DNA from: Thermoplasmatota archaeon
Lineage (GTDB): Archaea > Thermoplasmatota > E2 > JACPAO01 > JAHFTW01
NCBI GenBank assembly: GCA_041601615.1
Contig: JBFIHX010000005.1
Location: 40,774-104,773, forward strand
Direction of reading: 5' to 3'
DNA: 64,000 bases
Part shown: one piece after another, positions 1 through 64,000 of the stretch
Layout of the letters: the number at the start of each line of letters is the position of its first letter
Numbering within the stretch: position 1 is the first letter of the stretch
Position numbers and translations under genes: made by a program
The notes under the pieces: generated by a model
The model's input: the letters and a program-made list of their open reading frames with translations, nothing else
Database searches by the model: none
What the model was told of the DNA's origin: nothing

Positions 1-654
1 GAGGACGAGCTGGTGGGCTTGCTCGAAAAACTGGACCGCGACGCAGATGTCAATGGCATCCTCGTGCAGCTTCCCCTCCCTGCCGGCATCGACAAGGGCC
101 GCGTCCTTCGCAAAATCGTCCCCTACAAGGACGTGGATGCGTTCCATCCTGAAAACGTCGGACACGCGCTCATTGGCGACGAAACCCTCGCTCCCTGCAC
201 GCCGCAAGGCATCCTCCTCTTGCTCGACGAAGCGGGCATCGAGCTTTCCGGCGCCGAAGTCTGCATCGTTAACCACAGCAACATCGTCGGCAAACCACTT
301 GCGGCCATGTGCATCAACCGCGACGCTACCGTCACCGTCTGCCACTCCCACACACGCGACGTGCGCGCCCACACAAGCACCGCCGACGTAGTCGTCACCG
401 GCACCGGAGGCCACCGACGCCTCACCGCAGACGACATCAAACCCGGCGCCATTGTCGTGGACGTCAGCATGTGCCGCGACGAAGACGGCGGACTCCACGG
501 CGACCACACGCCGGACGTCTGGAACAAGGCCGCATGGGTCACACCCGTCCCGGGCGGCGTGGGCCCTATGACCATCGCGGTGCTGCTGCTCAACACCGTG
601 CGCAGCTTCAAGCGAAAAATGGGTGTGCTTGCCTCGCCGCCCGCCGCAACCTAG
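1..654 (+). CDS. folD: Bifunctional methylene-THF dehydrogenase/methenyl-THF cyclohydrolase FolD, 5'-truncated by window edge
   Basis: Frame 1 is open from nt 1 (EDELVGLLEKLDRDADVNGILVQLPLP...). FolD hallmarks include the NAD(P)-binding GxGxxVG-like segment and the C-terminal PVPGGVGPMT motif. Confidence 0.8.
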   Translation, partial: EDELVGLLEKLDRDADVNGILVQLPLPAGIDKGRVLRKIVPYKDVDAFHPENVGHALIGDETLAPCTPQGILLLLDEAGIELSGAEVCIVNHSNIVGKPLAAMCINRDATVTVCHSHTRDVRAHTSTADVVVTGTGGHRRLTADDIKPGAIVVDVSMCRDEDGGLHGDHTPDVWNKAAWVTPVPGGVGPMTIAVLLLNTVRSFKRKMGVLASPPAAT

Positions 655-680
655 CGCCGCACGGACAAAGGTTCAGGGGA

Positions 681-938
681 CTACGCCAAGAGCGAATCGA
701 GGCCGCCGGCCGCATCCAATGCGTGCAAGTCGTCGTTGCCGCCCACATGTGTGTCGCCCACAAAGATCTGCGGCACCGTCATCCGGCCGCCACTACGCGC
801 CACCATCTCATCGCGAGCACCATCGACCTCTTCGATGTTGATCTCCGTGACCGAAGCTCCCTTGCGGGCAAGCAATGACTTGGCGCGGACGCAATACGGA
901 CACCATGAGGTGGTGTACATAGTGACTTGATTCATCAC
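681..938 (-). CDS. Glutaredoxin (dithiol, CPYC type)
   Basis: 85 aa with WCPYC active site and GGxDD motif (TTSWCPYCVRAKSLL...VFVGDTHVGGNDDL). Confidence 0.7.
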   Translation of the reverse strand: MMNQVTMYTTSWCPYCVRAKSLLARKGASVTEINIEEVDGARDEMVARSGGRMTVPQIFVGDTHVGGNDDLHALDAAGGLDSLLA

Positions 939-1091
939 GTCCCTTCGAGTCGCCGACTGTCATAACCTTTGGCGAGCGAGCAGAAGCAAGCAGGAAGCAA
1001 GCAGACCGCTGCACCACTGCCACCCTGCCACACAAAAACGCTGCCGGCAGAAACCCTAAGAGCCCCCGCCAAAATCGTCGGCCCGAACACC

Positions 1092-1859
1092 ATGCAGAAG
1101 GTACTCCTCCTCGCCGCTGCGCTTCTTACCGTTGCGCTCGCCGGCTGCTCCGACGAATTGCCCACTGGCGAATTCAGCTACCAGGGCCACGCCATCGCCG
1201 TCGCAGGCACCGCAACCAACGCCTACACCGCTTTCAACAACCCCCTCAGCGCCGGCGGCCAGAGCACCGACTGCCAACAAGACATGCTCCCGGCCGGCGT
1301 GGGCGACGACCAAAAGTGCACCCAGCCCGAGACCACGATCCAAATCGTCCTCGCGCAACTGCCCGACCCCCAAGGTAAGAGCTTCAGCGCCTTCCTCGTC
1401 GACAGCACCGGCACCGAAGCCGACAAGTTGCTCGGCACCCTCGCCGCCGGCGCCGGCGGCTCCTACGGCCTCAACTTCACCGAAGCCATGGACTACTCCA
1501 CCGGCCACTCCCTCGACCGCATCGAAATCCGCCTCGACTCCGCCAACGCCGTCGTCGTTGGCTACGCCAGCTCCAACGAAGGCAGCCAAGACTTCATGGT
1601 CAACGAAGCCACCATCACCGGCATCGACTTCGACGCCACCTGGAAGGGCAAGGCTCTGACGCTCACCGTCAGCGGCCTCAACAGCACCTACTCCTACGAA
1701 GGCTGGCTCGTTTCCGAGGACGGCACCCACTCCGAGAACTTCCCCGTCTCCAATGGCGTAACGGAACACGACGCCGAAGCCAACATCAACACCTACAGCG
1801 CCTTCCACATCCATGTGGCCGGCACCAAGGTGAACGTTGGCGTGGCCACCATCAGCTAG
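1092..1859 (+). CDS. Secreted lipoprotein, hypothetical
   Basis: In-frame ATG at 1092 gives MQKVLLLAAALLTVALAGCS, a signal peptide plus lipobox Cys. The longer track ORF starting at 969 has no signal-like N-terminus. Confidence 0.5.
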   Translation: MQKVLLLAAALLTVALAGCSDELPTGEFSYQGHAIAVAGTATNAYTAFNNPLSAGGQSTDCQQDMLPAGVGDDQKCTQPETTIQIVLAQLPDPQGKSFSAFLVDSTGTEADKLLGTLAAGAGGSYGLNFTEAMDYSTGHSLDRIEIRLDSANAVVVGYASSNEGSQDFMVNEATITGIDFDATWKGKALTLTVSGLNSTYSYEGWLVSEDGTHSENFPVSNGVTEHDAEANINTYSAFHIHVAGTKVNVGVATIS

Positions 1860-1860
1860 G

Positions 1861-1985
1861 TCGCAATCGGACCCTTTTCCCTTCCCTTTCCTTTCCCTCC
1901 CGCCTTGGTTTAGGTTTCCATTTCCCCATTTCTCGTTCCCATTTTTGCTCCCTTTCGTCCTCCGCGTGGCCCCCTTGCACGCAAT
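1861..1985 (+). terminator. Polypyrimidine (C/T-rich) low-complexity tract downstream of a + strand gene; possible archaeal terminator or spacer
   Basis: ccttttcccttccctttcctttccctcccgcc...tttccccatttctcgttcccatttttgctccctttcgtcctcc. Similar tracts recur after other gene ends (11021-11065, 33901-33947, 50271-50382, and on the minus strand at 15741-15778). Confidence 0.25.
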
Positions 1986-2027
1986 CATGGCCAGCTCAAT
2001 TAGGGGGTCTTGGTCCAAGTGGGGGCA

Positions 2028-2975
2028 ATGTTAGAATCTCGAACCTCGGTCGATGGCCTCAAGTCCGGTGCTTTATCCTGCCATTTGGTGCCAATCTACG
2101 AGGCCTGGGGGCTGAGCTTTTCCTCATCCGAATCATTGCCCGGGATGCGGCTTGGCAAAGGCACGCCCGAGTTGACCATCCATGCCGGAGCAGTTCCCGC
2201 GTCCCTGGGCCCGGGAGCCACGGTGGGCCGCGACTTTGAAGCAACTTCCAGTGCCTACTTGTTTCGAATCCCCGAGGTGGCAGATTTTCTCGTCGAGAGA
2301 GACGCGGGAATCACCTACGCCCCTGCCCCCGGCGTCGAGGAAGGTGTCGTGGAACTGTTTCTGTTTGGCTCCGCCATGGGTGCCCTTCTACACTTGCGAG
2401 GCATTCTGCCCCTGCATGCAAGCGCCGTCGAAATCAACGGCAAAGCGGTCCTGTTTACTGGAGATTCAGGGGCCGGAAAATCGACCACGGCCTACGCCTT
2501 TGGCCTCGCAGGCTGCCCCATCCTCTCCGACGACGTGGCCGGCATCCACCTCATTGACGGCCACGCAACCGTCGTGCCCGGCTTAGAGCGCCTCAAACTC
2601 TGGAACCATGCCCTCTCGGGACTGGGCAAAGCCGAAGAGGCAAAGGAGCCCGTTCCGTCGGTTTTGGACAAATTCTTCGTCGGGCGGCCCCTGGGAGCCA
2701 GCGGTCCTGCCCCCGTAGATTGCATGTATGTCCTCCAAAGCCGGCCAGAACCGGGAATTCTCATCGAGGACCTGCAAGGCGCCGAGAAATTCATGGCCCT
2801 GCAACGCAATGTCTACCGGCCGGCATTCATGGATGCCATCGGCAGCCACGGAGCATCCTTTGGAGTTCTTGCAACGATGGCGCAAAACCATCCCATCAAG
2901 CGACTCTCCCGACCCGAAGACGGCTTCAGCATCGACGAGGTCGTGGCTGCCGTGCGCCAGGATCTTCGCGAGTAA
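2028..2975 (+). CDS. HPr-kinase-related serine kinase, of the type found in lasso-peptide clusters
   Basis: Resembles the HprK C-terminal kinase domain, with a P-loop GDSGAGKST. Encoded directly upstream of PqqD-like B1 and B2. Start uncertain: TTG at 2010, ATG at 2028 or ATG at 2145. Confidence 0.65.
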   Translation: MLESRTSVDGLKSGALSCHLVPIYEAWGLSFSSSESLPGMRLGKGTPELTIHAGAVPASLGPGATVGRDFEATSSAYLFRIPEVADFLVERDAGITYAPAPGVEEGVVELFLFGSAMGALLHLRGILPLHASAVEINGKAVLFTGDSGAGKSTTAYAFGLAGCPILSDDVAGIHLIDGHATVVPGLERLKLWNHALSGLGKAEEAKEPVPSVLDKFFVGRPLGASGPAPVDCMYVLQSRPEPGILIEDLQGAEKFMALQRNVYRPAFMDAIGSHGASFGVLATMAQNHPIKRLSRPEDGFSIDEVVAAVRQDLRE

Positions 2976-3081
2976 GGATGGCGCAAGGCGTGCGTGCTGA
3001 TTGTCTTGCTTGGCGCAACCGTTCCCCGCTCCCTGCGCAGGCGTTAAGCAAGGAAGCCCCACTGGGTGATTTGTGAGCATA

Positions 3082-3354
3082 ATGGCTGGCACTGCTCGTC
3101 GCGCCCCCGATGTGCTGTCTGCACCCGTCGGCGACGAAGTCATCTTGTTGCACAGCCCAACGGGCCAATACTTCTCGATGGATGAAATTGGTCGCGCAAT
3201 CTGGGACCGACTGGGGACGGAGCCATGCAATTTGGAGCAACTCTGCAAGGACCTGCAACGGGAATTTGACGTGGACGCGAAGACGTGCCGAAACGACGTG
3301 GAAGCGTTTCTAGAATCCCTGCACGCGGCCGATTTCATCGTGGTCGAGTCTTGA
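3082..3354 (+). CDS. PqqD-family RiPP recognition element (lasso B1)
   Basis: About 90 aa of PqqD-like sequence (DEVILLHSPTGQYFSMDEIGRAIWDRL...LEQLCKDLQREFDVD...VEAFLESLHAADFIV). Stop overlaps the next start (ATGA). Confidence 0.75.
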   Translation: MAGTARRAPDVLSAPVGDEVILLHSPTGQYFSMDEIGRAIWDRLGTEPCNLEQLCKDLQREFDVDAKTCRNDVEAFLESLHAADFIVVES

Positions 3355-3830
3355 TGGGGCCCTGGCGCCGGTACCGGCGGCTCTCCGTGGAGCGGAAGCG
3401 GCTACTGCGTCGAGCGCTCAGAGCCGTCTTGGTCGCATCGCTTCAAGTGCGCTTAGAGGGGTACCCAAAGTGCATGAGGCACCTAGGCACAGCGGGGCCT
3501 CCCACGGACCCATCCGGTCAAACCCATGCGCAGGCACACGAGGTTCGGTGGGCCGTGCGACGTGTTCGAGACGCTCTGCCTTGGACCGTGACTTGTCTGA
3601 TGGAAGCAATTGCCGCCCAGAATCTGCTTTCGGGTGTCGAATGCGTCACCATCGTGGGCGCCAAAAGGGGCTCAAAACTGGAGATCCATGCTTGGCTCAT
3701 ACAGGGAACGCTGCAAGTGACGGGTTGGCCCATTCAAGCTGAATTTGCGCCCATTGCTGCCTATCGATGGCAACGAGCTGGCGCCGCGACGGACGGCCCG
3801 AGCCGCCAAAACGGGGGCGTCAAGCAATGA
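3354..3830 (+). CDS. Lasso-peptide leader peptidase B2 (transglutaminase-like cysteine protease)
   Basis: 158 aa. Arg-rich N-terminus, conserved Cys (WTVTCLMEAIAAQNLL) and His in an HAW motif (LEIHAWLIQG), as in lasso B2 proteins. Coupled by ATGA overlaps to B1 upstream and GNAT downstream. Confidence 0.7.
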   Translation: MGPWRRYRRLSVERKRLLRRALRAVLVASLQVRLEGYPKCMRHLGTAGPPTDPSGQTHAQAHEVRWAVRRVRDALPWTVTCLMEAIAAQNLLSGVECVTIVGAKRGSKLEIHAWLIQGTLQVTGWPIQAEFAPIAAYRWQRAGAATDGPSRQNGGVKQ

Positions 3831-4474
3831 AATTCACCATTCGACCGGCCGTGGCCGAGGACATTCCCGACATCGCAGCCCTCTCTCGGGCAACGCTTCC
3901 GTACTTGTCGAGCAATCAGAAGGGGGTCGAATCCTCGGAAAGCGCCCACTGCCGCATCCTGAAAACCCCGGGAAGCATTGTCCTCGTCGCGGAAACGGAC
4001 GGGACCATCACGGGTTTCATGGCCGGCTATGGTTCACGCGCAAGCCAAGTTGCGGCCTATGGCGAGGCTCAACCGCCTCCGCTAAGCTTGCCTCCAGCGC
4101 TCTCGGCACGCCCCTTGGCCTTCGCAAAATACTGGAAACGGCGACTCCAGACGCGCTTGCGTCGGATTCGACATCGAACGTGCGCGCACATCTGCGAGGC
4201 GGCAGTAGATCCGTCGGTGCGCGGGGGCAGAACCAGCATCGCCCTTTTTCATGCTTGGAAGGATAAGGCCTGGCAACAAGGCAGTCGGGGCATTCATTGT
4301 CGCTGCATCGAAAGCAAGGCCCCGGGAGCCTTCCACATTTTGTTGCACCTCGGCTTTGTGGTGCAAGGCGTGCGCCATCTGGGCGACTCTGAGTTGACGA
4401 CGCTTACATTGCATCGTGATCCCAGAGCGAAATCCACTCCGCCAAGGCGAAAAGAAGGTGTGGGTAGAGAATAA
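3827..4474 (+). CDS. GNAT-family N-acetyltransferase
   Basis: MKFTIRPAVAEDIPDIAAL... with an acetyl-CoA-binding-like core. ATGA overlap with B2. Confidence 0.7.
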   Translation: MKFTIRPAVAEDIPDIAALSRATLPYLSSNQKGVESSESAHCRILKTPGSIVLVAETDGTITGFMAGYGSRASQVAAYGEAQPPPLSLPPALSARPLAFAKYWKRRLQTRLRRIRHRTCAHICEAAVDPSVRGGRTSIALFHAWKDKAWQQGSRGIHCRCIESKAPGAFHILLHLGFVVQGVRHLGDSELTTLTLHRDPRAKSTPPRRKEGVGRE

Positions 4475-4491
4475 AGTGCTTTAAGCACTTT
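4473..4491. terminator. Perfect 9-bp inverted repeat (aaagtgctt t aagcacttt) between convergent operons; bidirectional terminator-like hairpin
   Basis: Lies immediately after the GNAT stop (4472-4474) and about 65 nt downstream of the minus-strand precursor stop. Confidence 0.4.
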
Positions 4492-4555
4492 CAAGGAGTC
4501 TGAAACGTCACATTGTTGGTGGTTTCATGGTGGGTCTGAGACAATCCTCCACAAA

Positions 4556-4675
4556 TTAGGAGGGGGTGTACTTGTAGGTGCCTTCCACATCTGGGTCAGC
4601 GCCACCAAGCGGCGCAAGCTTACCCTCCATTCGAAGTTGCGGGGCTTTCCAGGGTCGGTTTTGGATTGGATCCAT
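4556..4675 (-). CDS. Candidate lasso-peptide precursor (A), 39 aa: MDPIQNRPWKAPQLRMEGKLAPLGGADPDVEGTYKYTPS
   Basis: Small ORF, too short for the >=60-aa track, sitting 25 nt downstream of the cyclase stop on the same strand. Predicted core GGADPDVEGTYKYTPS has Gly1 and Glu8 (or Gly1/Glu7 if the core starts at the second Gly), bulky Y/K/Y plug candidates and a C-terminal Ser. An alternative start at the internal Met would give 24 aa. Confidence 0.55.
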   Translation of the reverse strand: MDPIQNRPWKAPQLRMEGKLAPLGGADPDVEGTYKYTPS

Positions 4676-4696
4676 ACTATGGCTAATATGGATGCT

Positions 4697-4702
4697 CTTT
4701 TA
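4697..4702 (-). promoter_or_regulatory. TATA-like box (TAAAAG on minus strand) about 25 nt upstream of the precursor ATG; possible leaderless precursor transcript
   Basis: Minus strand reads c-taaaag-agcatccatattagccatagt-ATG. The box overlaps the cyclase stop codon. Confidence 0.25.
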
Positions 4703-6586
4703 GCTGTTGTTTTCGCCGCGAGGGGTATCGCGGTCCAGCCAATCCAGCATGCGAGCAACCCGCGTGAGGTTCAACAAACTGCCCGCAACCCTAGGACCGT
4801 TGCCTTCTGGGATGCTGCCATCTTCGTTCCATTGCTCCCGGATCGACTGCCATGCCTGCACCAACGCGTCCACATCCACATAACTCCCCACTAGGCCATG
4901 GCGCGGCAGCTCGTCAACGATGGATTGAATTCTTGCAATCGCCTGCAGAAAATAGCCAGCCACCCAAGGGTTGGGCATTTGTTTGTCCGTGCGCCATTGA
5001 ATGGACTCCGGCAAAATGTCCTGCATAGCCGTTCGAAAAAGACCCCTCCCAATGCCCCGGATCAACTGGTATTCCAAGGGCACCGCAAGTGCAAATTCGA
5101 CCAGCCGTCGATCCATCATCGGATACCGAAACTCCACGCCATGGTACGCTGCCGAACCAGAATCCGTAACCGCTCGCGCGCCGCAATGACCATCGTCAAG
5201 CTGTTTTCGCCGCAAGTCCCCCCCAGCACTTTTTCCATACACCCGAGGGGCGGCATCTACGCGAGAACGAGCCCGGAACTCCTTGTCCACGAGCGCCTGA
5301 ATCGAAGGCCAGCCATCAGGAATGATCTCGGCACGAGGCCTCGCGGCACGAACAATACGCACCAGGGTCCGCCACAAGGGAACGCCGGTGGCAAGAGACC
5401 GTTGTCGGGCAAACCGGACGACTCGAATCCATCGACCCTTGCGCACCCATGAATGAACCAAGCCGCGTGCATGGGATGATGCAAATTCATCGCCCCCGTA
5501 TCCCGACAGCAGCACCGTACAGCCATCCTGTGCCGCCAATTTTGCCGGTCCCTCTGCCATGAATCCTATTTCCTGCTCCGCTGCCAGCGGGGATCTGCCA
5601 TGGTCCTCAAAAATCATACTTGCGGGCGACGAAACGGGAGAAAACTGGATGTTGCCCGCCTTGACCACGGTCTCCATGTGCCGGCGCTCGTCGACCCCAT
5701 TGGGATCGTGGTCATCTGGCAGCACCAACCCATAGGCCCGCAGCGGATTATCCGCCTCCCGTTCGCGAGCCGCAAGTAAGGCGATGGCGCTCGAATCGAT
5801 GCCGCCGCTCAATTGCGTCGCAACACCTGGACCGGATCGGCACAACACCGCCTCGACCATCAGTTCCCGAAGCCTCGCTTCGCACGCGGACCTGGTTCGA
5901 TAGGCGCTTGCCGCCTTAGGATTGGGTCGCCAATACGTCCGTGGCTCTTCCCCGCCGCCTGGGCCGATTTCTACGTCCTGCGCCTGCCGCAATGCCTGTA
6001 CGCCGTCAAGGGGGTGAATGTCGACGAAGGAGCCTTCCGTGCGCAATCGACTCGCCATCCAAGCCTCCGAAATGCGTTTTGGCACTCCTTCCAGAAAGCA
6101 AAACGCATTCATTTCGGTCGCAGCCATCACGCCCCCGGGTACCAGGGCAAAATAGACGGGCCGCACCCCGATGGCGTCCCGCGCCATCCACAGCACTTTG
6201 CGCGTGGAATCCCACAGGGCAATGGCAAACTCTCCGATGAGGCGCTTTGCAGCGTCTCGGCCCCATCGCTGGTAGGCGTGTAGCACCAATTCGTGGTCGT
6301 TTGGTTGCTCTTGCAGGCCTAGTTGCGCCGCCACTTCGCTGCGGTTGTCGATCCGGATGTCTCCGGTCACCGACAACGGGCCAAGGGATGCAATCTGCGG
6401 CTTCCTCATGCCGTATGGAGGCACCGTGGCATGGAACCCCAGAAACACGCCCGCATGGTTTGTACTCGTGGACCAAGGTCGCCCGCCGGCATGGTGCGCC
6501 ATGGACTGGAACGCCGGGACTGGATCAATCTCTGTGGATGACGGCACCCAGGCCAGAAACGAACTCATGCCAACGCGATGTCCCAA
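4700..6586 (-). CDS. Asparagine-synthetase-like lasso cyclase (C); forms the isopeptide macrolactam
   Basis: AsnB-like domain with PP-loop SGGIDSS and a conserved C-terminal synthetase region. Sits between the ABC exporter and the precursor. Confidence 0.8.
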   Translation of the reverse strand: MGHRVGMSSFLAWVPSSTEIDPVPAFQSMAHHAGGRPWSTSTNHAGVFLGFHATVPPYGMRKPQIASLGPLSVTGDIRIDNRSEVAAQLGLQEQPNDHELVLHAYQRWGRDAAKRLIGEFAIALWDSTRKVLWMARDAIGVRPVYFALVPGGVMAATEMNAFCFLEGVPKRISEAWMASRLRTEGSFVDIHPLDGVQALRQAQDVEIGPGGGEEPRTYWRPNPKAASAYRTRSACEARLRELMVEAVLCRSGPGVATQLSGGIDSSAIALLAAREREADNPLRAYGLVLPDDHDPNGVDERRHMETVVKAGNIQFSPVSSPASMIFEDHGRSPLAAEQEIGFMAEGPAKLAAQDGCTVLLSGYGGDEFASSHARGLVHSWVRKGRWIRVVRFARQRSLATGVPLWRTLVRIVRAARPRAEIIPDGWPSIQALVDKEFRARSRVDAAPRVYGKSAGGDLRRKQLDDGHCGARAVTDSGSAAYHGVEFRYPMMDRRLVEFALAVPLEYQLIRGIGRGLFRTAMQDILPESIQWRTDKQMPNPWVAGYFLQAIARIQSIVDELPRHGLVGSYVDVDALVQAWQSIREQWNEDGSIPEGNGPRVAGSLLNLTRVARMLDWLDRDTPRGENNS

Positions 6587-6746
6587 TGCAGGCCCTTAAG
6601 CAAATCGATAGGCGGCGCATTGCAACTCAGCATGAGGACTGGGACCTTGCAAGGAAATTCAAGCAGGCCCGCACGCCCACACGCACCGCCCCGTACCTGC
6701 CCCAACGAACGCACAGTGGTTCTGCGTGCCCGCCAGAGCAAGCGCG

Positions 6747-8429
6747 CTACGCCTCGGAATTTGGTTCTGGGTCGTAGATTTGGCCATCGCGCAATGCAAC
6801 GACGCGATCCACGCTGCGAACCGTCGAATCCCGATGCGACACAACGACCACCGTCACGCCCGACAAGGAATGCAAAATCTCCTGGAACGCTTCCTCGCCC
6901 TCTTGATCCCAGTTGCTGGTCGGTTCATCCAACACGAGCAAGCGAGGCCGCCGCGCCAGCGCCATGGCCAATGCAATTCGTTGGGCCTGGCCACCGGAAA
7001 GTGCTTGGGCGTGCTGGCCCAACTCAGTGTCAAGGCCCTGGCGCGTCGCAAGAAAATCGCAGCCCGCTCGGTCCAGTGCCTCTTGAAAATCCTGGTCCGT
7101 TGCCTGCGGGGCCCCCCAGGCCATGTTGGTGCGCACGGTGCCGGCAAGAAACACCGGTTGCTGCGGCACGAGCGCAATAGACTGGCGCCACGCGGCACGG
7201 TCCGTCAAGGTGTGGCCATCGATCTCCACATGGCCCGCGTCGGGCTGCACTAGGCCCAGCAGCACCTCAATGAGCGTAGTTTTGCCCGCCCCATTTGGGC
7301 CCGTGATGGCGATTTTTTCACCCCGTTCAAGGACCAAATGGACGCCCTGCAAGGCCCGGACCTCGCCATAGTGCACATGGACATCTAGCAAGCGAATCTG
7401 TTGCTCGAACCGCGGTGCCTCCCCGTCGGCCACGACTTCGGCGGCATTCTTGGCCAGCATCCATGTGTCTTGCAAGCTGTGCCAAGCAGGAGTCACGGCG
7501 ATATGGGCCTGGTAATGCTGGTGGCTTTGCTTGATGCGCGGCAAAATGCGGGCAAACAAGTACAGCAACAACAGAAACGCACCCAATTCCATGGCAAACG
7601 GTACCAACGCTAGGTAGGTAGTCGTCGCCAGCGCAAGCACCGCAATCGTGTCAAAGAGAAACCTGGACGTGGAGCGAACGCGAATCGACTGGACCTGCGT
7701 CGTCAAAATCTGCGGGTCGTGACCAAACGGATGCGTCCCGTAAAACCGCGCTTGCCGGCTTCCCGCCAACCACTGCTCCGTCGCCTCATGCATCCCCACC
7801 ATTCGCTCGGCCATCTCAACACCAATGGCCGCCGAACGACGTGTCCACGGCCGCAAGACCCCAATGGCCAGCACGGCAATCGCAAGCACAATCGCAGTCA
7901 AAGCCGGCGCAACGCGGAACGCCAATGCAATTTGAGCCACCAAGACAACAAGCCCCGACGCCAACGTCAGCAGCAAAAACGTCGCGGCACCTGTGCGGTC
8001 CGCCTCCGTCGTCAAGGCATTCGTGATGGAGCCACGAGACAGCGCTTGCAACTGGCGCCACTCCATGCGGTCCAAATCGTTGCGAAGCTCAGCCCGGATT
8101 TGATCCACAAGATGATGTTGCAACGTCAACGCTACCCGAGCATGCACCCAAGCAAGGCCCGCCAGCGTCACTTGGAGAAACACAAACAGTCCCAGCGCCG
8201 CAAGCAAACCGGGCTTCAAGCCCACCCAATCCAACACCCGCACAAACGCGGCAGACACAGGGGCCAGTCCCGATCCCGTATCGATGCCGACGGTGCTGAG
8301 CAACGGAATGAGCGACAGAAGCGACGCGCCCTCCACCAAGCCCATGGCGACAAGCAACACGAAAGAAGCCAAGGTCCGTCCAGGAACGAGCCTCCACAAC
8401 TCGGCCAAAAGCGAGCGACGGTCCACCAC
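6747..8429 (-). CDS. ABC transporter, fused permease/ATPase (lasso D exporter, McjD-like)
   Basis: N-terminal 6-TM domain. Walker A GPNGAGKTT, signature LSGGQAQRIALAMAL, Walker B LLVLDEPTS. Confidence 0.8.
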   Translation of the reverse strand: MVDRRSLLAELWRLVPGRTLASFVLLVAMGLVEGASLLSLIPLLSTVGIDTGSGLAPVSAAFVRVLDWVGLKPGLLAALGLFVFLQVTLAGLAWVHARVALTLQHHLVDQIRAELRNDLDRMEWRQLQALSRGSITNALTTEADRTGAATFLLLTLASGLVVLVAQIALAFRVAPALTAIVLAIAVLAIGVLRPWTRRSAAIGVEMAERMVGMHEATEQWLAGSRQARFYGTHPFGHDPQILTTQVQSIRVRSTSRFLFDTIAVLALATTTYLALVPFAMELGAFLLLLYLFARILPRIKQSHQHYQAHIAVTPAWHSLQDTWMLAKNAAEVVADGEAPRFEQQIRLLDVHVHYGEVRALQGVHLVLERGEKIAITGPNGAGKTTLIEVLLGLVQPDAGHVEIDGHTLTDRAAWRQSIALVPQQPVFLAGTVRTNMAWGAPQATDQDFQEALDRAGCDFLATRQGLDTELGQHAQALSGGQAQRIALAMALARRPRLLVLDEPTSNWDQEGEEAFQEILHSLSGVTVVVVSHRDSTVRSVDRVVALRDGQIYDPEPNSEA

Positions 8430-8452
8430 GCGCTGGCACCGAGTCTCGTTGT

Positions 8453-9550
8453 TTAGTCCCTCGGACCCTGATTCCTGCCCGTCCGCATCAACTTGCGCAC
8501 AAGGCGCAGCACAGAGGAGCCATGCGCCGAGCTGCTGGAATCAGCAATGGCATCGTCCAAACTAGGCACCATGACTCGGTTCCACGCATACCGAAACTGC
8601 TTGCCCGGCCGAATCCAAGCCTGGTACGCAAAATCCGTGGTGTTGCGCCACGGAAACGCAGACTCTTCCAGCCAGCCCGCACGAATTCGACGAGCCCATC
8701 GCCGAACCGAACGGGAATCCGCACGCCAGGCCACCGGCGACGAGCCCGGCTCCAGCACCTCCAAACACGCGGCAGTCAACGCCAAAATACGACGCGGTAC
8801 CACCACGTGCTCCGCGTCCTCTGGCCACATCTTGGTCCATTGCAAAATGTCACTCAGCCACAATAGCCTACGAAACGCCGATCCAGCCCCATGCAACACG
8901 AGATGAGACAACGCCGCCGAGCCCTGGGCCACTTGAATCGAGTGCCCCAGCAACTGCACGGAGGCAGCCGAGGAGAACACATTCGGCTCCTCCAGCAAAA
9001 AATTCCTCGTAAACAGCGACCAATGAACCTCTACCAGCACCGGGCCCCGCCGGACCGCAAACGCATTCGATCCCAACCGAACCCGAGGATCATCCAACCG
9101 CAGATCATGCACGGCTTCGAACCCGCCCGCCGCGAGCGCCAAAATCGCCGCCTCCACTTGTTCCGGTCGCACAAGCACATCCACGTCATGGCATGCCCGC
9201 CGCGTCGGGTCCGCGTACAAGAGCTGCGACAGCGCCGGCCCTTTCACAAAGACATGTGGGACACCCTCCAACAACGCAGCGACCTGAGAAACCGCCGCCG
9301 CCATCGCCAACGCCGTGCGAGTCCCCTCCCAATCCACATGCGCATCCAACCGATGCTTGCCCAGCGTAGCCTCGGCGTCCCTCGCCTCCAACCACGCTCG
9401 ACAAACCTCAAGACCACCCACCACAACACGGGCACAACCCGAGACAGAAATGGCTTTGCGCACCCAGGAACACGAAGCAAAGCCGTCGTCGCAAGCGGCC
9501 GCCTCGTTGGCAAAACCCGCCACGAAGCTCGCCAAACCGTCCACAGCCAC
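8453..9550 (-). CDS. Nucleotidyltransferase-family protein of the kind co-occurring with kinase-type lasso clusters
   Basis: 365 aa; the region HDVDVLVRPEQVEAAILALAAGGFE... resembles the uncharacterised nucleotidyltransferase family seen next to HprK-like kinases in lasso clusters. Family assignment is from memory and not checked. Confidence 0.5.
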   Translation of the reverse strand: MAVDGLASFVAGFANEAAACDDGFASCSWVRKAISVSGCARVVVGGLEVCRAWLEARDAEATLGKHRLDAHVDWEGTRTALAMAAAVSQVAALLEGVPHVFVKGPALSQLLYADPTRRACHDVDVLVRPEQVEAAILALAAGGFEAVHDLRLDDPRVRLGSNAFAVRRGPVLVEVHWSLFTRNFLLEEPNVFSSAASVQLLGHSIQVAQGSAALSHLVLHGAGSAFRRLLWLSDILQWTKMWPEDAEHVVVPRRILALTAACLEVLEPGSSPVAWRADSRSVRRWARRIRAGWLEESAFPWRNTTDFAYQAWIRPGKQFRYAWNRVMVPSLDDAIADSSSSAHGSSVLRLVRKLMRTGRNQGPRD

Positions 9551-9802
9551 CCAGAGACATCAGGAACACGGGCCCAGCGGCATCATGGCAACCTCCTATG
9601 GGGGCAGAGGTGGGCCTGCGCTCGCCCCCCTCGACTCAGCTGTTTGGTGCCCCAACTCTCATATACGCGACCCTTGTCGCGCGGATTGCATCGTCCAGCC
9701 TAACAAGGCCCGGCTTCACAGCCGGCGGGGACCGGAACGCTTGGCGGCTGGCCCGGAACCCTGGGAAAGAAGCGAAACCCTACCTACACAGGAGAAACAT
9801 CC

Positions 9803-10231
9803 ATGGCAACGGGAATCAACGCCGCCAGGAAGCTGAAGAACGACCGGCAAAAGTTCCGCTGGTCGGACCGCTACTACAAGCGCCGCGAACTGCGCCTCAA
9901 GGAGAAAGCCGACCCGCTCGGTGGCATCCCTCAGGCCCGCGGCATCGTCGTCGAAAAGGTCGGCATCGAGGCCAAGCAGCCCAACTCTGCCATCCGCAAG
10001 TGCGTGAAGGTGCAGTTGATCCGCAATGGCCGCCAGATCACCGCATTCGCGGTCGGCGACGGCGCAATCAACTACATCGACGAACACGACGAAGTGCTCG
10101 TTGAGGGTATCGGCGGCCGCATGGGCCGTTCGTACGGTGACATTCCTGGTGTCCGCTACAAGGTCATCAAGGTCAACAACACCTCCCTCGACATGCTTGT
10201 CAAGGGCAAGATCGAAAAGCCGATGCGGTGA
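9803..10231 (+). CDS. rps12: 30S ribosomal protein S12 (uS12), archaeal type
   Basis: [22 protein letters not shown]...[27 protein letters not shown] is highly conserved archaeal uS12. Confidence 0.95.
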
Positions 10232-10890
10232 TCACGATGACTGACGAATCTATCATTCAGACGGAAGAACAGCTCGCGGAGGTCGCCGCAGAGGAGACCG
10301 CACCCGAGGAGCCCGTGGTCGTCCTGCCCGAGACCCCCCTCTTTGGTAAGTACGGCGCCGACGGCATCGAGATCCGCGACGTGGGCCTGGCCCGCTACAT
10401 TCGCCTCGAACTGGTCGGCTTGCCCCACAGCAGTGCTCGCCACGCCAACCGACGCTTTGCCAAGCAACGCGTCAACATTGTCGAACGCTTGATCAACAAC
10501 GTCATGCGCTCGGCTGCGTACAACGGCAAGAAGGGCAAGGCGTACAAGGTCGTCGAGGACGCTTTCGAGCGCATCGCCGAGAAGACCAAGGACAACCCGA
10601 TCCAGGCCCTAATCCGCGCTGTGGAGCACTCCGCTCCTCGCGAAGAGGTCACCCGCCTGCGCTACGGTGGCATCAACGTCCCCAAGGCCGTCGATGTTTC
10701 GCCCATGCGCCGTCTCGACATCGCTCTGCGCAACCTCGCAAAGGGTGGACTGGCTGGCTCCCACAAGAGCACCAAGCCCGCCGCCCACTGCCTCGCCGAT
10801 GAGATCATGAAGGCCGCCAAGGGCGACCCCGGATCCTTCTCGGTCGGTAAGAAGGACGAGCTTGAGCGCGTCGCCAAGTCTGCTCGCTAA
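10228..10890 (+). CDS. rps7: 30S ribosomal protein S7 (uS7)
   Basis: Conserved uS7 sequence (...[35 protein letters not shown]...). GTG at 10228 overlaps the S12 stop; the first ATG is at 10237. Confidence 0.95.
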
Positions 10891-10960
10891 GCTCGCAGCC
10901 TAGTCGACGCACTCAAGCATGGCGTCTTCGACGCCCGCCAGAGTCGGCACCGCCGACTCC

Positions 10961-10996
10961 GGCGAATTGGAACGCGTCGCCAAGTCTGCACGCTAG
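10961..10996 (+). repeat. Echo copy of the rps7 3' end (encodes [11 protein letters not shown]) about 70 nt downstream of the real stop
   Basis: Real end is ...gacgagcttgagcgcgtcgccaagtctgctcgctaa ([11 protein letters not shown]). Echo is ggcgaattggaacgcgtcgccaagtctgcacgctag. Most differences are synonymous. Confidence 0.6.
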
Positions 10997-11020
10997 AGCC
11001 TCGGCGTCTTCGAGAAAAAC

Positions 11021-11065
11021 ACCTTCACCCTCCTCTTCCAATCCTCTTTCCTTCGCTCCTATTTT
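11021..11065 (+). terminator. C/T-rich tract after the rps7 echo
   Basis: accttcaccctcctcttccaatcctctttccttcgctcctatttt. Confidence 0.2.
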
Positions 11066-11126
11066 GGGGTCGCTTGAAATGTGCGGCCCAATGTTCTTCG
11101 CCGTCGGCGCACGCCGGCAGGATGGG

Positions 11127-11540
11127 ATGAAGATGCACGAAACAACCACCGTGCGGTGGGTCCTCGTCGTGGACGATGATCCATTGCATCGGCTGCTGAT
11201 GAGAGACAGCGTAGAGCAAGCTGGGCCAACGAACACTTGGGTGCTGGAAGCGCCCGACGGAGCCACCGCTCAGTCGATTCTGGCAAAATTGCCTGCTCGC
11301 GCGGTGTTTCTCATGACGGACCGCAACATGCCGGGATCGATCCATGGAGACGCCCTTTTGGAAGGCCATCTTGCGCGCGGCGGAAGTGGAGTCTTGGTTA
11401 CTTCGGATGCACGATTCGTGGGGCATTCTCCTTACTGCATCCAGAAACCCGATCACATGACGGGCTGGGCCGAGCTTGGACGGCGAATCTTCACGGGTCC
11501 TCCGACCCATGCCTGGGCTCCATTGCTCATGTGTGGTTGA
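11127..11540 (+). CDS. Stand-alone response-regulator receiver (CheY-like REC) domain protein
   Basis: VLVVDDDPLHRLLMRDSVEQ...VFLMTDRNMPG... carries the REC acidic pocket and phospho-acceptor Asp context. Start ambiguous between 11064 and 11127. Confidence 0.5.
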   Translation: MKMHETTTVRWVLVVDDDPLHRLLMRDSVEQAGPTNTWVLEAPDGATAQSILAKLPARAVFLMTDRNMPGSIHGDALLEGHLARGGSGVLVTSDARFVGHSPYCIQKPDHMTGWAELGRRIFTGPPTHAWAPLLMCG

Positions 11541-11754
11541 TGAGGTGGGCTGGTGGCGCTGGTTGTTGCGGTCAGGGGTTTCCCGCGTCAAGGATGGGGG
11601 TGGAATGGGGCCTTGGGGCGCCGTGCTTCTTGTCCCGTGGCCCGGAGCGTCGAAGTCGCGGCTAAGTATCTCCGGATTAGATAGATCGGGATAGATAGAT
11701 AAGAACCACAGCCATCAGCCTAAAACGTACTGAACATTGTGGGACGCGATCGTC

Positions 11755-14700
11755 ATGCGAAAAATCATGGTCGTTTTCCTCGCTCTGCTGCTTCTGGCCA
11801 CTCCGTTGGCCGTTGCCCACAAATCCAACCACGAGATGCAGCACCAGGCGTGCGACGTGATGTGGATGACGCCCCATGGGCATGGCCCAGACGACGGCCA
11901 TCGACACGAACACGACCCGGACATAGCCGGCCCGGAGCACAAGGATCTGCACAACCACGACCCTTGCAACCAGAGCCGAATGACCTACCCGGACTACGAA
12001 AGTGTCGCGCCCATCACGGAAATAGATCCGCCGACCAAGGAGTTGGATCCGGAAGAAATCATCTGGAACGACAACGACGCGACCAACTCCGAGGTGTACA
12101 TCGGAGGCGAAGCGTACCAATTCCCCATCGCTCCCGGAACGTTCCAGGAGATCGATTCGCTGGTCATCAGCAGCAACGCTGACGCCGCTGCCCTCGCCGC
12201 CGCCGGAGTCATCAGTGGCACCGGCGACGAGGACGACCCTTACGTCATTCAGAACCTTATCGTGGGTCGTGCACTCATCATCAGTGACACGGACAAGTGT
12301 TTCGTGGTCAAGAACAACATTGTTGTTGATCGCGTGGTCGAAGCGCCCATCGTGCCGGACCCCGACGACCTCATTAATGTCACCAAGTTGATTCGTGAGC
12401 TCATCGAATTGATCGACGGGCTCCTGGCAGACATTGCCGAATACTTGGGCATCACGGAAGAACTGGAAGCGGCCCGCGCCCTCTGGGACGAGAACGCCAC
12501 AATCTGGGAAAACGAGAAGCTTGTGTGGGATGCCGAAGCGGCCGCCAAGCAAGCGCAATTGGCCAACATGAACGCCCGGTCTGCCTCCTACGACGCCCAA
12601 CTAGCGCAATGGCAACAGGATATCGCCAATTACGAGGGCAATTACCTCAATTCGATTGGCATCACTGAGCAACTCGCCTCCGACTTTGAATACTACATGG
12701 AGCAAATCCTCGGCTTCGACCCCACAACCGTGACGCAGCCGACCAAGTCGCACCAGCAATTCATCAACAACGGCCAAGTAGTCGACATAGGCGCGCTCCA
12801 GGACAGCTTCGAATCCTACCAGGACGATGCCAGCAAACTCATTGGCGCCGTCAGCGAGACCGGTCAGAATCCCTCTGAGACCAACTTTGACGTGCGCGAC
12901 ATGATCGACGAAAACCCGCCCGGTGCGACCCCGCCGGCCGGCTACTCCGGCTCCGACTGGAGCTCCGATTTGGCGCAATACGACGACTACCGTCAATGGA
13001 TCTTGGACGAAGTGACCAGCTACTGGGGCACCTTGAAGGCGGACGAGCCGGATTACGATGGTTTTGCCGCGTTCATGGAGGAGTACAATGGATTCCAGGA
13101 GGAGTACGCTGCCTTCATGGGAGAATACAACAGCTTCACGGCCAGCCACACGGCCTTCCAGAACGACTTCAATGCCTTCATGGACGACTACAGCAGTTTC
13201 CTCGCCTCGAACGCCGCATCCCTGGACGAATACAACGCCCTGATTGCCGACGCCGAGGCCGACATCGCGGACGCAGAAGCGCTCATCGACACCGTGCAAG
13301 GATTCGCCTGGAAACTGGGCGACCTCTTGTTCGAAACCATCGATCAAGTCCTAGAGCACCTCTTGACGCTCATCTTCGGCCTCATCGACCCACACGACCC
13401 GCACGAAGTGGCCAACAACAACGGCCAATTGGTGCTTGACTGGAACGGCCAGTGCCTGCACGTCTACAACAACGTGATCAACGACTTGCGCGTCAACCAG
13501 AACAACGATCGCACCGGCTTTGCCACCGGGGGCATCCTGGAGAACAATCGCATCTTTACGATTGGCCAGATCCGCCACTACGACGGCATCTTCCGCGACA
13601 ACGAAGTAGGCAACCGAGCCCACTTGTACAGTCTGATTGATCCGAACATCACCGCGCCGACAAACGACCAGTCGGTCAACAACGATGGCGCCAACCAAGG
13701 CTGGTACTTTGACAACGTCATCTACGGACAAGTGGACCTTGACTTCCACGGACACCACCACTCGGCGGGCTTCTTTGCCCCCGAGAGCCACTTCCATGGC
13801 TCGGTGTACCGTGAAGCCTACATGGTCAACACCGACGGTTCCTGCAAATTCACCCACGACGATCTGATGCCGATGCCCGGGCACCACCAGATGCACGAGA
13901 GCGACAACGACTTCGAGGTGCTGGGCGAAACCATCATTGATGGCCCGGACAACGAACCTTGCCTGCCGCATCATGACCACGGCAAGCGCTGGACATCCGT
14001 GTTTTTCAACGACAATGTGATCATTGATCCAAACGGGCTTGGTCTGCGTTTCGAAGACGAAAACCACCGCGCCGACGACGAGCAAGCGAACTCGGAGAAC
14101 ATGCGCGAGCTCAAGAAGCCGCACTTCCACCAGAAGTGGGTCCAAGTGGAAAACAACACGGTCGTGGGCAAAATCTTCATTGATGTTCTCAACGCCAAGG
14201 GCACGTTCCTGTGGAGCGACGACTGGAGCGAGGTGGAGAACACGGCCGGCATCGAACGCAGCATCGAGGCGTTGGATCACCCGGGTGCTCGCATCGCCTA
14301 CAGCCACCCGATGCGCAACGACGCCTGGCTGGATATCCAAAACAACACGGTGCTCCAGACGCAGAGTGTTGGTGTCTTGGTGTCGGATGCGGAGTTCATG
14401 ACGAAGCTTCAGTTGAACAACAACCGCGCTGTGGGCGCGCCGACCTCGATCTCGGGCTACAGCTTCGAAGCGCTGCGCGATTGGCTCTGGAATGCCCGGT
14501 ACGCTTCGGCCGCCTCGATTGCGGACGACGTGGACGACATGGGTTCCGGTGACCGCGGCGTGCAGAACTTTGTGCTCGTGCGCAATGCAATCGACAAATT
14601 CAACGTAGTCTTCTGTGGCAACACGCTGCACCGCTTGGACGGCAGTCTTGTGGCAACGGATCGGATCTACCAGGACGGTGCCAGCACCATCGATTACGAC

Positions 14701-14925
14701 TGTACCTCGGACAACGACGATGATGGTCTCAAGGCCAATGAATTGGGCACGGCTGCTTCGCCGCTCGTTGCTTGGGTGCCTGCGCCGGATCGGGCTCGGT
14801 TCACGGACGGGTTGCGCGAGTTGACGCACGACACGGACTCGTTCTACCTCCTGGAACTGGCGTTTGACATGGCCGACGCATTGCTGCCGGCGCACCCGGA
14901 AGACGCGCTCCCGGTGGAGACGTGA
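11755..14925 (+). CDS. Large, highly acidic secreted protein (about 1,056 aa), hypothetical
   Basis: Signal peptide MRKIMVVFLALLLLATPLAVA. Extremely Asp/Glu- and His-rich, with coiled-coil-like repeats (EYNGFQEEYAAFMGEYNSF...). No recognised catalytic motif. Confidence 0.6.
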   Translation: MRKIMVVFLALLLLATPLAVAHKSNHEMQHQACDVMWMTPHGHGPDDGHRHEHDPDIAGPEHKDLHNHDPCNQSRMTYPDYESVAPITEIDPPTKELDPEEIIWNDNDATNSEVYIGGEAYQFPIAPGTFQEIDSLVISSNADAAALAAAGVISGTGDEDDPYVIQNLIVGRALIISDTDKCFVVKNNIVVDRVVEAPIVPDPDDLINVTKLIRELIELIDGLLADIAEYLGITEELEAARALWDENATIWENEKLVWDAEAAAKQAQLANMNARSASYDAQLAQWQQDIANYEGNYLNSIGITEQLASDFEYYMEQILGFDPTTVTQPTKSHQQFINNGQVVDIGALQDSFESYQDDASKLIGAVSETGQNPSETNFDVRDMIDENPPGATPPAGYSGSDWSSDLAQYDDYRQWILDEVTSYWGTLKADEPDYDGFAAFMEEYNGFQEEYAAFMGEYNSFTASHTAFQNDFNAFMDDYSSFLASNAASLDEYNALIADAEADIADAEALIDTVQGFAWKLGDLLFETIDQVLEHLLTLIFGLIDPHDPHEVANNNGQLVLDWNGQCLHVYNNVINDLRVNQNNDRTGFATGGILENNRIFTIGQIRHYDGIFRDNEVGNRAHLYSLIDPNITAPTNDQSVNNDGANQGWYFDNVIYGQVDLDFHGHHHSAGFFAPESHFHGSVYREAYMVNTDGSCKFTHDDLMPMPGHHQMHESDNDFEVLGETIIDGPDNEPCLPHHDHGKRWTSVFFNDNVIIDPNGLGLRFEDENHRADDEQANSENMRELKKPHFHQKWVQVENNTVVGKIFIDVLNAKGTFLWSDDWSEVENTAGIERSIEALDHPGARIAYSHPMRNDAWLDIQNNTVLQTQSVGVLVSDAEFMTKLQLNNNRAVGAPTSISGYSFEALRDWLWNARYASAASIADDVDDMGSGDRGVQNFVLVRNAIDKFNVVFCGNTLHRLDGSLVATDRIYQDGASTIDYDCTSDNDDDGLKANELGTAASPLVAWVPAPDRARFTDGLRELTHDTDSFYLLELAFDMADALLPAHPEDALPVET

Positions 14926-15413
14926 GCGGTTCCGGTTCCTTGTCCTCCATTTTTCCCGTTCCGGGACTGCTTCTTGGCTTGGCGGCGGTGGCGTTGCTTG
15001 TGACGGCCTTGCCGGGCATTCCGGTCGTGGAGCCGGAGGAGGGCTTTGCTGTGTTTCACATGAACAGCGCTCTTGCGGAGGGCAATTCCAAGTTCCAGGA
15101 GATCTTTGTCGTGGACCGGGTGGCGCCGGATTTGGCGGCAAACATCGAGGGCGTGGAGATGTTTCTGGATGGCGAGCCGTTTGCCGTGCTGTGGGAGCCG
15201 GCGTCGGGGCCGTTGCAGCGCAATGCGACGTTTTCGTTTGTGATGGAGGCGTTTGACCAGCAGCAGGTGTTGACTGCGAAGTGGCAGGGCGAGGAAGTGA
15301 TGCGCTGTCAATTTGGAGGCGGTGCCGGTTTTGCGGGGCTGCATCCGGATGAGCTTCGCAGCATGGGTCAGGGGCACAAGATTCGTTGCCTGGATGGGGC
15401 CGCAGACGGCTGA
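14922..15413 (+). CDS. Small membrane-anchored protein, translationally coupled to the acidic protein (GTGA overlap)
   Basis: N-terminal TM segment (LLLGLAAVALLVTAL). GTG start overlaps the upstream TGA. Confidence 0.4.
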   Translation: MSGSGSLSSIFPVPGLLLGLAAVALLVTALPGIPVVEPEEGFAVFHMNSALAEGNSKFQEIFVVDRVAPDLAANIEGVEMFLDGEPFAVLWEPASGPLQRNATFSFVMEAFDQQQVLTAKWQGEEVMRCQFGGGAGFAGLHPDELRSMGQGHKIRCLDGAADG

Positions 15414-15740
15414 TTGGTCCGAGCGGGCCCGAAGGATGGGGTACGGTTGCTGTGTTCGCAGCGAGTGCCTTGCCGGCGGCCTCGTTTCAAACGAGGCGGG
15501 CTTGTTGCTTCGTGCTGGTGCGTTCGGCGGCGTCGCTTGCGGCGTGACCGTGGCTTGGGGTGGGGCAGGAGCGGATGGGGAATTGTTGCGGGGCTGCAAG
15601 GCGGTTGGGTGGGGGTTGCGCGGTTCTTCGTCGGAGCACGAAGGACGGGTCGCTCGCCGCAACGCTCGTTGCGTATCGTTCCCGAGGCCACCGCGGGTGG
15701 CCGCAAGGAGCACAGATGGGCTGGCAATTCAGTCCGGAAC

Positions 15741-15778
15741 ATGGGGTGAAGGAGAGGGGGAAGTGGAGAAGGATTCGG
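15741..15778 (-). terminator. Polypyrimidine tract on the minus strand (purine-rich on plus strand) just past the end of the giant-protein operon
   Basis: Plus strand ggggtgaaggagagggggaagtggagaaggattcggg, located after the stop of the 15786..16910 gene. Confidence 0.2.
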
Positions 15779-15785
15779 GCCTGGC

Positions 15786-16910
15786 TTAGATAAGCGCCAT
15801 TTGGTAGCCGTTGCCGGTTGCGGCTTGGTGTTCAAGGGTGTACAAGTGGTACATGTGGCCCTCGGCAACACCCATGTTGTTGACGTCGAACACGAAGATC
15901 AGGAACTCGATGCCGTTGTTGATCACGGCAAAGTTGGCGCTGCTTGGGACCGATGCTTCGAGCACTGCCCGCTTGGCGCACGCGGTCAAGTCGGTGTCGC
16001 AGCAGCGGTTTGGATCCAATTGGCAGGGCACATGCATGGCCCAGGCGAGCGGCAGGACGGGAGCGTAGAGCACTTCGACGTTGATGGTGTCTGTGCGGCT
16101 CTTGCCGGGCACGCATCCAAAGAATTCAGCATCGTATTCTAGGCACACTTGTGCGCTGGCAATGGATTGGACGTAGCCCGTGTCGGCGGCGGCTTGCACT
16201 TGGAATCCGTGTGCTTCGTGGACGAACTCCAGCATGAATTTGATGACGATGTTGCAGATTCCGGGTTGCCCTACGATGCCGAAGCCGATGCGGTCGTCAC
16301 GGAAATCCATGAGATTTCCGGCGGTTTCGTTGTCGTGGTTGCCGCCCTTGGTGTAGCGCTCTAGGGAGTTGAGCGCCAGTGTGGGTGCAAGCATGTCGTG
16401 GACTTGCCCATCGATGCAGTCTGCTTGTAGGGTGACAAATTCCATGCCGCGCGAGGTTTGTCGCGCGGTCCACTGGTTGGTGCCTGTGGGTTGGGGAGCC
16501 TCGCCTGCTTCTCGATCCAAACTTGGGAACCATCCGTCTCCAGGTTCGATCCAGAATGCGATGGGTTTGAACATATCCGCAGTAATGTGGACCGTGCCGT
16601 TGACAAAGCCTCGTTGTTTTTCTTGCAGTTGCGGCAGCAGGGCATCGGTGGGTGCGTGGGCGATGCCGCTGTCGCGAAGATCTTCGACATCCTGGGCCAT
16701 GGGGTCGTCGGGGGTTCCCATGGTCAGATCCTGACCTATGCGGCTGATGGTCCAATCGATGGTCGTTTGGGATGTCTCAAGCACGGAGCGTTCCAGTTTT
16801 TGTGTGCTGGATGGGTTCAGCTTGAGGGCCACGCCGGTTACGAGTGGGACCGCGAGTGTGGCCGCGACCAGGAGGGCGAGTGTCATCTTTTGTTTCTGAT
16901 TCATGTTCAT
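15786..16910 (-). CDS. Secreted protein (374 aa), hypothetical; coupled to the giant protein by an ATGA overlap
   Basis: Signal peptide MNMNQKQKMTLALLVAATLAVPLVTGVA. Its ATG overlaps the TGA of the 4,717-aa ORF (caATGAacATGA on the minus strand). Confidence 0.55.
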   Translation of the reverse strand: MNMNQKQKMTLALLVAATLAVPLVTGVALKLNPSSTQKLERSVLETSQTTIDWTISRIGQDLTMGTPDDPMAQDVEDLRDSGIAHAPTDALLPQLQEKQRGFVNGTVHITADMFKPIAFWIEPGDGWFPSLDREAGEAPQPTGTNQWTARQTSRGMEFVTLQADCIDGQVHDMLAPTLALNSLERYTKGGNHDNETAGNLMDFRDDRIGFGIVGQPGICNIVIKFMLEFVHEAHGFQVQAAADTGYVQSIASAQVCLEYDAEFFGCVPGKSRTDTINVEVLYAPVLPLAWAMHVPCQLDPNRCCDTDLTACAKRAVLEASVPSSANFAVINNGIEFLIFVFDVNNMGVAEGHMYHLYTLEHQAATGNGYQMALI

Positions 16911-19900
16911 TGCCTCTTGAAAGCGACCACGTCGTCGTACCATCCAACGCCGCGGCCGCTTCTGCCGGCGTCTGGACTTGGGAAAACATCTCCGACGCCT
17001 ATGCGCTTGTCGGAGCCGGTTGTGATGGAGCTGGTGAAGGTGGAGTTGGTGTCATCGTCCAAGGTGACGGCGACGGAAGTGGAGGTCACTTCGACGCGGA
17101 CGAAGTGCCATTCCTTCTCGTTCTTGAGGCAGACGCCGCCTTCGCTGATGCGGGTGTTGCCGTTGTAGAGGTGGACGCGCCAGTCGCCGGCGTCGCAGTC
17201 GATTTCTTGGGAGGGTCCAAGAGTGACGGCCCAGCGGGGTGCGTCGTCGCTCTTGAGCCCGGATAGGATGGCCTGATGTTCTGGTTTGTTCAGGCTGTCC
17301 CCGATAGCGAAGGCGGCCTCGACGGTGTATTTGGAGCCGAGTCCGGTGGTTGGGAAGGAGGCGTAGGTGCGGCCGCCGGGGGATGTGGCTCCGGTGACTT
17401 GCAGGTAGCCGTTGCCTAGGAATCCGGATCCAGCGTAGGTCTTGAGGCCGCTGCCGGTTTCGGACCAACCGAATGCGGTGAGGGGTTGCACGAAGGTGTG
17501 GTCGTGTCGGCTGGTGTCCATGTCGATGCGTAGGCGATCGATGTCGACGGTGTTGGCGCCGCCGCCCGCTTCCACGGTTGCTGCGGGGCCGTCGGCGTGG
17601 AGGGGCACCCAGACGGAGGAGAGTTGGTCTCGTTGGATGAGGGCGTGGCCGTGGCGGATGAAGATGTCAAAGCGGTGCCAGCGGCTGTCGACGGAGCTGA
17701 GGATGGTCCAGTTTCCGTTGCCTTCTTCCACTTCGAGGGTGCTGTAGCGGACGCGGGCGCGTACCATCATGTCTCCGTCGTCGTTGCGCACGGTGAAGAC
17801 GGGGTCTTCGATGGCTGGTTTGGCTTTGATGCGGAATGTCAGGTGCGAGGAGGACGGCAGATCTACGGGAGGGCTCTTGGCGGCGAGGGTGTGGCCGGAG
17901 TCTGGTTGGATGGAGAGGTAGGTGGGTCCTCCGGCGGTGCCGAGTGTGTTGGTGTCTTGGAGGGTTCCTTGACCGATGGGTTGCCAGCCGTCGCCGCCGA
18001 GGATGGGTTGGTCTTCCAGTAGGTTGCGCAGGTCCGAATCGAGGAGGCTCACTTTGGGTGCGGTCCACATGGCGGATGCTGATTGCACGCGTGTGGATTC
18101 CAGCCGGATGGGGCCGGAGAGCGGTAGGGAGCCGAGGTATGTTTCGTCCAGGAACGCTTCCATGCGTCCGTCGGCGGCTATGAGGTCGAAGCGGTACCAC
18201 TGGGATTTGAGGGTGATGTTGCCGATGGCGATGCTTTGGTTTCCTACGGTCAGCGTTAGGGTGTTGCTGGCGTAGCGGAGGTGGGCGATGTCTCCTTCGT
18301 CGCCTTCGAGGGCTAGGAATTCGGTGCTTCCGGGGTTGGTTCCGGGGTTGCTCCATTGGGTCACGGTCAGCAATGCGGAGTGCGCGGCGAGGGGTGTGTG
18401 TAGGGATCCGCCGTAGGTGTAGCCAAGTTTCTGGGATGTTCCGTCGGGTCCGTAGCCGTTGTAGTAGTTGTGGGCGTTGCCTTGGGGTTGCATTTGTGCA
18501 ACTTGGGGTTGGATGCCGTCTTTGGCGAAATGGAAGGAGTGGCGCCATGCTGTGCTGCGGCCGTTGTTGGCGGTCACGAGCAGGGTCACTTCCTCTTGTT
18601 GGTCTTCGTCAAGGTCAATGGTTGCTTCGTAGCGGTTGCTGCCGACGGAGGTGAAGCTGATGGGTCCGAGCCGGCTGGTGGCTTGGATGTCCATGGTGGC
18701 GTCCGGGTGGGGTGGGGTGATTTCGAGGGCGAGCGTGAACACGCCGGGGTCGGTTTCGCTGGACCAGATGGTGGTGCCGGGCGTTGAGACGGAGGCGACG
18801 TGGCCGCTTACGGGCAATCCGAGGTCGCCGGAGCCGAGGCGGGTGGTGCCGGCAAAGCTTGGACTCAGGAGTCCGATGCTCGGTAGTTCGGCGTTCACGA
18901 AGATTTCGAGGACTTGGCAGGTGCCGGGGTTGCCTGCTTGGTCGACGGGGCAGAGGGTGTAGGTTGCCAGTTCGTTCGTGGGGGGCGTTGTGTCTTCGTA
19001 GCGGCTGGCGTGGGTCCAGGTTTCGTTGCTGGTGCCGCTGGTGCTTGTGCGTTGCACGAGGATGTGGCTAGGGTTGCGCTCGGCGAGGGTGTAGTCGATG
19101 CCGACGGTGCCGGATTCGTAGTTGATGCTGTTTGCGTCGAGGAGGGGGGCGGTGCGGTCTCCTTCGACTTGGCCTAGGTATATTTCGAGTTCGTTGGCGG
19201 CGCCATCGAGGACGCGGACGTAGGCTTGGAGGGCTTGGTTTTCGAGTTCGGCGGGGATGTCGAGCAGCGTTCCGGGGCCGGCGGTGATGAGCGGTGTGCT
19301 GTTGGCGTCGGGTCGTAGTTCGATGGCGTTCCAGGTGATGCCGGTGTCGACGGCGCCTTGGTCGTCAAGGGCGGTCCAGGTTTGGTTGATGCCGGCGGCT
19401 CCGATGAGGGCGGGGAGGCTTGGTGGGTCCTGGATTGCGGGGGCCACGAGGTCGATGACGAAGGCGGAGGAATGGTTGGTCCAGGTGTGGCCGGCGCCGT
19501 CTTGGCCGTGCAGAACGAGTTGGACTTCTTGGCCGTGGAAGCGGGTGTACTTGGTGTCGTTTAGGTGGATGGTTTCGTGGATGGTCAGGGTTTGGTTGCC
19601 GGATTGGGTCTGGATGGGTTCTGTGTCGCTGCCGTCGGTGGTTTGTAGGAACAACTCGAAGGTGATGGCTTCGCAGCCGCCGCTGACGAGTTGGCCGGCG
19701 GCGATGATGGGGCGGTAGCCGATGGCTTCGCCCATGGCTTGGATGTTGTTTCCGACTTCGCGGAAGAAGCCGTCGAGGCCGGGGAGGGGGTTGCCGAGGG
19801 GGTGGCGGCGGTCTACGACGACGAGGGTGGCGCCGGAGAGGAGGATGTTGCGTTCTTCTTCGGGCATGTTTTGGAGTTGGACTTGGGTCCAGTGTTCGCC

Positions 19901-22900
19901 GTTTTGGACCATGTCGTAGCCGTCGACGAGGAGGAGGTAGATGTCTTCGCCCCATTGCCAGGGGTCGATGGTGGCGTTTTCGCTCCATTCGGGGGCGTAG
20001 TGGGGTTCGGTGGTGGAGTGGACGGGTTCGACGGCTAGATTGCTCAGGACGCGCAGCAGGCGTAAGTCGTCGAGGCCGCTGCCGGTGTCCCAGCCGCTGT
20101 AGGTGACGTTGATGGGGCCGGTTTGGGGGCCGCTGCAAATGGTGGTCTTGGGAATCAGTTCGTAGCCGGGAACGTCGAAGTCGGTTTGGACGGATCCGAG
20201 GTTGTAGGTGGTCTCGTGTGTGACGTTGTCGATGGCTTGGACGGACACGTTGACGGTGGCGCCGGATCGGGTCGTGGGCGGCATGAGGGGTTGGCCCGAT
20301 TCGGCTTGGGTCTGCCCGCCAAAGATTGGGTCGCCGTTGCTGGCGATGGCGTGGCTGGATGCGATGCCGCTGGCAGCTCGGCCGGGGCCGGGGATGGGGT
20401 CGATGGGGGTCCAGGCGAGCAGGAAGCCGTTGGGGCCGGTGTAGAGGGGCAGGGTGGGCAGTGGGTCGATGACGGGGGCGGTGTCGTCGGGGATGAACGG
20501 TCCGATGGTTTGCTCGGTGCTCCAGCCAGCGTGGTCCACGACGGTGCCGTTGAATGTGATGGGCATGCCTTCGTAGGTTGCAAGCTCCGCGTGGCTCAAG
20601 GTGAACGGTTCACCGGGGGGTGCTTGGGCGCCGAGGCCGGTATCGGAGAGGCTTCCGTTCCATGCGGTGGTGGTGCCGAGGGGGCTTGTTAGGTGGATGC
20701 TGCCAGATACGACGCCGTTGCAGTGCAGGAGGGCGGCGTCGGTGGCTTGCCATTGGGCTTGGAGTCCGTTGGTGGGGTCGAAGAATCCGGTCGTGGTGGG
20801 TTGCAGCCATTCTAGTTCGGGGGCGTCGGCGTCGATGCTGGCGCGGCCCCAGCTGTTGTTGGTGGTGGCGATGTTGCCGGCCGTGTCTGCTCCCCGGAGG
20901 GCGTAGAATACGTCTCGGCTGGCGCCGCTGGGGGTGTGGAATGCGGCGATGCGGGGGAAGTCGCCACTCCAGTCTACGATGGTGTTGTTTTGGGCGAGGC
21001 TCCAGATTCCTCCGAGGCCTTGTTCTCGTTCTCGCAGATTGAGGTAGTGGGGGCTTTGGTTGTCGCTCATGGCGTAGCCGAATTGGCCGTAGCCGCTGCG
21101 GTAGCAGACGCCTTGGGGTCCGAGGGTGGGGGAGAGTAGGGGCGGGTTGGGGTCGGGGTCGCCGAGGTTGACGGTTTTGGTTGCGGTGTTGTTGGCTTGG
21201 TCCCAGACTTGGATGTGGGCGGTGATGTTGCCCACGAGCGAGGGCAGGAGCGGCACTTTCACTTGCATGGCGTGGCTCCAGTCGTTGATGTTCTGGGTGT
21301 GGTTGGCTAGTTGGTTGTAGTTGCCTTCGTCGCTGATGTGGATTCGGAATTGGTCCACGAAGCAGGTTTCGGCGGGCTCTACGAGGTCGTACAGGAATGC
21401 GAGGTCCTTGTTGGGGAGCTGGCCGTTGGTGGGAAGGGGAATGTGGGTGTTGGGGTAGTTTTCCCAGAGGCCCACGCCGTAGTTGAAATTCGAGTTGACT
21501 CGGATTTGGGGGGCGTCGTTGTCGAAGTGAATCTTGTAGCTGGCTTGCCGCAGCGCTTCGAAATGGGTGGCGCCGAGACCCTGTAGGTAGGCGGGCGTGT
21601 ATTGCATGCCGTTGCCGGCGCGGTCTTGGGCGTCGACGACGAGGAACGTCTTGGCGATTTGATCTCGGGTCAGGGCGTCGAATTGGTGGCTTTCGAGGTT
21701 GAGTTCGTTGGCGGTGTGGTGGATGGTTGCGAGGACTTCCATGGTGCGGTTGAGGTGGACCATGATGAGCCGGGCTTGCTTGATGCCGCTGGGTTCGTAG
21801 GCACTGGCGGAGCCGCTGGGTTTCCAGTCTTTGGCGCCCCATTCGATGGGTTGGTTGTTGTTGGGTCCGAGGCAGAGGAAGTCGCCGGCGTGGATGTTGA
21901 GGGGTAGGGGGGCTTCTGTGTCTACGATGATGCGGCCGGTGGTGTTTTCGGTTTGGTGGCCGGCGCGGTCTTTGGCCCAGACGCGGAATTCGAGGTGGCG
22001 GCCGAGCACGCTTTGGACGACGGTGGAGTTGATGGTGCCGGTGAGTACGGTGGTCGCGGTGCCGATGGTGGGGCTTTGGTGGTCGAGGGGTCGCCAGATG
22101 CCGGCGCCACTGACGCGGTATTCGAGGGTTGCTTCTTCGATGCCGCAGTTGTGGGTGCGTTCGGCGTCGATGGGGCGGTCGTCGACCAGGAATTGCACTT
22201 GGAGGCTGCCGTCGGGGGCGAGGTCTTTGGTGCCGAGGTAGGATGGGGTGGTGCTGTTGGGGTCGGGTAGGAGCCCTTCGGTGCTGCCGAGGCCTAGGAG
22301 GCGGGGGCCGGAGGTGTCTACGACGACGTTTTGTATGCTGGCGATGGCGGCGTGTCCGGCGTGGTCGATGATGTGGCCTTGGATGGAGTAGGATTCGCCG
22401 TCCACGTAGGCTTCTGGGGGTAGGGTCCAGAGGTTTTGTTGGTCGTTGAAGGTGGGATTGAGCAGCGGGTAGGTTTGGTTGCTGATGGCGCCGGTTGCGA
22501 GGACTTGGAGTTCTGCGATTCCGCTGGCGCGGTACGCGGGGTCGGTGCCCCAGTTGCCGCGTGGGTCGTAGCTGCGGTAGTAGATGCCGGCGTCGGAGCC
22601 GGATAGGCAACCGGCGTTGAGTTCTAGGACGGGGCGGGTGCGGTCGACGAGGATGCGGCTGCCGGTCCAGGGGCCGGTGGTTCCGGTGGGGTCGACGGCG
22701 CGGCCTTGGATGTGGATGGTGACGCCTTCGGGTACGTCGGGGAGTTTGACGAGGCGTTCGCTGCTGAGTCCTTGGTTGTCTATTTGTCCGGTGCTTGTGC
22801 GGGTGGCAAATTCGTATCGTATGCCTGGTTCGAGGTCGGTGCCGAGGGCGATGAGGCTGGTGTTGCCGTGGACGGCGAGGGTACCGTCGGGTAGCAGTGT

Positions 22901-25900
22901 GTGGGGAAGGCCTGCGAGGTTTCCGGGGTGCAGGGTGGCTGCGCTGCGGTTTTGGGCGGTGACGAGGAGGTCATCCAAGGTATCGAAGGTGAGGTCGCGC
23001 ACGAGGTAGGCGTATTGGGTGACGAGGGGCCATTGGAGGGTGTTGTGGATGCTGGCGGCTTTGGTTTGCTCGGCGGGTGCCTCTTGCCAGCCGCTTCCGG
23101 TGTCAACGTGGGTGACGGTCCAGAGTACGCGGGACTCGGTGCCGGTGGTGAATTGGAAGTTGTGTGTGGCTTCGCCGTTGGGGTTTTGGACTTCCACGGT
23201 GGCGATGCGCCCGGGGGTGCCCAGGAGGCCGGTTCGGTCGGTGGTGTTGAGTGCTTGGAGGGCGGTGATGAGGGCGTCGAGGGTGGTGGCTTCGGGCAGG
23301 TCTACGCTGGTGTTGTAGAATGTGCCTTGGAGTCGCACTTGTTGCACGGTGGCGGCTGTGTGGATGTCGAGGCGCACATTGGCGTCGGCCGGGGCGGCGA
23401 GGTCTACGTCGCTGGCGGGGATCATGCCGTCGGCGGCGATGGTGGCGGCGAGTGCTGCGATGTCGGTGGGTTGCCAGGGGGTGCCGTTGTGGCTGAGCGC
23501 TTGGGTCTGGCCGCCGCTGGTTCCAGGAGCGGTGAGGGCGGCAAGGAGGGTGTTGTTGCCTTGGGTGGGGTTGGCGAAGGTGCCGGTGCGGATGGTGGTG
23601 GCGGCATTGATGGTGTTTTCTTGTACGCGGTCGCGGGCGGCGGCGGGGGTGGTGGGTGTGAAGGGGTTGGGGGTTTGGATGCGGTCTTCGACGGCTTCTA
23701 GGGCGATGCCGACGGCGGTGTCGGTGATGCGGTTGTTCCAGAGCAGCATGTCGGAGGCGCCGGAGAGGCCGGTGACGGAGAATCCGGATTGGCGTGCTTC
23801 GGTGACGGTGTTGTCGCGTACGAGGCCGTGGCTGTCGTGGAGGATGGCGGCGGAGCGCAGCATGCGGTCAAACAGGGTGTTGTGGATGCGTACGTCGCTG
23901 CCGGTGGCGAGGATGCCGAGGGTTTGGTCGGCAAAGGCGCAGTGGCGCACGCGCACGGTGGCGTGGGCGGCGAGGATGCCGAGGTGGCCGGGGCGTACGA
24001 TCCAGCAATCGGCCAGGTCGAGTGTGCCGCCGCGTACTTCGATGCCGGCGGCGAGGCCTTGGGCGCGCACGCCGGTGCCTTGCAGGGTGCCGGTGACGTG
24101 GACGGGGAAGCCGTTCAGGCCGGCTGCGGGGGCTAGTGTGGCGTTGATGAGGTGGAGGATTCCTTGGACTTGGAGGGTGCAGGTGCGTCCGCCGCAGTCG
24201 GAGGCAACGAAGTCTACACCGGTGAAGGTTCGTTCGTCGCCGGCGGGGATTACGAGGTCTTGGTCGAGGAGGATGGGGCCGGTGTGGAATTCGAGTTGGG
24301 TGAGCGTCAGGTCGGAGAGGAACGGCGCGGTGCTTAGGTCCCCTTGGTAGGCGGCGACGCGGATGGGGTCGCCGTTGCTGGTGACGGGGGTGGGCATGAT
24401 GCGGTGGATGTTCCAGGTGGCGTTGGCCCAGTCGTCGCCGACCAATTGGGTGGCGAGTTGGAACTGCGGCGCGAGGTGGGTCACGTCGAGGAATGCGAGT
24501 CGGGAGCCTTCGGAGTCGCCGGCAAATCCTGGTGCGGCGCGGGCGGCGAGGGGTTGCCAGGGTCCGGTGCCTTGTTGTGCCATGAATTGGGCGTGGGTGC
24601 CGGTGGGCAGGTCGTATTCGTGGGCGAGGACGAGGCCGGCTAGGGCTAGGTCTGCATCGATTTCGATGTGGGCGAGGGGCAGGATGGGCGAGGCGCCGAG
24701 GGGAGTTTCTTGGCTGCTGCTGTTGAGCGGGGTGATCTTGATGGCGGTCACGGGCACGGGGTTGAGGTCGGTGCGGGGGATGCTGTCGGCGGCGCCTGCG
24801 ATTTCTAGCAGGGTTTGTTCGATGAGGGGGCGCACGTCGAAGCCTTGGAGGCCGAGGCCGGGGGCGGCGGGGGTGATGCTGCGGCTGGCAAGGAATGGGG
24901 TGATGGGGGTGTTGGATCGGGGTGTGTCTGCGAGACGCATGGGGAGGGTTTCGCGCTCGGTGCGGGCGGGGACGGTTTGGCCGTATTCGTTGGTGCACCA
25001 GAGGCCGACGCGCGTCGGGGGCGTGGCGCCCGTGGCTCCGTTGCGGGTTTCGTTGTGGAGGGTGCCTGCGGGGCCGCCGTTCCAGGGGAGGGTGTGGCTG
25101 ATTTCGCGTTCGAGGTGGGGTGCCGTGTCGTGGTCCGTGGAGGGGTCGATCCAGCAGGTTTCGCCGTCGGCGGTGGTGGTTTTGGTGGTTTGGACGGTGC
25201 CGGTCTCGTCGCGCACGAGGTGGTCGGGGTTCCAGCGGCCGTAGATTTGGGAGGATGTGATGGCGGCGTCTTTGGCGCCGACGCTGCGGCCTTCGTGGCC
25301 CATGTGGCCAAGGGCGCTCAGATCACCCGCGTCGAAGCGGAAGGAGTCGGCTGCGGCGGCGGGGTGGGGCACTTTTTGGCCGGCGACGTTGGTCCAGTAG
25401 GGGTTTGCTTCGAGGTGGTCGCGGACGTTTTTGGCAAACAGGGCGACCACGTCGCGCAGGGCTTCCAGTAGCTCGGCATCGTCGGCGCCGCTCATCCATT
25501 GGGTGCGGTAGAATGCCTCGAATTCGCTGTGGGTGCCGGAGGAGCTGAACCAGGAGTCGGGGTCGTAGTCGACGGGCACGGTGGCGACGTGTTGGAGGCG
25601 GTCGTCGCGGGTGGTGAGGGTGTGGGTGGTGCCGTCGAGTTTGTAGGTCATGGGGGTGCCTTTGCCGAGGCCGAATACGGTCATGGCGAGGGCTTTGCCG
25701 TCGACGACGAGGGCGTGGGTGCCGGTTTCGTCTTGGTAGGTGGTGGCGTGGTTGGTGCCGGCGAGTGCGCTCCAGGCTTGTTCGATGGGGTGGTTGGTGT
25801 TGCAGGCGGCGCCGTTGACTGGTCGGCCTCCTTTGCAGGCGATCCAGTTGTCGAGGTCCACGGCGAAGGTGCCGGGGTGCCAGAGGGGGTGGACGGTGCG

Positions 25901-28900
25901 GCCCATGTCGTTCCAGAGTGCTTGGCGGGGGCCGTGGAAGTCCATGGTGGCTTCGAGTTGGTAGTGCCAGCCGTTGGTGTCGCCGCAGTTGGTTCCCGTG
26001 GGGAGGGGGTCTTGGAAGGCGCTGACGTTGTGGACGGTGGCGCCGCGTGCGGCGTAGTATGCTTCGATGGCGGCGATGCGTTGGCTTGCGGTGGTGGATG
26101 CGGTGAAGGTCTCCCAGGGCGCGGTTTGGCATCGGACGCCGTCGCGGGTCCATGTGACGTTGGTGCCGGTTTCGAGGGTGGTCCAGCCGCCGTTGTTGCT
26201 GCCCCAGAGCAGGTTGTCGTTGGCGGTGTCGGCGGTGCCGATTTCCTGGTCCCAGCGGTTGCTGCCGGTGGATGTCCAGGGGCAAGTGGTCATCCAGCGT
26301 GGCGTGGATTCGAGGTTCCAGGGCACTTGGCTGTCGCTGTGGCGTTCTTCGCAGGTGCGGTGGTGGGTGCCGAGCAGGAAACTGGTGTCCTGGTGCATGT
26401 CGGAGAGGTAGCTGCGGTCGACGCGGACGGTGGCGGGGGCAAACCATTCGAGGGCGTTTGCGTCCACGGCGGGGTTGGCTGCGACGGCGGTTGCGTAGTT
26501 GGTGGCGGTGGCAAACAGGGGTGTTGCAAGGTGTTTGGCCCAGTCGGCTTGCCAGCCGGATGCGGTGCCGTCGACGAAGCCGGTGTCGCGGGGGCGGATG
26601 ATGGTGCTACCAAGGTTGGGGTCGTAGGCTCCGCTGCCGTCTGCTTTGGAGGTCCAGCCGGTGCCTTCTTCGAGCACATCGAGGCAGCGGAGGGCGTTGC
26701 TGGGTAGGTCGCGGGCGCAGGCTTCGGAGGCAACGAGCATGGCGCCGTCGGCGCTGCGCACTTCGAGTCGTCCGGGGGCGGTGTCGAGGATTTTGTCGTC
26801 GTCCCAGACTTGGACGTTGGCTTCGAAGAATTCGGGTTGGATCCAGGCGTAGCCGGCGCTGGACATGGCGTCAACGTCGGGGGTTTGGGTTTCGGTGTCC
26901 CAGTAGGCGATGCCACGGGCGAAGCGGGCGCGGTCTACGTTGGGGTGGATGGGGGCAAGGTAGGCGTCGGCGGCTGCCCAGCGTTCGCCTGCAAGGTTGG
27001 CGTCGCTGGCGTCGACTCGGGGCAAGTCTTGGGAGTCGGCGAGAGGTTCGTGGACGAAGCTGTCGCGGTAGCCCCAGGCGTCCAGTGCGAGCGCGGGTCG
27101 GTCTAGTTGGGCATAGGCCAGTGGCAGCATTTGGTCTTCGGCGGCTTCGCGCACCAAATCAAGCGCGGAGGCTTGGCCTATGCTGCTGGAGCCGTCGAAT
27201 CGGATGTCGGAGAGTGCATCGATGGATGCTAGGTGGGCAAGCAAGGGGTCCAGGAAGCCGCTGCTGGTGAGGCCGAACGGGATGATGGTGTAGGTAATGA
27301 AGCCGTGGTCGCGGTCGTGGCTGCGTTGGCGTGATTGCATCAGGACGTGGCCGCTTCGAGACAAGGAGACGGTGTCGCCCAGTGCGGGGTCGGAGAGTCC
27401 GGGAATGGTGGTGCCGCTGGTGGCCACGGGTGTGCTGTTGCGGTCCTCGAACATTCGGTCGCTGACGTCGCGGGGCAGGTCGGTGGGTTTCTTTTCCAGG
27501 ATGTAGACGCCGTCGCCGTCGGAGGTGGGAACGATGATGCGGCATTCGGCTTCGGTGACTTCGATGCAGACCACGAGGATGGCGGCTTCTAGGTGGGCGT
27601 CGAATTCGTGGGTCATGACGGTTTCTTCGTTGGGTTGCGGGACGTTGAATGTGTACATCTTGCTGCATGCCGGGAGGGTCGGTTGCAGGCCCAGTACGGC
27701 GGCGTTGCTGGGTTCCATGCGCAGTACGAGTTGGTCGGGGATGCCGTCCGTGGTGCCGGCGGCGAGCAATGCGTCGATGTGTGCGGCGCTGTTGCCGCTG
27801 TAGAGCAGGTTGCGGACCGTGCTTGCGCTGGCGCCATGGCCGGCGCCCAAGTCGCAGGAGTCTGCTGCGGGGCCGGTGCGCATGGGCAGGGCGGTTTGTC
27901 CGGGTCGGGCAAACAGAGCGGTGGGGGGATCATTGCCGGTGCTGCCTTTGAGGGTGTCTTGGGCGGTTCCGAGTGCGAGGGGTAGGCGGTCGGGGGAGGC
28001 GGTTTGGAGGCCGCCGTCGAGGCCGGGGATGGGGGTGCCGTACAGGCCGTAGAGGGGGTTGGGTAGTTGGTGTAGGCTCGCGACGGTGGAGGGTGTGATG
28101 CTGGCTGGAATGGATGCGAAGTGGTCGCCTTCCATGTTGTCTAGGTAGCGCCAGTGCACGGCGGTGGCTAGGGGGTAGCTGCGTTCGATGCCGTAGTAGA
28201 CGAGTGGGTATGTGGGAAGCAATTCTGGGGTCTCGCTCGTGTCCTGGGATGGCAGTCGTGGATCTACGAGGGGTAGGGGGTAGGAGACCTCCGGTAGGCG
28301 CAGATTGTTGGGGTCGATCTGGAACATGGGCAACGGGATTTCCTGGTACTCGGAAGGGTCCACGTTGACGCCGGTGGTCAGCAATTCTTGCCAGTCCACG
28401 GATGGCGTTTCGATGGCGAGTTGCCACAGGTCGCCTCGGGGCGCTGTGAGTGCGATTGAGTCTGGGCGTTGCGGGTAGGCGCGTGGGCCCATGGTGTTTG
28501 TTGCGCCGCCGCTGACGCTTGCGTCCGGCGTCGATACATCCTTTGTTTTTTCCTCGAAGTAGGGACTGAAAAACGGCACGATGTCGTAGGAGAGCGGCAA
28601 AGAGGCGTGGAAGCGGGCGATGCCGGCGGCGTCCGTGTCGGCCCAGTGGGCGCAGACGTTGTGGTCGTTGATCTCCATCATGGTGCTGCGAACCTCGTGG
28701 AGGTCCTTCAGATTCAGAGGGGTTGCCAGGCATACGGCGGTGCCGGGTACTGGTGTGTCGGGGGCGACGAATCGGTGTACGTCTAGGGCGGTGCCGACGG
28801 AGATGCTGAGCGGTAGGCGCAGGCTCGCCGCGTTGGGCGTGGAGATGGTGATGTCGCCTGCGTACATTCCGGGCAGCAGCCAGGGGCTGGGCGGATTCGA

Positions 28901-31045
28901 CTCGCCAGTGGCTTGTCCGAGCGTGGCCGTGGGGTCGTCGGCGCCGGGCGCTACTTTTTGGGTGGGGACTGCTGCGAGCCCGAGGGTGACGATGGCGATG
29001 TCGTCGAGTTCGTTGCCGTTCGTGTCGCGGGCTTTCGTGACGTCGGTTTCTCGCACTTGGACACGGAAGTGGGGGCCCGTGTGGTCGTCGACGAGTTCCA
29101 GGGCTTGCCCTTGTTCGTGCATGAACAGGCGCCATTGTTGTTCGGTGTTCAGGCTCCATTGCTCGGGTTGGGCATTGAGAGCGGCGACTACTTGGGGTCG
29201 GCCGACCACGACGTATTGCAAGAAGCCGGTGGCTTCGCCGAGCCAGGCGTCGTATGGCGAGAACTGGATCTGATCGCCTCGGGAAAAGACGCTTGGAAGG
29301 GGAGCCGGCGCTAGGTCGTCGGAGTCTAGGTAGCCAACGCCGCGGGTCCAGGGAGCGCTCTCCATGGGTTCGGCTCGCAGCGCTAAGACACCCATCAATT
29401 CCTGGGCGTGCCAGGGGCGGGAGGCGGTGTGTACGGATTGGCGCAGGGTCGCAAACGCCTGGGCCACGCGCAGGGAGGCGCCCATGCTGTTGTCCATCAT
29501 CGTGGCGGAGCGGTCCATGGAGGGGGCGCCCGTGACGGAAATAGCGCCGGCGGCGTCGGTGTAGTCGCTGTCGAAGGGGGACGGGGAGGCCACGAAGTCG
29601 ATGCCGGTGCCGTGGATGGCGGCGCGGCGTGAGGGGCCCAGGCAGCTATCGATGTTGGTTCCGGCGCGGTCTCCTGCGGCCACAGTGACCACACCAGGAA
29701 TGTCGTTGATGCCCACCATGGTCATGAATTGGCCGGGGATGGTGGCGCATTCGTCGGCTGGGGCGATGAAAGCGACTCCGGCGTCTCCGAGGTTGCGCAC
29801 CGCCTTTTGCAGGTCTTCATCGAATGCGAGGTCGGCCAGATACGATTCGACTAGGGCTCGCAATCCAGGGGAAAGTGAGTCTTTCTTGGCCTTCAGAACA
29901 TCAGCAAGATCCTTTTCATTGGTGCCGCCGAATTGGAATCCGGTGCGCCAGACTTCCTCCAGAACACTAGTGACTCCGAGTTGCGCAAGTTCGTCTTGGT
30001 TCTGCCAGGTGTTGGAGCTACGCGGGTCGCCTCGGGCGTCCAGCATCGGGGTGTCGGCAAAATGGAACGCGGGTCGCAGACTGTTTTGGACATTGGCCGG
30101 CAGGTGGATGCTGCTGGGGAGTCCCCAGATTGCAACTTGGACGCCGTTTTGGAAGGCGCTTTTTGCGCTCAATTCGGCGTAGTCGAGGCCATTGCGGATG
30201 GCGTCCCGCTCCAGGGCTCCGGTTTGTTGGTCGATGGCGCCCACGAATAGGACTTGGAATCCGGCCTCGGAGAGGCTCTTGGCCAAGGCGTGTCCTACGA
30301 ATGTCAGCGGTTCGCCGAGGGCGGTTTTGTCGCCGCGGGATGCGAGGAACGTGCCGAATCCGCTCTTGTAATGGGGTAGGTAGGGAAGGGATTCTGGGTT
30401 GGCTAGCGTGATGCCGGCAAGGTCGTCTTCGTCCAGGAAATCACCGAACAACAGCACAATGGGTCGATCCTGCACGGCGCCGGCAAGGTGCTCTAGGGTG
30501 TCTACGGCTGCGTCGACGGGCGCGCCTTGATCCCGGGTCGAGGCGGTGGGGATCCATTCGAAACCAGTGGGGTTCCAGGTACGCTCATCCACTTCCTGTT
30601 GAACCTGCGCAAGCGAGGGAGCTTCGACCCACAGGGGGGTCATGGCGCGGTCCGAGGAGCCGTCGTTCCAATGCACTTCCAGAGCGAGGTAGTGAAGGCC
30701 CGGTGGCGTCGCGGTCCATGCAGCAACTTGCCCGCCGGGAATAGCTTCGCCGTCCACCGTCCAAGCCAGGGAACTGACGGAGTCGGCGGGGGATGGGTTG
30801 GCGCGAGCCGAAAAAACGGTCCCTTCTAGCCCCCAGCTTCGATCCACCGTAAATCGAGCCACATGCGGATCGCTTGCCACGTCTGACGCGGAAGGGGCCA
30901 GGTATGGAGCGTCGGCGCGGGATCCGGGCTCTGCCCCGGGCGCTTGCGCGATGGTCACCGTGGCGAACATGGGTAACACCATGGTCAAAACCAGCATGAT
31001 CGCAAGATTGGTTGCGGCACTCGTTCGGGGGGCGTTGTACTTCAT
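16907..31045 (-). CDS. Giant extracellular protein (about 4,712 aa) with a right-handed parallel beta-helix, many Ig/Big-like repeats and a C-terminal LamG/concanavalin-like region
   Basis: Uninterrupted 14.1-kb ORF. Signal peptide at ATG 31045 (MKYNAPRTSAATNLAIMLVLTMVLPMFATVTIAQA). Beta-helix repeats (...VRVRHCAFADQTLGILATGSDVRIHNTLFDRMLRSAAILHDSHGLVRDNTV...). No obvious C-terminal TM or PGF-CTERM anchor. Confidence 0.85.
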   Translation of the reverse strand: MKYNAPRTSAATNLAIMLVLTMVLPMFATVTIAQAPGAEPGSRADAPYLAPSASDVASDPHVARFTVDRSWGLEGTVFSARANPSPADSVSSLAWTVDGEAIPGGQVAAWTATPPGLHYLALEVHWNDGSSDRAMTPLWVEAPSLAQVQQEVDERTWNPTGFEWIPTASTRDQGAPVDAAVDTLEHLAGAVQDRPIVLLFGDFLDEDDLAGITLANPESLPYLPHYKSGFGTFLASRGDKTALGEPLTFVGHALAKSLSEAGFQVLFVGAIDQQTGALERDAIRNGLDYAELSAKSAFQNGVQVAIWGLPSSIHLPANVQNSLRPAFHFADTPMLDARGDPRSSNTWQNQDELAQLGVTSVLEEVWRTGFQFGGTNEKDLADVLKAKKDSLSPGLRALVESYLADLAFDEDLQKAVRNLGDAGVAFIAPADECATIPGQFMTMVGINDIPGVVTVAAGDRAGTNIDSCLGPSRRAAIHGTGIDFVASPSPFDSDYTDAAGAISVTGAPSMDRSATMMDNSMGASLRVAQAFATLRQSVHTASRPWHAQELMGVLALRAEPMESAPWTRGVGYLDSDDLAPAPLPSVFSRGDQIQFSPYDAWLGEATGFLQYVVVGRPQVVAALNAQPEQWSLNTEQQWRLFMHEQGQALELVDDHTGPHFRVQVRETDVTKARDTNGNELDDIAIVTLGLAAVPTQKVAPGADDPTATLGQATGESNPPSPWLLPGMYAGDITISTPNAASLRLPLSISVGTALDVHRFVAPDTPVPGTAVCLATPLNLKDLHEVRSTMMEINDHNVCAHWADTDAAGIARFHASLPLSYDIVPFFSPYFEEKTKDVSTPDASVSGGATNTMGPRAYPQRPDSIALTAPRGDLWQLAIETPSVDWQELLTTGVNVDPSEYQEIPLPMFQIDPNNLRLPEVSYPLPLVDPRLPSQDTSETPELLPTYPLVYYGIERSYPLATAVHWRYLDNMEGDHFASIPASITPSTVASLHQLPNPLYGLYGTPIPGLDGGLQTASPDRLPLALGTAQDTLKGSTGNDPPTALFARPGQTALPMRTGPAADSCDLGAGHGASASTVRNLLYSGNSAAHIDALLAAGTTDGIPDQLVLRMEPSNAAVLGLQPTLPACSKMYTFNVPQPNEETVMTHEFDAHLEAAILVVCIEVTEAECRIIVPTSDGDGVYILEKKPTDLPRDVSDRMFEDRNSTPVATSGTTIPGLSDPALGDTVSLSRSGHVLMQSRQRSHDRDHGFITYTIIPFGLTSSGFLDPLLAHLASIDALSDIRFDGSSSIGQASALDLVREAAEDQMLPLAYAQLDRPALALDAWGYRDSFVHEPLADSQDLPRVDASDANLAGERWAAADAYLAPIHPNVDRARFARGIAYWDTETQTPDVDAMSSAGYAWIQPEFFEANVQVWDDDKILDTAPGRLEVRSADGAMLVASEACARDLPSNALRCLDVLEEGTGWTSKADGSGAYDPNLGSTIIRPRDTGFVDGTASGWQADWAKHLATPLFATATNYATAVAANPAVDANALEWFAPATVRVDRSYLSDMHQDTSFLLGTHHRTCEERHSDSQVPWNLESTPRWMTTCPWTSTGSNRWDQEIGTADTANDNLLWGSNNGGWTTLETGTNVTWTRDGVRCQTAPWETFTASTTASQRIAAIEAYYAARGATVHNVSAFQDPLPTGTNCGDTNGWHYQLEATMDFHGPRQALWNDMGRTVHPLWHPGTFAVDLDNWIACKGGRPVNGAACNTNHPIEQAWSALAGTNHATTYQDETGTHALVVDGKALAMTVFGLGKGTPMTYKLDGTTHTLTTRDDRLQHVATVPVDYDPDSWFSSSGTHSEFEAFYRTQWMSGADDAELLEALRDVVALFAKNVRDHLEANPYWTNVAGQKVPHPAAAADSFRFDAGDLSALGHMGHEGRSVGAKDAAITSSQIYGRWNPDHLVRDETGTVQTTKTTTADGETCWIDPSTDHDTAPHLEREISHTLPWNGGPAGTLHNETRNGATGATPPTRVGLWCTNEYGQTVPARTERETLPMRLADTPRSNTPITPFLASRSITPAAPGLGLQGFDVRPLIEQTLLEIAGAADSIPRTDLNPVPVTAIKITPLNSSSQETPLGASPILPLAHIEIDADLALAGLVLAHEYDLPTGTHAQFMAQQGTGPWQPLAARAAPGFAGDSEGSRLAFLDVTHLAPQFQLATQLVGDDWANATWNIHRIMPTPVTSNGDPIRVAAYQGDLSTAPFLSDLTLTQLEFHTGPILLDQDLVIPAGDERTFTGVDFVASDCGGRTCTLQVQGILHLINATLAPAAGLNGFPVHVTGTLQGTGVRAQGLAAGIEVRGGTLDLADCWIVRPGHLGILAAHATVRVRHCAFADQTLGILATGSDVRIHNTLFDRMLRSAAILHDSHGLVRDNTVTEARQSGFSVTGLSGASDMLLWNNRITDTAVGIALEAVEDRIQTPNPFTPTTPAAARDRVQENTINAATTIRTGTFANPTQGNNTLLAALTAPGTSGGQTQALSHNGTPWQPTDIAALAATIAADGMIPASDVDLAAPADANVRLDIHTAATVQQVRLQGTFYNTSVDLPEATTLDALITALQALNTTDRTGLLGTPGRIATVEVQNPNGEATHNFQFTTGTESRVLWTVTHVDTGSGWQEAPAEQTKAASIHNTLQWPLVTQYAYLVRDLTFDTLDDLLVTAQNRSAATLHPGNLAGLPHTLLPDGTLAVHGNTSLIALGTDLEPGIRYEFATRTSTGQIDNQGLSSERLVKLPDVPEGVTIHIQGRAVDPTGTTGPWTGSRILVDRTRPVLELNAGCLSGSDAGIYYRSYDPRGNWGTDPAYRASGIAELQVLATGAISNQTYPLLNPTFNDQQNLWTLPPEAYVDGESYSIQGHIIDHAGHAAIASIQNVVVDTSGPRLLGLGSTEGLLPDPNSTTPSYLGTKDLAPDGSLQVQFLVDDRPIDAERTHNCGIEEATLEYRVSGAGIWRPLDHQSPTIGTATTVLTGTINSTVVQSVLGRHLEFRVWAKDRAGHQTENTTGRIIVDTEAPLPLNIHAGDFLCLGPNNNQPIEWGAKDWKPSGSASAYEPSGIKQARLIMVHLNRTMEVLATIHHTANELNLESHQFDALTRDQIAKTFLVVDAQDRAGNGMQYTPAYLQGLGATHFEALRQASYKIHFDNDAPQIRVNSNFNYGVGLWENYPNTHIPLPTNGQLPNKDLAFLYDLVEPAETCFVDQFRIHISDEGNYNQLANHTQNINDWSHAMQVKVPLLPSLVGNITAHIQVWDQANNTATKTVNLGDPDPNPPLLSPTLGPQGVCYRSGYGQFGYAMSDNQSPHYLNLREREQGLGGIWSLAQNNTIVDWSGDFPRIAAFHTPSGASRDVFYALRGADTAGNIATTNNSWGRASIDADAPELEWLQPTTTGFFDPTNGLQAQWQATDAALLHCNGVVSGSIHLTSPLGTTTAWNGSLSDTGLGAQAPPGEPFTLSHAELATYEGMPITFNGTVVDHAGWSTEQTIGPFIPDDTAPVIDPLPTLPLYTGPNGFLLAWTPIDPIPGPGRAASGIASSHAIASNGDPIFGGQTQAESGQPLMPPTTRSGATVNVSVQAIDNVTHETTYNLGSVQTDFDVPGYELIPKTTICSGPQTGPINVTYSGWDTGSGLDDLRLLRVLSNLAVEPVHSTTEPHYAPEWSENATIDPWQWGEDIYLLLVDGYDMVQNGEHWTQVQLQNMPEEERNILLSGATLVVVDRRHPLGNPLPGLDGFFREVGNNIQAMGEAIGYRPIIAAGQLVSGGCEAITFELFLQTTDGSDTEPIQTQSGNQTLTIHETIHLNDTKYTRFHGQEVQLVLHGQDGAGHTWTNHSSAFVIDLVAPAIQDPPSLPALIGAAGINQTWTALDDQGAVDTGITWNAIELRPDANSTPLITAGPGTLLDIPAELENQALQAYVRVLDGAANELEIYLGQVEGDRTAPLLDANSINYESGTVGIDYTLAERNPSHILVQRTSTSGTSNETWTHASRYEDTTPPTNELATYTLCPVDQAGNPGTCQVLEIFVNAELPSIGLLSPSFAGTTRLGSGDLGLPVSGHVASVSTPGTTIWSSETDPGVFTLALEITPPHPDATMDIQATSRLGPISFTSVGSNRYEATIDLDEDQQEEVTLLVTANNGRSTAWRHSFHFAKDGIQPQVAQMQPQGNAHNYYNGYGPDGTSQKLGYTYGGSLHTPLAAHSALLTVTQWSNPGTNPGSTEFLALEGDEGDIAHLRYASNTLTLTVGNQSIAIGNITLKSQWYRFDLIAADGRMEAFLDETYLGSLPLSGPIRLESTRVQSASAMWTAPKVSLLDSDLRNLLEDQPILGGDGWQPIGQGTLQDTNTLGTAGGPTYLSIQPDSGHTLAAKSPPVDLPSSSHLTFRIKAKPAIEDPVFTVRNDDGDMMVRARVRYSTLEVEEGNGNWTILSSVDSRWHRFDIFIRHGHALIQRDQLSSVWVPLHADGPAATVEAGGGANTVDIDRLRIDMDTSRHDHTFVQPLTAFGWSETGSGLKTYAGSGFLGNGYLQVTGATSPGGRTYASFPTTGLGSKYTVEAAFAIGDSLNKPEHQAILSGLKSDDAPRWAVTLGPSQEIDCDAGDWRVHLYNGNTRISEGGVCLKNEKEWHFVRVEVTSTSVAVTLDDDTNSTFTSSITTGSDKRIGVGDVFPSPDAGRSGRGVGWYDDVVAFKRQ

Positions 31046-31140
31046 GGGGACACCGGCCAAGAAACGCCCACCGGGGGCCCGACGCCGCGCATGCGCGATG
31101 GTCGAGACCAGAAGGCTACCGCAACATCCGGGGATGCTAC

Positions 31141-31190
31141 TTATCCCTTCGTTAGATAATTAGGGAACAGGTCATAAAGTTTATCAAAAA
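31141..31190. promoter_or_regulatory. AT-rich patch in the 490-bp intergenic region between the giant-protein gene and fusA; candidate TATA/BRE promoter region
   Basis: ttagataattagggaacaggtcataaagtttatcaaaaacc stands out against the GC-rich background. Confidence 0.2.
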
Positions 31191-31553
31191 CCGGCCGAGA
31201 ACACTGGAAACAAGTTGGTGAAATCGGGTACATCGCAATGGAACCTCGATCTAATTCATGCAGCCCACAAACAACCAATGTTCTACCCCAAGCGCCCCCA
31301 CGGGGCCAGTTTCCTCCAAGAAAACGCCCTCGCCGACTCCATCGTGCGGAAGGCCGCTCGCCCCGCAATTCCGCCACGCGCAACATGGGCCGGCCCGAGA
31401 GCAAAACCGGCCAAAATTGGACGCGATTGGCTCATTTTGGGTATGCGGCCGTACCCATACCCTTTTGCCCCTCTTCGACTCCGCGAACCAAGACCGAGCC
31501 CGGGCCAGGCCCCTCCTGGCACCGTGCCGTAATCGACTCTCGTAGGTGACCCG

Positions 31554-33755
31554 ATGGGACGCAAGGAAGACAACATCAAGAAGGCCACCGAGATCATGCA
31601 CAATCTCGACGGCATCCGCAACATCGCCATCGCGGCGCACATCGACCACGGCAAGACGACGTTCTCCGACAACCTGCTGGCTGGCGCCGGCATGATGTCG
31701 GCGGACCTTGCTGGTGAACAGCGAGCCCTCGACTTCGACGAAGAAGAGCAAGCCCGCGGCATCACCATCAACTCCGCGTCCGCCTCGATGGTGCACACCT
31801 ACGAAGGCAATGACTACCTCATCAACCTCATCGACACCCCCGGTCACGTTGACTTTGGTGGCGACGTAACCCGCGCCATGCGCGCCGTCGACGGCTGCAT
31901 CATCCTGGTGTGCGCCGTGGAAGGCCCCATGCCGCAAACCGAGACCGTGGTGCGCCAGGCCCTTCGTGAGAAGGTCCAGCCGACCCTCTTCATCAACAAG
32001 GTTGACCGCCTCATCAACGAGCTGAAGGTCACGCCTGCCCAGATGCAAGAGCGCTTCGTCAAGCACATCAACAAAGTCAACCAGCTCATCAACGCCAACC
32101 TCCCGAAGGAATTCAAGGGCAAGTGGGGCGTTCGCATCGAGGACGGCACCGTCATGTTCGGCAGTGCCTACCACAACTGGGGCATGTCCGTTCCCTACAT
32201 GCAAAAGCACAAGATCGGCTTCGCCCGCATCTTCGAACTTTGCCACGCCAACGACGAGAAGCAACTCGCCAAGGAATGCCCCATCGCCGATGTTGTACTG
32301 GACACCGTGGTTCGCTCCCTGCCGAGCCCCAAGGTCGCCCAAGAATACCGCATCCGCCACATCTGGCACGGCGACCAAGACAGCACCGCAGGCATCGACA
32401 TGCGCGAAGCCAAGAGCAAGGGTGTCACGACCTTCATGGTCACCAAGATCATGATGGACCCCCACGCTGGTGAAATCGCCGTCGGCCGCCTCTTCTCCGG
32501 CGCCCTGACCCGCGGAGACGAACTGTTCATCGCCGGTACCAAGACCAAGAACCGCGTCCAGCAAGTCGGCATGATGATCGGCGCCGACCGTGTGGCCGTC
32601 GACAAGATCACCGCCGGCAACATCGCCGCCGTCACCGGCCTGCGCGATGCCATGGCCGGTATGACCCTCACCAGCGACACCGAGATGGAGCCCTTCGAGC
32701 GCATCATCCACGTCAGTGACCCCGTCGTCACCGTCGCTGTGGAAGCCAAGAACATGCGCGACTTGCCCAAGCTCGTCGACACCCTGCGCAGTGTAGCCAA
32801 GGGTGATCCCAGCCTGGTCCTTTCGATCAACCAGGAAACTGGCGAGAACCTGATGAGTGGCATGGGTGAACTCCACTTGGAAATCATTCAGCACCGCATC
32901 GAGCGCGACTACAAACTGGAGATCATCTGCTCCACGCCCATCGTCGTGTACCGAGAGAGTGTCTCCGCTACCAGCCCATACCCCTTCGAAGGCAAGTCCC
33001 CCAACCGCCACAACCGGTTCTACATCACCGCCGAACCCCTAGACGAGGCGATTGTCAAGGGCCTGCACGACAACACCATCCCGAGCGAAGCCAAGAAGCA
33101 CGCCAAGGAAATCGAGTCGATCATGTACAACGAGTACGGCTGGGAGAAGGACATGGCCAAGAAGGTCAAGGCCATCGACGGCACCTGCATGCTCGTGGAC
33201 GCCACCAAGGGTATCCAGTACCTGCACGAGACCTTCGAACTGATCACGGAAGGCTGGAAGGAAGTCATCAAGGCCGGCCCCCGCGCCGGCGAACCGGTCC
33301 AAGGCGTCCTGTTCAAGCTGACCGACGCCAAGCTCCACGAGGACGCTGTCCACCGCGGCCCCGCGCAAGTGATTCCCGCCGTGCGCAACGCCACCTACGG
33401 CGCCATGACCACGGCCAAGTCCATCCTGATCGAACCCATGCAGAAGGCGGTCGTCACGACCCCCGACGACGTCATGGGCAACGCCACGCGCGAGTTCCAG
33501 AGCCGCCGCGGCCTCATCCAGGACATGCAACAGGAGGGTGATTCCACCACCATCACGGCCAAGACCCCGGTCGCCGAGATGTTCGGATTCGCCGGCGCCA
33601 TCCGCTCCGCAACGGGCGGCCGCGCCATCTGGTCCACGGAAAACCTAGGCTTCGAAGTGCTCGACATGGCCCTTCAGGACAAGGTCACGCGCCAAATCCG
33701 CGAACGCAAGGGCCTCAAGCCCGACCCGTACCCGCCTGAGTATTACGCTGAGTGA
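31554..33755 (+). CDS. fusA: Elongation factor 2 (aEF-2)
   Basis: GTP-binding motifs AHIDHGKTT, DTPGHVDF, NKVD. Full-length 733 aa archaeal EF-2. Confidence 0.95.
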   Translation: MGRKEDNIKKATEIMHNLDGIRNIAIAAHIDHGKTTFSDNLLAGAGMMSADLAGEQRALDFDEEEQARGITINSASASMVHTYEGNDYLINLIDTPGHVDFGGDVTRAMRAVDGCIILVCAVEGPMPQTETVVRQALREKVQPTLFINKVDRLINELKVTPAQMQERFVKHINKVNQLINANLPKEFKGKWGVRIEDGTVMFGSAYHNWGMSVPYMQKHKIGFARIFELCHANDEKQLAKECPIADVVLDTVVRSLPSPKVAQEYRIRHIWHGDQDSTAGIDMREAKSKGVTTFMVTKIMMDPHAGEIAVGRLFSGALTRGDELFIAGTKTKNRVQQVGMMIGADRVAVDKITAGNIAAVTGLRDAMAGMTLTSDTEMEPFERIIHVSDPVVTVAVEAKNMRDLPKLVDTLRSVAKGDPSLVLSINQETGENLMSGMGELHLEIIQHRIERDYKLEIICSTPIVVYRESVSATSPYPFEGKSPNRHNRFYITAEPLDEAIVKGLHDNTIPSEAKKHAKEIESIMYNEYGWEKDMAKKVKAIDGTCMLVDATKGIQYLHETFELITEGWKEVIKAGPRAGEPVQGVLFKLTDAKLHEDAVHRGPAQVIPAVRNATYGAMTTAKSILIEPMQKAVVTTPDDVMGNATREFQSRRGLIQDMQQEGDSTTITAKTPVAEMFGFAGAIRSATGGRAIWSTENLGFEVLDMALQDKVTRQIRERKGLKPDPYPPEYYAE

Positions 33756-33786
33756 GGGCGCAGCCCGAACGGGTGTAATACTCAGG
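33735..33786 (+). terminator. 12-bp stem hairpin formed by the fusA 3' end (cctgagtattac) and a downstream complement (gtaatactcagg)
   Basis: Arms at 33735-33746 and 33775-33786 are exactly complementary, with the loop containing the stop codon. Confidence 0.35.
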
Positions 33787-33829
33787 AGCGAGGCCCTCGG
33801 GCCGAGCGTCGCTGCGGCCCACTTGTGGG

Positions 33830-33859
33830 CCGTATGCGCCTGAGTATTACGCTGGGTAG
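33830..33859 (+). repeat. Echo copy of the fusA 3' end (encodes PYAPEYYAG*), about 75 nt after the true stop
   Basis: Real end ccgtacccgcctgagtattacgctgagtga versus echo ccgtatgcgcctgagtattacgctgggtag. The echo could also pair with the 33775-33786 arm. Confidence 0.55.
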
Positions 33860-33900
33860 GCGAATTCGCGGCCCTGGGCGGCGGAATTGGACCGCCTCGA

Positions 33901-33947
33901 CCCACCCTTTTTCCTCCCTCTCCTCCCCCGCTCCTTCCCCCTTCGTT
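33901..33947 (+). terminator. C/T-rich tract between the fusA echo and aIF2-alpha
   Basis: cccaccctttttcctccctctcctcccccgctccttcccccttcgtt. Confidence 0.2.
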
Positions 33948-33974
33948 TATGACCAACCTGTCACTCGCCGAATC

Positions 33975-34775
33975 GTGGCGAAGCTGACAGAATTCCCGGA
34001 AGAGGGCGAACTGGTCGTCGGGACCGTGACGAAGGTCCAGAACTTCGGGGCGTTCATTGCACTGGAAGAATACCCGGGCAAGGAAGGCTTCGTTCACATT
34101 CGCGAAGTCGCCAGCGGCTGGGTCAAGCGCATCCGTGACTTCGTTCGCGAGCAGCAGCGCGTGGTCTGCAAGGTCCACGGCGTCAACTCCAAGAAAGGCC
34201 ACGTCGACCTTTCCCTGAAGTCCGTCAACGACCACCAGCGCCGCGAAACCATCCAGCGCTGGAAGAACGAACAGAAGGCAGACAAATTGCTCGAGATGTT
34301 CGCCGAGCGCATCGGCAAACCCGTCGAAGAAATCAGCGACCTCGTCGCCCGCCCCCTCCTCGACGTCTGGGAAAACCTGTACGATGCCTTCACCGAGGCC
34401 GCCGAATACGGCCACCAAGTGTTCATCGATGAGAAAATCGAAGCCGACTGGTCCGAGGAATTCGTCGCATTTGCCGCCGAAAACATCCAGGCCCAATTCG
34501 TCGAAGTACACGGCTTCGTGGACGTCCACAGCACCGCCCCCGACGGCGTCAAGGCCGTTCAAAAGGCGCTCACCGACGCGGAGAAATCCGAATTCGACGA
34601 CGTCATCATCAAAGTCACCTACAAGGGCGCTCCCCTGTACCGCATCGACGTACAGGCTCCCGACTTCAAAATCGGAGAAGAGCAACTCAAGAAGGCAGCC
34701 GACCGCGCGATTGCCATCATGACGAAGGCAGGCGGCACCGGCAGCTACCGCCGGGAACTCGAGGAGGACAAGTAG
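33975..34775 (+). CDS. eif2a: Translation initiation factor 2 alpha subunit (aIF2-alpha)
   Basis: S1 domain (EEGELVVGTVTKVQNFGAFIALEEYPGKEGFVHIREVASGW) plus a helical domain. Start unresolved: the frame is open back to an ATG at 33825, but its first 50 codons look non-coding. GTG at 33975 gives the canonical (M)AKLTEFPEEGE N-terminus. Confidence 0.85.
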   Translation: MAKLTEFPEEGELVVGTVTKVQNFGAFIALEEYPGKEGFVHIREVASGWVKRIRDFVREQQRVVCKVHGVNSKKGHVDLSLKSVNDHQRRETIQRWKNEQKADKLLEMFAERIGKPVEEISDLVARPLLDVWENLYDAFTEAAEYGHQVFIDEKIEADWSEEFVAFAAENIQAQFVEVHGFVDVHSTAPDGVKAVQKALTDAEKSEFDDVIIKVTYKGAPLYRIDVQAPDFKIGEEQLKKAADRAIAIMTKAGGTGSYRRELEEDK

Positions 34776-34954
34776 TGGCGCATGTCCTCCTGAAGCGCTG
34801 CTCTTCGTGCCGAGACTACACGCTCCAGGAAACCTGCCCCCACTGTGGCGCCCGCGCCGACCCCAACCGGCCCGCCAAGTTCAGCCCCGAAGACCACCAC
34901 GGTGCGTACCGTCGCAAGCTGAAGATCCTCACGCGCGACGAAAACAAGGACTAG
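34775..34954 (+). CDS. nop10: H/ACA snoRNP protein Nop10
   Basis: 59 aa zinc-ribbon protein (CSSC...CPHCG) at the conserved position after aIF2-alpha. GTG start overlaps the aIF2-alpha TAG. Confidence 0.7.
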   Translation: MAHVLLKRCSSCRDYTLQETCPHCGARADPNRPAKFSPEDHHGAYRRKLKILTRDENKD

Positions 34955-34962
34955 GGGTGACC

Positions 34963-35715
34963 ATGAGCGACTTGATGCGGTTCCGGGAACACAAGGCGCC
35001 CACGGTCAAGAACCCGGTCTTCGTCGAAGGCCTCCCGGGTGTCGGCAACGTCGGAAAACTCGCCGCCCAACACCTCGTGGACGCCCTCGGCGCCACCCTC
35101 TGGTTCGACATCTTCAGCCACGACTTCCCACCCCAGGTCACCATCGAACCCAATGGCACCGTCCGCTTGGTACGCAACCAAGTCTGGGTCGCCCCCAGCA
35201 AAAAAGGCGACCTCGTTCTCCTGACCGGCGACTACCAGCCGCTGAGCAGCGCCGGACAATTCGCCCTCGTCGAAGGCGTACTGGACCTCATCGAGCCACT
35301 TGGCTGCAAGAGCATGTACACCCTCGGCGGCTTCGGCCTCGGCACCTCCATTGACGACCCCGGCGTCCTAGGTGCTGCCACGGACGAAGCCATGGTCGAT
35401 GAACTCACCAGCCACGGCGTCACCTTCCAAGACGACGAACCCACCGGCGGCATCATCGGCGCCAGCGGCCTATTTCTAGGCCTCGGCATGGAACGCGGCA
35501 TGCGAGGCGCCTGCCTCATGGGCGAAACCAGCGGCTACATGGTCGACCCCGCCGCCGCCCGCGCCGTGCTGCGCGTGCTCGGAAAGATCCTGGGCCGGGA
35601 AATTGATATGACCGACCTTGAAGAAAAGGCGTCCGAAATTGACCGGATTACGCAGCAGTTGCACGACGCAGAGGTCGCGGCGAGAGAGCCGGGCGATTTG
35701 CATTATATTGGGTAG
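34963..35715 (+). CDS. PAC2-family proteasome assembly chaperone
   Basis: MSDLMRFREHKAPTVKNPVFVEGLPGVGNVGKLAAQHLVD... matches the archaeal PAC2/PbaA family and the conserved aIF2a-nop10-PAC2 synteny. Confidence 0.7.
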   Translation: MSDLMRFREHKAPTVKNPVFVEGLPGVGNVGKLAAQHLVDALGATLWFDIFSHDFPPQVTIEPNGTVRLVRNQVWVAPSKKGDLVLLTGDYQPLSSAGQFALVEGVLDLIEPLGCKSMYTLGGFGLGTSIDDPGVLGAATDEAMVDELTSHGVTFQDDEPTGGIIGASGLFLGLGMERGMRGACLMGETSGYMVDPAAARAVLRVLGKILGREIDMTDLEEKASEIDRITQQLHDAEVAAREPGDLHYIG

Positions 35716-35851
35716 GTGGATTGGCTTTGCCGGGGGTGTTGGGGTTGGGTGGGATAATAACTTGTTAGTCCGCCCGTAGGATTTCTTCGGCAGCGAATGG
35801 TGTGGCTGCAAACTCCCGCTGCATGCAGATCCCAGAAAATGGCCAGCAAAA

Positions 35852-36415
35852 GTGAAAACCTCCAGGGCCAATACAAACCTTGAGTGCAACGGAATGGACG
35901 CCATCTTACAAGCGATTGACGAAGCCCTGGCATCAAAAAATTGGCATGCCGCGCTCTTCATGTCCCTTTCCGCCCCAGATGTTTGCGCTTCGCTATGCTC
36001 CGAAACCGGCAAGAGCAACCGAACCATGTATGCCGACTGGTTCAACGAATACGTCGGCAAACGCTACAAGAGGCAGGCTTCGGCGTTTATGGAAGAACAC
36101 ACGTTTCTCTCTGGCAACGACTGCTACGCGCTTCGGTGTACTGCATTGCATCGAGGGGACGTAGATATCAGCGATGAACGCTGTCGTGAAGCGCTTGACT
36201 CGTTCCACTTCACAACGACTGGATCGCACTGCAACCAAGTCGAGGGGGTACTCCAACTCGATGTTCGGACGTTTTGCCAGGACATTTGTGCAGGCGTCCG
36301 CGAATGGGAGTCGCGATGGATTTGCAACGATTCCCAGCATGAGTCGAAGAAGGCGCAGCTGCTTACGATCCACACTGGACCCAGCACCGTCGGCGGAATG
36401 GTGCGTTTTGGCTAG
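35852..36415 (+). CDS. Hypothetical Cys-rich protein in a lower-GC islet
   Basis: 187-aa ORF with no recognised motif. Local GC is visibly lower than its surroundings. Confidence 0.4.
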   Translation: MKTSRANTNLECNGMDAILQAIDEALASKNWHAALFMSLSAPDVCASLCSETGKSNRTMYADWFNEYVGKRYKRQASAFMEEHTFLSGNDCYALRCTALHRGDVDISDERCREALDSFHFTTTGSHCNQVEGVLQLDVRTFCQDICAGVREWESRWICNDSQHESKKAQLLTIHTGPSTVGGMVRFG

Positions 36416-36506
36416 CGGCCTAAGAGGTCACTCAACCCGACCTCTCCCTTCGATCGTGGCGGCTTACCTCAACCGTTAGGCAGTGGTGGAGTTGCGCTCC
36501 CCGCCG

Positions 36507-36863
36507 TTACGAAATGTATGAAATTACGAGCTTGCGAGCCCGTTGTCGGATGTCTCGGTGCACCTTGCCTTGCTTCTTCGTAATCCAGTGGTGCTTCATG
36601 GTCACGACGGTTTCGGTGTCGATGTGCGACTTCTTCCTCATTGACCCTTGATCCCAATGCGTGGGCTTGACCTCGACGAATGCCGCACCCGTTCCGGACC
36701 CACTTGTCATGGCACAGCAAAGATACTGTTCACCGTGCCCCGGGTATGCGTCATTGCTCAAGATGAGCCACGGTCGTTGGCCGCCAGTCACGAGTTCAGG
36801 ATCGTCGTCATGGTACGCGTCAGGGCCCCAAACGACGTCCCCCACGGAATACGGCGCAGACAT
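36507..36863 (-). CDS. PemK/MazF-like toxin (type II TA)
   Basis: VGDVVWGPDA...GQRPWLILSND...CCAMTSGSG...SHIDTETVVTMK follows the MazF/PemK spacing pattern (GD[IV]W...RP.L[IV].S...TS......T[IV]). Confidence 0.5.
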   Translation of the reverse strand: MSAPYSVGDVVWGPDAYHDDDPELVTGGQRPWLILSNDAYPGHGEQYLCCAMTSGSGTGAAFVEVKPTHWDQGSMRKKSHIDTETVVTMKHHWITKKQGKVHRDIRQRARKLVISYIS

Positions 36864-37187
36864 CTAGAACCAATCGTCCGGGTTTTCAGGGCCAAGGCGC
36901 TTGTTTAGGTCCAGTGTCGTTGCATGAATCATGGCTAGTTTTGCACCTTCCAGCTCGGCAGGTTGGAACCAGTAGACCCCCTGCTTGTCCAAGAGCCCGC
37001 GTTGCAGCAGTCGGCGAAGAACCGCTCCGAGAGTGTGGATTTCAATTCCGAGTGCATCCGCGATTTCAACGGAGCGCCAAGCTTCACCGGGTGTTGCGCG
37101 AATGAAGCTCATCACGCGCGTGGGATTTGAGTCGCCTGTGTCGCTGGCACGAGCGCCTTTGAGGAGGGTTGCTACCGCCATGGACAT
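36864..37187 (-). CDS. Putative antitoxin / winged-helix DNA-binding protein upstream of the toxin
   Basis: 107 aa, wHTH-like (WRSVEIADALGIEIHTLGAVLRRLLQRGLLDKQGVYWF). Stop abuts the toxin start (36864/36863). Confidence 0.4.
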   Translation of the reverse strand: MSMAVATLLKGARASDTGDSNPTRVMSFIRATPGEAWRSVEIADALGIEIHTLGAVLRRLLQRGLLDKQGVYWFQPAELEGAKLAMIHATTLDLNKRLGPENPDDWF

Positions 37188-37204
37188 ACTGACTCATATG
37201 TTAG

Positions 37205-37450
37205 TCATCTAGGATAAGCCTGCCGCGGGGTGCGACGAAACTACCCCCATCCTACAAATCGCTCAAGCCGACCACACGCTGCGCATATGGCGGCCTTTCT
37301 CAGTACTTCGACGCCCTCGCCCTCGGCCGCAACAAGGCCGACGTGAGTCGCGACGTTTCTCTGCTGGAACGCCTCGGGCTCGTGAAGACCACTCGCCGCG
37401 GCAACCAAAAATCAATCCAAGCCGCCGTCCACGCCATCGAAATTGTCTGA
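37205..37450 (+). pseudogene. Start-less C-terminal fragment of an ArsR/wHTH-type regulator
   Basis: Open frame ...YFDALALGRNKADVSRDVSLLERLGLVKTTRRGNQKSIQAAVHAIEIV* has no ATG and is preceded by an in-frame TAG. Confidence 0.3.
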
Positions 37451-37496
37451 GCGTCATCCGACCATAACCCCTTCAACCCAGCCTGCCCTCGAACCA

Positions 37497-39149
37497 ATGA
37501 TGCCGGCCATGGAGCAGTTGCCCCGCCGCTCCCGTCTTGCGCGCTTCAATGAGATTGTCAACATTCTCGTCGAAAACGACTTCTGGGGCTTGCTCCAGTC
37601 GCTCTTGAAGGGCCAGGACACGGCTCGCCCCGGCGATGACCCGGCGCCTCGCAAGCTGCGCATCATCTTCGAGCGCCTGGGGCCGACCTTCGTCAAGCTC
37701 GGGCAGCTTCTGGCGACCCGGCCGGACCTGGTGCCACAGAGCTACGCGGAGGAATTCAAGCAACTGTACGACGGAACCAAACCGAGTCCGTTTGCCAAGA
37801 TCCGCGAAGTGGTTCGGGACGAACTGGGCAAGGATCTGGAACAAGTGTTTTCGAGCTTTGATCCGGAAGCCCTCGCCAGCGCCAGCGTCGGACAAGTCCA
37901 CAAGGCGGTGCTCCTGGACGGCACGCCCGTCGCGGTGAAAGTGCAGCACCCCGGCATCGAGACGAGGATGATTCTGGACTTCCAAATCCTGCGCGGCCTC
38001 GTGACCTTCATCGAGAAGACCTTTGCCGCCAGCCGCATTTGGCAACCGACGCAGCACCTTGAGGAGCTGCAACAGATGCTGGAGCGGGAGCTGGACTACC
38101 GCTACGAAATGAAGAACACGCTCCGCGTCGCACAGAATTTCGAAAATGACAACACCGTCCGCATCCCCCGCATGTTCCCGGACCACTCCTCCAAGCGCGT
38201 CTTGGTCATGGAGTTCATGGACGGCCACAAATTTGCCAACGTCGAAGACCTAGACGGCAACGGCATCGACCGCAAGGCCGTGGCCCGCGTCATCACGCAC
38301 GCCATGGCCAAGCAAATCTTCGTCCACCGCGTATTCCACGCCGACCCCAGCCCCGGCAACATGATGGTACTCGCCTCCAACCAAGTCGCATTCTTGGACT
38401 TCGGCGCCGTGGGCGTCGTCACGGAACGCCGCGCCAAGAACATCCTGCGGCTCATCACCGCCATCAGCAAAGGCGACACGGAAGCCAGCGGCGAGGCCGT
38501 CATCGACCTATGCGACCAGTACGGCGAGCACGATCCCAAACGGTTCCAAGTGGACACCGAGAAGCTTCTGGACTTCTTTGAGCGCGAAGAAGTAAGTGTG
38601 GCAGACCCCCGGCTCATGGAGATGATCATGGGCCTTGCCAAGAAGCACAAAATGCTCCTGCCGCCCGACTTCATGCTCATCACCCGGGCCTTGTTCCAAT
38701 TCGATGGCTTCTGCCGCGAACTCGACCCCGACTACGAACTCGTCACGGTCCTCGAACCACTCGTTGGCGAACTCGTTTGGAAGAACCTCACAAGTGCGCG
38801 CAAACAAAAAGAAATCATGGAGGAGACCATCGGGGAGCTCCTGAAATTTGGGCGCCAACTGCCCCACACCCTCAACCAACTCGTGCGCCGCATCGATCGC
38901 AACGAAATACGCACAACCATCGACGTGGCAGGCCTCGAAGGCATCAAACAAAGCCAGGGTCGCTCCGCGCTCAAAATGAGCTTCACCATCGTCGTCGCCG
39001 CGCTCATCATTGGCCTCGGCATCGTCTACACCGGCCCCGACCCCGACAGCCGCGTGCTGCAATTCTTGTTCGGCGCCAGTGGCATCGTCGTCCTATGGGC
39101 CTTCGTGCTCCTCATGTGGTCCGAGATGATGAAAGGCAACCGAGAATAG
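37497..39149 (+). CDS. UbiB/ABC1-family atypical protein kinase
   Basis: RLGPTFVKLGQLLATRPDLVP...ASVGQVHKAVLLDGTPVAVKVQHPGIE, with a C-terminal TM helix. TTG at 37443 and ATG at 37497 are both in frame. Confidence 0.75.
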   Translation: MMPAMEQLPRRSRLARFNEIVNILVENDFWGLLQSLLKGQDTARPGDDPAPRKLRIIFERLGPTFVKLGQLLATRPDLVPQSYAEEFKQLYDGTKPSPFAKIREVVRDELGKDLEQVFSSFDPEALASASVGQVHKAVLLDGTPVAVKVQHPGIETRMILDFQILRGLVTFIEKTFAASRIWQPTQHLEELQQMLERELDYRYEMKNTLRVAQNFENDNTVRIPRMFPDHSSKRVLVMEFMDGHKFANVEDLDGNGIDRKAVARVITHAMAKQIFVHRVFHADPSPGNMMVLASNQVAFLDFGAVGVVTERRAKNILRLITAISKGDTEASGEAVIDLCDQYGEHDPKRFQVDTEKLLDFFEREEVSVADPRLMEMIMGLAKKHKMLLPPDFMLITRALFQFDGFCRELDPDYELVTVLEPLVGELVWKNLTSARKQKEIMEETIGELLKFGRQLPHTLNQLVRRIDRNEIRTTIDVAGLEGIKQSQGRSALKMSFTIVVAALIIGLGIVYTGPDPDSRVLQFLFGASGIVVLWAFVLLMWSEMMKGNRE

Positions 39150-39210
39150 GTCACAGCGTCAGCAAAACCAGAAGGGACCTTTTTTCTTCTCGTGCAATGA
39201 ATCCTAGGGC

Positions 39211-39726
39211 ATGAGCAAGACCCTCCCAATCCTCGTCTTCGTGGCCGCCATCCTCGCCGCAATGACCGCGATCGTCGTCTCCGGCACCATCATCGCCATC
39301 GTTCCCCTCGTCGGCATCGCCGCAGCCGTCTTTCTGCTCATGCTGCGCCACCGCGCCGGATACGTCGCTGGCGGCCTCCTGCTCATTGCCTGCCTCGTCG
39401 CGCTCTCCATGAGCATCGGGGACGTCAATTTCAAAGGCAACGGCGCCGACACCGACGTAGAAACCGGACAAGCCATGGCCATCGCCGCCTCCGTGTTTGC
39501 CAGTACCGCCCTCATGGGCATCGCCTGGACCCGCCTCGAACCCGTCTGGATGCCCTACATCTGGCTCGTCGTCAACCTCGTAGCCCTCGGCCTCACATTT
39601 GGCCTCGGCGGCGACTACGGCAACCCCGTCGACGGCGGCAACTACGCCACCGCCTTCTTCGTCGTCCTCGCAGCCGTCCCCGGCTTGATCATCGCCATCC
39701 GAGGCGAACCGGACCTCAGTGCCTAA
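39211..39726 (+). CDS. Polytopic small membrane protein, hypothetical
   Basis: 171 aa with four or five hydrophobic helices. Confidence 0.45.
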   Translation: MSKTLPILVFVAAILAAMTAIVVSGTIIAIVPLVGIAAAVFLLMLRHRAGYVAGGLLLIACLVALSMSIGDVNFKGNGADTDVETGQAMAIAASVFASTALMGIAWTRLEPVWMPYIWLVVNLVALGLTFGLGGDYGNPVDGGNYATAFFVVLAAVPGLIIAIRGEPDLSA

Positions 39727-39801
39727 CCACGCATTCCGCCCCCGCAAGACAGCCCGCATCTGGGAAAACACGGAACTAGGCAAAGCCGCCCTTCCACGCA
39801 C

Positions 39802-40305
39802 ATGCATCGAAAACGTGTCCTCGGCATCAGCATCGCTGCGGCCGTCGCGGTTGCTGCAGGAGTCGCTTTTTTTGCCGTGCCCTTGTTTCTGCCCGAAAAA
39901 ACCACACAACTGGACCAAGGCTTGCCACCGGGCATGACCTACGGGGCAGCCACGGAGCATGCACGAGGCGGAACCCTGCGCGGCGAGGACGGCCACCGAG
40001 CAAGCGGGACGGTTCAACTCTTGGATGTGGATGGCGCCTGGTACCTACGCTTCGAAGACCTCGACATGACCGCCGGGCCCGACATCTACCTCTACCTCAT
40101 CGAATCCGAAGGCAGCAGCCGCAACGAAATCGAGGCCGGCGTCCGCGTTCCCGTCGTCACCGAAGAAGACCGCAGCGCCCGCATCAACGAACGCGGCACC
40201 TTCAACGTCCAACTCCCCGACGACGTAGACCCGCAACAATACAACGGCATCAGTGTCTGGTGCGACCGCTTCGGCGTCCCCTTTGCCACCGCGCCTCTTG
40301 CCTAA
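39802..40305 (+). CDS. DM13-domain protein (membrane-anchored)
   Basis: N-terminal TM, then GTVQLLDVDGAWYLRFEDLDMTAGPDIYLYL...GISVWCDRFGVPFATAPL, typical of the DM13 domain. Confidence 0.55.
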   Translation: MHRKRVLGISIAAAVAVAAGVAFFAVPLFLPEKTTQLDQGLPPGMTYGAATEHARGGTLRGEDGHRASGTVQLLDVDGAWYLRFEDLDMTAGPDIYLYLIESEGSSRNEIEAGVRVPVVTEEDRSARINERGTFNVQLPDDVDPQQYNGISVWCDRFGVPFATAPLA

Positions 40306-40361
40306 CCCCCTCCGTCTCCGGCCCCCGCGCCCTTTTCAAGCCCGCCCCAGTCGCGCCCGTG

Positions 40362-41711
40362 ATGACGCTGCGAACGCTCGGCTGCGGAGAAGTCCAACCC
40401 GCGCACTACGGCACCGAACAGACCTTCGCTGGCTGGGTCCACACCCTACGCGCCAAGGGCAACATCGCCTTTTTGGAACTGCGCGACCAAACCGGCACCG
40501 TCCAGTTCGTGCTCCTGAAGAAAATGCTCGCCGAGAGCGCCCCCGGCCTCTTTGAAACCCTCACCGACGCCAGCGCCGAGAGTGCCGTGAGCATTACCGG
40601 CCTCGTCAAAGAATCAGACAAAGCCAAAGCCGGCTTCGAAGTTCTGCCCACCGCCGGCACCGTCCTCAACAAAGCCCAGACCCCGCTTCCCATGGCACTT
40701 TGGGACGAAGAAATCCACACCGGCCTCGACACCCGCCTCGACAACCGGTTCCTGGACCTGCGCGGCCCCCGCAGCGCCGCCATCTTCCGCATCCGCAGCG
40801 AAGTGCTGCGCGCCGGCCGTGAATACTTCCAGAGTCAAGGCTTCACCGAGATCACCACCAGCAACATCATCGCCGCAAGCAGCGAAGGCGGCACGGACAC
40901 CTACAAAGTGGACTGGTTTGGCAAGGAATGCTTCCTTTCGCAGTCGCCGCAACTCTACAAGCAAATGATGATGGCCAGCGGCCTCGACCGCGTCTACGAG
41001 ATCGCCCGCTACTTCCGCGCTGAAAAGCACAACACCGTGCGCCACCTCAACGAAAGCACCGCCTTCGACCTGGAACTCGCCTGGATTGAGTCGGAAGAAG
41101 ACGTGATGAAGATCATCGAAGGCCTCCTGCACCACATCTGGAAGGCCGTCGTCGAAAACTGCCCCCAGCACCTTGAAGCCCTCGGCGCCGATGTCCCCGT
41201 TCCCGCCCTGCCCTTCATGCGCGTCGCCTACGAAGACGCCCTCGCCATCATCAACGTCCGCGCCGGCGACCGCCTCCACGCGCCGCTTGCATTCGGCGAC
41301 GACATCGGCACCGAAGCCGAAAAAATCCTCGGCGAAGCGATGCGCGAAGACGGCCACGACTTCTACTTCATCACCAAGTGGCCCCTTGCCCCCAAACCGT
41401 TCTACGTCATGCCCGAGGACGGCACCCAAAACAGCCGACTCTCGCGCAGCTTCGACCTGGACTACCGAGGCGTGGAGCTCATCAGCGGCGCTCAACGCAT
41501 CCACGACCCCGAGTTGTTGGAACAAGGGATTGTGCGCTGGGGCCTGGATCCCAAAGACTTCGGGGATTACCTGGAGTCGTTCAAGTACGGCATGCCGCCG
41601 CACGGTGGATGTGGGATCGGCATCGAGCGGATTCTGATGCAGATGCTGGGCCTCAGCAACATACGCGAAGCCATTCTCTTCCCCCGCGACTTAGACCGCG
41701 TGACGCCGTAG
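40362..41711 (+). CDS. aspS: Aspartyl-tRNA synthetase, archaeal type
   Basis: N-terminal anticodon-binding OB fold and class II motifs (FRAEKHNT..., GGCGIGIERILM). Confidence 0.9.
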   Translation: MTLRTLGCGEVQPAHYGTEQTFAGWVHTLRAKGNIAFLELRDQTGTVQFVLLKKMLAESAPGLFETLTDASAESAVSITGLVKESDKAKAGFEVLPTAGTVLNKAQTPLPMALWDEEIHTGLDTRLDNRFLDLRGPRSAAIFRIRSEVLRAGREYFQSQGFTEITTSNIIAASSEGGTDTYKVDWFGKECFLSQSPQLYKQMMMASGLDRVYEIARYFRAEKHNTVRHLNESTAFDLELAWIESEEDVMKIIEGLLHHIWKAVVENCPQHLEALGADVPVPALPFMRVAYEDALAIINVRAGDRLHAPLAFGDDIGTEAEKILGEAMREDGHDFYFITKWPLAPKPFYVMPEDGTQNSRLSRSFDLDYRGVELISGAQRIHDPELLEQGIVRWGLDPKDFGDYLESFKYGMPPHGGCGIGIERILMQMLGLSNIREAILFPRDLDRVTP

Positions 41712-41794
41712 GCGTTGCGCGGTTTGCGGGGAAGGAAGGCTGAGCGGTTGCTGAGGGCCGGGAGCGAGTCGGCGGCGAAGCCGACGGCTGGCGA

Positions 41795-41860
41795 CTCGGG
41801 TTGCCGAATATACGCGAGGCGATCCTGTTTCCGAGGGATTTGGATCGGGTTACGCCGTAG
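41795..41860 (+). repeat. Echo copy of the last 22 codons of aspS (encodes LGLPNIREAILFPRDLDRVTP*), diverged almost only at synonymous third positions
   Basis: Real end is ctgggcctcagcaacatacgcgaagccattctcttcccccgcgacttagaccgcgtgacgccgtag (41646-41711). Echo is ctcgggttgccgaatatacgcgaggcgatcctgtttccgagggatttggatcgggttacgccgtag. 17 of 22 codons differ, with a single amino-acid change (S to P). Confidence 0.6.
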
Positions 41861-42016
41861 GGTACGAGGTTTCACTTCCGCCAGCGAGGTCGGGTGGGCG
41901 TGGAAGGGTTACCTGTTCAGAGTTTCTAATCTGGATGCCGAATCTTAATCAGATTCGCCCTGCGATTGCTGCATGACCTTGCCCTTGAACCAGGTCCCGA
42001 ACTGCTCGGTTCGTCG

Positions 42017-42508
42017 TTACCTAGGCATAATTGCATCGAGGGCATCGCAGAGCCGTTTCCGGTCTGCGTGCGCTTCGCCTCCAAGCTCAGTGCCCTTGAG
42101 CGTGTTTTCTCGTGCCTTTTTTAGAGTACCATCTCGCAGATTGTTGACGGCCTTCTCGAAAGCCTTCGTGTCAATGGTTTCTGCCTGAAGGTTCCCCTGA
42201 GCGTTGCGCAGCCGAGAATAAGCTGTCTCAATGAGGCTCATGTCCTGGTAAAATTCATTATTTTCATGATATCCACGTAGTGACAGGAAATGGGTAACTT
42301 CAACGGCTGCAGTCCTTGCATCCGCAATGATGTCGCGAAGTCGCTGTTTTTGGGTCCGCCGACCTTCTAAATGGAAAGTGAGCCAGCCACCACCCAAGGC
42401 CAGGAAGGCACCTAAGACAACATTAAATGGTTGAGAAGTAAGAAGTTCCCCAAGATTCACACCACTCCCATCATTTATAGATATATAGAATACTGCATCG
42501 CCCTTCAA
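42017..42508 (-). CDS. Hypothetical protein in a lower-GC patch
   Basis: 163-aa ORF with an internal hydrophobic segment. The AT-rich stretch 42200-42500 contrasts with its flanks. Confidence 0.4.
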   Translation of the reverse strand: MKGDAVFYISINDGSGVNLGELLTSQPFNVVLGAFLALGGGWLTFHLEGRRTQKQRLRDIIADARTAAVEVTHFLSLRGYHENNEFYQDMSLIETAYSRLRNAQGNLQAETIDTKAFEKAVNNLRDGTLKKARENTLKGTELGGEAHADRKRLCDALDAIMPR

Positions 42509-43719
42509 TCAGAAGCCCTTAATTCCTGCTGCCCCGCGCTCAACTGATAGATGCTCCCCCCATGCCCCACCACATACAACCGCCCCTCCCCATCCACCCC
42601 AAAACTCGAAATCCTCGCCTCCACCCGCCCAATGACCCGCGTTTCCCCGCTCAAACGGTCATGACTCCAAATGGTCCCTGAACAGTAGTCGCCAAACACG
42701 TACGTCCCTCGCAAAACACCCGCATCGGTATGATTCCAGACGTGTCCGCCGGTCACGGAGCAGTGCCCGCCGTCGTGGTCGTACTCTGCGACCGGGGGAA
42801 CGTGTCCGGGGGCGTCGCCGTCGCGGTATTTTTGGCTGCCCTCGTAGGTGACCCAGCCGAAGTTGAAGCCGCTGGCGCCGGGGGGTGCGTAGTCGATCTC
42901 TTCGGCGTGGTCCTGGCCTACATCTCCAATCCAGAGGCCGCCGTCGGCGTCGAAGCTGAAGCGCCAGGGGTTGCGCAGGCCGTAGTGCAGTATCCGGGGG
43001 TCTCCACCGCCGTTGAGGAATGGATTGCCGGGAGCACCCGTGGCGGGGCCGGTGCCGGATACGTCGAGCCGCAGGATGCTTCCAAGGATGGTGTGGGTGT
43101 CCTGGCCGTTGCCATGGGGGTCGGCTGCGAGGCCGCCGTCGCCGAGGCCGAGGTAGAGGAAGTCGTCGGGGCCAAACAGCACCGCGCCGCCGTTGTGGTT
43201 CGGGTAGGGTTGGTTCTGGGTGAGGAGGATTTCTTCGCGGCTTGGGTCCGGGAGGCCGTTGGTGCCGGGGGCCATCCGACTGAGCACGGTATCGCCGTCT
43301 AGGGCCGAGTAGTGAACGTATGCGGTGCCGTCGTCTGCCACCGCGAGTCCCAGGAGTCCGCGCTCGCCGCCTCCTCGCACGCGGTCGGTGATGTCGAGCC
43401 AGATCGTCCGCTCGTCGCCGCTATCGAGTCGCCAAACCTTGCCGGCTTGTTCGACCACGAGGAGGCTGCCGTTGTGGTGCGTCACAAGCGTCGGGCTCGA
43501 AAATCCCTCGGCGACGGGCACAAGTTCCAGGGTGACGTTCTCGGCGGCGGCGTAGGCGGGCACGTCGTCTCGGAACCAGCCGGTAAACAGGGTCGCGTAG
43601 ACCGCAAACAGCACCAGAACCAGCACTGCAGACCCTCCCGCAAGGTACCACTGCCAGCGCTTCACGAGGCAGGATCGGGCGCGGCGACTTGATGGTTGGC
43701 CTGACGGACGCGCAACCAA
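42505..43719 (-). CDS. PQQ-dependent (soluble-quinoprotein-type) sugar/sorbosone dehydrogenase, membrane-anchored
   Basis: Beta-propeller SGDH-family motifs (HNGGAVLFGPDDFLYLGLGDGG...GLRNPWRFSFD...WIGDVGQDHAEEID). N-terminal TM anchor. Confidence 0.65.
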   Translation of the reverse strand: MVARPSGQPSSRRARSCLVKRWQWYLAGGSAVLVLVLFAVYATLFTGWFRDDVPAYAAAENVTLELVPVAEGFSSPTLVTHHNGSLLVVEQAGKVWRLDSGDERTIWLDITDRVRGGGERGLLGLAVADDGTAYVHYSALDGDTVLSRMAPGTNGLPDPSREEILLTQNQPYPNHNGGAVLFGPDDFLYLGLGDGGLAADPHGNGQDTHTILGSILRLDVSGTGPATGAPGNPFLNGGGDPRILHYGLRNPWRFSFDADGGLWIGDVGQDHAEEIDYAPPGASGFNFGWVTYEGSQKYRDGDAPGHVPPVAEYDHDGGHCSVTGGHVWNHTDAGVLRGTYVFGDYCSGTIWSHDRLSGETRVIGRVEARISSFGVDGEGRLYVVGHGGSIYQLSAGQQELRASD

Positions 43720-46130
43720 CGCAGGAGGCCTGGCACCACGAGCCAGGTGGCGGCGAAGATTGCGGTGACGGCGAGGGCGGCGCCAAGAAGCATCTGCCCG
43801 CCGCTTCGCACCCGCGTCATGCTGAAGACCAAGAACGCGCCCGCGTCGGTGAGCGCCGAAAACAGAACGGCTCGTCCGGTAATGCGCAACGTGCCGGCCC
43901 AGTCGCCGGTGTCGCGGTACTTGTAGACGAGGTATGCGGCGTAGTCGCTGCCGATGCTGGTGATGAACACGAGCGAAATGAGTTGGTAGACGCCGATGCT
44001 ACCGAGGGTCAGTTTCAGGAGGCCAAACCACCAGAGACTGGACAGAAGGACCGGCAAGGCGACTACGGCGGTGGCGCGCCAGTCGTTGGTGACGCCGAAA
44101 AACAGCACGAGCGTCGAAATCAGGCTCACCACATAGAGCACCGTGAGGCTCTGTTGGGATTCGGCCATGAAGTCCCGTGCCAGGAGCTTGTAGCTGTAGA
44201 CGCGCACGTCCAGATCTTCCGGCGGGCTGGCGGCGACCACGGCTGCTTGGTATGCGGCGCGGGCTTGGTCCGTGGCTTCAACGCCTTCGCCTTCCGGAAG
44301 CGGCAGCATGTAGAGCGCACCGACGCTGTGGTCGCGTGACAGGAGCGCCGTGGTGATTTCTCGGTACGGTTTTTCCGCCTCCAACGCCGCAACGCCCTCC
44401 TCGGCGGACTCTGGTTCCGGCAGTTGGGTCGGGTCCGTGGGCAGGACGGGCAGCAGGACGCCGCCGCCGGGGAGCGCTCGTTGCTGGCGGTGGCCCTCGA
44501 CGATGGCGGGCAGATTGAACGACTCATTGGCACCCTGCAAAAAGCCACGCGCCGTGACTTCGGCCAAGAATCGCTCCTGGAACGCGAAGCTCTCGTTGCT
44601 AACGACTTGGCCCTGCATCAACAAAAACCACGAGTCTTCCGTGTCGAAGGCGGCCTCGAATTCCCGCTGCGCCGCAATCAGCGCGTCGTCCTTGGGGAGG
44701 CTTCCCGACAACAGATCCACTTCGTAGTCCATGGTTGCAAACGCCACGAGCCCTCCGCCCGACAGCAGAAGCGCCACCGCCGCCACAAGCAGCGGGTTCT
44801 TGCGGGCGGCCCGGCCGGATGCCAGAAACACGCCGGAGCCGAGCGTGGGTGCGGGCCGGTGTTTCTCGCGGTCGCCGCCGCGCGCGAAGGCTGCCAAAAA
44901 CGCCGGTAGGTAGGTGAGGCTAAGCACCGCGATGAGGGCGATGCTGCTTGCGGCAAGTACACCCATTTGGCGAAGGTATGGGCTGCGGCTGGTGCCCAGC
45001 GTCAGGAGGCCGATACAGGTGGTTAACGTCACGAGCACGATGGGAACCCCGAGTGCCTTGCCCAGGTGCCGGCCCAAGCCCCGCCCGAACCCTCGCCGGT
45101 CCGCCCGCGCCTCCGCTAGGACATGGATGCTGTAGTCGATGCCGTTGCCCATGACGAGCGGGAGCACCGCGAAGTTCAGGACGTTGAAGGGAATGCCAAG
45201 CCAGCCAAGTGTTCCCATCGTAAAGATGAGGCCGACGCCGAGGGAGGTGAACCCACCGAGCACTGCGGCGGGGCGCCCGGCGGAGACGAGAAACAGCACG
45301 AAGACGAGGCCGACGCCGAGGGCACCGAGGACGGCCATGTCGCGGTACATGATGCCATTGACGTGGTTGGACACGGACGCAACCCCCACAGCTTCTGTGT
45401 GTTCCGGCGACAGTGCCGAAAATCGCTCCGTCCGGTATGCGTCCTGGATGGCGTCGGCGATGCGGCCGCCGACGGCGGTGGCTTCGAGTGTAAACGGCGG
45501 CGACTCGAACTGGAACCCGAGGTAGCCCGTGCGCAGGTCCGGCGTCAGCACATACTGAAACAACTCGGGCTGGGTGTCCCTGGCTGCCTTGATCGCGATG
45601 CGCAGTTCGTCGTCGGATTCCGGAAGCCGCGCCTCTTGTGGGTCCTCGCCGAGTCCTCGTTCGATTTCGTACTGGGCCAACTGCACGAACCGCACCGGTC
45701 CCACGACGCTCGAAAGCTCCGGAATCGCGGCGGCAACGAAATCCACGAGCGCTTCCTGGTCCCGCAGCGCGCCCACGGACAGCAATCCGTCCGGGTCCGA
45801 GCCCGCATACCCAAGGAGCGTGCGTTCAAAATTGACGAGCCCGTCCAATTCCTCAACGCCCGTCAAGAATGCCGCCGCGTCGGGTGCCGCCGGGTCCACC
45901 CACTCCGTCATGCGGTTGTGCACTTGCAGCCGGAACACGCCCGGCACCATCACGACCACCAACAGGAGGGTGACAATCAAAACGGCCCGGCGGTGCTGCA
46001 CGCTCCAATGCACCGCGTGCTCCACGGCGCCCTCAAACGCGCGCGCCAGGCGAGGCTGGGCCACGGGTGCGGGGTGGCCGCTGCGCGTTTCAGGGTTGGG
46101 GTGGGGGGCTAGTCCTCTTCCGCAACCCAC
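43662..46130 (-). CDS. MMPL/RND-superfamily exporter
   Basis: 822 aa with two 6-TM bundles, each preceded by a large extracytoplasmic domain. Confidence 0.7.
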   Translation of the reverse strand: MGCGRGLAPHPNPETRSGHPAPVAQPRLARAFEGAVEHAVHWSVQHRRAVLIVTLLLVVVMVPGVFRLQVHNRMTEWVDPAAPDAAAFLTGVEELDGLVNFERTLLGYAGSDPDGLLSVGALRDQEALVDFVAAAIPELSSVVGPVRFVQLAQYEIERGLGEDPQEARLPESDDELRIAIKAARDTQPELFQYVLTPDLRTGYLGFQFESPPFTLEATAVGGRIADAIQDAYRTERFSALSPEHTEAVGVASVSNHVNGIMYRDMAVLGALGVGLVFVLFLVSAGRPAAVLGGFTSLGVGLIFTMGTLGWLGIPFNVLNFAVLPLVMGNGIDYSIHVLAEARADRRGFGRGLGRHLGKALGVPIVLVTLTTCIGLLTLGTSRSPYLRQMGVLAASSIALIAVLSLTYLPAFLAAFARGGDREKHRPAPTLGSGVFLASGRAARKNPLLVAAVALLLSGGGLVAFATMDYEVDLLSGSLPKDDALIAAQREFEAAFDTEDSWFLLMQGQVVSNESFAFQERFLAEVTARGFLQGANESFNLPAIVEGHRQQRALPGGGVLLPVLPTDPTQLPEPESAEEGVAALEAEKPYREITTALLSRDHSVGALYMLPLPEGEGVEATDQARAAYQAAVVAASPPEDLDVRVYSYKLLARDFMAESQQSLTVLYVVSLISTLVLFFGVTNDWRATAVVALPVLLSSLWWFGLLKLTLGSIGVYQLISLVFITSIGSDYAAYLVYKYRDTGDWAGTLRITGRAVLFSALTDAGAFLVFSMTRVRSGGQMLLGAALAVTAIFAATWLVVPGLLRWLRVRQANHQVAAPDPAS

Positions 46131-46318
46131 TTCGCCGCAAGCCTTGGCGCCATCGCAACCAGCACAACCCCGGCGACACCCACAGGAAACAACCCGAGGG
46201 CGTGGAGTAAATGCTCGTCGAGGTCCAGCGCGAACGCTAGGGAGATGGTCAAGGAGGGGAAGGCCACGAAGCTGCCTACGACGCGCAGGAGGTTCGTGAC
46301 ATTTTGTCGCTCGCTCAT
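46109..46318 (-). CDS. Small membrane protein downstream of coxIII (possible oxidase small subunit)
   Basis: 69 aa with two hydrophobic helices, in tandem with the cox genes. Confidence 0.3.
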   Translation of the reverse strand: MSERQNVTNLLRVVGSFVAFPSLTISLAFALDLDEHLLHALGLFPVGVAGVVLVAMAPRLAAKWVAEED

Positions 46319-46328
46319 GTGGATGCGC

Positions 46329-47120
46329 CTAGTGGAGTACGTAGGCCGGAATCAGGTACAGGACACTGAACACAACGACCCAAACCAGGTCCACGAAGTG
46401 CCAGTACATGGCGGCGGTTTCGGGGCCGGCGTGGCGGTGTTCGTCGTACTGGCCCTTGAGGCTGCGAATCCAGACCACGATGAGGTACACGAGGCCACCG
46501 AATACGTGCAGACCGTGGGTGCCGGTGAGCATGTAGAAGGTGGTCATGAATTGGCTGCTGCCAAGGACGTGCCCTTCGCTGATGAGGGTCATGTATTCGC
46601 TGACTTGTCCCGCCAGGAACACGGCACCGAGCAGAACGGTGATGCCCCACCAGGTGTTGAAGCCCTTCTTGTTGCCCATTTTCAGGTGCTTCTCGGCTTG
46701 GTGGATGGTGTAGCTGCTGCTGAACAAGACCAGCGTGAAGAAGGCCACCGTGGGGATGGGGAAGTGCACTTCGGCGTCGGGCCAGTGGCTGGCGAGGCGC
46801 TGGAAGGTGAAGTACGTCGAGAACAGGGCGCCGAAGATGAACACTTCACTGCTGATGAACAGGAGGGTTCCTGCGCGGGCCATGCCGGGGCCGGTGCCCG
46901 TGTTGGTCTTCCACCAGATGTAGTCTTGGCGCCACCAGCCGAGCAGCACGACGACGAGCGCGATGGCGCCGAGGGCGAAGACGACGGGGCCCATGAACAG
47001 GCCGATGGCGACGGCGCTGATGGCGAGGGCGAGCCAGAATGGCCAGACGCTGCCGTGGGGCAGGTGGGGTTCGGGGTGTGCGCCGCTGGCGCCGTGTGCG
47101 TGGGCGTCTTTGGAGCTCAT
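46329..47120 (-). CDS. coxC: Cytochrome c oxidase subunit III
   Basis: 263 aa from MSSKDAHAHG... with conserved CoxIII helices (...FMTTFYMLTGTHGLHVFGGL...). The N-terminal extension in the track ORF is out of context. Confidence 0.8.
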   Translation of the reverse strand: MSSKDAHAHGASGAHPEPHLPHGSVWPFWLALAISAVAIGLFMGPVVFALGAIALVVVLLGWWRQDYIWWKTNTGTGPGMARAGTLLFISSEVFIFGALFSTYFTFQRLASHWPDAEVHFPIPTVAFFTLVLFSSSYTIHQAEKHLKMGNKKGFNTWWGITVLLGAVFLAGQVSEYMTLISEGHVLGSSQFMTTFYMLTGTHGLHVFGGLVYLIVVWIRSLKGQYDEHRHAGPETAAMYWHFVDLVWVVVFSVLYLIPAYVLH

Positions 47121-48751
47121 TGGAGGGCCTCCTTTTCGGCGCGGTATTGATCCGCCAGCGGGGTTGGTTCGGTGTCGACGATGAGGCCTTCGCCGAGCAC
47201 GACGCGGCCCTCTTCCCAGAGTTGCCATTCGATGGTGCGAGCACCACCCCATGGGTCGCTGTAGACGCGCTTGTTGCTGTAGTGGCTGACGGCCACGTTG
47301 AGCATGAAGACGGCGACGGCGACGGCGATCATGAAGGCGCCAACGGTGCTGATTTGGTTGAGGAGTGTGAACTCTTCGGGGTAGTCGTAGACGCGCCGGG
47401 CCATGCCGCGCAGGCCCATGAGGAACTGCGGGAAGAACGTCAAGTTGAACCCGACGAACATGAGCCAGAACTGCGTGTCTGCGAGCTTTTCGTTGTACAT
47501 GCGGCGTCCGAAGATGAACGGATACCAGTAGAAGAAGGCTGCAAAGATGCCGAACACAGCGCCGCCGACCATGGTGTAGTGGAAGTGGGCGACGACGAAG
47601 TAGGAGTCGTGCAGGGCGTAGTCGACGGGGATGCTGCCGAGCATGACGCCGGTGATGCCGCCGATGACGAAGAGCCAGATGAAGCCGAGTGCGTGCTTCA
47701 TGGGTGCGTCGAAGTGGATCTTGCCGCCCCACATGGTTGCGAGCCAGTTGAACACCTTGATGCCGGTGGGGACACCGACGAGCATGGTGTTGAACATGAA
47801 CACGGCGCGGATGCGGGGGTCGATGCCGGTGGTGAACATGTGGTGGGCCCAGACTAGGAAGCCGACGATGGCGATGCCGAGCAAGGCGTAGGCCATGGAT
47901 TTGTATCCGAAGACGGTGCGGCGGCTGAATTTGGGAATGACCTCACTCAGGATGCCCATCACGGGCAGCACGAGGACGTACACTTCGGGGTGTCCAAAGA
48001 ACCAGAACAAGTGCTGGTACAGGATGGGGTCGCCGGCGGGGCCGGTGAAGAAGCTGGTGCCGAAGTTGCGGTCGAACAGCAGCATTAGGAAGGCAACGGT
48101 GACGACGGGCAGGCTGAACACCAGAAGGATGGATGTGGCCAATTGACTCCAGCAAAACAGGGGCATGTTGTGCAGGTGGACGCCGGGGCCGCGCATCTTG
48201 AAGATCGTGACGAGGAAGTTGATGCTGCCGAGGGTGGAGGCGAGACCGAGCAGGATGAGCGCGGTGATCCACATGTCGAGGCCGACGTTGTCGATGGTCG
48301 TCGAGAGTGGCGCGTAGCCGACCCAGGTGACGTTGACGGCCGTGACGCCCTTGAGGAGCATCGGCAGCCACAACAGGAGACCGGCGGGGGGGATGAGCCA
48401 GAACGACAAGGCGTTGACTCGGGGGAATGCCATGTCTTTGGCTTTGATCATGACGGGCACGAAGTAGTTACCAAAGCCAGCGAGGGCGGGCATGATCCAA
48501 AGGAACACCATGGTGGTGCCGTGCAGCGAGAAGAACTCGTTGAAGGCGGCGCCGTCCACAATGGTGGCTCCGGGCAGGAACAGTTCCATCCGGATTACGA
48601 GGGCGCTGATGCCGCCGAGGATGAAGAACAGGAAGCCGGCCCAGAGGTACATCAGGCCGATTTCTTTGTGGTCCGTGGTCGTCAACCAGCGTCGCAGGCC
48701 GGTCGGTTTCCCGTGGCCTTCTTTCATGACGAACTCTGCGGCGGCAGTCAT
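47117..48751 (-). CDS. coxA: Cytochrome c oxidase subunit I (heme-copper oxidase catalytic subunit)
   Basis: 12+ TM helices with conserved His ligands (...WAHHMFTTG..., ...HFHYTMVGG...). Its stop overlaps the coxIII start (ATGA). Confidence 0.9.
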   Translation of the reverse strand: MTAAAEFVMKEGHGKPTGLRRWLTTTDHKEIGLMYLWAGFLFFILGGISALVIRMELFLPGATIVDGAAFNEFFSLHGTTMVFLWIMPALAGFGNYFVPVMIKAKDMAFPRVNALSFWLIPPAGLLLWLPMLLKGVTAVNVTWVGYAPLSTTIDNVGLDMWITALILLGLASTLGSINFLVTIFKMRGPGVHLHNMPLFCWSQLATSILLVFSLPVVTVAFLMLLFDRNFGTSFFTGPAGDPILYQHLFWFFGHPEVYVLVLPVMGILSEVIPKFSRRTVFGYKSMAYALLGIAIVGFLVWAHHMFTTGIDPRIRAVFMFNTMLVGVPTGIKVFNWLATMWGGKIHFDAPMKHALGFIWLFVIGGITGVMLGSIPVDYALHDSYFVVAHFHYTMVGGAVFGIFAAFFYWYPFIFGRRMYNEKLADTQFWLMFVGFNLTFFPQFLMGLRGMARRVYDYPEEFTLLNQISTVGAFMIAVAVAVFMLNVAVSHYSNKRVYSDPWGGARTIEWQLWEEGRVVLGEGLIVDTEPTPLADQYRAEKEALQ

Positions 48752-48868
48752 GCTTGGTCGCGGCCGACGGGGGGGTCCTTTATGATGGTGACGGGAGCAC
48801 CCGGGGGCGGGGTTAGCTCGGGCCGCGGAGTTGTTCTTTTGTAGGGCCCCCTCCTCGCGCGCACCCAC

Positions 48869-50227
48869 ATGAGGAAGGCGACCGTCGGTTCCGTGCTCTT
48901 GGCGTTCCTGGCTCTTGCTGGCAACGCGGCCGCTCGTGGTGGCATGCCGGAACCCCAGACTGGGCGAGGCAAGATCATCGAGAGCATCTACTTCGATATC
49001 TATGTGGCCGGCATGATCACCTTCCTGGTGGTCATGGCGCTTCTTCTGTGGGCGATCATTCGCTACCGCGCCAGCAGTGGTGTGGGCCGCGCGACCTTTG
49101 AAAAAGAGCGCGAGAACCTCAAGATGGAGATGACTTGGATTGTCATTCCCCTCGGCGTTGTCCTTTGGGTCGGCGCCATCTCGTACGGTGGTCTCGTCAC
49201 CCTAGACGAAGGCACGGCGCCCGAGGATGTGTTCGTGGAGATCGGCATCGAGGGCAGCCAGTGGAACTGGGAAGCGCTCTACCCGGGTGGCGTCAGTGTC
49301 TTCTCGGATCCGGCGCCGGGAACGGGAGAGGTCGCAGACGACAAGGTGTTCGTGCTTCCTGCCGGCGTGGAGGTCCTGTTCAATGTTACAGGCCTCGATG
49401 TGATTCACTCGTTTGCCATCCAGGAATTCGACGTGGAGACGGGCAAACTGGGTACGCAGATCGGCATGGTCGACGCAAACCCCAGTGGCCCGCACCAGTA
49501 CAACCTCATGGTCGTGAACTTCGAGGAAGGCGAGTACCGCGTCCAGTGCAAGGAAATGTGCTTGAACCCCGGCCACGGCTACATGCGCGCCCGCATCATC
49601 GCTGTCCCGGTGGCTGAGTACAACGACTGGCTTGCCGACAAGCAACTGGAAGTGGGTGCCGACATCATCGAGCGCCTTGACCTGGAAGTCGTCGGTGGCG
49701 CCATCGCCGGACCCGAGGATCTTACCATCGTCAACGGAGCACGCATCATTGCCAAGGTGCACAACGGCGGCACGGCTGCGGAAACGGTCCACGTCGGTTC
49801 GGTCAACGTTACCGTGGCGCCTGGTGCAACCGAACCGCTCGTGTACAACACCGACAAGGCCGGCGAGTACGCCTTCACGACCGCCTCCGGCGGCAATTTG
49901 GCGTTCACTGTGGTGGATGCGGTGGTCGTTGACGTGCAACTGGACGACTTTTCAATCATCCCGTCGGACTGGAAGCTCGAGGGCGGCAAGACCTACCTCG
50001 TGCGCGTGCAAAACATCGGCGCAGCGCCCCACAACCTGTTCGTTGGCAACTACGACGAGGCCGGATCTGGAAAGAACAACGTGGTCGAGTGGAACTCCCT
50101 AAACGTGGGCGCCGGAGAGACCACTTCGTTCGTCATCACTCCTGGCCGCGACATGTCCTTCGAGACATGGTGCAATGTCCCGGGTCACCGCGACCTTGGC
50201 ATGTTTGGCGTGCTGGCGGCAAGCTAG
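48869..50227 (+). CDS. coxB: Cytochrome c oxidase subunit II fused to a C-terminal type-1 copper (plastocyanin/halocyanin-like) domain
   Basis: CuA motif (VIHSFAI...QCKEMCLNPGHGYM), then about 200 extra residues ending in a type-1 copper pattern WCNVPGHRDLGM. Confidence 0.8.
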   Translation: MRKATVGSVLLAFLALAGNAAARGGMPEPQTGRGKIIESIYFDIYVAGMITFLVVMALLLWAIIRYRASSGVGRATFEKERENLKMEMTWIVIPLGVVLWVGAISYGGLVTLDEGTAPEDVFVEIGIEGSQWNWEALYPGGVSVFSDPAPGTGEVADDKVFVLPAGVEVLFNVTGLDVIHSFAIQEFDVETGKLGTQIGMVDANPSGPHQYNLMVVNFEEGEYRVQCKEMCLNPGHGYMRARIIAVPVAEYNDWLADKQLEVGADIIERLDLEVVGGAIAGPEDLTIVNGARIIAKVHNGGTAAETVHVGSVNVTVAPGATEPLVYNTDKAGEYAFTTASGGNLAFTVVDAVVVDVQLDDFSIIPSDWKLEGGKTYLVRVQNIGAAPHNLFVGNYDEAGSGKNNVVEWNSLNVGAGETTSFVITPGRDMSFETWCNVPGHRDLGMFGVLAAS

Positions 50228-50270
50228 GGGCACAATCCGCTCGGTGTGGCCCCCGCGCTCGCTTGCTTTG

Positions 50271-50382
50271 GCCCTCCAGCCCTCTCCCGCTTCCTCTCTC
50301 CATCTCCCTTTCGCCCGCTCCCGCCCCCTCCATCCATCTCCCTCCCTTTTGTCTCTGTGCTCCTGTCGCTCCGCGGTTTCGG
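50271..50382 (+). terminator. Long C/T-rich low-complexity tract after coxII
   Basis: gccctccagccctctcccgcttcctctctccatctccctttcgcccgctcccgccccctccatccatctccctcccttttgtctctgtgctcctgtcgctcc. Confidence 0.2.
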
Positions 50383-50605
50383 CCACTGGGTGCGAGACGC
50401 CCATGGTGCCGCGCCCGTTCTGTTGTGTGCCCATTTGGCAGCCGTTCCAACATCGACTTCAAGGGTCGGGCGCCGTTTTGGAGTGGGTAGAATTTGTCGG
50501 TTGGCCCGAACCTATAGCAAATGGAGCACATACGAAAGGTAAACCTACTGTTGTGCACCCTTGGTATCCACTTGGCTTATACAACCAAGGTCGATTGCAT
50601 AAGAT

Positions 50606-51151
50606 ATGGTGCCAGGGACTTTTGATGAACTGCAACCCCCGAGTCTGACCGGAAGCACGTATGTGCAGGCAAGGACTCGGAAACAGGTCCTACAGGCAGT
50701 TCACAGCAGGCCAGGAATCAACAAAACGGAGCTGATGAAGCGATCCGGGCTTTCCTGGGGAACGGTCGGACACCACCTTCGCATGCTAGAACGGGACGGC
50801 CTCATCAACCTGGTGCGCGTCGGGCGCACCCTCCACGCGGCTCCTGTTTCCTTCACTCGAGGCATCGCCCGCGCGCCGGTTCTCACCTGTCCCGATGCCC
50901 GCCGCATCCTCAGCATCCTCATTGCTGAGCCATTTGCCAGAGGGGCCACCGATCTTGGCCGTGTGCTCGGAATGACCCGCAAACAGGTGCGCCGCCACTT
51001 GTACGAACTCGTGGCGGAAGGACTGGCAGAGAACGACGGCGCATACCACCCGCGCTACCGCTCCACGCGCACCGGCATGGACGCGGCCAACCACCTCGCC
51101 GTCGTGGATTTTTCATTCCGGGACGCCGTATCAGAAGTGATGGCGGTCTAG
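50606..51151 (+). CDS. Winged-helix transcriptional regulator (two ArsR/MarR-like wHTH repeats)
   Basis: ...INKTELMKRSGLSWGTVGHHLRMLERDGLINLV..., followed by a second HTH (LGRVLGMTRKQVRRHLYELVAEGL). Confidence 0.55.
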   Translation: MVPGTFDELQPPSLTGSTYVQARTRKQVLQAVHSRPGINKTELMKRSGLSWGTVGHHLRMLERDGLINLVRVGRTLHAAPVSFTRGIARAPVLTCPDARRILSILIAEPFARGATDLGRVLGMTRKQVRRHLYELVAEGLAENDGAYHPRYRSTRTGMDAANHLAVVDFSFRDAVSEVMAV

Positions 51152-51161
51152 GCTGAATCAA

Positions 51162-51492
51162 AAAGGGTCAATCGTTCGGGCCGGGTCGCGCCTAGCCCGG
51201 ACGACCTGTGGCGTTAGAACCAGCTGCTTAGGTCTCGTTGGACTGCGATTTCCAGCGATTCAGAACGACCCCCAAAGGGGTCGATCGTTTGGGCCGGTTC
51301 GCGCCATGCGCGACCGACCTGTGGCGTTAGAACCAGCTGCTTAGGTCTCGTTGGACTGCGAGTTCCAGCGATTCAGAACGACCCCCAAAGGGGTCGATCG
51401 TTTGGGCCGGTTCGCGCTCTGCGCGACCGACCTGTGGCGTTAGAACCAGCTGCTTAGGTCTCGTTGGACTGCGAGTTCCAGCGAATCGAAGC
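51162..51492. repeat. Three tandem 113-bp units; the distal unit is the authentic polB 3' end (last 18 codons plus flank), so the polB 3' terminus is tandemly triplicated
   Basis: ttagaaccagctgcttaggtctcgttggactgcga(g/t)ttccagcga(a/t)t recurs at 51214, 51327 and 51440. Copies differ by a few SNPs, and each contains short GC-rich palindromes. Fills the whole regulator-polB intergenic space. Confidence 0.85.
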
Positions 51493-54406
51493 CAAAGGCT
51501 CCCTTCACGTAATTTTCAACCATTTCCTTGTACCATGCCCAGTCCACGGTGTGCTCCTGTTTGTGCTCGATGATGTAGTCCACGGGCCACATGTACTCAA
51601 TGGGCTTGATGCCGGACTTGCGGGGCTTCTTGATTTGAAGATTGTAGCCGCTCGTGGCAAGTTTTTGCTTGGTGTCCGTCTGTACTTTTGGATCGTGGTA
51701 CAGGGGCAGCGGGTCCTTGCAGATGACGAATTTGAATTTGCGGCCCTGTCGGATCGGCTCTCCCAGTAGGTGCTCGACGGCGATGGTGCGCACGGCGAAC
51801 GTGGAGAGGGTGCCGTCGGGGTTCGGCTTGTAGCTACGCACCGGTTGGACACTCTGGCGAAGCACCAGATCCTCCCATGGCGTCTCGTGGATGTGCACGC
51901 CGCTCATGACGTCCTTGGTGGCGCGCTTGATGGCGGTCTTCATGCGCTCGCGGGCGTCTTCTTCCTCGGTCCAACTGGACACTTCCAGGAGCGCCTTTTT
52001 CATGATGGGGTGCAGGAGTTTCTGGGCGAGCGGCGCCTTGTCGCTGCCCTTGAAGTTGTTGCCCTTGGTCTCCATCACCAACTCGTCGCCCTTGGTTTTG
52101 AACTTGAGGTAGTTCTTGTGGACGATGAACACCATAGCGTCGTACTGTTCCGCCTCCAACTCGAAGTCCTCGTAGTCGAGCTCCTTGCGCCAGCGTAGAT
52201 TCGCGGTCTCGACGGCCTTGAGCGCCTTATCTGGGAGTGTAATCCAGGAATCAGCGTCTGGTAGCTCGTCGGCGCCCACGGCGGCGGCCAAGTGCGGTAA
52301 ATTGCCGACGGATTTGCTGCATCCAAGGTAGATGCCATCCGTGTCGCCATACACCACTCGGATGCCTTCCTTCTCGAAGTCCTCGCGGGTCTCGTGCAGC
52401 ACTTTTTGGCCAATGGTGGTGATGTTGGCGCCGCCCCAGACGTTGAATTGACGGCACGAGACGTTGACTGCCACGAGAATGCCGTGGGTGCCAGCGTTGC
52501 GGGCGGCCTTGAGGCTCGCGTAGGTCATGTCGAGGATACGGATCTGGTCCTTGTCGGCGCCCGTGCGTTTGGCCTCGGCGCGGGCGTTCTTGACCTTCTG
52601 AATGGTGTCCAAAATCCCCGTCATGGCGGAGTTGACGAGGCCGTCTTCGGCGCGGTGCTTGACGCCGATCATCCAGCCACGGCCCCGCGTGAACGTCTCT
52701 GCGGGCAGGGGTCGGCGCACTTCGTAGCGACCCGATTCCGCAAAGCCAGGCTCCAAGTCCATGAGCCAAATCCAATCGTCCACTTTCTCGCCCTTGCGCG
52801 CCGGCTGCACGGTGTCGGCGGTGAGGTTCTGGGCCTTGAGGATCGTCGGATACATGGCGCCCACGTCTGCTTCGACGACGTGGAACCAGGGGACGAAGTG
52901 GCTCTGGAGGTCGCTGTCGGGCTTCAGCGTCAGGCCGCCGACGATGGCATAGCCGTGCGGGTTGTCCTTTCCGCCGTTGGAGCGGCTGATGACGCCCGGG
53001 TGCTCGACCCAGAACGGCATTTCGGGGCCCTGCTTGGCCACACGCAAGAACTCTTTCTCGGCAGCCTCGGGGCCTGCGGTGAGCACGGCCTGGGACACGT
53101 CTTCGCGGGTGGGAAAGTCGTCGTAGGGAATGGCGCGTTGGACGCTGCGAGCAATGCTCTGGGCGCGGCACGTGGCGGGCATGATGCGGCGCTGGCGGCG
53201 GGCACGCAGGAAGGCCATGTGGTCCCACATTTTCGTATTGCCACCGGTCAAGAGGCTGTCCAGGGGCATGTTGACGGTGAAGCCGAGCGGGAGCGCCTGG
53301 GTAAGGAGAATTTGCGTAATGCCGAGTTGCTCTTGCACGTCGTGCTTGTTGTACTGGAGTGTCTTGGCGTCGAGGCCCATGTTGGCGGCCTCCATGTAGA
53401 CGCGGCCCGGCACCTCGACGCCGAGCCAGGGAGCCAAGCCCTTGAGCGTGAAATCGTCATGGAAGAAGTAGAATTTGCGCGCCGCGTGGAATGTGTCCAG
53501 CGTCGTGGGGTGAAACACGCTGATGTCGCTGCTGCTTCCGAAGTGGAAGGAACGGTCTTTGCGGCTCCAGGTGTCCGTGAATTCGTTGAACCAGGACCGC
53601 ATGCCCTTGCTCAGGAACTCCTGCTTTTGGTCGCGGGCCAAGAACGACCCGATGCGGTTGCGGATTTGCAGGTTGTCGAAGCCCAGAACGTTGTGGCCCG
53701 CAATGATGTCGTGCGTCACCGATTTTTGGGTGAACTGCATCAAGTTGTCCAGTTCATCATCCTCGTTGTGCGCCACCAATTGGACGACTTCCTTGCCGAG
53801 GTAGTCTTGGTCCATGTCCGTGAGCCGGAAGTCGAATGCCTCCGTTTCCAAGTCCTTGCTTGCTTCGTACTTGACGTCGAAATCCGCGTACCCAATGACG
53901 TCGATGGGGATCTCCTTCTTGCCCGAGCCGTACTCCGTGGTCTCGATGTCGTACGTCAAAACGGAGAGCTGTGCCGGCTTGCCTTTCGTGTCCCAGAGCC
54001 ACCAGTCATGCTCGGCGCCAAGGTCTCCAAGGGCGCGCTCGATGTAGGGAATGTCGTGCTCGGCTGTGTAGAAGCCGTGGTCCCAGAACAAGCGGTCGGA
54101 CACTTCCGGCACCCAGTACGGCCGCTTGCAGGTGACGGGAATCACCTTGCGGCTGCGGTTGTGGTCCCAAAACGACTGGTATGAGAGCGGTTCGCCCACT
54201 TCCAAGACTTTCGACAGGTCCTCTGAGTTCGGGTCGCCGCCGCGAGCCTCATCCACTGCCGCAAGCAACCGAGTGCGAGCATCCGCGACCGATTCGTCGC
54301 CCCGGGGCCATGCCAGGAAGGCCGGCGCGTGCAGTCCCGCCAGGGGTTGCGGGTCCCGTCCCTGCCAAAACAGGTGGGTGTTGGAGGCGTTCAGCAGCGG
54401 CTGCAC
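51440..54406 (-). CDS. polB: DNA polymerase B (family B replicative polymerase, no intein)
   Basis: Exonuclease and polymerase motifs (...DVGAMYPTILK..., ...YGDTDGIYL...). 988 aa. GTG start at 54406. Confidence 0.9.
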   Translation of the reverse strand: MQPLLNASNTHLFWQGRDPQPLAGLHAPAFLAWPRGDESVADARTRLLAAVDEARGGDPNSEDLSKVLEVGEPLSYQSFWDHNRSRKVIPVTCKRPYWVPEVSDRLFWDHGFYTAEHDIPYIERALGDLGAEHDWWLWDTKGKPAQLSVLTYDIETTEYGSGKKEIPIDVIGYADFDVKYEASKDLETEAFDFRLTDMDQDYLGKEVVQLVAHNEDDELDNLMQFTQKSVTHDIIAGHNVLGFDNLQIRNRIGSFLARDQKQEFLSKGMRSWFNEFTDTWSRKDRSFHFGSSSDISVFHPTTLDTFHAARKFYFFHDDFTLKGLAPWLGVEVPGRVYMEAANMGLDAKTLQYNKHDVQEQLGITQILLTQALPLGFTVNMPLDSLLTGGNTKMWDHMAFLRARRQRRIMPATCRAQSIARSVQRAIPYDDFPTREDVSQAVLTAGPEAAEKEFLRVAKQGPEMPFWVEHPGVISRSNGGKDNPHGYAIVGGLTLKPDSDLQSHFVPWFHVVEADVGAMYPTILKAQNLTADTVQPARKGEKVDDWIWLMDLEPGFAESGRYEVRRPLPAETFTRGRGWMIGVKHRAEDGLVNSAMTGILDTIQKVKNARAEAKRTGADKDQIRILDMTYASLKAARNAGTHGILVAVNVSCRQFNVWGGANITTIGQKVLHETREDFEKEGIRVVYGDTDGIYLGCSKSVGNLPHLAAAVGADELPDADSWITLPDKALKAVETANLRWRKELDYEDFELEAEQYDAMVFIVHKNYLKFKTKGDELVMETKGNNFKGSDKAPLAQKLLHPIMKKALLEVSSWTEEEDARERMKTAIKRATKDVMSGVHIHETPWEDLVLRQSVQPVRSYKPNPDGTLSTFAVRTIAVEHLLGEPIRQGRKFKFVICKDPLPLYHDPKVQTDTKQKLATSGYNLQIKKPRKSGIKPIEYMWPVDYIIEHKQEHTVDWAWYKEMVENYVKGAFGFDSLELAVQRDLSSWF

Positions 54407-54460
54407 GGGTGCCGCAGTGGGGGGTCGGCCAAGAAGGTACGGGCCGGAGGGGCCAGGTGC

Positions 54461-55195
54461 TTACGGCGCCGGCGCCATGAGTCCGCCGCCCTCGTCGTCG
54501 TCATCTTCGCCAAAATCATCGTCTGGGTCTGGGTCTCCAAGTTCGCCTTGGGCATTGACAAACAAGCACGGGCCAAGGTCCTCTAGGTTCAACTCGTCGC
54601 CCAGCCGGCGGCCTGCCATGAGTTGGCAACGCGTAACACCCACAGGAGCGACGAAGTGGCCGCCATCGCGCAACTGCGACAACAGCATATGCGGAATCGT
54701 AGGAATCGCACAGGTGATGTAGATGGCATCGAACGGCGCCTCTGCCTCAATGCCCAGCGCTCCGTCACCTTGGATGACACGCACGTCGATGCCGGTTGAT
54801 TCAAGGTTGCGCGCCGCCCACTCGGCAAGCTCGGGCAAATATTCGATCGAAAACACCCGACCGGTTTCGCCAACGATTTGCTTGACCACGGCAGCGTGGT
54901 AGCCGACTCCGGTGCCGACCTCCAACACCTTCTGCCCTGTCTCCAACTGGAGTGCCGCAGTCATCATCGCCACCATGTGTGGCGCACTGATCGTCTGGCC
55001 AAAGCCCACAGGCAACGGCCGATCCTCGTATGCGTGCTCACGCAGTTCGGCGGGCAAGAACATGTGCCGGGGAACGGCCAGCATCGCTTCTTCCAGGCGC
55101 GGATCGGTCAGGTAGCCGTCCACCTCCAACCGCTGGAGCAAGGTTTCACGCTCCTCAAGTCGTTCGGCGGGCAGGGAGTCCTGCATAGGTACCAA
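54461..55195 (-). CDS. pcm: Protein-L-isoaspartate O-methyltransferase with an acidic C-terminal tail
   Basis: SAM-binding VLEVGTGVGYHAAV, PIMT family. C-terminal DPDPDDDFGEDDDDEGGG tail. Confidence 0.8.
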   Translation of the reverse strand: MVPMQDSLPAERLEERETLLQRLEVDGYLTDPRLEEAMLAVPRHMFLPAELREHAYEDRPLPVGFGQTISAPHMVAMMTAALQLETGQKVLEVGTGVGYHAAVVKQIVGETGRVFSIEYLPELAEWAARNLESTGIDVRVIQGDGALGIEAEAPFDAIYITCAIPTIPHMLLSQLRDGGHFVAPVGVTRCQLMAGRRLGDELNLEDLGPCLFVNAQGELGDPDPDDDFGEDDDDEGGGLMAPAP

Positions 55196-55268
55196 TGCGC
55201 ACCCGTTTGTTTTAGGGTGTTGGGGCCGGGCCGTCAGGGGCCTCGGTTTTGTCCCAATTTGCCAAGAT

Positions 55269-56486
55269 TCAGGCAGCGCGCAGGAGTTCCCGCACCTTCT
55301 CTTGCAGGACTCGGGTCGGCACGTCTGGCAACGACAGCAGTTGCGTCGTTCCGGCGTGGCCGCGACCGCTCATCTTGGAGTACAGGAACCCGGCGTCCTG
55401 GAGTTGCTTGAGGTACTTCCAGAACTGCGTGTGGGCACGGGGCTGCTCGCCGTGTTCCTCGCAGAGAATGTTGTATGCCTCCTCGACGCTACCGGTGGTG
55501 GCATAGGCGCCTTGGTCGCGTTCGAGTCGGTGCGCCAGCGCCATCAACACCAAGAGCGGATGCTTCTGGAGATTCTGGAGCTTGCTCGTGGTGACGACGC
55601 TGTAGGTGTATGCCTTGGCGGTACGCACATCGTCGGGCGTAACGCGGTCGCGCAGTTCATCGTCTGCGTTCTGCCCCGACTTGGACAGAAGCTCAATGGC
55701 AAGACGTGCGTCACCGGGGCCACTGCGGGCTTCGCCGGCCGCTTCTCCTGCGATGTCGGCAATCAGGCTGACGCAGTCCGGTTCCACGGAGCCGGGATGG
55801 AATGCTAGGTCCACGCGTTGCTGGATGATGGGCTCCATTTGGTCCTGGGTGTACGGCTGAACCTGGTAGGAATTGCTGCGCTTGAACGTGGAAAGTGCGG
55901 CTTCGTCCAAGAGTTCCAGGACGTTTTGCTGGCTTACCAGAATGAGGCTGATGCCGACCCAAGCTTGCCCGGTTTCGTCGTTGAACCGGGTCAAATCGTA
56001 CACGAGGTTGCTGCCGTCGGCGCGCAAGAGTGCGTCCACTTCGTCGAGGATGACGAGAAGGTGGCAGTCGCGGCGCTCCAAGTGGCGGCGCAAGTCGCGC
56101 ATCATCTCGCCGACGCTGAAGCCGCGCTCGGGGTAGTTTGGCTCGAAGTGGTTCAGGATGCCCAGCATGGCCAAGGACGCAGATTTGCGTCGGCGGCAAT
56201 TGACGTGGACCGATTCCATGCGCCGCCCTTTCTTGGCAAGCGCCCCTCCGAAGTCCTGGGCAAACCGCTTGGCCACCGCGGTCTTGCCGGTGCCCACGGG
56301 GCCCCAGACGAGCGCGTGCTCCCGCGTGCCTCCTTGCGTGAGGCCTCGGTAGGTGCGGGCAAGAAAGCGCATGGCGTCCTCGCGGTTGGGCAGTTCCTCG
56401 GGGACGTAGTCGAAATCGAGCTTGACGCGATCGCTGAAGACCGTGGGGCCGCCCAACTCCTCCTCGACGAGGCTCATCATTGGCAT
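55269..56486 (-). CDS. orc1: Orc1/Cdc6 replication initiator
   Basis: AAA+ Walker A (VWGPVGTGKTAVAK), Walker B (LVILDEVD) and a C-terminal winged helix. First ATG at 56486; GTG at 56504. Confidence 0.85.
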   Translation of the reverse strand: MPMMSLVEEELGGPTVFSDRVKLDFDYVPEELPNREDAMRFLARTYRGLTQGGTREHALVWGPVGTGKTAVAKRFAQDFGGALAKKGRRMESVHVNCRRRKSASLAMLGILNHFEPNYPERGFSVGEMMRDLRRHLERRDCHLLVILDEVDALLRADGSNLVYDLTRFNDETGQAWVGISLILVSQQNVLELLDEAALSTFKRSNSYQVQPYTQDQMEPIIQQRVDLAFHPGSVEPDCVSLIADIAGEAAGEARSGPGDARLAIELLSKSGQNADDELRDRVTPDDVRTAKAYTYSVVTTSKLQNLQKHPLLVLMALAHRLERDQGAYATTGSVEEAYNILCEEHGEQPRAHTQFWKYLKQLQDAGFLYSKMSGRGHAGTTQLLSLPDVPTRVLQEKVRELLRAA

Positions 56487-56585
56487 GGAGGCCGGCGGAG
56501 GCACTTGAGGTCATTCGTTCTGCTCCAGGGGTCAGCGAAAGCACTCGGGCCATGTCTCAAATGCCCGCGCCCCCTGCAAAGCCCA

Positions 56586-57728
56586 ATGCCGGGCCCCTCG
56601 ACCAAGGCCGTCCACGCGGGAGAACGACCCCACGAAAGCGGCTCGCTCAACACGCCCGTGGTCGCTTCCACCACGTTCCGATTTCCCGAGATGCCCGATG
56701 GCTCCCCGTCCCGGTACATCTACAGCCGCTACGACAACCCGACCGTGCAAGTGCTCGAAGACAAAGTCGCCGCGCTCGAAGGAGCCGAACCCGGCAGCAG
56801 TCTTGCATTCGCCTCCGGCCTCGGCGCCGAGCAAGCGATTTTCGGCGCGTTTCTGCACCCCGGCGACACCATCGTACACCAGCAAGGCATCTACGGCGGC
56901 ACCACCGCGCTTCTTGCCAACCAATTTGCAGCACGCGGCGTTCAGGTGCACGCAGCCGGCCGAGACGCGCCCGACGCACTGCCCGCCGGCACCCGGCTCG
57001 TGTGGATCGAATCCATCACGAATCCGCTCCTGCACAAGACCGACGTATCCGCCTGGGCCGCCCTCGCGCACAAACACGGCGCCCTCCTTTGCGTAGACGC
57101 CACCTTCGCGTCCCCGATCCTGCAACGGCCCCTGGAACTTGGCGCCGACATGGTACTGCACAGCGCCACCAAGTACCTCGGCGGCCACTCCGATGTCACC
57201 GCCGGCGTCATCACCCTGCGACCCGAACTGCGCGACGCCGTCTGGACCGCCCGCCGTGACCAAGGCGCCACCCTCGACCCCCACGCCGCCGACCGCGTCC
57301 TTCGAGGCATCAAAACCCTCGCCCTGCGCATGGAACGACACACCCGCAACGCTGCCCGCCTCGCCCAAGCCGCCCGGGCGGACGCCCCCGGCACCGTCCA
57401 CGCCGTGCACCACCCCGCGCCTTGTGGCATGCTCACCCTCGATTTGGGATCCCTTGAAGCGGCCCAAGCGTTCCGACGCGCCCTCCACGTCATTGTGCCC
57501 GCCGCAAGCCTCGGCGGCGTCGAGAGCCTCGTCAGCCTCCCCGTCGAAACCAGCCACGCCTACGCCAGCGCCGAAGCCCGCGCCGCCATGGGTGTGACCG
57601 ACGGCCTCGTGCGCATCAGCGTCGGCATCGAAGACCCCGAAGATCTCCTGGAAGACCTCGGGCGGGGCCTCACCGCAGCAGCCACCGCCACCCCCGACCC
57701 CGCCGCTCGACCCCAAACCGCCATCTGA
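56586..57728 (+). CDS. Cys/Met-metabolism PLP-dependent enzyme (cystathionine gamma-synthase/beta-lyase family)
   Basis: PLP-lysine context (LHSATKYLGGHSDVTAGV) and family-typical N-terminus (KAVHAGE...). The track ORF's N-terminal 256 aa are antisense to orc1 and are discarded. Confidence 0.8.
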   Translation: MPGPSTKAVHAGERPHESGSLNTPVVASTTFRFPEMPDGSPSRYIYSRYDNPTVQVLEDKVAALEGAEPGSSLAFASGLGAEQAIFGAFLHPGDTIVHQQGIYGGTTALLANQFAARGVQVHAAGRDAPDALPAGTRLVWIESITNPLLHKTDVSAWAALAHKHGALLCVDATFASPILQRPLELGADMVLHSATKYLGGHSDVTAGVITLRPELRDAVWTARRDQGATLDPHAADRVLRGIKTLALRMERHTRNAARLAQAARADAPGTVHAVHHPAPCGMLTLDLGSLEAAQAFRRALHVIVPAASLGGVESLVSLPVETSHAYASAEARAAMGVTDGLVRISVGIEDPEDLLEDLGRGLTAAATATPDPAARPQTAI

Positions 57729-57780
57729 CGCATCGGCCACCACCGAAGCAGCCAAGAGCCAACGCCACAACGGGGGCCCC

Positions 57781-58098
57781 ATGGTCCAAGCCGCATGGAT
57801 GAAACAGGCGCTGCTAGCGGTCGTCCCCGACGCCGACGTGCACCCCACGGACCTCACCGGAGGCGGCGACCACTGGCACGTCGTCCTCGTCGCCGCATCC
57901 TTCGAGGGCCAACGCAGCTTCCAGCGCCAAAAACCCATCCTGGCCGCCATGACGCCCTACTTCCAAACCGGCGCCGTCCATGCCCTCGACCTCAAATGCA
58001 TCACGCCCACGGAGCTGGCGGACAAATTTGAGGGAAAGCTGCCCATTCCGTTCGTGCCGCACCAACAAGGCGAAGGGATGCACCCGAACGACTGGTAA
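57781..58098 (+). CDS. BolA-family protein
   Basis: ...GGGDHWHVVLVAASFEGQRSFQRQKPILAAM...GAVHALDLKCITPTE fits the BolA fold signature. Confidence 0.6.
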   Translation: MVQAAWMKQALLAVVPDADVHPTDLTGGGDHWHVVLVAASFEGQRSFQRQKPILAAMTPYFQTGAVHALDLKCITPTELADKFEGKLPIPFVPHQQGEGMHPNDW

Positions 58099-58298
58099 CG
58101 CGCCGATTCCACTCGTTCGAGCCGACGGCTAGGTGCGCCGGAACCCGAACGCGGGGCATGGACCACGTCAACTTCGAAGAAATAGGCCTGTTTTGGAACA
58201 CGCTTTGGGCTGTGGGGCTGGCTCTGGTTGCACACCACGTTTTCGTGTGATATGTGCCGGGGCTGAGACTTATCGCGTATAAGTGCCGAGGTGTTGCA

Positions 58299-59375
58299 CT
58301 AATCAGCGAGGGCTTGCCGGAACACATCCTGCAAAAACCGCGTGCTGATGCGGTACTCGGCGCCTTTTTTGTCACCGCGTCGCTCCAAGAATCCGTCACT
58401 GGTCAGGGTCGCAAGCGCCTTGCTCATGCCGCTGCCGCTGTGGCCGCCGTCATTGGGAAAATCCCTGCGTGCAAACCAATCGCCGTCGCCACCGATGGCC
58501 CACAACGCCATGTTGCGCGCCGACTGGCTGTGCAGACCGTCTAGGTAGGGCTTGAGGTCGCCCAGATGGACCGCGTCCGTGTATGCCCGCTTCAGTTGCC
58601 GTGCGAAGTACCGGGTCCAGACGTGCCAGGTCCTGCCGTCATTCGTGCTGCGGATCGCGTCGTAATAACGCTCGCCGCTGCGAAAAAAGCGGGCGTCGAG
58701 CGGTACCAGGCCGATGTTCTGGAACCCCAGCCACTTCAGGACGTGCGCGTTCAGCAGACGCCCGATGCGCCCGTTGCCGTCGTGAAACGGATGGATGCCC
58801 TGAAACTCGGCAAAAAACATCGCCGCCACCGACACGGGCTCGCCCTTGTACTGATATGCTGCGAGCCACGCACACAGCGCGTCCAATTCCTGACGGGTGC
58901 GTTCCGGTGGAGTCGCCACGAAGGTCCATACACCCGGCATGGGCCCGACGCCGTTCTGGGCGACTTTGAGGCGGCCCGGGCCGAACTCGTCGTTCTGACC
59001 CGCGTAGATGCTCCCGTGCAGGGCACAGATCGAATCCGTCGTCAGGGGCGCAAGCTCACTGCGCTGGGTCTCGTGGATGTGCTGGTACTCACGGGCAAAC
59101 CGAAGGGTCTCCAGTTCTGACTGGGTCGTGGGGGTCGAGCCGTCGAAGATCTGCCTGGCCCTGCCAAAATCGATGAGCACGCCCTCCTGGCGCAAACTGC
59201 TGACCACATTGCGAAGACGCGCCATGGTGAGAACGGCCCGGTGCAGGTTCTGGCTCAATACGCCGTCGTCGAGCTTGCCATCCAGGCGCAGGCATTGCCG
59301 GCCTGGGCTGACCACCGCCACGTCTGAAGGAATGCGTGGGCGGAAGCCGTCGGAGGTGTCTGCCTTCACCTGCAC
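58299..59375 (-). CDS. Fic-family protein (AMPylator-like), with an N-terminal wHTH-like region
   Basis: Canonical Fic motif HPFHDGNGRIGR. Confidence 0.7.
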   Translation of the reverse strand: MQVKADTSDGFRPRIPSDVAVVSPGRQCLRLDGKLDDGVLSQNLHRAVLTMARLRNVVSSLRQEGVLIDFGRARQIFDGSTPTTQSELETLRFAREYQHIHETQRSELAPLTTDSICALHGSIYAGQNDEFGPGRLKVAQNGVGPMPGVWTFVATPPERTRQELDALCAWLAAYQYKGEPVSVAAMFFAEFQGIHPFHDGNGRIGRLLNAHVLKWLGFQNIGLVPLDARFFRSGERYYDAIRSTNDGRTWHVWTRYFARQLKRAYTDAVHLGDLKPYLDGLHSQSARNMALWAIGGDGDWFARRDFPNDGGHSGSGMSKALATLTSDGFLERRGDKKGAEYRISTRFLQDVFRQALAD

Positions 59376-59475
59376 GAAGATATGTATAAAATAAGCATAT
59401 CATAGCATTTGCGTATGGCCAGGCGCTTATGCTCCGGCGCAAACGCTCAAGTCCCGCCGCCCCGACTGACCCCTC

Positions 59476-59859
59476 ATGGACATCCCAATGGCCGGTGCTC
59501 CCGCCGCCGCCCCGACTGCCAACTTCGCCCTCACGCCCGAGCAAAAGCAGGAGTGGGACGACCTCATCGCCAGCAACGACCTCGTGTTGTTCATGAAGGG
59601 CACCCCGGACGCGCCCCAGTGTGGCTTCAGTGCCCGCGCCGCCGGCGTGCTGCAGCACCTGGAGCGCCCCTTTGCGCACGTGAACATGTTCGCGCAGCCG
59701 GACCCGCGACAAGCCATCCAAGCCATTGCCGAGTGGTCCCAATTCCCGACCCTTCCGCAGGTCTACGTCAAGGGTGAACTCATCGGCGGCAGCGACATTG
59801 CGTTGGAGATGTTGGAAAGCGGCGAACTGAGTGAGATGCTGGGCGAAGCCCAGGATTGA
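59476..59859 (+). CDS. Monothiol glutaredoxin (CGFS type, Grx4/GrxD-like)
   Basis: CGFS active site (GTPDAPQCGFSARAAGVL) and a conserved C-terminal helix. Confidence 0.8.
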   Translation: MDIPMAGAPAAAPTANFALTPEQKQEWDDLIASNDLVLFMKGTPDAPQCGFSARAAGVLQHLERPFAHVNMFAQPDPRQAIQAIAEWSQFPTLPQVYVKGELIGGSDIALEMLESGELSEMLGEAQD

Positions 59860-60044
59860 GCGAGGGAGCCGCTTTCTTTGCTGCTGTGCCGCCAGGTGCA
59901 GCACGCTGGAGAGTGGCGAACTGGAGGATGTGTTGGGCGAAGCCCAGGATTGAGCGAGGAAGCCGCTTTCTTTGCTGCTGTGCCGCCAGGTGCAGCACGC
60001 TGGAGAGTGGCGAGCTGGAGGATGTGCTGGGCGAAGCCAGCTAA
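59860..60044 (+). repeat. Two tandem copies of about 94 and 91 bp, each ending with an echo of the grx 3' end (LESGELEDVLGEAQD* and LESGELEDVLGEAS*)
   Basis: The gene end ...ttggaaagcggcgaactgagtgagatgctgggcgaagcccaggattga recurs as ...ctggagagtggcga(a/g)ctggaggatgtg(t/c)tgggcgaagcc(caggattga/agctaa) at the end of each unit. Confidence 0.8.
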
Positions 60045-60100
60045 ATCCGTCCCCCGCCCGCGCCCGCAGCGACCAAGTACCCTTGCCGCAAGTGGGCGCC

Positions 60101-61003
60101 ATGCGTGGGTGGTCCACTGTTTGCATTGTCACGTCTGCAGTCGTCTTGTTTGCCGGTTGCATCGGGGCCGGCGATGCAGGGCCGGACCTGCCGGAACTTA
60201 CTTGGGCTCCAACTTACACGGTCACGACGACGCCATTGGAGCCGTTCGAACTCCAAGGAACCAACGTCTTCGGCTACGACGCGACACGCCCCTCCAACCG
60301 GGCACTGTTCGTGCAAAACGAAGATGACATGGCTAGGCGAAACGTCCGCGTCGACGGCACTTGGTACACCACCGATGAAGGCAGAGGATGGACCCGCTAC
60401 GCAAACCAAGTGGATCTGGACGCAAGCTCCCGAGCCCACCGCATCCAAACCTGGGACCTGCGCGGACTCGTCGAGTCGGCAAGCACCGCCGAATGGACGG
60501 GCTACGAACTGCTCACCTCCACGCGCGTCACCGCCAACGGCCGCACCGAGACCGTCACGGTTCACGCAGCACTGGACGGCGGGCGCGTGGTGTCTGCCTC
60601 CATCGACAGCCCGTTTGACCCGGAATCCCCCTACACGGTCGTCGCCGGCGGCACCCTGCCATTCTCCATTCGAGCCCCCGCCACTGCAACCTTGACACGC
60701 TCCGAAGCCAACGATGGAGACGCAACAGCTCGCTCCCGCCACGCCCAAATCATCGGCTGGATCGACGATTACCGCACCCAAACTGGCGCCTTGCCGCGCT
60801 CCATCGACGCCCAAACGCTCGCCGTTCAGCGCCTAGGAGCCGCTTGGCCAACCAATCCGTTTAGTAATGAAGCGATGCGGGACGCCGATTCCAGCGGACA
60901 TTTCATTTGGAAATATTGTTCTGCTCAAAACGCATCATACAGGGGCCTGGGATGGGATAAAAGTCCCATTGGTGAAAGTTTTGGCACAGGTTGTTCAAAT
61001 TGA
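60101..61003 (+). CDS. Secreted lipoprotein, hypothetical
   Basis: MRGWSTVCIVTSAVVLFAGCIG has a signal peptide with a lipobox Cys. No recognised catalytic motif. Confidence 0.5.
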   Translation: MRGWSTVCIVTSAVVLFAGCIGAGDAGPDLPELTWAPTYTVTTTPLEPFELQGTNVFGYDATRPSNRALFVQNEDDMARRNVRVDGTWYTTDEGRGWTRYANQVDLDASSRAHRIQTWDLRGLVESASTAEWTGYELLTSTRVTANGRTETVTVHAALDGGRVVSASIDSPFDPESPYTVVAGGTLPFSIRAPATATLTRSEANDGDATARSRHAQIIGWIDDYRTQTGALPRSIDAQTLAVQRLGAAWPTNPFSNEAMRDADSSGHFIWKYCSAQNASYRGLGWDKSPIGESFGTGCSN

Positions 61004-61072
61004 GCACTTATCCCTAGTACGGGGACCAAAACCACGCAAACCACTAAGAACGAACTGTCGGGTCGTTGCCGC

Positions 61073-64000
61073 ATGGTGGTGGGTCAACAGACTCGCAATG
61101 TCAGCAAGCTAGCCGTTCTCGGCATAGCTCTCCTCTTCGCACTCCCAGGAGTACAGGCCGTCGTCCCAGACGTCCCCGACGTCCCCGACGTCCTGGATTT
61201 GCAAGCAGGTACTGCAGGAGCAACCGGGGCCACGAGCCCCACATTCGGAGTCGCAGGCACGCCCGCCTTCGACCGCTACGCAGTCCCCAGCAACGTTTGG
61301 AGCTGGGACAACAGCGCCGAACCCACAGTAGGCATCTACTGGGACGACAACGGCCCCGACCCGCTCTACTTCAAGACGCTCTTCGGCGTTGGAAAAGCCG
61401 AATGGGACGACACCGTCTCGCCCCCCACCGTCCAATGGGAAGACTGGAGTCGGTTCATCGAAACCGCCAGCGGTGTCTTTGCCGACCCCATCCTCCACAC
61501 CGACGAAGTCACCGGACGCACCTGGGCCGGCCACTTCCGCCTCCCAACCCCCTGCGCCGACATGGCCTTCCGCGACCACGACTCCAGCAACCTCGACACC
61601 GACCTCGCGGGCTGGACCACCATGCCCGCCGTGTGCCAAGTAAGCGCAGGTGACCACGAAACCGTCGGCAGCGGCGCCTGGAGCAAAGATATTGACGTCT
61701 CCGCCGTCGCCACCTACGGCCGCGCCGTCTACTACTGCGCCCAATACCCCATCGTCAACTCCTGCACCGTCAGCTACGACGGCGGCCTCACCTGGCCCCA
61801 AATCACTTCGCGCCAAGTGACCGACGAATTCCCACTCCTCGCCTGCGCCGGCATCCACGGACACGTGCGCGTCAGCGAAGACGGCTACGCCGCCATCCCC
61901 CACCGCCAATGTGGCAGCCAAGCCGGATTCGCACTCAGCAAAAACAACGGCCTCACCTGGGCACCCCGCGACGTGCCCGGCACTGGCGCCATCGGCCACT
62001 TCGACCCCAGCATCAGCTTCAGCCGCAACGCCGACGCAGACGGTGACTACTGGACCTACTTCGCCGTCGCCAACCCCGGCGCCGTGCTTGTCGCCGCCAG
62101 CGACGACTACGGGCTCACCTGGAAGAACGGCGGCAGCGCCATCGACGTAGGCGCCTTCTACACCGGCCCCAACGGCGAAAAAATCACCCGCACCGAGTGG
62201 GTCGACATCCAAGCCGGCGACCACGACCGCGCCGCCATCAGCTTCCTAGCAAGCACCGACACCGAAAGTGTCGCCCACAACGGCTGCGGCATCAACACGG
62301 CCCAGAACAACATCGTCTGGAACTACTACGCCGGCTTCACCTTCGACGGCGGCGCCACGTGGGAAGTCACCAAGGCCAGCAACGACATTGTCCAACTTGG
62401 CCCCATCTACGACGGCGGCTTCGGCACCGGCGACGACTCCTGCCGCAACCTCCTCGACTTCAACGACATGGACATCGACTCCATGGGCCGCATGCACATC
62501 GGCTACGCCGACGGATGCCGCGACCCTTGCACCACGCAGGGCCAGAGCCGCCAAGACGACGGCGTCGTCCTGCGCCAATCCACCGGCCGCGGCGTCTTTG
62601 CCGCCTACGACGACAACACCCCCGTCGACACCGACGGCGATGGTATCCCGGACACCCTCGACAACTGTCCCCTCGTCCACAACCCGGACCAAACGGACTC
62701 GGACGGCGACGGCCTCGGCGACGCCTGTGACACCAACGAACCCGACGCAGACGGCGACGGCATCCCTGACGCCATCGACAACTGTCCCAACACGCCCAAC
62801 GCCGGCCAGGAAGACCTGGACAACGATGGCATCGGCAACGTGTGCGACAGCGACCGCGACGGCGACAACTACGACAACGGCAGCGACGCCTTCCCCGACG
62901 ACCCCACGGAATGGGCCGACTCGGACGGCGACGGCGTCGGCGACAACAGCGACACCTGCCCCGGCCATGATGACAACATCGATCTCAACAACAACGGCAT
63001 CCCAGACGGCTGCGACAGCGGACCCGACGACCCCGACCCCGCAACGCCCAACATGCAAAGCGGTGTCCCCAGCGTCTTCCAACCCGCCGCTGAGACTTTC
63101 GAGTACAAGAAAATCAACGTTCCCGCCGACGCCACGACCCTCACGGTCAAAATGACCGGGCCCGCCTGTGAAGCGGACGGATTCCTCTGTCTCGACCAAG
63201 ACTACGACATGTATGTCCGCGCCAACAGCAAGCCGGACCTCACCACCTACGACTGCCGGCCCTACAGCACCAGCAACCGCGAAAGCTGCACGATGAGCGT
63301 CTCCGATGCCTGGGTCTACGTCGGCGTCTACGCCTTCCAAGGAAACGGACCAGTCTCGGTCACCGCCACCCACGACGGCACCGGCGGCCAACCTCCCAAC
63401 GACGGCAAAACCACCTACTACTTCGACCGCGGCGACGGCGAAACAAGCACCGTCGGCAACACCGAAGTCATCCTCAGCAGCACCACCCTGCCGCTGAAAC
63501 TCGACGAGCCCTCCTTCAGTGACCCCGCCGTCATGTACATGCCCTTCGTGGACGGAACCACGTCGCCCAACGGCTTCTACGACCCCGCCCACTGGACCAG
63601 CACCGACGACGTCAGCCACACAACGGCCAATGTCACCGTCAACTGGTGGATGACTGCCCCCGCAAGCGGCCCCGGCTTCTTCGAGGATTTCGACGTCACC
63701 CTGTACCGCAACGGCGAACAAATCGCCAAAGCCGCAGCCGTTCGGTTCGCTGCCCGCACCGCAGCCGTACCCGAAGAATTCAGCGTCACCCTCAACAACG
63801 TGGCCGGCGGCACCGGTGTACTCGGTGTCCAAATCGACCCGATCAACGGCGCCAACCAACAGGACTACTTCCTGCTCTTTGACAGCGTTGCCTACCCCAG
63901 CCACATCGTTGTGGACGAAGGCGCTCCCGCCAACGACACGGACGGCGACGGCATCCCCGACCACCTCGACAACTGTCCGTACACGCCCAACCCGGGCCAA
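61073..64000 (+). CDS. Secreted BNR/Asp-box (sialidase-like beta-propeller) protein with thrombospondin type-3 Ca-binding repeats; 3'-truncated by window edge
   Basis: Signal peptide, Asp-box repeats (SYDGGLTW, SKNNGLTW, SDDYGLTW, TFDGGATW), then tandem DxDxDGxxDxxDNCP TSP3 repeats. The ORF has no stop before nt 64000, which is why it is absent from the track. Confidence 0.65.
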   Translation, partial: MVVGQQTRNVSKLAVLGIALLFALPGVQAVVPDVPDVPDVLDLQAGTAGATGATSPTFGVAGTPAFDRYAVPSNVWSWDNSAEPTVGIYWDDNGPDPLYFKTLFGVGKAEWDDTVSPPTVQWEDWSRFIETASGVFADPILHTDEVTGRTWAGHFRLPTPCADMAFRDHDSSNLDTDLAGWTTMPAVCQVSAGDHETVGSGAWSKDIDVSAVATYGRAVYYCAQYPIVNSCTVSYDGGLTWPQITSRQVTDEFPLLACAGIHGHVRVSEDGYAAIPHRQCGSQAGFALSKNNGLTWAPRDVPGTGAIGHFDPSISFSRNADADGDYWTYFAVANPGAVLVAASDDYGLTWKNGGSAIDVGAFYTGPNGEKITRTEWVDIQAGDHDRAAISFLASTDTESVAHNGCGINTAQNNIVWNYYAGFTFDGGATWEVTKASNDIVQLGPIYDGGFGTGDDSCRNLLDFNDMDIDSMGRMHIGYADGCRDPCTTQGQSRQDDGVVLRQSTGRGVFAAYDDNTPVDTDGDGIPDTLDNCPLVHNPDQTDSDGDGLGDACDTNEPDADGDGIPDAIDNCPNTPNAGQEDLDNDGIGNVCDSDRDGDNYDNGSDAFPDDPTEWADSDGDGVGDNSDTCPGHDDNIDLNNNGIPDGCDSGPDDPDPATPNMQSGVPSVFQPAAETFEYKKINVPADATTLTVKMTGPACEADGFLCLDQDYDMYVRANSKPDLTTYDCRPYSTSNRESCTMSVSDAWVYVGVYAFQGNGPVSVTATHDGTGGQPPNDGKTTYYFDRGDGETSTVGNTEVILSSTTLPLKLDEPSFSDPAVMYMPFVDGTTSPNGFYDPAHWTSTDDVSHTTANVTVNWWMTAPASGPGFFEDFDVTLYRNGEQIAKAAAVRFAARTAAVPEEFSVTLNNVAGGTGVLGVQIDPINGANQQDYFLLFDSVAYPSHIVVDEGAPANDTDGDGIPDHLDNCPYTPNPGQ

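Follow-up and report, generated by a model that had tools for sequence, protein, structure and literature searches.

An orphan copy of the aspS 3′ end behind its gene in a Thermoplasmatota archaeon, a possible scar of 3′-end displacement

Introduction

Integrative elements that enter gene 3′ ends reportedly leave gene-fragment repeats, attL and attR, behind them, a description said to go back to work by Williams in 2002 and 2003. Repeats of this kind are left in the 3′ ends of tRNA, tmRNA and protein genes (PMC6563490). A different process, C-terminal (3′-end) displacement, operates at Rhs, CDI and T6SS effector loci and has been proposed to proceed via homology-facilitated illegitimate recombination (HFIR) (PMC5361080). 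According to the Rhs work of Jackson et al. (2009), as cited in PMC5361080, strings of orphaned 3′ regions are left at such loci. HFIR has been demonstrated experimentally in naturally transformable bacteria (de Vries and Wackernagel 2002; Prudhomme et al. 2002; Meier and Wackernagel 2003, as these are cited in PMC5361080), and it is reported to occur rarely in comparison with ordinary homologous recombination (PMC5361080).

Here we analysed a short second copy of the aspS 3′ end, hereafter the echo, in a 64-kb stretch of DNA from a Thermoplasmatota archaeon (the window). As with attL/attR repeats, a partial 3′-end copy lies downstream of an intact gene, on the same strand, at a locus that is an insertion hotspot. 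The architecture of the locus, its neighbourhood and the corresponding loci of relatives suggest a history closer to the displacement of gene ends.

Results

The aspS gene (40362-41711, plus strand) encodes an archaeal-type aspartate--tRNA(Asn) ligase of 449 aa when read from the GTG at 40362, with an ATG at 40365. Its product contains the Pfam domain tRNA-synt_2 (E = 2e-88) and an anticodon-binding OB fold, is identical to database protein P0001 and has orthologues in Thermoplasmatota MAGs. The last 21 codons and the TAG stop of the functional gene occupy 41646-41711 (plus strand), and the echo, an untranslatable copy of these 21 codons and TAG, occupies 41795-41860 on the same strand. The encoded peptides are LGLSNIREAILFPRDLDRVTP for the real end and LGLPNIREAILFPRDLDRVTP for the echo, each followed by the stop, and six-frame translation of the 64 kb returned matches to the terminal peptide at these two places only. 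The two copies are identical at 45 of 66 nucleotides and differ in 17 of 22 codons, with a single amino-acid change, just as the initial annotation had described. That annotation placed the copy 84 nt downstream; the non-coding spacer measures 83 nt (41712-41794, plus strand), with nothing resembling an element body in it, as had also been noted. Both copies are present in an independent Logan assembly of run SRR29257386 (L082), which is 100% identical to window positions 36990-42978.

The 21 nucleotide differences between the real end and the echo were distributed 3/1/17 over codon positions 1/2/3 (probability of at least 17 of 21 at third positions, given an expectation of 1/3, 1e-5). A dN/dS comparison of the two 66-nt segments, suggested in the initial annotation, yielded an NG86 dN of 0.095 and a dS that was saturated and not computable. 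Since the differences were almost all synonymous, the two copies must, judging from their codons, derive from two different functional, diverged aspS alleles united by recombination. The codon-position spectrum, together with the lack of flank similarity, excluded in-place neutral decay of a tandem duplicate and bore out the earlier proposal that one copy is a displaced or alternative end. Homology between the copies ended sharply on both sides, with no match upstream of codon -22, and the spacer did not significantly resemble the sequence behind the echo (p = 0.37), so the arrangement is not a plain tandem duplication. Third positions were C-rich in the real end, as in the remaining gene, and G/T-rich in the echo. 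Both copies shared the 10-nt end ACGCCGTAGG, which has dyad symmetry, and the 8-nt ATACGCGA, identities that the conserved peptide and the stop codon also impose; a third copy of this att-like core was not found in the window.

The starts of the real end and of the echo are 149 nt apart, which places the echo out of frame with aspS. In its own frame a TGA lies 18 codons upstream (41741-41743) and no start codon is present, indicating that the echo does not sit inside a longer conserved ORF, a situation that would have counted against the reading in the initial annotation. Readthrough, frameshifting and an alternative C-terminus were likewise rejected, given the frame, the upstream stop and the mixture of echo frames across lineages.

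Synonymous divergence along aspS revealed a mosaic gene. Against the sister L001, divergence rose from 0.25 to 0.50 at a change-point at codon 383 (max-chi-square, permutation p = 0.001), and against L002 the change-point fell at codon 355 (p = 0.004). In codons 376-426 every relative was 0.45-0.51 away from the window sequence, and those relatives differed by 0.18-0.27 among themselves (Fisher p = 3e-4). With the breakpoint near codon 383 and the window as the outlier, the data point to an import anchored inside the gene and upstream of the echo boundary. The imported 3′ tract runs from about codon 383 to the stop (41511-41711, plus strand; the left limit is approximate). At about 65 codons it is three times as long as the echo, and some 43 codons separate its breakpoint from the echo boundary farther downstream. 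A second, smaller bump of divergence covered codons 290-340; aspS may therefore hold several tracts, and the 3′ tract and the echo need not share one event.

The echo was nearest to the aspS end of the sister L001, from which it differed at 10 nucleotides, all synonymous, with an identical peptide and the shared rare codons TTG/AGG/TTG/GAT. The end attached to the gene was nearest to that of L009, an otherwise more distant relative. Third positions differed between the echo and L001 at 10 of 21 sites, against about 0.25 expected for a vertically inherited copy (p = 0.02), so the echo is a putative resident end. The 3′ end of L001 itself also looks exchanged, with an L001-L002 distance of 0.18 there versus 0.33 in the gene body. 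Both the tract and the echo stand near saturation from each of the 37 sampled relatives; none came closer than about 0.33-0.43 in third-position difference, and no donor emerged for the one or the other. A search for a decayed echo in L001 gave an alignment score inside the shuffle range, and the spacer resembled neither the aspS flank of any relative nor anything else.

Two hairpins accompany the copies. The stop-codon hairpin (41694-41724, plus strand) has the 5′ arm gaccgcgtgacgcc, the 3′ arm ggcgttgcgcggtt and a GTA loop made of the last base of a Pro codon and the TA of the stop. All 14 of its 14 positions pair when G-U is allowed, and the non-Watson-Crick positions are transitions, which preserve the pairing only in the sense-strand RNA. 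The 3′ arm is formed by the first 13 nt of the spacer and is co-adapted to the gene end, which suggests that both arrived jointly. The second hairpin, GTCGGC-GGCGAA-GCCGAC (41768-41785, plus strand), ends 9 nt before the echo. A near-identical stem, at 10942-10958, stands just before a further echo, that of the ribosomal protein S7 gene; the window has two sites of this kind in all (0.09 expected). The AGTCGGC..GCCGAC hairpin occurs just twice in the window, relatives carry other hairpins and the spacer is unmatched, for which reasons a dispersed REP/MITE family was discarded. An integron attC-like site was also set aside: by eye, GTTACGC is unlike GTTRRRY, no IntI was found, and cassette boundaries carry about 6 nt of the neighbour, not 66. 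A search of Rfam with 41500-42100 gave no match.

Downstream of the echo, a block of lower GC content (41861-42508; 0.35-0.6 versus about 0.63 in the flanks) extends to a gene for a GSDH-family dehydrogenase (Pfam GSDH; 42505-43719, minus strand). The latter is the conserved convergent right neighbour that bounds a variable slot: relatives commonly have aspS and, convergent to it, GSDH in this order, often with just 90-400 nt between them, and the junction is an insertion hotspot where relatives carry 1-7 kb of variable genes. The contigs of many assemblies break directly after aspS. Within the block lies an ORFan ORF of up to 163 aa (hyp163; 42017-42508, minus strand), of which Logan calls the last 74 codons only. 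The initial annotation considered this low-GC gene consistent with a nearly completely decayed integrated element. The ORF had no homologue in relatives, Pfam, PHROGs, PADLOC or a search of 5.8 billion proteins, and it sits outside the repeat pair and not between the copies. Its PADLOC comparison included a weak, insignificant match to Cas7b.

The Pfam search found no integrase, recombinase or transposase within 10 kb on either side in the window. In the equivalent variable slot, examined in about 20 relatives, none of 20 genes was an integrase or element gene, and ordinary cellular genes stood there. No IMG/VR viral contig carried a REAILFPRD-coding pattern, and the block 41712-42520 matched no phage or plasmid, in collections whose coverage of archaeal elements is limited. 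Hence elements with an aspS 3′ fragment beside an integrase, which the initial annotation had proposed to look for, were found neither in the window and 37 relatives nor in the viral, phage and plasmid collections.

Echoes of the aspS terminus recurred downstream of the gene and on the same strand in L002 (three), L004 (two), L008, L010, L015, L022, L023, L035, L065, L081 and L083. They thus affect at least 10 lineages and about 10 of 33 loci of the clade (about a third), and the opposite-strand and upstream controls gave no exact matches. Their lengths ranged from 15 to 66 nt and their frames were mixed (frame 0, six; frame 1, three; frame 2, four). In L023, three ordinary genes (4.2 kb) separate aspS from a partly decayed echo that matches the aspS end of the sister L020 at 26 of 29 positions and that of L023 itself at 23 of 29; it is followed by a desaturase gene common to L020, that is, by native downstream DNA. 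L015 combines an echo with an anomalous 3′-terminal aspS tract (p = 0.002). A metagenome scan for the terminal peptide returned one contig, L081, with a short echo of its own, and comparable echoes were present in MAGs from unrelated studies.

The structure was not confined to aspS. Echoes were detected at 16 of 658 other genes tested and at none of the controls, a share of about 2% for these archaeal assemblies; ABC1 is one of the genes concerned, and two more lie in the window, those for DNA polymerase B (PolB) and ribosomal protein S7. The S7 echo retains a matching flank (p = 0.008) yet differs only synonymously, and so shows part of the features of a tandem duplication. PolB carries stop-spanning tandem units (113 nt, 2.9 copies, 94% identity) that fit simple tandem duplication, and near-identical stop-spanning units also occur at aspS in L010 and L004 and at genes in L020, L028, L053 and L074. 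Echoes were associated with GC-rich hairpins, for which the hairpin energies of our automated procedure were usable; the echo lengths of the same procedure were not, as its extension step under-calls echoes that have diverged at third positions.

Discussion

The foreign aspS tract is longer than the echo, mobile-element genes are absent, and the same kind of structure turns up again at aspS in other lineages and at further genes, in association with hairpins. With moderate confidence, we interpret the echo as a recombination scar of 3′-end displacement and not as the remnant of an integrated mobile element. DNA of a diverged relative would have paired with the highly conserved aspS of the Thermoplasmatota archaeon, and a homologous crossover near codon 383 would have swapped the 3′ part of the gene for a foreign allele carrying its own stop-codon hairpin and a hairpin-bearing trailer of about 83 nt. 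The spacer would then have come together with the imported tract. Because the variable downstream region offered no homologous partner, the right end of the incoming DNA would have been attached by an illegitimate join, 22 codons short of the resident stop, either by HFIR or by an equivalent template-switch/SDSA repair aborting just past a hairpin. The resident last 22 codons would thereby have been expelled from the gene as an untranslated, out-of-frame fossil. The copies would differ almost only synonymously because each was under selection while it was a working gene end. We infer a single event, with the echo as the resident copy and an illegitimate right-hand join. As HFIR is reported to be rare, echoes at about 10 of 33 aspS loci would require a local hotspot, which we tentatively attribute to the hairpins.

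Some of the same observations could be accommodated by other histories. A stop-spanning tandem duplication, arising by slippage or template switching at 3′ hairpins, might have been followed by a homologous recombination that replaced the functional upstream copy and left the older allele as the echo. We regard this two-step course as rather unlikely, although these genomes often carry near-identical tandem units (PolB here, aspS in L010 and L004), allelic recombination is evident in aspS, and S7 joins a matching flank to synonymous-only differences. At the window aspS the post-echo flank is unlike the spacer, a right crossover within the 83 nt would find little homologous flank in a donor whose synonymous divergence is saturated, and the co-adaptation of the attached end with its hairpin partner suggests joint arrival. 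Improbable, too, is an integrative element targeting the aspS 3′ end, whether of the tyrosine-integrase type or non-autonomous and mobilised in trans, with its body nearly all deleted or its att relics stacked; the initial annotation favoured such an origin, as an attP-borne replacement end or tandem att relics. The identical 10-nt end with dyad symmetry in both copies, the assemblies that break directly after aspS and the foreign-looking low-GC ORFan nearby would all suit it. Unlike attL/attR repeats, however, the copies here are 68% identical, have no long identical core and enclose nothing element-like, the ORFan lying outside them. An att crossover predicts a foreign tract of just the duplicated 22 codons, and the tract spans about 65; integrase, transposase and element genes were found neither in the window nor in the slot of any relative, and viral contigs, phages and plasmids gave no match. 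The repeats are also not confined to one target gene, and echo lengths of 15-66 nt vary between lineages. Echoes at genes as unrelated as S7, PolB and ABC1 are not plausibly all att sites, and the attP-type origin is not supported.

The reverse polarity deserves mention as well. The echo and the block 41861-42508 could be a fragment from a lower-GC donor inserted after the resident aspS, with the mosaic tract as a separate event. GC content does fall from the echo onward, the third positions of the echo are unusually G/T-rich for this genome, the ORFan block is missing from all relatives, and the echo is less close to L001 than a vertical copy should be. This insertion would nevertheless demand a coincidence, a fragment that starts inside the donor aspS and lands behind the recipient aspS without using that homology, and the L023 echo is clearly joined to native downstream DNA; since the echo peptide in addition equals that of the sister exactly, we consider it distinctly improbable. 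An assembly artefact, by collapse or concatenation of two strain haplotypes, would be conceivable in a metagenome-assembled genome, where strain variation at this junction is likely and contigs break. Two assemblies nevertheless agree base for base, the spacer-echo junction has no k-mer in common with aspS that could make a graph loop, and MAGs from unrelated studies contain comparable echoes. A functional element, such as a regulatory RNA or an alternative end that is translated, fits poorly with an echo that is out of frame and lacks a start codon, with the mixed frames across lineages, with the lack of an Rfam match and with conservation at the codon level and not at the nucleotide or structure level. 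Artefact and function together seem to us very improbable.

Taken as a displacement scar, the echo adds no new mobile element or function. It would document, as a clean and datable trace, that diverged lineages recombined within an essential gene of an uncultured archaeon. The pattern seems under-described: short 3′-end fossils just downstream of genes, often with synonymous-only differences and often beside strong hairpins. If it holds in complete genomes, echo arrays could preserve a local record of past allele replacements and could mark recombination hotspots where flexible genomic islands have their borders. It also carries a warning, that a partial 3′-end gene copy alone is insufficient evidence for an att site. 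As a long shot, the echoes may be no accidental scars but traces of a so far undescribed process, guided by hairpins, that acts in Thermoplasmatota and certain other archaea and is based either on RNA-templated re-insertion of mRNA 3′ ends or on non-autonomous cassettes. Such a cassette could consist of a replacement gene end, the stop-codon hairpin, the trailer and a terminal hairpin, inserting into the 3′ ends of conserved genes with the help of an enzyme encoded elsewhere. A process of this kind would pile up one gene-end allele after another, in arrays that document how alleles have turned over.

Among known systems, diversity-generating retroelements (DGRs) pair a variable repeat (VR) with a template repeat (TR), show mismatches at template adenines and have a reverse transcriptase nearby. 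As in a VR/TR pair, the aspS 3′ end has a near-copy in non-coding DNA just downstream. Here, however, a housekeeping enzyme is affected, and the changes are synonymous and not diversifying; a DGR was rejected because the differing bases include all four nucleotides and no reverse transcriptase was found nearby (Pfam, neighbouring genes). The bacterial HFIR experiments offer a parallel, with a one-sided homologous anchor, an illegitimate join at the opposite side and the addition of short foreign segments; at aspS the process is read from the sequence of an uncultured archaeon. The closest analogues would be the 3′ regions that are orphaned at Rhs and T6SS loci. There, and likewise at CDI loci, the exchanged ends encode different toxins with immunity genes, an adaptive variation, whereas both aspS ends specify the same housekeeping-enzyme peptide, the displaced pieces are tiny (15-66 nt) and bear no sign of benefit, the hosts are archaeal and the joins cluster at hairpins. 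The likeness lies in the architecture: a conserved 5′ region would serve as the homologous anchor, the incoming DNA would bring a new 3′ end, the old end would be moved downstream as a same-strand orphan, and repeated events would build strings of orphans such as those in L002, L004 and L083.

A diverged second copy of the aspS end

The aspS gene (40362-41711, forward strand), which carries the Pfam tRNA-synt_2 domain and an anticodon OB fold, ended in LGLSNIREAILFPRDLDRVTP plus stop (41646-41711, +), the C-terminus of the functional gene. After a spacer of 83 nt (41712-41794), this end was copied as LGLPNIREAILFPRDLDRVTP plus stop (41795-41860, +), here called the echo. Six-frame translation of the window matched the terminal peptide at these two places only, and the Logan assembly of SRR29257386 was identical to the window over 36990-42978 with both copies included, confirming that the duplication noticed in the initial annotation is real. 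The near-synonymous divergence described there also held. Specifically, 45 of 66 nt were identical and 17 of 22 codons differed, with a single amino-acid change, and the 21 nucleotide differences were distributed 3/1/17 over codon positions 1/2/3 (p = 1e-5 versus an even spread), giving a dN of 0.095 and a saturated dS (NG86). We also looked at whether the echo lay inside a longer open reading frame. The two copies started 149 nt apart and were out of frame. In its own frame the echo lacked a start codon and was preceded, 18 codons upstream, by a TGA, which identified it as an orphan fragment.

Window aspS is mosaic

The third codon positions of the echo were G/T-rich (G 0.57, T 0.24, C 0.14); those of the attached end and of all neighbouring genes were C-rich (about 0.6). 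Together with the near-absence of changes at codon positions 1 and 2, this shows that the attached end and the echo derive from different functional alleles. The closest relatives of the gene were Thermoplasmatota MAGs (amino-acid identity of 95% for the sister lineage L001, 87% for L002 and 70-83% for the others). The fraction of synonymously differing codons relative to L001 rose from 0.25 to 0.50 at codon 383 (maximum chi-square, permutation p = 0.001), and the same method placed a break at codon 355 relative to L002 (p = 0.004). Over codons 376-426, upstream of the duplicated segment, window aspS was 0.45-0.51 from every relative while the relatives were mutually close (L001-L002 0.18, L002-L004 0.22, L001-L008 0.24; Fisher p = 3e-4 for the window as outlier), so window aspS is the recombinant, with a foreign tract that exceeds the echo in length. 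The nearest match of the echo was L001's own aspS end, which encoded the identical peptide, shared rare codons with the echo and differed from it by 10 synonymous changes; the attached end was nearest to L009, one of the more distant relatives over the rest of the gene. No convincing donor of either end was found among the sampled lineages. Since the echo was somewhat farther from L001 than expected of a vertical copy (p = 0.02), which of the two copies was resident is something that we infer.

The region downstream of aspS is variable

The common gene order in relatives was ABC1 kinase, small genes and aspS, with a convergent GSDH-family gene downstream, often no more than 90-400 nt away. In the window, this gap measured 794 nt; after the spacer and the echo came a block of lower GC, in which lay an ORF of up to 163 aa (42017-42508, reverse strand). 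This ORF had no homologue in the relatives, in Pfam, PHROGs or PADLOC, or among 5.8 billion proteins searched, and is perhaps a young gene or a spurious one. A TATA-like, AT-rich stretch lay ahead of an internal GTG (42460), and gene calling in the Logan assembly took in the last 74 codons only. In other lineages the slot between aspS and the GSDH-family gene held 1-7 kb of unrelated ordinary genes (epimerase/CPBP, NmrA, PKD, desaturase, nitroreductase, BrkB, UDG and a ligand-gated-channel-like protein), with no integrase among them. Within 10 kb on either side of window aspS we found core genes only: EF-2, eIF2-alpha, PAC2, MazF-like toxin, ABC1, DM13, MMPL, cytochrome oxidase subunits, an HTH regulator and PolB. 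A lower-GC stretch (35600-37200, about 0.53-0.57) contained the MazF/PemK-like gene (36507-36863, reverse strand), which adjoined a 107-aa ORF and likely forms with it a toxin-antitoxin pair located between PAC2 and ABC1. Elsewhere in the window, one reading frame stayed open for 4,717 codons (16907-31060, reverse strand), showed coding-like GC3 and presumably encodes a giant surface or adhesin-type protein, and a 94-nt tandem repeat (2.4 copies, 92% identity) occupied 59813-60038.

Gene-end echoes recur in other lineages and at other genes

Further analyses of relatives' loci revealed parallel aspS echoes, all downstream and all on the gene strand; in controls on the opposite strand and upstream, covering 1.2 Mb, the aspS terminus had no exact match (about 0.1 expected by chance). 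L023 carried a partly decayed echo 4.2 kb downstream of aspS, beyond three ordinary genes, that matched the aspS end of its sister L020 (26/29) better than its own (23/29) and was followed by a desaturase also found downstream of L020 aspS. L015 had an echo of about 60 nt and an aspS with an anomalous terminal tract (p = 0.002), and L010 had a near-identical 116-nt unit reaching the contig end. L002 showed three additional D-R-V-T-P-stop units (gat cgg gtg acc ccg taa, gac cga gtc acc ccg tag and gac cgc gtt acg ccg tag), every one accompanied by a complementary arm, L004 and L083 two or three units apiece, and L008, L022 and L081 a single short echo each, with synonymous differences. The pattern extended beyond the clade, as one exact echo of the terminal pentapeptide plus stop was present in L035, a distant Thermoplasmatales MAG (11396-11413), and in L065, from Altiarchaeales (12134-12151), with synonymous changes such as Arg AGG to CGT.

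In L002 (4904-5090), L083 (3098-3290) and L004 (11354-11480), aspS was followed by a tandem array in which a unit of about 55-65 nt occurred two to three times. Every unit began with a D/x-R-V-T-P-stop-like motif, the variation was mainly at third positions, and several units had a compensating hairpin arm of their own. Repeats of about 40 nt (roughly 2.5 copies) lay directly after the aspS stop in L007 (7144-7260). Many assemblies broke no more than a few dozen bases past aspS, in line with strain-variable or repeated sequence there. The contigs of seven independent assemblies (L001, L010, L013, L030, L089, L090 and L093) ended inside aspS or within about 20-310 nt after it, which suggests strain-level heterogeneity or repeats at the junction in natural populations.

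Of 658 genes in the window and the loci, 16 were followed on their own strand, at no more than 1 kb, by an exact echo of the terminal five codons and the stop; no gene had one on the opposite strand or upstream. These echoes were enriched at aspS (8/82 versus 8/576 other genes, p = 2e-4), which may in part reflect easier detection, because diverged echoes of the very conserved aspS C-terminus are simpler to spot. In the window, the last 10 codons plus stop (10858-10890, +) of the ribosomal protein S7 gene (10228-10890, +) were echoed 73 nt downstream (10964-10996, +) with five codons changed, all synonymously and including TAA to TAG, and the 11-mer ggcgtcttcga directly followed both copies. 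The family B DNA polymerase gene (51440-54406, reverse strand) ended inside a tandem unit of 113 nt (51161-51484, 2.9 copies, 94% identity) that contained its last 15 codons, the stop and a hairpin-bearing trailer, thereby producing two exact LSSWF-stop echoes.

Hairpins accompany the echoes

At the aspS stop, 41694-41707, which covers the final codons of the gene, paired with 41711-41724 around a GTA loop that holds the stop (14/14 positions with G-U allowed). Deviations from perfect complementarity were transitions that kept the pairing in the sense-strand RNA only, and the stem may serve in 3′ stabilisation or in termination. Comparable covarying stop stems were seen in L002, L004, L008 and L083 and were absent from some relatives. 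Among 37 clade sequences, stop-flanking pairing averaged 7.2/14 compared to 4.8-5.3 in shifted controls, and, where enough downstream sequence was available, echoes were present in all five loci with at least 10/14 paired and in 5 of 30 others (p = 8e-4). GC-rich hairpins adjoined many echo starts on the upstream side; 10 of 24 windows there fell under the 5th percentile of random 48-mers, a result that is indicative only as the control was mostly coding. The hairpin GTCGGC-GGCGAA-GCCGAC ended 9 nt ahead of the aspS echo, and one with a near-identical stem, GAGTCGGC-ACC-GCCGACTC (10942-10958), ended 4 nt ahead of the S7 echo. As AGTCGGC..GCCGAC, the hairpin occurred in the 64 kb at these two sites only (10942-10958 and 41767-41785; 0.09 expected), both immediately upstream of a diverged gene-end echo.

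A proposed displacement of gene 3′ ends

Decay of a duplicate in place was excluded, since it would alter all codon positions and here positions 1 and 2 were almost unchanged with third positions beyond saturation. The initial annotation had proposed that an integrative element supplied a diverged, attP-borne replacement end and then decayed or left tandem att relics. This is biologically reasonable in archaea (PMC6563490), and its premise of two functional alleles agrees with the codon evidence. However, the model failed four of its five testable features. The foreign tract exceeds the 22 duplicated codons that an att-type crossover would give, and its length is accounted for by homologous crossing-over within aspS. 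The relatives' slots lacked an integrase, and the window had only core genes around aspS. There was no match to phage, plasmid or viral contigs, nor to any Rfam family. The mechanism offered was only partly right.

The simplest account of the alleles, the mosaic, the parallels, the other genes and the hairpins is displacement of the gene 3′ end. Recombination would be anchored in the conserved gene and joined imprecisely on the side facing the variable region, a join that hairpins probably promote by causing stalling or cleavage, and the former gene end would stay behind, stranded. A close rival has two steps, in which a duplication arises first and one copy is then replaced by another allele; it probably applies to S7. 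Altogether, under 3′-end displacement the echo is a variant form of an already known type of recombination scar. It is notable chiefly because it recurs, because its differences have a codon-level signature and because it hints at a wider association of hairpins with gene ends in archaea. At Rhs and T6SS loci, the mechanism that we propose for the aspS echo has already been put forward for series of orphaned 3′ regions (PMC5361080).

Follow-up and report, generated by a model that had tools for sequence, protein, structure and literature searches.

Tandem copies of the polB gene end and its hairpin flank belong to a class of gene-3′-end duplications in a Thermoplasmatota archaeon

The 3′ end of polB, encoding a family B DNA polymerase, and the structured sequence that follows it form a three-unit tandem array in the 64,000-nt stretch of Thermoplasmatota DNA that was analyzed here (the window). 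The phenomenon is confined neither to polB nor to replication; the array is one member of a lineage-wide class of gene-3′-end duplications. Duplication of a gene end together with a hairpin was found in at least five places in the window (Table 1), where 3′ relics follow 5 of the 32 genes, and no 5′-end relics were found at the same 32 genes. The explanation that we favor, and to which we give about an even chance, is that these are hairpin-bounded gene-end duplications that were exchanged and homogenized by recombination and that their hairpins function at the 3′ end of the mRNA.

Table 1. Positions in the window of the polB array, its neighbors, and the sister loci
Feature	Positions	Strand	Basis
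polB, family B DNA polymerase, 988 aa, GTG start; live gene with repeated 3′ end	51440–54406	−	ORF, Pfam
PIP-box-like C-terminus QRDLSSWF (Qxx-L-xx-W-F), stop codon 51440–51442	51443–51466	−	sequence
Unit 3 coding part X (live), SLELAVQRDLSSWF-stop, last 15 codons	51440–51484	−	sequence
Unit 3 65-nt flank: hairpin 1 and hairpin 2	51375–51439	−	RNA fold, covariance model
Unit 2 relic coding part: GAA (Glu codon remnant) and SLELAVQRDLSSWF-stop, no start codon	51327–51374	−	
Unit 2 flank: hairpin 1 (loop ATG) and hairpin 2, otherwise as unit 3 flank	51262–51326	−	fold z −4.1
Unit 1 (distal) relic coding part: GAA and SLEIAVQRDLSSWF-stop, one change L to I	51214–51261	−	
Unit 1 flank, degenerate; overlaps the wHTH stop codon	51149–51213	−	alignment, covariance model
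Convergent two-domain winged-helix (ArsR/MarR-like) regulator gene; neighbor	50606–51151	+	Pfam
Sister array after monothiol glutaredoxin gene (59476–59859)	59813–60044	+	TRF score 387, Pfam Glutaredoxin
AspRS end LGLSNIREAILFPRDLDRVTP-stop, inverted copy, small hairpin, relic LGLPNIREAILFPRDLDRVTP-stop (41795–41860)	41646–41860	+	fold z −5.9
aEF-2 end PYPPEYYAE-stop, stop-straddling hairpin, small hairpin, relic PYAPEYYAG-stop (33830–33859)	33726–33859	+	fold z −5.2
uS7 ribosomal protein end, stop-straddling hairpin, small hairpin, relic (10961–10996)	10855–10996	+	fold z −5.8

The polB-end array was located by Tandem Repeats Finder (TRF) at positions 51161–51484 (period 113, 2.9 copies, 94% matches, no indels, score 564), and a repeat search placed three in-register copies of the 113-bp unit at 51161–51273, 51274–51386, and 51387–51499. 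Read in the polB sense, the unit consists of the last 15 codons of polB and a 65-nt flank with two GC-rich hairpins, and the GC content of the array is 59–60%. The copies are arranged head to tail and are more alike than expected by chance: with up to three mismatches allowed, the 45-nt coding part occurred three times and the flank core twice, with none expected from dinucleotide shuffles. Because the winged-helix (wHTH) regulator gene ends at 51151 on the forward strand and polB ends at 51440 on the reverse strand, the array occupies the entire 288-nt convergent spacer, as the original prediction, made from the sequence alone, had claimed. The same prediction correctly set aside a CRISPR array, since the entire 113-nt period is repeated without unique spacers. 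The whole array and its surroundings were also found in contig JBFJJT010000626.1 of a different MAG assembly (GCA_041635295.1), which is 100% identical to window positions 50313–51694; three polB copies are thus present in both assemblies compared, and the array is not unique to one of them. The Logan assembly of SRR29257386 is identical until 71 nt inside the array and breaks there. The TRF result, the in-register copies, and the identical second assembly indicate that the three-unit array is real.

Only the polB-proximal copy is predicted to be translated, and the other two are predicted to be untranslated relics, since the middle and distal copies have no start codon and the frame is shifted by every 113-nt step. 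The authentic C-terminus does lie nearest polB, with pseudo-termini in the other two copies; the one to three nucleotide differences originally ascribed to the latter apply to the distal copy, which has one, but not to the middle copy, whose coding part is identical to the live copy at 45 of 45 nt. Translated mini-ORFs and recoding were ruled out, as there are no start codons and all offsets are indivisible by 3. At polB in the window, the relic reading frame extends without a stop into the gene; elsewhere it is closed, by TAA in the closest relative described below and within the flank at the AspRS, aEF-2, and uS7 genes.

DNA_pol_B and exo domains were identified in PolB with Pfam, its homologues are Thermoplasmatota PolB proteins, and the protein in the window, with the C-terminus GFDSLELAVQRDLSSWF-stop, is identical to P0121 on a 200,547-nt NCBI contig. 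PCNA-interacting peptides (PIP boxes) have the consensus Qxx[I/L/M]xx[F/W/Y][F/W/Y] and are usually located at the extreme C-terminus (PMC3504372). The PolB C-terminus agrees with both the consensus and the usual position and is regarded as a putative PIP box on the basis of this match, and QRDLSSWF followed by the stop codon is invariant at the end of all PolB relatives inspected. The PIP-box codons inside the relics would be passengers.

In the flank of unit 3, hairpin 1 (51405–51432) has a 12-bp stem with one bulge and the loop AGA, and hairpin 2 (51376–51399) is formed by CGACCCC/GGGGTCG. Among 31 gene 3′ flanks from the window, this one had the most stable RNA fold (−37.2 kcal/mol, z −4.9; covariance model score 93.4 bits), more stable also than all 400 random 65-mers. 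Hairpin 1 is a palindrome with invariant 12-bp arms and a variable 3-nt center. The flank of unit 1, with a covariance model score of 65 bits and a fold z of −0.66, has a restructured hairpin 1 and is missing the 3′ arm of hairpin 2, and this unit is far more diverged in the flank than in the coding part. The GC-rich short palindromes that had been noted originally are present; hairpin 2 is lacking in unit 1.

The flank core differs from that of the closest relative (L001; PolB 91% identity) at 5 of 52 nt (90% conserved), compared with differences at 37–45% of the polB synonymous positions (P <= 8e-6), and 6 of 6 flank differences between the two genomes fall in loops, the bulge, or the spacer (P = 2.2e-4). 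No compensatory double substitutions were found in the hairpins, so the evidence for the hairpin structure consists of the position of the changes and the G-U pairs. Of 8 gene-end hairpins, 7 folded better as the sense strand than as the antisense strand; one to four G-U pairs were contained in each sense fold and none in 6 of 7 antisense folds, the exception being the antisense of the window polB flank with three. The hairpins are the constrained part of the array. Their most likely role is that of a 3′-end structure in the sense transcript, either as an mRNA stabilizer or as a barrier between convergent genes.

No bacterial-type intrinsic terminator was detected in the array by a consensus scan; hairpin 1 is followed by CAAACG and hairpin 2 by TTCTGAA. 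The sole T5 tract of the array in the polB sense (51160–51164) is located in unit 1, 7 nt past a weak hairpin. Archaeal termination depends on U-tracts together with aCPSF1 (PMC8716108), and it is at the array's distal end, where the lone T5 is found, that such a terminator would be expected; polB transcription would run through the array to this tract. On the other hand, hairpins are not required in the known archaeal termination (PMC8716108), and the two complete units contain only T3, inside the hairpin loop.

The flank covariance model, searched against the window and 16 other loci, matched the array copies only; no further copy of the flank was found there, and what recurs at other genes is the same kind of gene-end duplication. 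Scattered copies, as expected of a dispersed palindromic element (REP/BIME, MITE), were likewise not found with this model. In the genome of the closest relative, the hairpin-2 pattern occurs at polB only, and one further chance match was obtained among 185,579 species genomes. There was no Rfam match at E <= 1 in positions 50000–52500 and none at the gathering score across the window, and no tRNA genes or tRNA-like elements were found. Inspection by eye revealed neither the box motifs of C/D-box sRNAs nor the RYYYAAC/GTTRRRY pair of integron attC sites.

The sister array behind the glutaredoxin gene has a 94-bp period repeated 2.4 times, each unit comprising the last 15 codons, the stop codon, and a 47-nt hairpin flank (fold z −5.2), and its relics read LESGELEDVLGEAQD-stop (59906–59953) and LESGELEDVLGEAS-stop (60000–60044). 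Single relics follow the AspRS, aEF-2, and uS7 genes, and these three loci have the top three stop-straddling inverted repeats among 429 ORF ends. The inverted copy at AspRS forms a hairpin of about 40 bp across the stop codon, and the live end and the relic of this gene differ at 21 of 66 nt, with many transversions, corresponding to 16 synonymous codons and 1 nonsynonymous codon. The small hairpin at uS7 is GAGTCGGC-ACC-GCCGACTC. A direct-inverted-direct order was found at AspRS, aEF-2, and uS7, and at the glutaredoxin locus and a locus in a third genome (L002) by folding only; at the first three of these loci, the relic ends themselves lack significant structure (z about 0). Fold energies and inverted-repeat alignment discriminated gene ends from internal controls, and the number of stop-spanning base pairs in MFE folds did not. 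No inverted copy of the coding end was found in the polB flank, and the stem over the polB stop codon is only 4 bp. Since the polB hairpins are self-contained and have no inverted coding copy, the polB array may have arisen by a somewhat different route. A comparison of the five flanks for a common element yielded weak words only, such as GAGTCGGC...GCCGAC (uS7 and AspRS), too little for a family.

The closest relative also carries a polB array, with a period of 143 bp, inside a single MEGAHIT k=141 contig. Its copy-specific variants are spaced by less than k, so the junctions must be spanned by reads. The same 65-nt flank is followed by the same Glu codon, the window unit corresponds to this unit minus 30 nt, and the stop codon that closes the relic frame lies 9 codons upstream. 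The flank/coding junction is identical although polB nucleotide identity between the two lineages is only 82%, and a breakpoint directed by the hairpin and hit twice, instead of shared ancestry, could account for the junction common to both genomes. In the third genome, three relics lie behind another gene. In seven other PolB relatives, the gene end is present once. A scan of JGI metagenomes with a degenerate PolB C-terminus pattern gave two true PolB ends only, both distant and single-copy. When the C-terminal 160 aa of PolB were used as a protein query, only fragments of <=70% identity were obtained, and the two that were inspected had no array. The relics keep their amino-acid coding and stop codons, and the pattern is seen in three related genomes.

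The pooled differences between live ends and relics were distributed over the three codon positions as 11/5/36, and the changed codons comprised 36 synonymous and 8 nonsynonymous ones. For polB of the closest relative, 7 of 7 differences were synonymous (P about 2.5e-5). This mainly synonymous divergence suggests that the relics are displaced functional gene ends and not decayed slippage products. As the relic coding parts of polB in the window hardly differ from the live copy, if at all, the argument is drawn from the closest relative and the sister loci. At the glutaredoxin array and the polB array of the closest relative, the flanks are near-identical and the coding parts have diverged.

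In every case, the relic begins no more than about 10 nt from the 3′ base of a GC-rich hairpin, which suggests that the downstream junction of the duplication or insertion was set by the hairpin. Such a junction may have been produced by template switching or fork stalling at that site, or by a hairpin-protected end of donor DNA. Template-switch models at short palindromes yield direct-inverted-direct copies (PMC4689423, PMC5677150). The synonymous differences between live ends and relics suggest that both copies belonged to functional genes while they diverged. Most economically, a segment consisting of a gene end and its hairpin would be swapped between diverged lineages by homologous recombination, with the conserved coding sequence serving as the homology arm, and the resident gene end would be displaced or left behind. 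The arrays would then have been expanded and homogenized by unequal recombination or gene conversion, polB units 2 and 3 being a possible example.

A further-reaching proposal, which we advance tentatively and consider more doubtful than not, is that, in this Thermoplasmatota lineage, segments of about 100–150 nt made up of a gene end and its hairpin are cassettes that originate by template switching at the hairpins and are spread between diverged genomes by homologous recombination; the homology would come from the conserved final codons of housekeeping genes, and with every new arrival the end already in place would become a relic. If true, they would constitute a class of 3′-end elements not described before, selfish or selected for a function in the mRNA 3′ end, and would leave a readable fossil record of inter-lineage recombination, in which the polB array is one multi-copy case lasting across genus-level divergence. 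Literature searches for an already described equivalent returned nothing specific.

Among the explanations offered in the original prediction, a slippage-generated terminator array comes nearest but is incomplete, the unit being a gene end with a structured 3′ flank. In its plain form, slippage or unequal crossing-over would have generated a neutral, polB-specific minisatellite without function or shared mechanism and due to decay. The head-to-tail, near-identical copies without indels, the untranslated relics, and the single gene end in the seven other PolB relatives are what this process would give. However, the architecture recurs at four other genes within 64 kb and in two related genomes, the live/relic differences are codon-periodic and mainly synonymous, which is unexpected for neutral decay, the flank is much better conserved between lineages than synonymous sites, and the flank/coding junction is unchanged in the lineage with 82% identity; plain slippage is thus unlikely.

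An improbable alternative is an RNA switch, in which the relic end X′ and the live end X would compete to pair with the flank in an attenuator-like manner, so that translation would control the hairpin and thereby termination or decay. An inverted copy of the last codons is present in the flank at AspRS, aEF-2, uS7, glutaredoxin, and the gene in the third genome, where it folds into long stop-straddling hairpins (z −5 to −9), a segment of the glutaredoxin flank is able to pair with the copy upstream or, alternatively, with the one downstream, and the G-U pairs favor sense RNA. However, polB has no such inverted copy; moreover, the divergence between the live and relic ends of AspRS would weaken dual pairing, and the relic ends without significant structure at AspRS, aEF-2, and uS7 are not in accord with a switch.

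Attachment-site relics, also suggested originally, are very unlikely. Insertion by integrases into gene 3′ ends displaces ends that keep coding-like sequence and the stop codon, as in tRNA genes and the aEF-2 target of casposons. Elements of this kind would bring a replacement end, and repeated integration and loss would stack att copies; displaced coding-like ends with a stop codon are what integration would give, and aEF-2 is among the affected genes. Nevertheless, the copies are separated by 47–95 nt without element DNA (65 nt at polB), no integrase, transposase, Cas1, or reverse transcriptase was present among the scanned window ORFs, the unit had no match in viral contigs, plasmids, or phages, no tRNA genes were found, and five genes would demand five target specificities.

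We consider it highly improbable that the array binds protein at the DNA level, either as palindromic operators for the wHTH regulator or as origin-type repeats tied to orc1 (55269–56504), although the palindromic hairpin 1 with its invariant arms and variable center, the position between the wHTH gene and polB, and the distance of 3.8 kb to orc1, close to the 4 kb given originally, would suit such a role. The palindromes occur neither in the wHTH promoter nor in the remaining window, and the best wHTH homologues (56–66% identity) are all in other gene contexts, so adjacency to polB is not conserved. No AT-rich unwinding element lies near the array or orc1; the ORB consensus was compared informally only. 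Furthermore, coding sequence forms part of the unit, the flank model finds no further copy, the G-U pairs favor the RNA reading, and similar arrangements stand behind translation and redox genes (glutaredoxin, AspRS, aEF-2, and uS7) that are far from orc1 and unrelated to replication. The tempting link between the array and an origin is therefore removed as unsupported.

An assembly artefact, by repeat expansion or mis-joining of strain variants, is scarcely credible: the source is a metagenome-assembled genome, the contigs of relatives break in or beside arrays, and the single relics at AspRS, aEF-2, and uS7 resemble an undetected overlap of two strains' contigs, but a second assembly contains the identical polB array, the distal copy of which is distinct in sequence, the junctions in the closest relative are necessarily read-spanned, and near-identical flanks with diverged coding parts are the opposite of a strain mis-join.

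The hairpin-bounded gene-end duplications share features with several known systems. Intergenic minisatellites of prokaryotes (VNTRs, e.g., mycobacterial MIRUs) have units of tens to about 100 bp arranged head to tail in spacers. As with these, the units here adjoin or run into gene ends, are susceptible to unequal recombination, and break assemblies; MIRU units, however, form a dispersed related family, whereas each unit here derives from the last codons and the hairpin flank of its own locus. REP/BIME elements all belong to a single sequence family, are present in hundreds of copies per genome, and contain no coding sequence. They resemble the present hairpins in being GC-rich, located just 3′ of genes, often between convergent genes and sometimes in tandem, and in having a role in the mRNA 3′ end, as is proposed here; the hairpins described here are locus-specific. 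The Salmonella TID (tandem inversion duplication) arises via template switching at short palindromes. Such triplications have junctions at small hairpins or at the hairpin base, as in the sister loci, but they extend over kb to Mb, whereas the duplications here are about 100 nt long, affect gene 3′ ends only, and show synonymous live/relic differences. The direct-inverted-direct order of the AspRS, aEF-2, uS7, and glutaredoxin loci and that of the third genome is also seen in ODIRA (PMC4689423) and in the rad27 template-switch products (PMC5677150); the polB array differs from an inverted triplication in having no inverted copy.

Archaeal mobile-element sites, such as tRNA genes and the casposon target aEF-2, likewise have an untranslated copy of the 3′ end downstream of an intact gene, with coding-like differences. 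In contrast to these sites, there is no element, integrase, or terminal inverted repeat between the copies here, their spacing is short, and many genes are targeted. The VR/TR pairs of diversity-generating retroelements are comparable in that a near-copy of the 3′ coding end is located near the gene and a hairpin follows the gene end, but no reverse transcriptase was found among the window ORFs scanned, the live/relic mismatches are not specific to adenine but comprise every type of synonymous change at third positions, and the genes concerned have housekeeping functions.

By itself, the triplication at polB would be a curiosity, and the weight of the finding lies in the wider pattern. About one-sixth of the genes in the window have a hairpin-bounded 3′-end duplicate, and they are among the most conserved genes (PolB, aEF-2, AspRS, uS7, and glutaredoxin). 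If confirmed genome-wide, the pattern would provide a direct sequence record of gene-end exchange between diverged archaeal lineages, would indicate an unusual mRNA 3′-end architecture, with long stop-straddling hairpins, in an uncultivated clade, and would be a warning for annotation, as gene callers begin spurious ORFs inside the arrays and assemblies break there.

The polB array of this uncultivated Thermoplasmatota archaeon lies at window positions 51161–51484, where TRF detected a 113-bp unit repeated 2.9 times head-to-tail (94% matches, no indels, score 564), and it fills the 288-nt spacer between polB and the gene encoding a winged-helix (wHTH) regulator. A repeat search placed three in-register copies of the unit; with ≤3 mismatches allowed, there were three matches to the 45-nt coding part and two to the flank core, against none in shuffled sequence. 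In a second MAG assembly (GCA_041635295.1), contig JBFJJT010000626.1 was 100% identical to 50313–51694, all three units included, and the window PolB was identical to a database protein (P0121) carried by a 200,547-nt NCBI contig. The Logan assembly of SRR29257386 was identical over 47606–51231 and ended 71 nt into the array, as expected of a short-k assembler. The array is real, and the triplication behind polB in the original prediction was confirmed by both searches and by the second assembly.

Coordinates of the genes, repeats, and relics in the window
Feature	Position	Strand	Remarks
uS7 end and relic	10855–10996	+	gene end 10890; relic (11 letters not shown) at 10961–10996
4717-aa ORF	16907–31060	−	sole Pfam match weak (right-handed beta-helix); presumably a huge surface protein; overlapped by many low-complexity Pro/Thr/Ser-rich shadow ORFs
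aEF-2 end and relic	33726–33859	+	gene end 33755; relic PYAPEYYAG-stop at 33830–33859
MazF/PemK-type toxin gene	36507–36863	−	amid an otherwise housekeeping region
AspRS end and relic	41646–41860	+	gene end 41711; relic LGLPNIREAILFPRDLDRVTP-stop at 41795–41860
C/T-rich low-complexity tandem repeat	50279–50343	+	34-bp period, 1.9 copies; downstream of a cupredoxin-like gene
Stretch after the C/T-rich repeat	50476–50625		45% GC, among the most AT-rich of the window; just upstream of the wHTH gene
wHTH regulator gene	50606..51151	+	two-domain; convergent with polB
polB	51440..54406	−	988 aa; GTG start; C-terminus ...GFDSLELAVQRDLSSWF-stop
orc1	55269..56504		upstream of polB, as is the PCMT methyltransferase gene
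Glutaredoxin gene	59476..59859	+	monothiol, CGFS-type; array starts 47 nt ahead of the stop
Glutaredoxin array	59813–60044 (TRF 59813–60038)	+	94-bp period, 2.4 copies, 92% (TRF)

The polB unit consisted of the last 15 codons of polB (SLELAVQRDLSSWF-stop, 45 nt) and a 65-nt flank followed by GAA. The last eight residues of PolB, QRDLSSWF, match the PIP-box consensus at its usual extreme C-terminal position (PMC3504372), and were unchanged in all PolB relatives inspected. The flank was predicted to form hairpin 1 (12-bp stem, one bulge, 3-nt loop) and hairpin 2 (CGACCCC/GGGGTCG, 4-nt loop), with a fold energy of −37.2 kcal/mol (z −4.1 to −4.9); it was the most stable among the 31 gene 3′ flanks of the window, exceeded 400 of 400 random 65-mers, and folded better on the sense than on the antisense strand. 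Unit 3, joined to the translated polB end, and the middle unit 2 differed solely in the hairpin-1 loop (AGA vs. ATG). In unit 1, at the end of the wHTH gene, a single codon change replaces L by I, hairpin 1 is rearranged, and the 3′ arm of hairpin 2 is missing. This unit contains the sole T5 tract in polB sense (51160–51164), where polB transcripts probably end, which would fit the U-tract-dependent termination of archaea (PMC8716108). The relics, i.e. the downstream duplicates of the last codons and stop codon, have no start codon, move out of frame by 2 nt with every 113-nt step, and are not translated; a reading as PIP mini-proteins or recoding was rejected, as the relics contain neither starts nor a conserved open frame.

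The closest PolB (91% amino acid identity) is encoded at L001 (GCA_041623015.1), where the polB end also forms a tandem array, with a 143-bp period and at least 2.4 copies, the MEGAHIT k141 contig stopping within it. Its unit comprises 26 codons (ENYVKGAFGFDSLELAVQRDLSSWF-stop) and a 65-nt flank with both hairpins of the window flank, the 11-bp stem of hairpin 2 extending to flank nt 65. Flank length is the same at both loci, exactly 65 nt, and next comes the Glu codon of ...VENYVKG, which is GAA in the window and GAG in L001, in each case the codon of its own polB. The window unit thus corresponds to an L001-type unit minus 30 nt encoding NYVKGAFGFD. These alignments indicate that the two arrays share a junction, owing either to inheritance or to placement by the base of the hairpin. 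A single polB end with no repeat was found at seven more distant PolB loci (L002/L003, 82% identity; L004, L005, L012, L013, L024, and L025). The order orc1–PCMT methyltransferase–polB (window 54461–56504, −) is kept in L004 and L005 (72–73% PolB identity), and synteny is lost exactly at the polB 3′ end, which is followed by a small ORF and an EVE-domain gene in L004/L005, a membrane protein gene in L002, and the wHTH gene in the window.

Between the window and L001, third codon positions of polB were 61% identical overall, 63% at codons for the same amino acid, and 55% in the last 100 codons, whereas the flank core had 5 differences in 52 nt (P ≤ 8 × 10−6). All six differences at flank positions 8–64 fell in loops, the bulge, or the spacer (P = 2.2 × 10−4), and no double compensatory changes were found in the hairpin pairs. 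Judged from these substitutions, the polB hairpin flank is constrained. A dispersed element was ruled out: a covariance model search of the window and 16 other loci matched the array copies and nothing else, and the hairpin-2 pattern occurred in GTDB species genomes at the L001 polB only, apart from one chance bacterial match. The array had no Rfam or tRNA matches, and the unit had no viral, plasmid, or phage matches.

A whole-window TRF run revealed the first sister array, behind the glutaredoxin gene, with a unit of the gene's last 15 codons, the stop codon, and a 47-nt hairpin flank. Its relics (LESGELEDVLGEAQD-stop and LESGELEDVLGEAS-stop) have retained their stop codons and still resemble coding sequence; identity was 46 of 47 nt between the flanks, and the coding parts differed at 9 of 48 nt. 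A relic scan, comparing the last 60–90 nt of each ORF of ≥80 aa with the 450 nt downstream, found three further cases in the window, AspRS, aEF-2, and uS7, with relics 70–83 nt past the real stop codons. Most of their differences from the live ends were synonymous, some of them replacing one stop codon by another (TGA/TAA to TAG); the AspRS relic showed 16 synonymous codon differences and one nonsynonymous, with the stop kept. None of the live–relic offsets (94, 104, 106, 113, 143, and 149 nt) is divisible by 3, and the frame of the AspRS, aEF-2, and uS7 relics is shut within the flank, which excludes read-through or frameshift translation there. Relics occurred 3′ of 5 of 32 window genes, and the 5′ control found none upstream of 31 genes. 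In L002 (GCA_028289805.1; JANQNI010000320.1, 820–1135; 82% PolB identity), which has no polB array, an unrelated 267-aa gene ending in ...EFARTNAFWRR-stop is followed by three relics, DAARTNAYWRR-stop and then ATAWTNAYWRR-stop twice, the last two with a 93-bp period. Scanning more distant Thermoplasmatota loci and unrelated control loci yielded nothing comparable. Across one 64-kb window and short relatives, these sequence comparisons establish the polB array as one member of a 3′-end-specific, lineage-wide duplication class. The longest ORFs of the genes after the glutaredoxin and aEF-2 arrays (59972..61003, +, with TTG at 59972; 33825..34775, +, starting at 33825 and overlapping the aEF-2 relic) begin inside the relic arrays. 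The genuine starts probably lie farther downstream, so that gene prediction can go astray at arrays of this kind.

At AspRS, aEF-2, uS7, glutaredoxin, and the L002 gene, the final 15–45 nt of the gene recur in inverted orientation at the start of the flank, so that the live gene end would fold into a long hairpin bearing the stop codon close to its apex (z −5.2 to −8.9); next come another small hairpin and, after it, the direct relic. polB itself has no inverted copy. The live end and relic 1 of the L002 gene both form near-perfect stop-straddling hairpins (z −8.9 and −7.5), and the relic ends of AspRS, aEF-2, and uS7 had no significant structure (z about 0). The top three inverted-repeat scores among 429 window ORF ends were exactly AspRS, aEF-2, and uS7. 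The sense strand was more stable in seven of eight gene-end hairpins, with 1–4 G-U pairs per sense fold and none in six of seven antisense folds. The distance from the 3′ base of a hairpin to the start of the relic was no more than about 10 nt at all loci. The small hairpins ahead of the uS7 and AspRS relics (10943–10957 and 41768–41785) have common arms, GAGTCGGC...GCCGAC, a pattern with three window matches vs. 0.12 expected; in this small sample, it may be a common relic-junction motif.

Of the 78 coding nt in L001, 7 differed between the live copy and its two relics, all at synonymous third positions (P about 2.5 × 10−5 under random substitutions), and the flanks had three differences in the first 8 nt, the next 57 nt being identical. 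Pooled over seven differing live/relic or relic/relic pairs, differences at the three codon positions numbered 11, 5, and 36, and codon differences were 36 synonymous vs. 8 nonsynonymous. Since neutral decay would alter all codon positions, the L001 live and relic copies both diverged under coding selection, a signature that the gene-end relics bear.

The original interpretation was supported in part. Its proposal that the array is replication-related, given the nearby orc1, failed: there is no AT-rich element, the unit holds coding sequence, and unrelated genes are affected equally. Binding sites for the wHTH regulator were rejected because neither the promoter of its gene nor any part of the window outside the array carries the palindromes, and wHTH homologues occur in other contexts; a collection of 5.8 billion proteins yielded no close orthologue of the regulator (66% identity at best), and its own sequence was on two looked-up contigs, one NCBI MAG and one Logan. 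Attachment-site relics were discounted: the copies are not separated by element DNA, and the window ORFs scanned included no integrase, transposase, reverse transcriptase, or Cas gene. The exclusion of a CRISPR array stood, as there are no spacers.

The layout at the sister loci matches the direct–inverted–direct products of template switching at short palindromes, known on larger scales (PMC4689423, PMC5677150). The hairpin would set the downstream duplication junction, by template switching or stalling or as a protected donor end. Diverged lineages may exchange segments of gene end plus hairpin through homologous recombination within conserved coding sequence, the arriving segment leaving behind or displacing the resident gene end. 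Such exchange would account for the synonymous differences, for the native look and lack of structure of the flank that follows single relics, and for the abrupt boundary, a few nt past the stop codon, in the L001 and glutaredoxin arrays. The arrays may then have been expanded and homogenised by unequal recombination or gene conversion, as in window polB units 2 and 3, L001 relics B and C, and L002 relics 2 and 3, and the hairpins may function in the 3′ end of the mRNA. Viewed alone, the polB array is a modest oddity; recurrent gene-end relics beside stop-straddling hairpins, of which the literature searched held no description, would be a new variant of known duplication processes.

Follow-up and report, generated by a model that had tools for sequence, protein, structure and literature searches.

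Copies of gene ends downstream of the glutaredoxin gene and of four other genes in an uncultured Thermoplasmatota archaeon

The stretch of DNA analysed here (64 kb, hereafter the window) carries a gene for a CGFS monothiol glutaredoxin, grx, whose product matches Glutaredoxin PF00462 in Pfam (E 1.7e-11) and contains a PQCGFS motif in translation. Across the end of this gene, TRF run on the window reports a repeat at 59813-60038 with a period of 94, 2.4 copies, 92% matches and a score of 387. The initial annotation had described two extra copies re-encoding the last 15 or so grx codons, and both TRF and direct reading bear this out. The repeated unit of 94 nt consists of the last 15 codons, the stop and a 47-nt spacer, and 2.4 units fall within 59813-60044. 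The parts of the locus are listed below; we call the downstream copies of a gene end echoes.

59476-59859, + strand: grx, CGFS monothiol glutaredoxin gene, 127 aa, stop TGA at 59857-59859 (ORF list and Pfam)
59813-59859, + strand: copy A (c0), the functional grx tail, encoding LESGELSEMLGEAQD and the stop
59860-59906, + strand: spacer 1, 47 nt, with segment S1 and hairpin hp
59907-59953, + strand: echo c1 (copy 2), encoding LESGELEDVLGEAQD and a stop; the extra unit, missing from assembly L002
59954-60000, + strand: spacer 2, 47 nt, the same as spacer 1 except for A at 59960 (G/A)
60001-60044, + strand: echo c2 (copy 3), encoding LESGELEDVLGEAS and the stop TAA; the echo shared with L002

Within c0, the segment GGAAAGCGGC (59814-59823) is complementary to the spacer, and a palindrome, CTGGGC-GAA-GCCCAG, occupies 59839-59853. 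In spacer 1, S1 (GCCGCTTTCT, 59868-59877) has its complement where the tail copies start, and hp (59882-59903) reads TGCTGTGCC-GCCA-GGTGCAGCA; this spacer also gives a weak terminator-like match, and the grx spacer has a T-rich run, TTTCTTT. Successive copies start 94 nt apart and the echo stops lie 94 and 185 nt beyond the gene stop, so the echoes are in frames +1 and +2. This agrees with the earlier argument that a period that is not a multiple of 3 cannot be a read-through extension, and the spacer that had been noted as common to the units is indeed shared, with one base different between the two 47-nt versions. Upstream, an AT-rich TATA-like stretch (about 59386-59396) lies in the intergenic region between grx and a divergent Fic-domain gene (58299-59375, - strand), which in the window lineage stands between bolA and grx; in relatives, bolA is directly upstream of grx (L001, L092 and L094-L096 compared).

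The three copies of the tail differ from one another in a structured way. There are eight differences between c0 and c1, clustered at 59817-59839 (A/G, C/T, A/G, G/A, T/G, G/T, A/G and C/T), next to spacers that are nearly identical, and likewise 8-9 clustered positions separate c0 from c2, against a single one between the spacers. Since these c0/c1 mismatches are not confined to template-repeat adenines, a diversity-generating retroelement was considered and rejected. The middle copy is a mosaic, with a 5′ part like that of c2 and a 3′ end, CCCAGGATTGA, like that of c0, as would be expected if c2 and c0 had undergone unequal crossing-over or conversion inside the TGGGCGAAGCC block that they share. 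Unequal crossing-over is thus the best explanation for c1 as an extra copy.

An identical Grx protein is found on two other assemblies, L001 and L002. The NCBI MAG contig L002 holds c0, a spacer and c2, that is, one unit fewer than the window. In sample SRR29257386, Logan contigs break within the grx spacer (L001 ends and L178 starts there), which is the pattern given by an unresolved repeat, and a Logan contig from a different sample, L179, opens with GCGAGGAAGCC, the variant of the second spacer, and continues into c2, as in the window. In addition, c1 has a private base, T at 59933, and so could not have been assembled from the other two copies. Three independent assemblies hold the spacer-echo junction; the grx locus and at least the spacer-c2 junction are real, and L002 is either a collapsed assembly or a true variant with 1.4 copies. 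An assembly artefact, which had been proposed as the way in which the initial annotation might be refuted, is therefore contradicted by L002 and L179.

Relatives found by way of the Grx protein place the window in an uncultured Thermoplasmatota archaeon from sand or sediment metagenomes, and our comparison of the grx module covers six species, all represented by metagenome assemblies. An echo is present in L003 (Grx 93% identical to that of the window), L096 (78%), L009 (70%) and L095 (61%), and is present in decayed form in L094 (70%). No echo follows grx in L004-L008, L010, L092 and L097, nor at the grx loci of Poseidoniales; a metagenome scan returned one close relative, L097, which is without the module, the others being marine Poseidoniales and bacteria. 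In the aligned modules, the first codons of every echo are (L)E-S/N-G-E-L, and the c2 of the window is homologous to the echoes of L003, L009, L095 and L096. The base form in L002, L003, L009, L095 and L096 is A-spacer-A2, in which A2 is the echo, with no second spacer, which amounts to 1.5 units. Spacer similarity is above that of shuffles in several species pairs (z 7.8, 4.0, 3.8, 3.4 and 3.0). Judged from these alignments, the basic grx module, comprising the gene end, a structured spacer and one echo, is homologous in at least six species and has the same junction in them. The view implicit in the initial annotation, that of a tandem duplication, suits the extra unit c1 and fails for this base module; similarly, the description as a tandem array matches the 2.4 units of TRF and leaves out both the basic form of 1.5 units and a spacer structured with covarying helices.

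The echo has remained ORF-like, with its frame and stop kept, in five of the six species, though the spacer has diverged almost to randomness, and this combination needs either frequent conversion or transfer, or selection on the echo. In some species the copies are homogenised: A and A2 show no difference over 71 nt in L009, only 3 nt separate them in L003 (94% identical), and there are species-specific changes common to the gene and its echo, such as LGEA in the window and a terminal LAEG in L003. Downstream of grx, no conserved terminator was found in these species, and the next genes differ between them.

A similar layout is seen at other gene ends in the same DNA. The whole window was covered with a scan anchored on stop codons and with a peptide self-comparison at every position and in every frame; each found out-of-frame peptide echoes at exactly five places, all of them gene 3′ ends, namely those of S7, EF-2, AspRS, PolB and Grx; the self-comparison found no echo at any 5′ end in the window, and it excludes a chance origin of the echoes. 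Apart from grx, the features are as follows.

10855-10996, + strand: ribosomal protein S7 tail module, with an inverted copy directly after the stop, a hairpin GAGTCGGC-ACC-GCCGACTC and the echo at 10961-10996
33722-33859, + strand: EF-2 tail module, with a 15-bp stem formed by CCTGAGTATTACGCT (33735-33749) and 33771-33786, and the echo at 33830-33859
41646-41860, + strand: AspRS tail module, with tail A at 41646-41711, an inverted copy of about 48 nt at 41712-41760, a hairpin and the echo A2 at 41795-41860
51161-51499, - strand: polB tail array, a true tandem of 113 nt x 3.0, with a tail ending in ELAVQRDLSSWF and the stop, and a 68-nt spacer with two hairpins

The polB ORF lies at 51440-54406 (- strand) and the 113-nt array spans its stop at 51440; the earlier remark that grx follows the same pattern as polB was correct in this respect, TRF giving 3.0 units of 113 nt across the polB stop. 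From stop to stop, the echo offsets are 106 nt for S7, 104 for EF-2, 149 for AspRS, 113 for PolB and 94 for Grx. The gap between copies is 47 nt at grx and 41-94 nt elsewhere, and the offsets over all loci examined range from 82 to 149 nt. An inverted tail copy comes straight after the stop in S7, EF-2, AspRS and Grx, with the stop in or near the hairpin loop, and PolB is without such an anti-tail arm. In every window case a short GC hairpin directly precedes the echo, and T5 tracts are found beyond the last copy at EF-2 and polB. The S7 echo differs from the S7 tail at synonymous positions only, and the EF-2 echo is identical to the gene end exactly across the 17 nt that form the stem. There is no sequence common to the spacers of the five loci, except for the GAGTCGGC...GCCGACTC hairpin in S7 and AspRS. 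Two sources for the echoes were set aside on this material: a shared mobile element, because the spacers of the five loci are gene-specific, and cleavage of a cruciform at an old palindrome, because direct reading showed that the sequence following the echoes of S7 and AspRS is not complementary to them.

The same scan found no echoes in control loci, mostly bacterial, that total about 400 kb, where only REP-like intergenic repeats appeared. Relatives, on the other hand, also show the echo architecture, at S7, AspRS and another gene. For example, L004 has a tail echo after a 272-codon ORF that ends in SGQTGLGRFG (5072-5218), and L091 has an S7 tail echo, ending in ERVAKSAR, with a Ser codon changed from TCT to AGC (2706-2790); both have a GC hairpin before the echo. 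The AspRS orthologues of L084 (4903-5100) and L086 (11356-11480) have stop-centred palindromes, ACGCC-GTA-GGCGT and ACCCC-GTA-GGGGT respectively, and at these ends there are several short recurrences of the terminal RVTP, as well as mini-hairpins with a CCGTAGG loop. As a whole, these comparisons indicate that gene-tail echoes are a real and unusual habit of this lineage, and not a one-off or an artefact.

Several other features of the window may be mentioned here. A single ORF of 4717 aa (16907-31060, - strand) has 67% C at third positions and a very strong strand skew; a CT-rich, intergenic-looking stretch at 50272-50349 consists of imperfect 34-nt tandem repeats (TRF score 95); and a large ORF running off the window has repeated units of the DxDxDGxxDxxDNC type, like thrombospondin type 3 (62600-64000). 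The ORFs at 4700-6586 and 6747-8429 (- strand), with 26-28% C and 37-44% G at third positions, are unlike the rest of the window and are either foreign genes or spurious antisense ORFs.

The nature of the differences between a gene end and its echo bears on how the echoes arose, and AspRS is the most informative case. There, 21 of the 66 nt are different between A and A2, and 20 of these differences are synonymous, with one of 22 codons changing the amino acid, for which reason neutral decay of the AspRS echo was rejected. Compared with the gene end of the sister species L083, which has no module at AspRS, the echo shows 10 differences, all synonymous, and the present tail shows 13; the two are thus about equally near to orthologous gene ends, and both have the look of ends that were coding until recently. 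Moreover, the last 70 or so codons of the AspRS gene in the window (41500-41711) have a nucleotide identity to L083 of 0.78-0.82, against about 0.90 elsewhere in the gene, at about 97% amino acid identity, an excess of synonymous divergence, and no such drop at the 3′ end is seen between L083 and L084. This suggests that the 3′ segment of AspRS was imported by recombination and that the former tail was displaced. At grx, the echo of L096 encodes ESGELAEMLAE and a stop, the short C-terminus that is canonical in many relatives, the gene tail of L096 being extended. Ser codon switches occur in the echoes of L095 at grx and of L091 at S7 (AGC/TCC and TCT/AGC). Several echoes therefore look like genuine coding ends and not like decayed copies.

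It is unlikely that the echoes are translated, given the shifting offset and the frequency of intervening stops. Across species, the grx echo offset modulo 3 takes the values 1, 0, 2, 0 and 1, so that there is no conserved frame relation, and in-frame stops intervene before the echo at S7, EF-2 and AspRS in the window and at the grx of L003 and L096; a frameshift fusion was rejected on the same two grounds, stops in the echo frame and a non-conserved offset. In the window, the grx echo frame is open from 59831. In L095 (1869-1953), grx and its echo share a frame that has no stop between the TGA and the echo, so that read-through would append GRSRSRDSGPPGPDDESGELQEMLGGG, which is not the case in the other species.

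The grx spacer itself has a structure that covaries between species, as found with RNAalifold and explicit pair counts over six sequences. In hp, six of the eight pairs have compensatory changes on both sides; 85-88% of cells are paired, against 31-53% with slid partners, and none of 500 shuffles reached the observed score. The tail palindrome is 94% paired across species, reading CTGGCC-GAA-GGCCAG in L009 and CTAGCC-GAA-GGCTAG in L003; in the latter, the stem takes in the stop codon. In the consensus fold, a helix between S1 and A2 encloses hp. For the alternative helices S1:A2 and A:S1, 82% and 88% of cells are paired, with three and four double-change pairs, respectively (n = 6 sequences), and the differences between A and A2 in the S1-pairing segment of the window are transitions that keep G-U pairs. 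Among 84 Grx homologues, the extended C-termini are mostly of the complementary types LGEAQ, LAEGQ, LAEG and LTEGQ, and the non-complementary LGEGQ and LAEAQ do not occur; at the DNA level, the LTEGQ tail of L094 reads CTGACC-GAA-GGACAG, with one stem pair mismatched. The palindromic extension (LGEAQ, LAEGQ and terminal LAEG, with the DNA-level check) is a case in which nucleic acid structure shapes a protein tail.

Folding energies give a mixed picture. The minimum free energy of the region from -60 to +70 is -58 to -80 kcal/mol at the five echo-bearing ends, against -42 ± 6.7 in gene interiors, and -21 to -51 kcal/mol at the other 21 stops of the window. It is the total energy alone that separates these ends from interiors, since the number of base pairs spanning the stop does not (17.2 vs. 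17.6). An Rfam 15 scan of the whole window gave no match at the gathering score. Both Grx duplexes of S1, with A or with A2, lie within the background of random GC-rich partners, so thermodynamics alone give no support for a switch at grx. At EF-2, the A′:A2 and A:A′ duplexes (-37.5 vs. -26.9 kcal/mol) are both far beyond random partners, and at S7 and AspRS the A′:A2 duplex is no better than random partners. The grx spacer probably acts as a 3′-end RNA structure.

Considering all of this, we favour, at a probability of roughly 0.55, the explanation that the copies downstream of grx are former or duplicated 3′ ends of the gene, untranslated and kept alike by gene conversion or recombination, which would be tolerated because the ORF stays intact. 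In this view, a tail cassette, which comprises the last 15 or so codons, the stop and some 47 nt of hairpin-rich spacer, would stand before an older copy of the same codons; the ORF would therefore not be altered, and what was once the tail would remain in the 3′ UTR or in intergenic DNA. From the comparison of sequences, we infer a first step in which a local duplication with its junction just after a hairpin would give tail-spacer-tail, with hairpin-induced backward slippage or break repair as candidate mechanisms, the tandem form being exemplified by polB and by the extra grx unit of the window. In a second step, the direct repeats would interact: gene conversion would keep A2 like A, unequal crossing-over would have made c1 in the window strain, and recombination between A and A2 would delete the module, leading to a patchy distribution. 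Third, since the cassette is flanked by the gene body on the left and a copy of the gene end on the right, homologous recombination could move it between lineages, and the native tail of the recipient would remain as an echo, giving coding-like echoes such as the ESGELAEMLAE of L096 and that of AspRS. This third step would account for the 1.5-unit form, the constant junction, the patchiness, the coding-like echoes and the bias toward highly conserved genes. Finally, the spacer hairpins are probably selected as an mRNA 3′-end structure for termination or stability, with the echo as a passenger.

Several observations count against this explanation: every junction lies directly after a hairpin; an inverted tail copy is present at echo-bearing ends; the echo stays ORF-like next to a spacer that diverges; and the basic form of 1.5 units is not obtained from a single tandem duplication. 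Furthermore, the pairing of S1 with either A or A2, both with compensatory changes, and the identity of the EF-2 echo exactly over the stem are hints of a function.

In the literature, we found analogies only and no published description of the gene-tail echo pattern. With regard to the spacer, GC-rich hairpins directly after the stop, accompanied by a T-rich run, resemble prokaryotic 3′ stem-loops and terminator hairpins and archaeal U-tract/aCPSF1 termination (PMC8716108, PMC7515710). Unlike in terminator hairpins, one arm here is the coding tail, the stop lies in or near the loop and a direct echo accompanies the structure.

The hints of function can be turned into a different explanation, in which the 3′ UTR would hold a three-part RNA switch. 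S1 would pair either with the translated A or with A2, its untranslated mimic, and ribosome occupancy of the last codons would pick the structure and thereby affect the formation of the 3′ end, the stability of the mRNA or read-through to the following gene. We consider this doubtful, even though there is something to be said for it: the S1:A2 and A:S1 helices are equally supported by covariation, the A/A2 transitions in the window keep G-U pairs with S1, the EF-2 duplexes stand far above random partners with echo identity coinciding with the stem, and the module has persisted over six species. However, a copy of A pairs automatically with whatever is complementary to A, so dual pairing follows from the duplication history; moreover, the S7 and AspRS A′:A2 duplexes and both Grx duplexes do not exceed their backgrounds, an anti-tail arm is missing from PolB, no terminator is conserved downstream and the genes that follow vary by species. 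The closest parallel, that of trp-type leader-peptide attenuators, would consist in a translated segment, an anti-segment and a competing third segment, with both helices covarying. In contrast to those attenuators, the arrangement sits at the 3′ end of a full-length archaeal gene, a terminator partner was not identified and the third segment is a copy of the tail. A broader version, which we regard as about equally doubtful, would be an archaeal 3′-UTR device, new to description, in which the anti-tail pairs with the last codons or their mimic, sensing ribosomes in the stop region and setting 3′-end formation or stability, and which would spread as a cassette by homologous recombination with gene sequence on both sides.

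It is unlikely that the locus reflects merely a plain and recent tandem duplication by replication slippage, limited to this strain, neutral and transient. The 2.4 head-to-tail copies at 92% with a constant period of 94, the lack of c1 in L002 and the clean array of 3.0 whole units at polB are all as slippage would leave them, and for c1 alone it would be adequate. For the base module, it is largely refuted by cross-species homology: one junction is common to six species, c0 and c2 differ at 8-9 clustered positions when the spacers differ at one, the duplicated segment of the 1.5-unit form is not present twice in full, and the structure covaries between species. The comparison with stop-spanning tandem duplications and minisatellites, which arise by slippage or by flap- and hairpin-mediated events, runs the same way. 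The head-to-tail units, the difference in copy number between assemblies and the tolerance that comes from a first copy carrying the stop are alike, with polB as a clean example; the base form of 1.5 units, its retention across species and the coding-like divergence of the copies are not.

The 3′ end of icd in E. coli is duplicated at the attachment site of e14 and phage 21, and integrative elements of archaea target tRNA genes. One may therefore ask if the echoes are scars of site-specific integration, left by elements that target gene 3′ ends and bring a replacement tail, so that attL and attR would be versions of the tail that differ at synonymous sites. Directly repeated gene tails, the purely synonymous differences of the S7 echo, to which the AspRS echo can be added, and targets that are conserved housekeeping genes, including EF-2, are what such scars would look like, but the copies are separated by no more than 41-94 nt, which contain neither an integrase nor an element body, each gene has its own spacer, made in part of inverted tail sequence, and the spacing is equally short at all loci examined (offsets 82-149 nt), which makes this origin very unlikely. 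A related process is reported for T6SS effector genes of Vibrio cholerae, where genes are sequentially displaced by homology-facilitated illegitimate recombination (PMC5361080). Displaced 3′ fragments of both kinds, icd/e14 and T6SS effectors, are like the echoes in that an intact gene end is followed by a second, untranslated end downstream, and in that most differences in the downstream copy are synonymous, as it remained coding up to its displacement. They are unlike the echoes, whose copies are 41-94 nt apart with no element or gene in between, whose layout recurs at many housekeeping genes, and between whose copies lies a conserved hairpin structure with partial complementarity to the tail.

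The weakest proposals, an assembly artefact, as the difference in copy number among the metagenome assemblies of the grx locus (1.4 vs. 2.4) could suggest, and translated recoding by frameshift, read-through or ribosome hopping onto the echo, for which the open echo frame of the window and the in-frame echo of L095 could be cited, have almost nothing left to them given the three independent assemblies with the spacer-echo junction, the private base of c1, a frame offset that is not conserved and the stops that intervene in most species and genes.

For those who work with such genomes, the echo units call for care in annotation and assembly, since contigs are broken or collapsed there. If the echoes are by-products only, as in the explanation that we favour, they would mark an uncultured Thermoplasmatota lineage in which the ends of conserved genes repeatedly duplicate, invert and exchange, and they would offer a readable record of recombination and repair in organisms without genetics. 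If, instead, they are functional, they would represent a new coupling of translation to the behaviour of archaeal mRNA 3′ ends, in a domain in which termination and 3′-UTR regulation are poorly understood.
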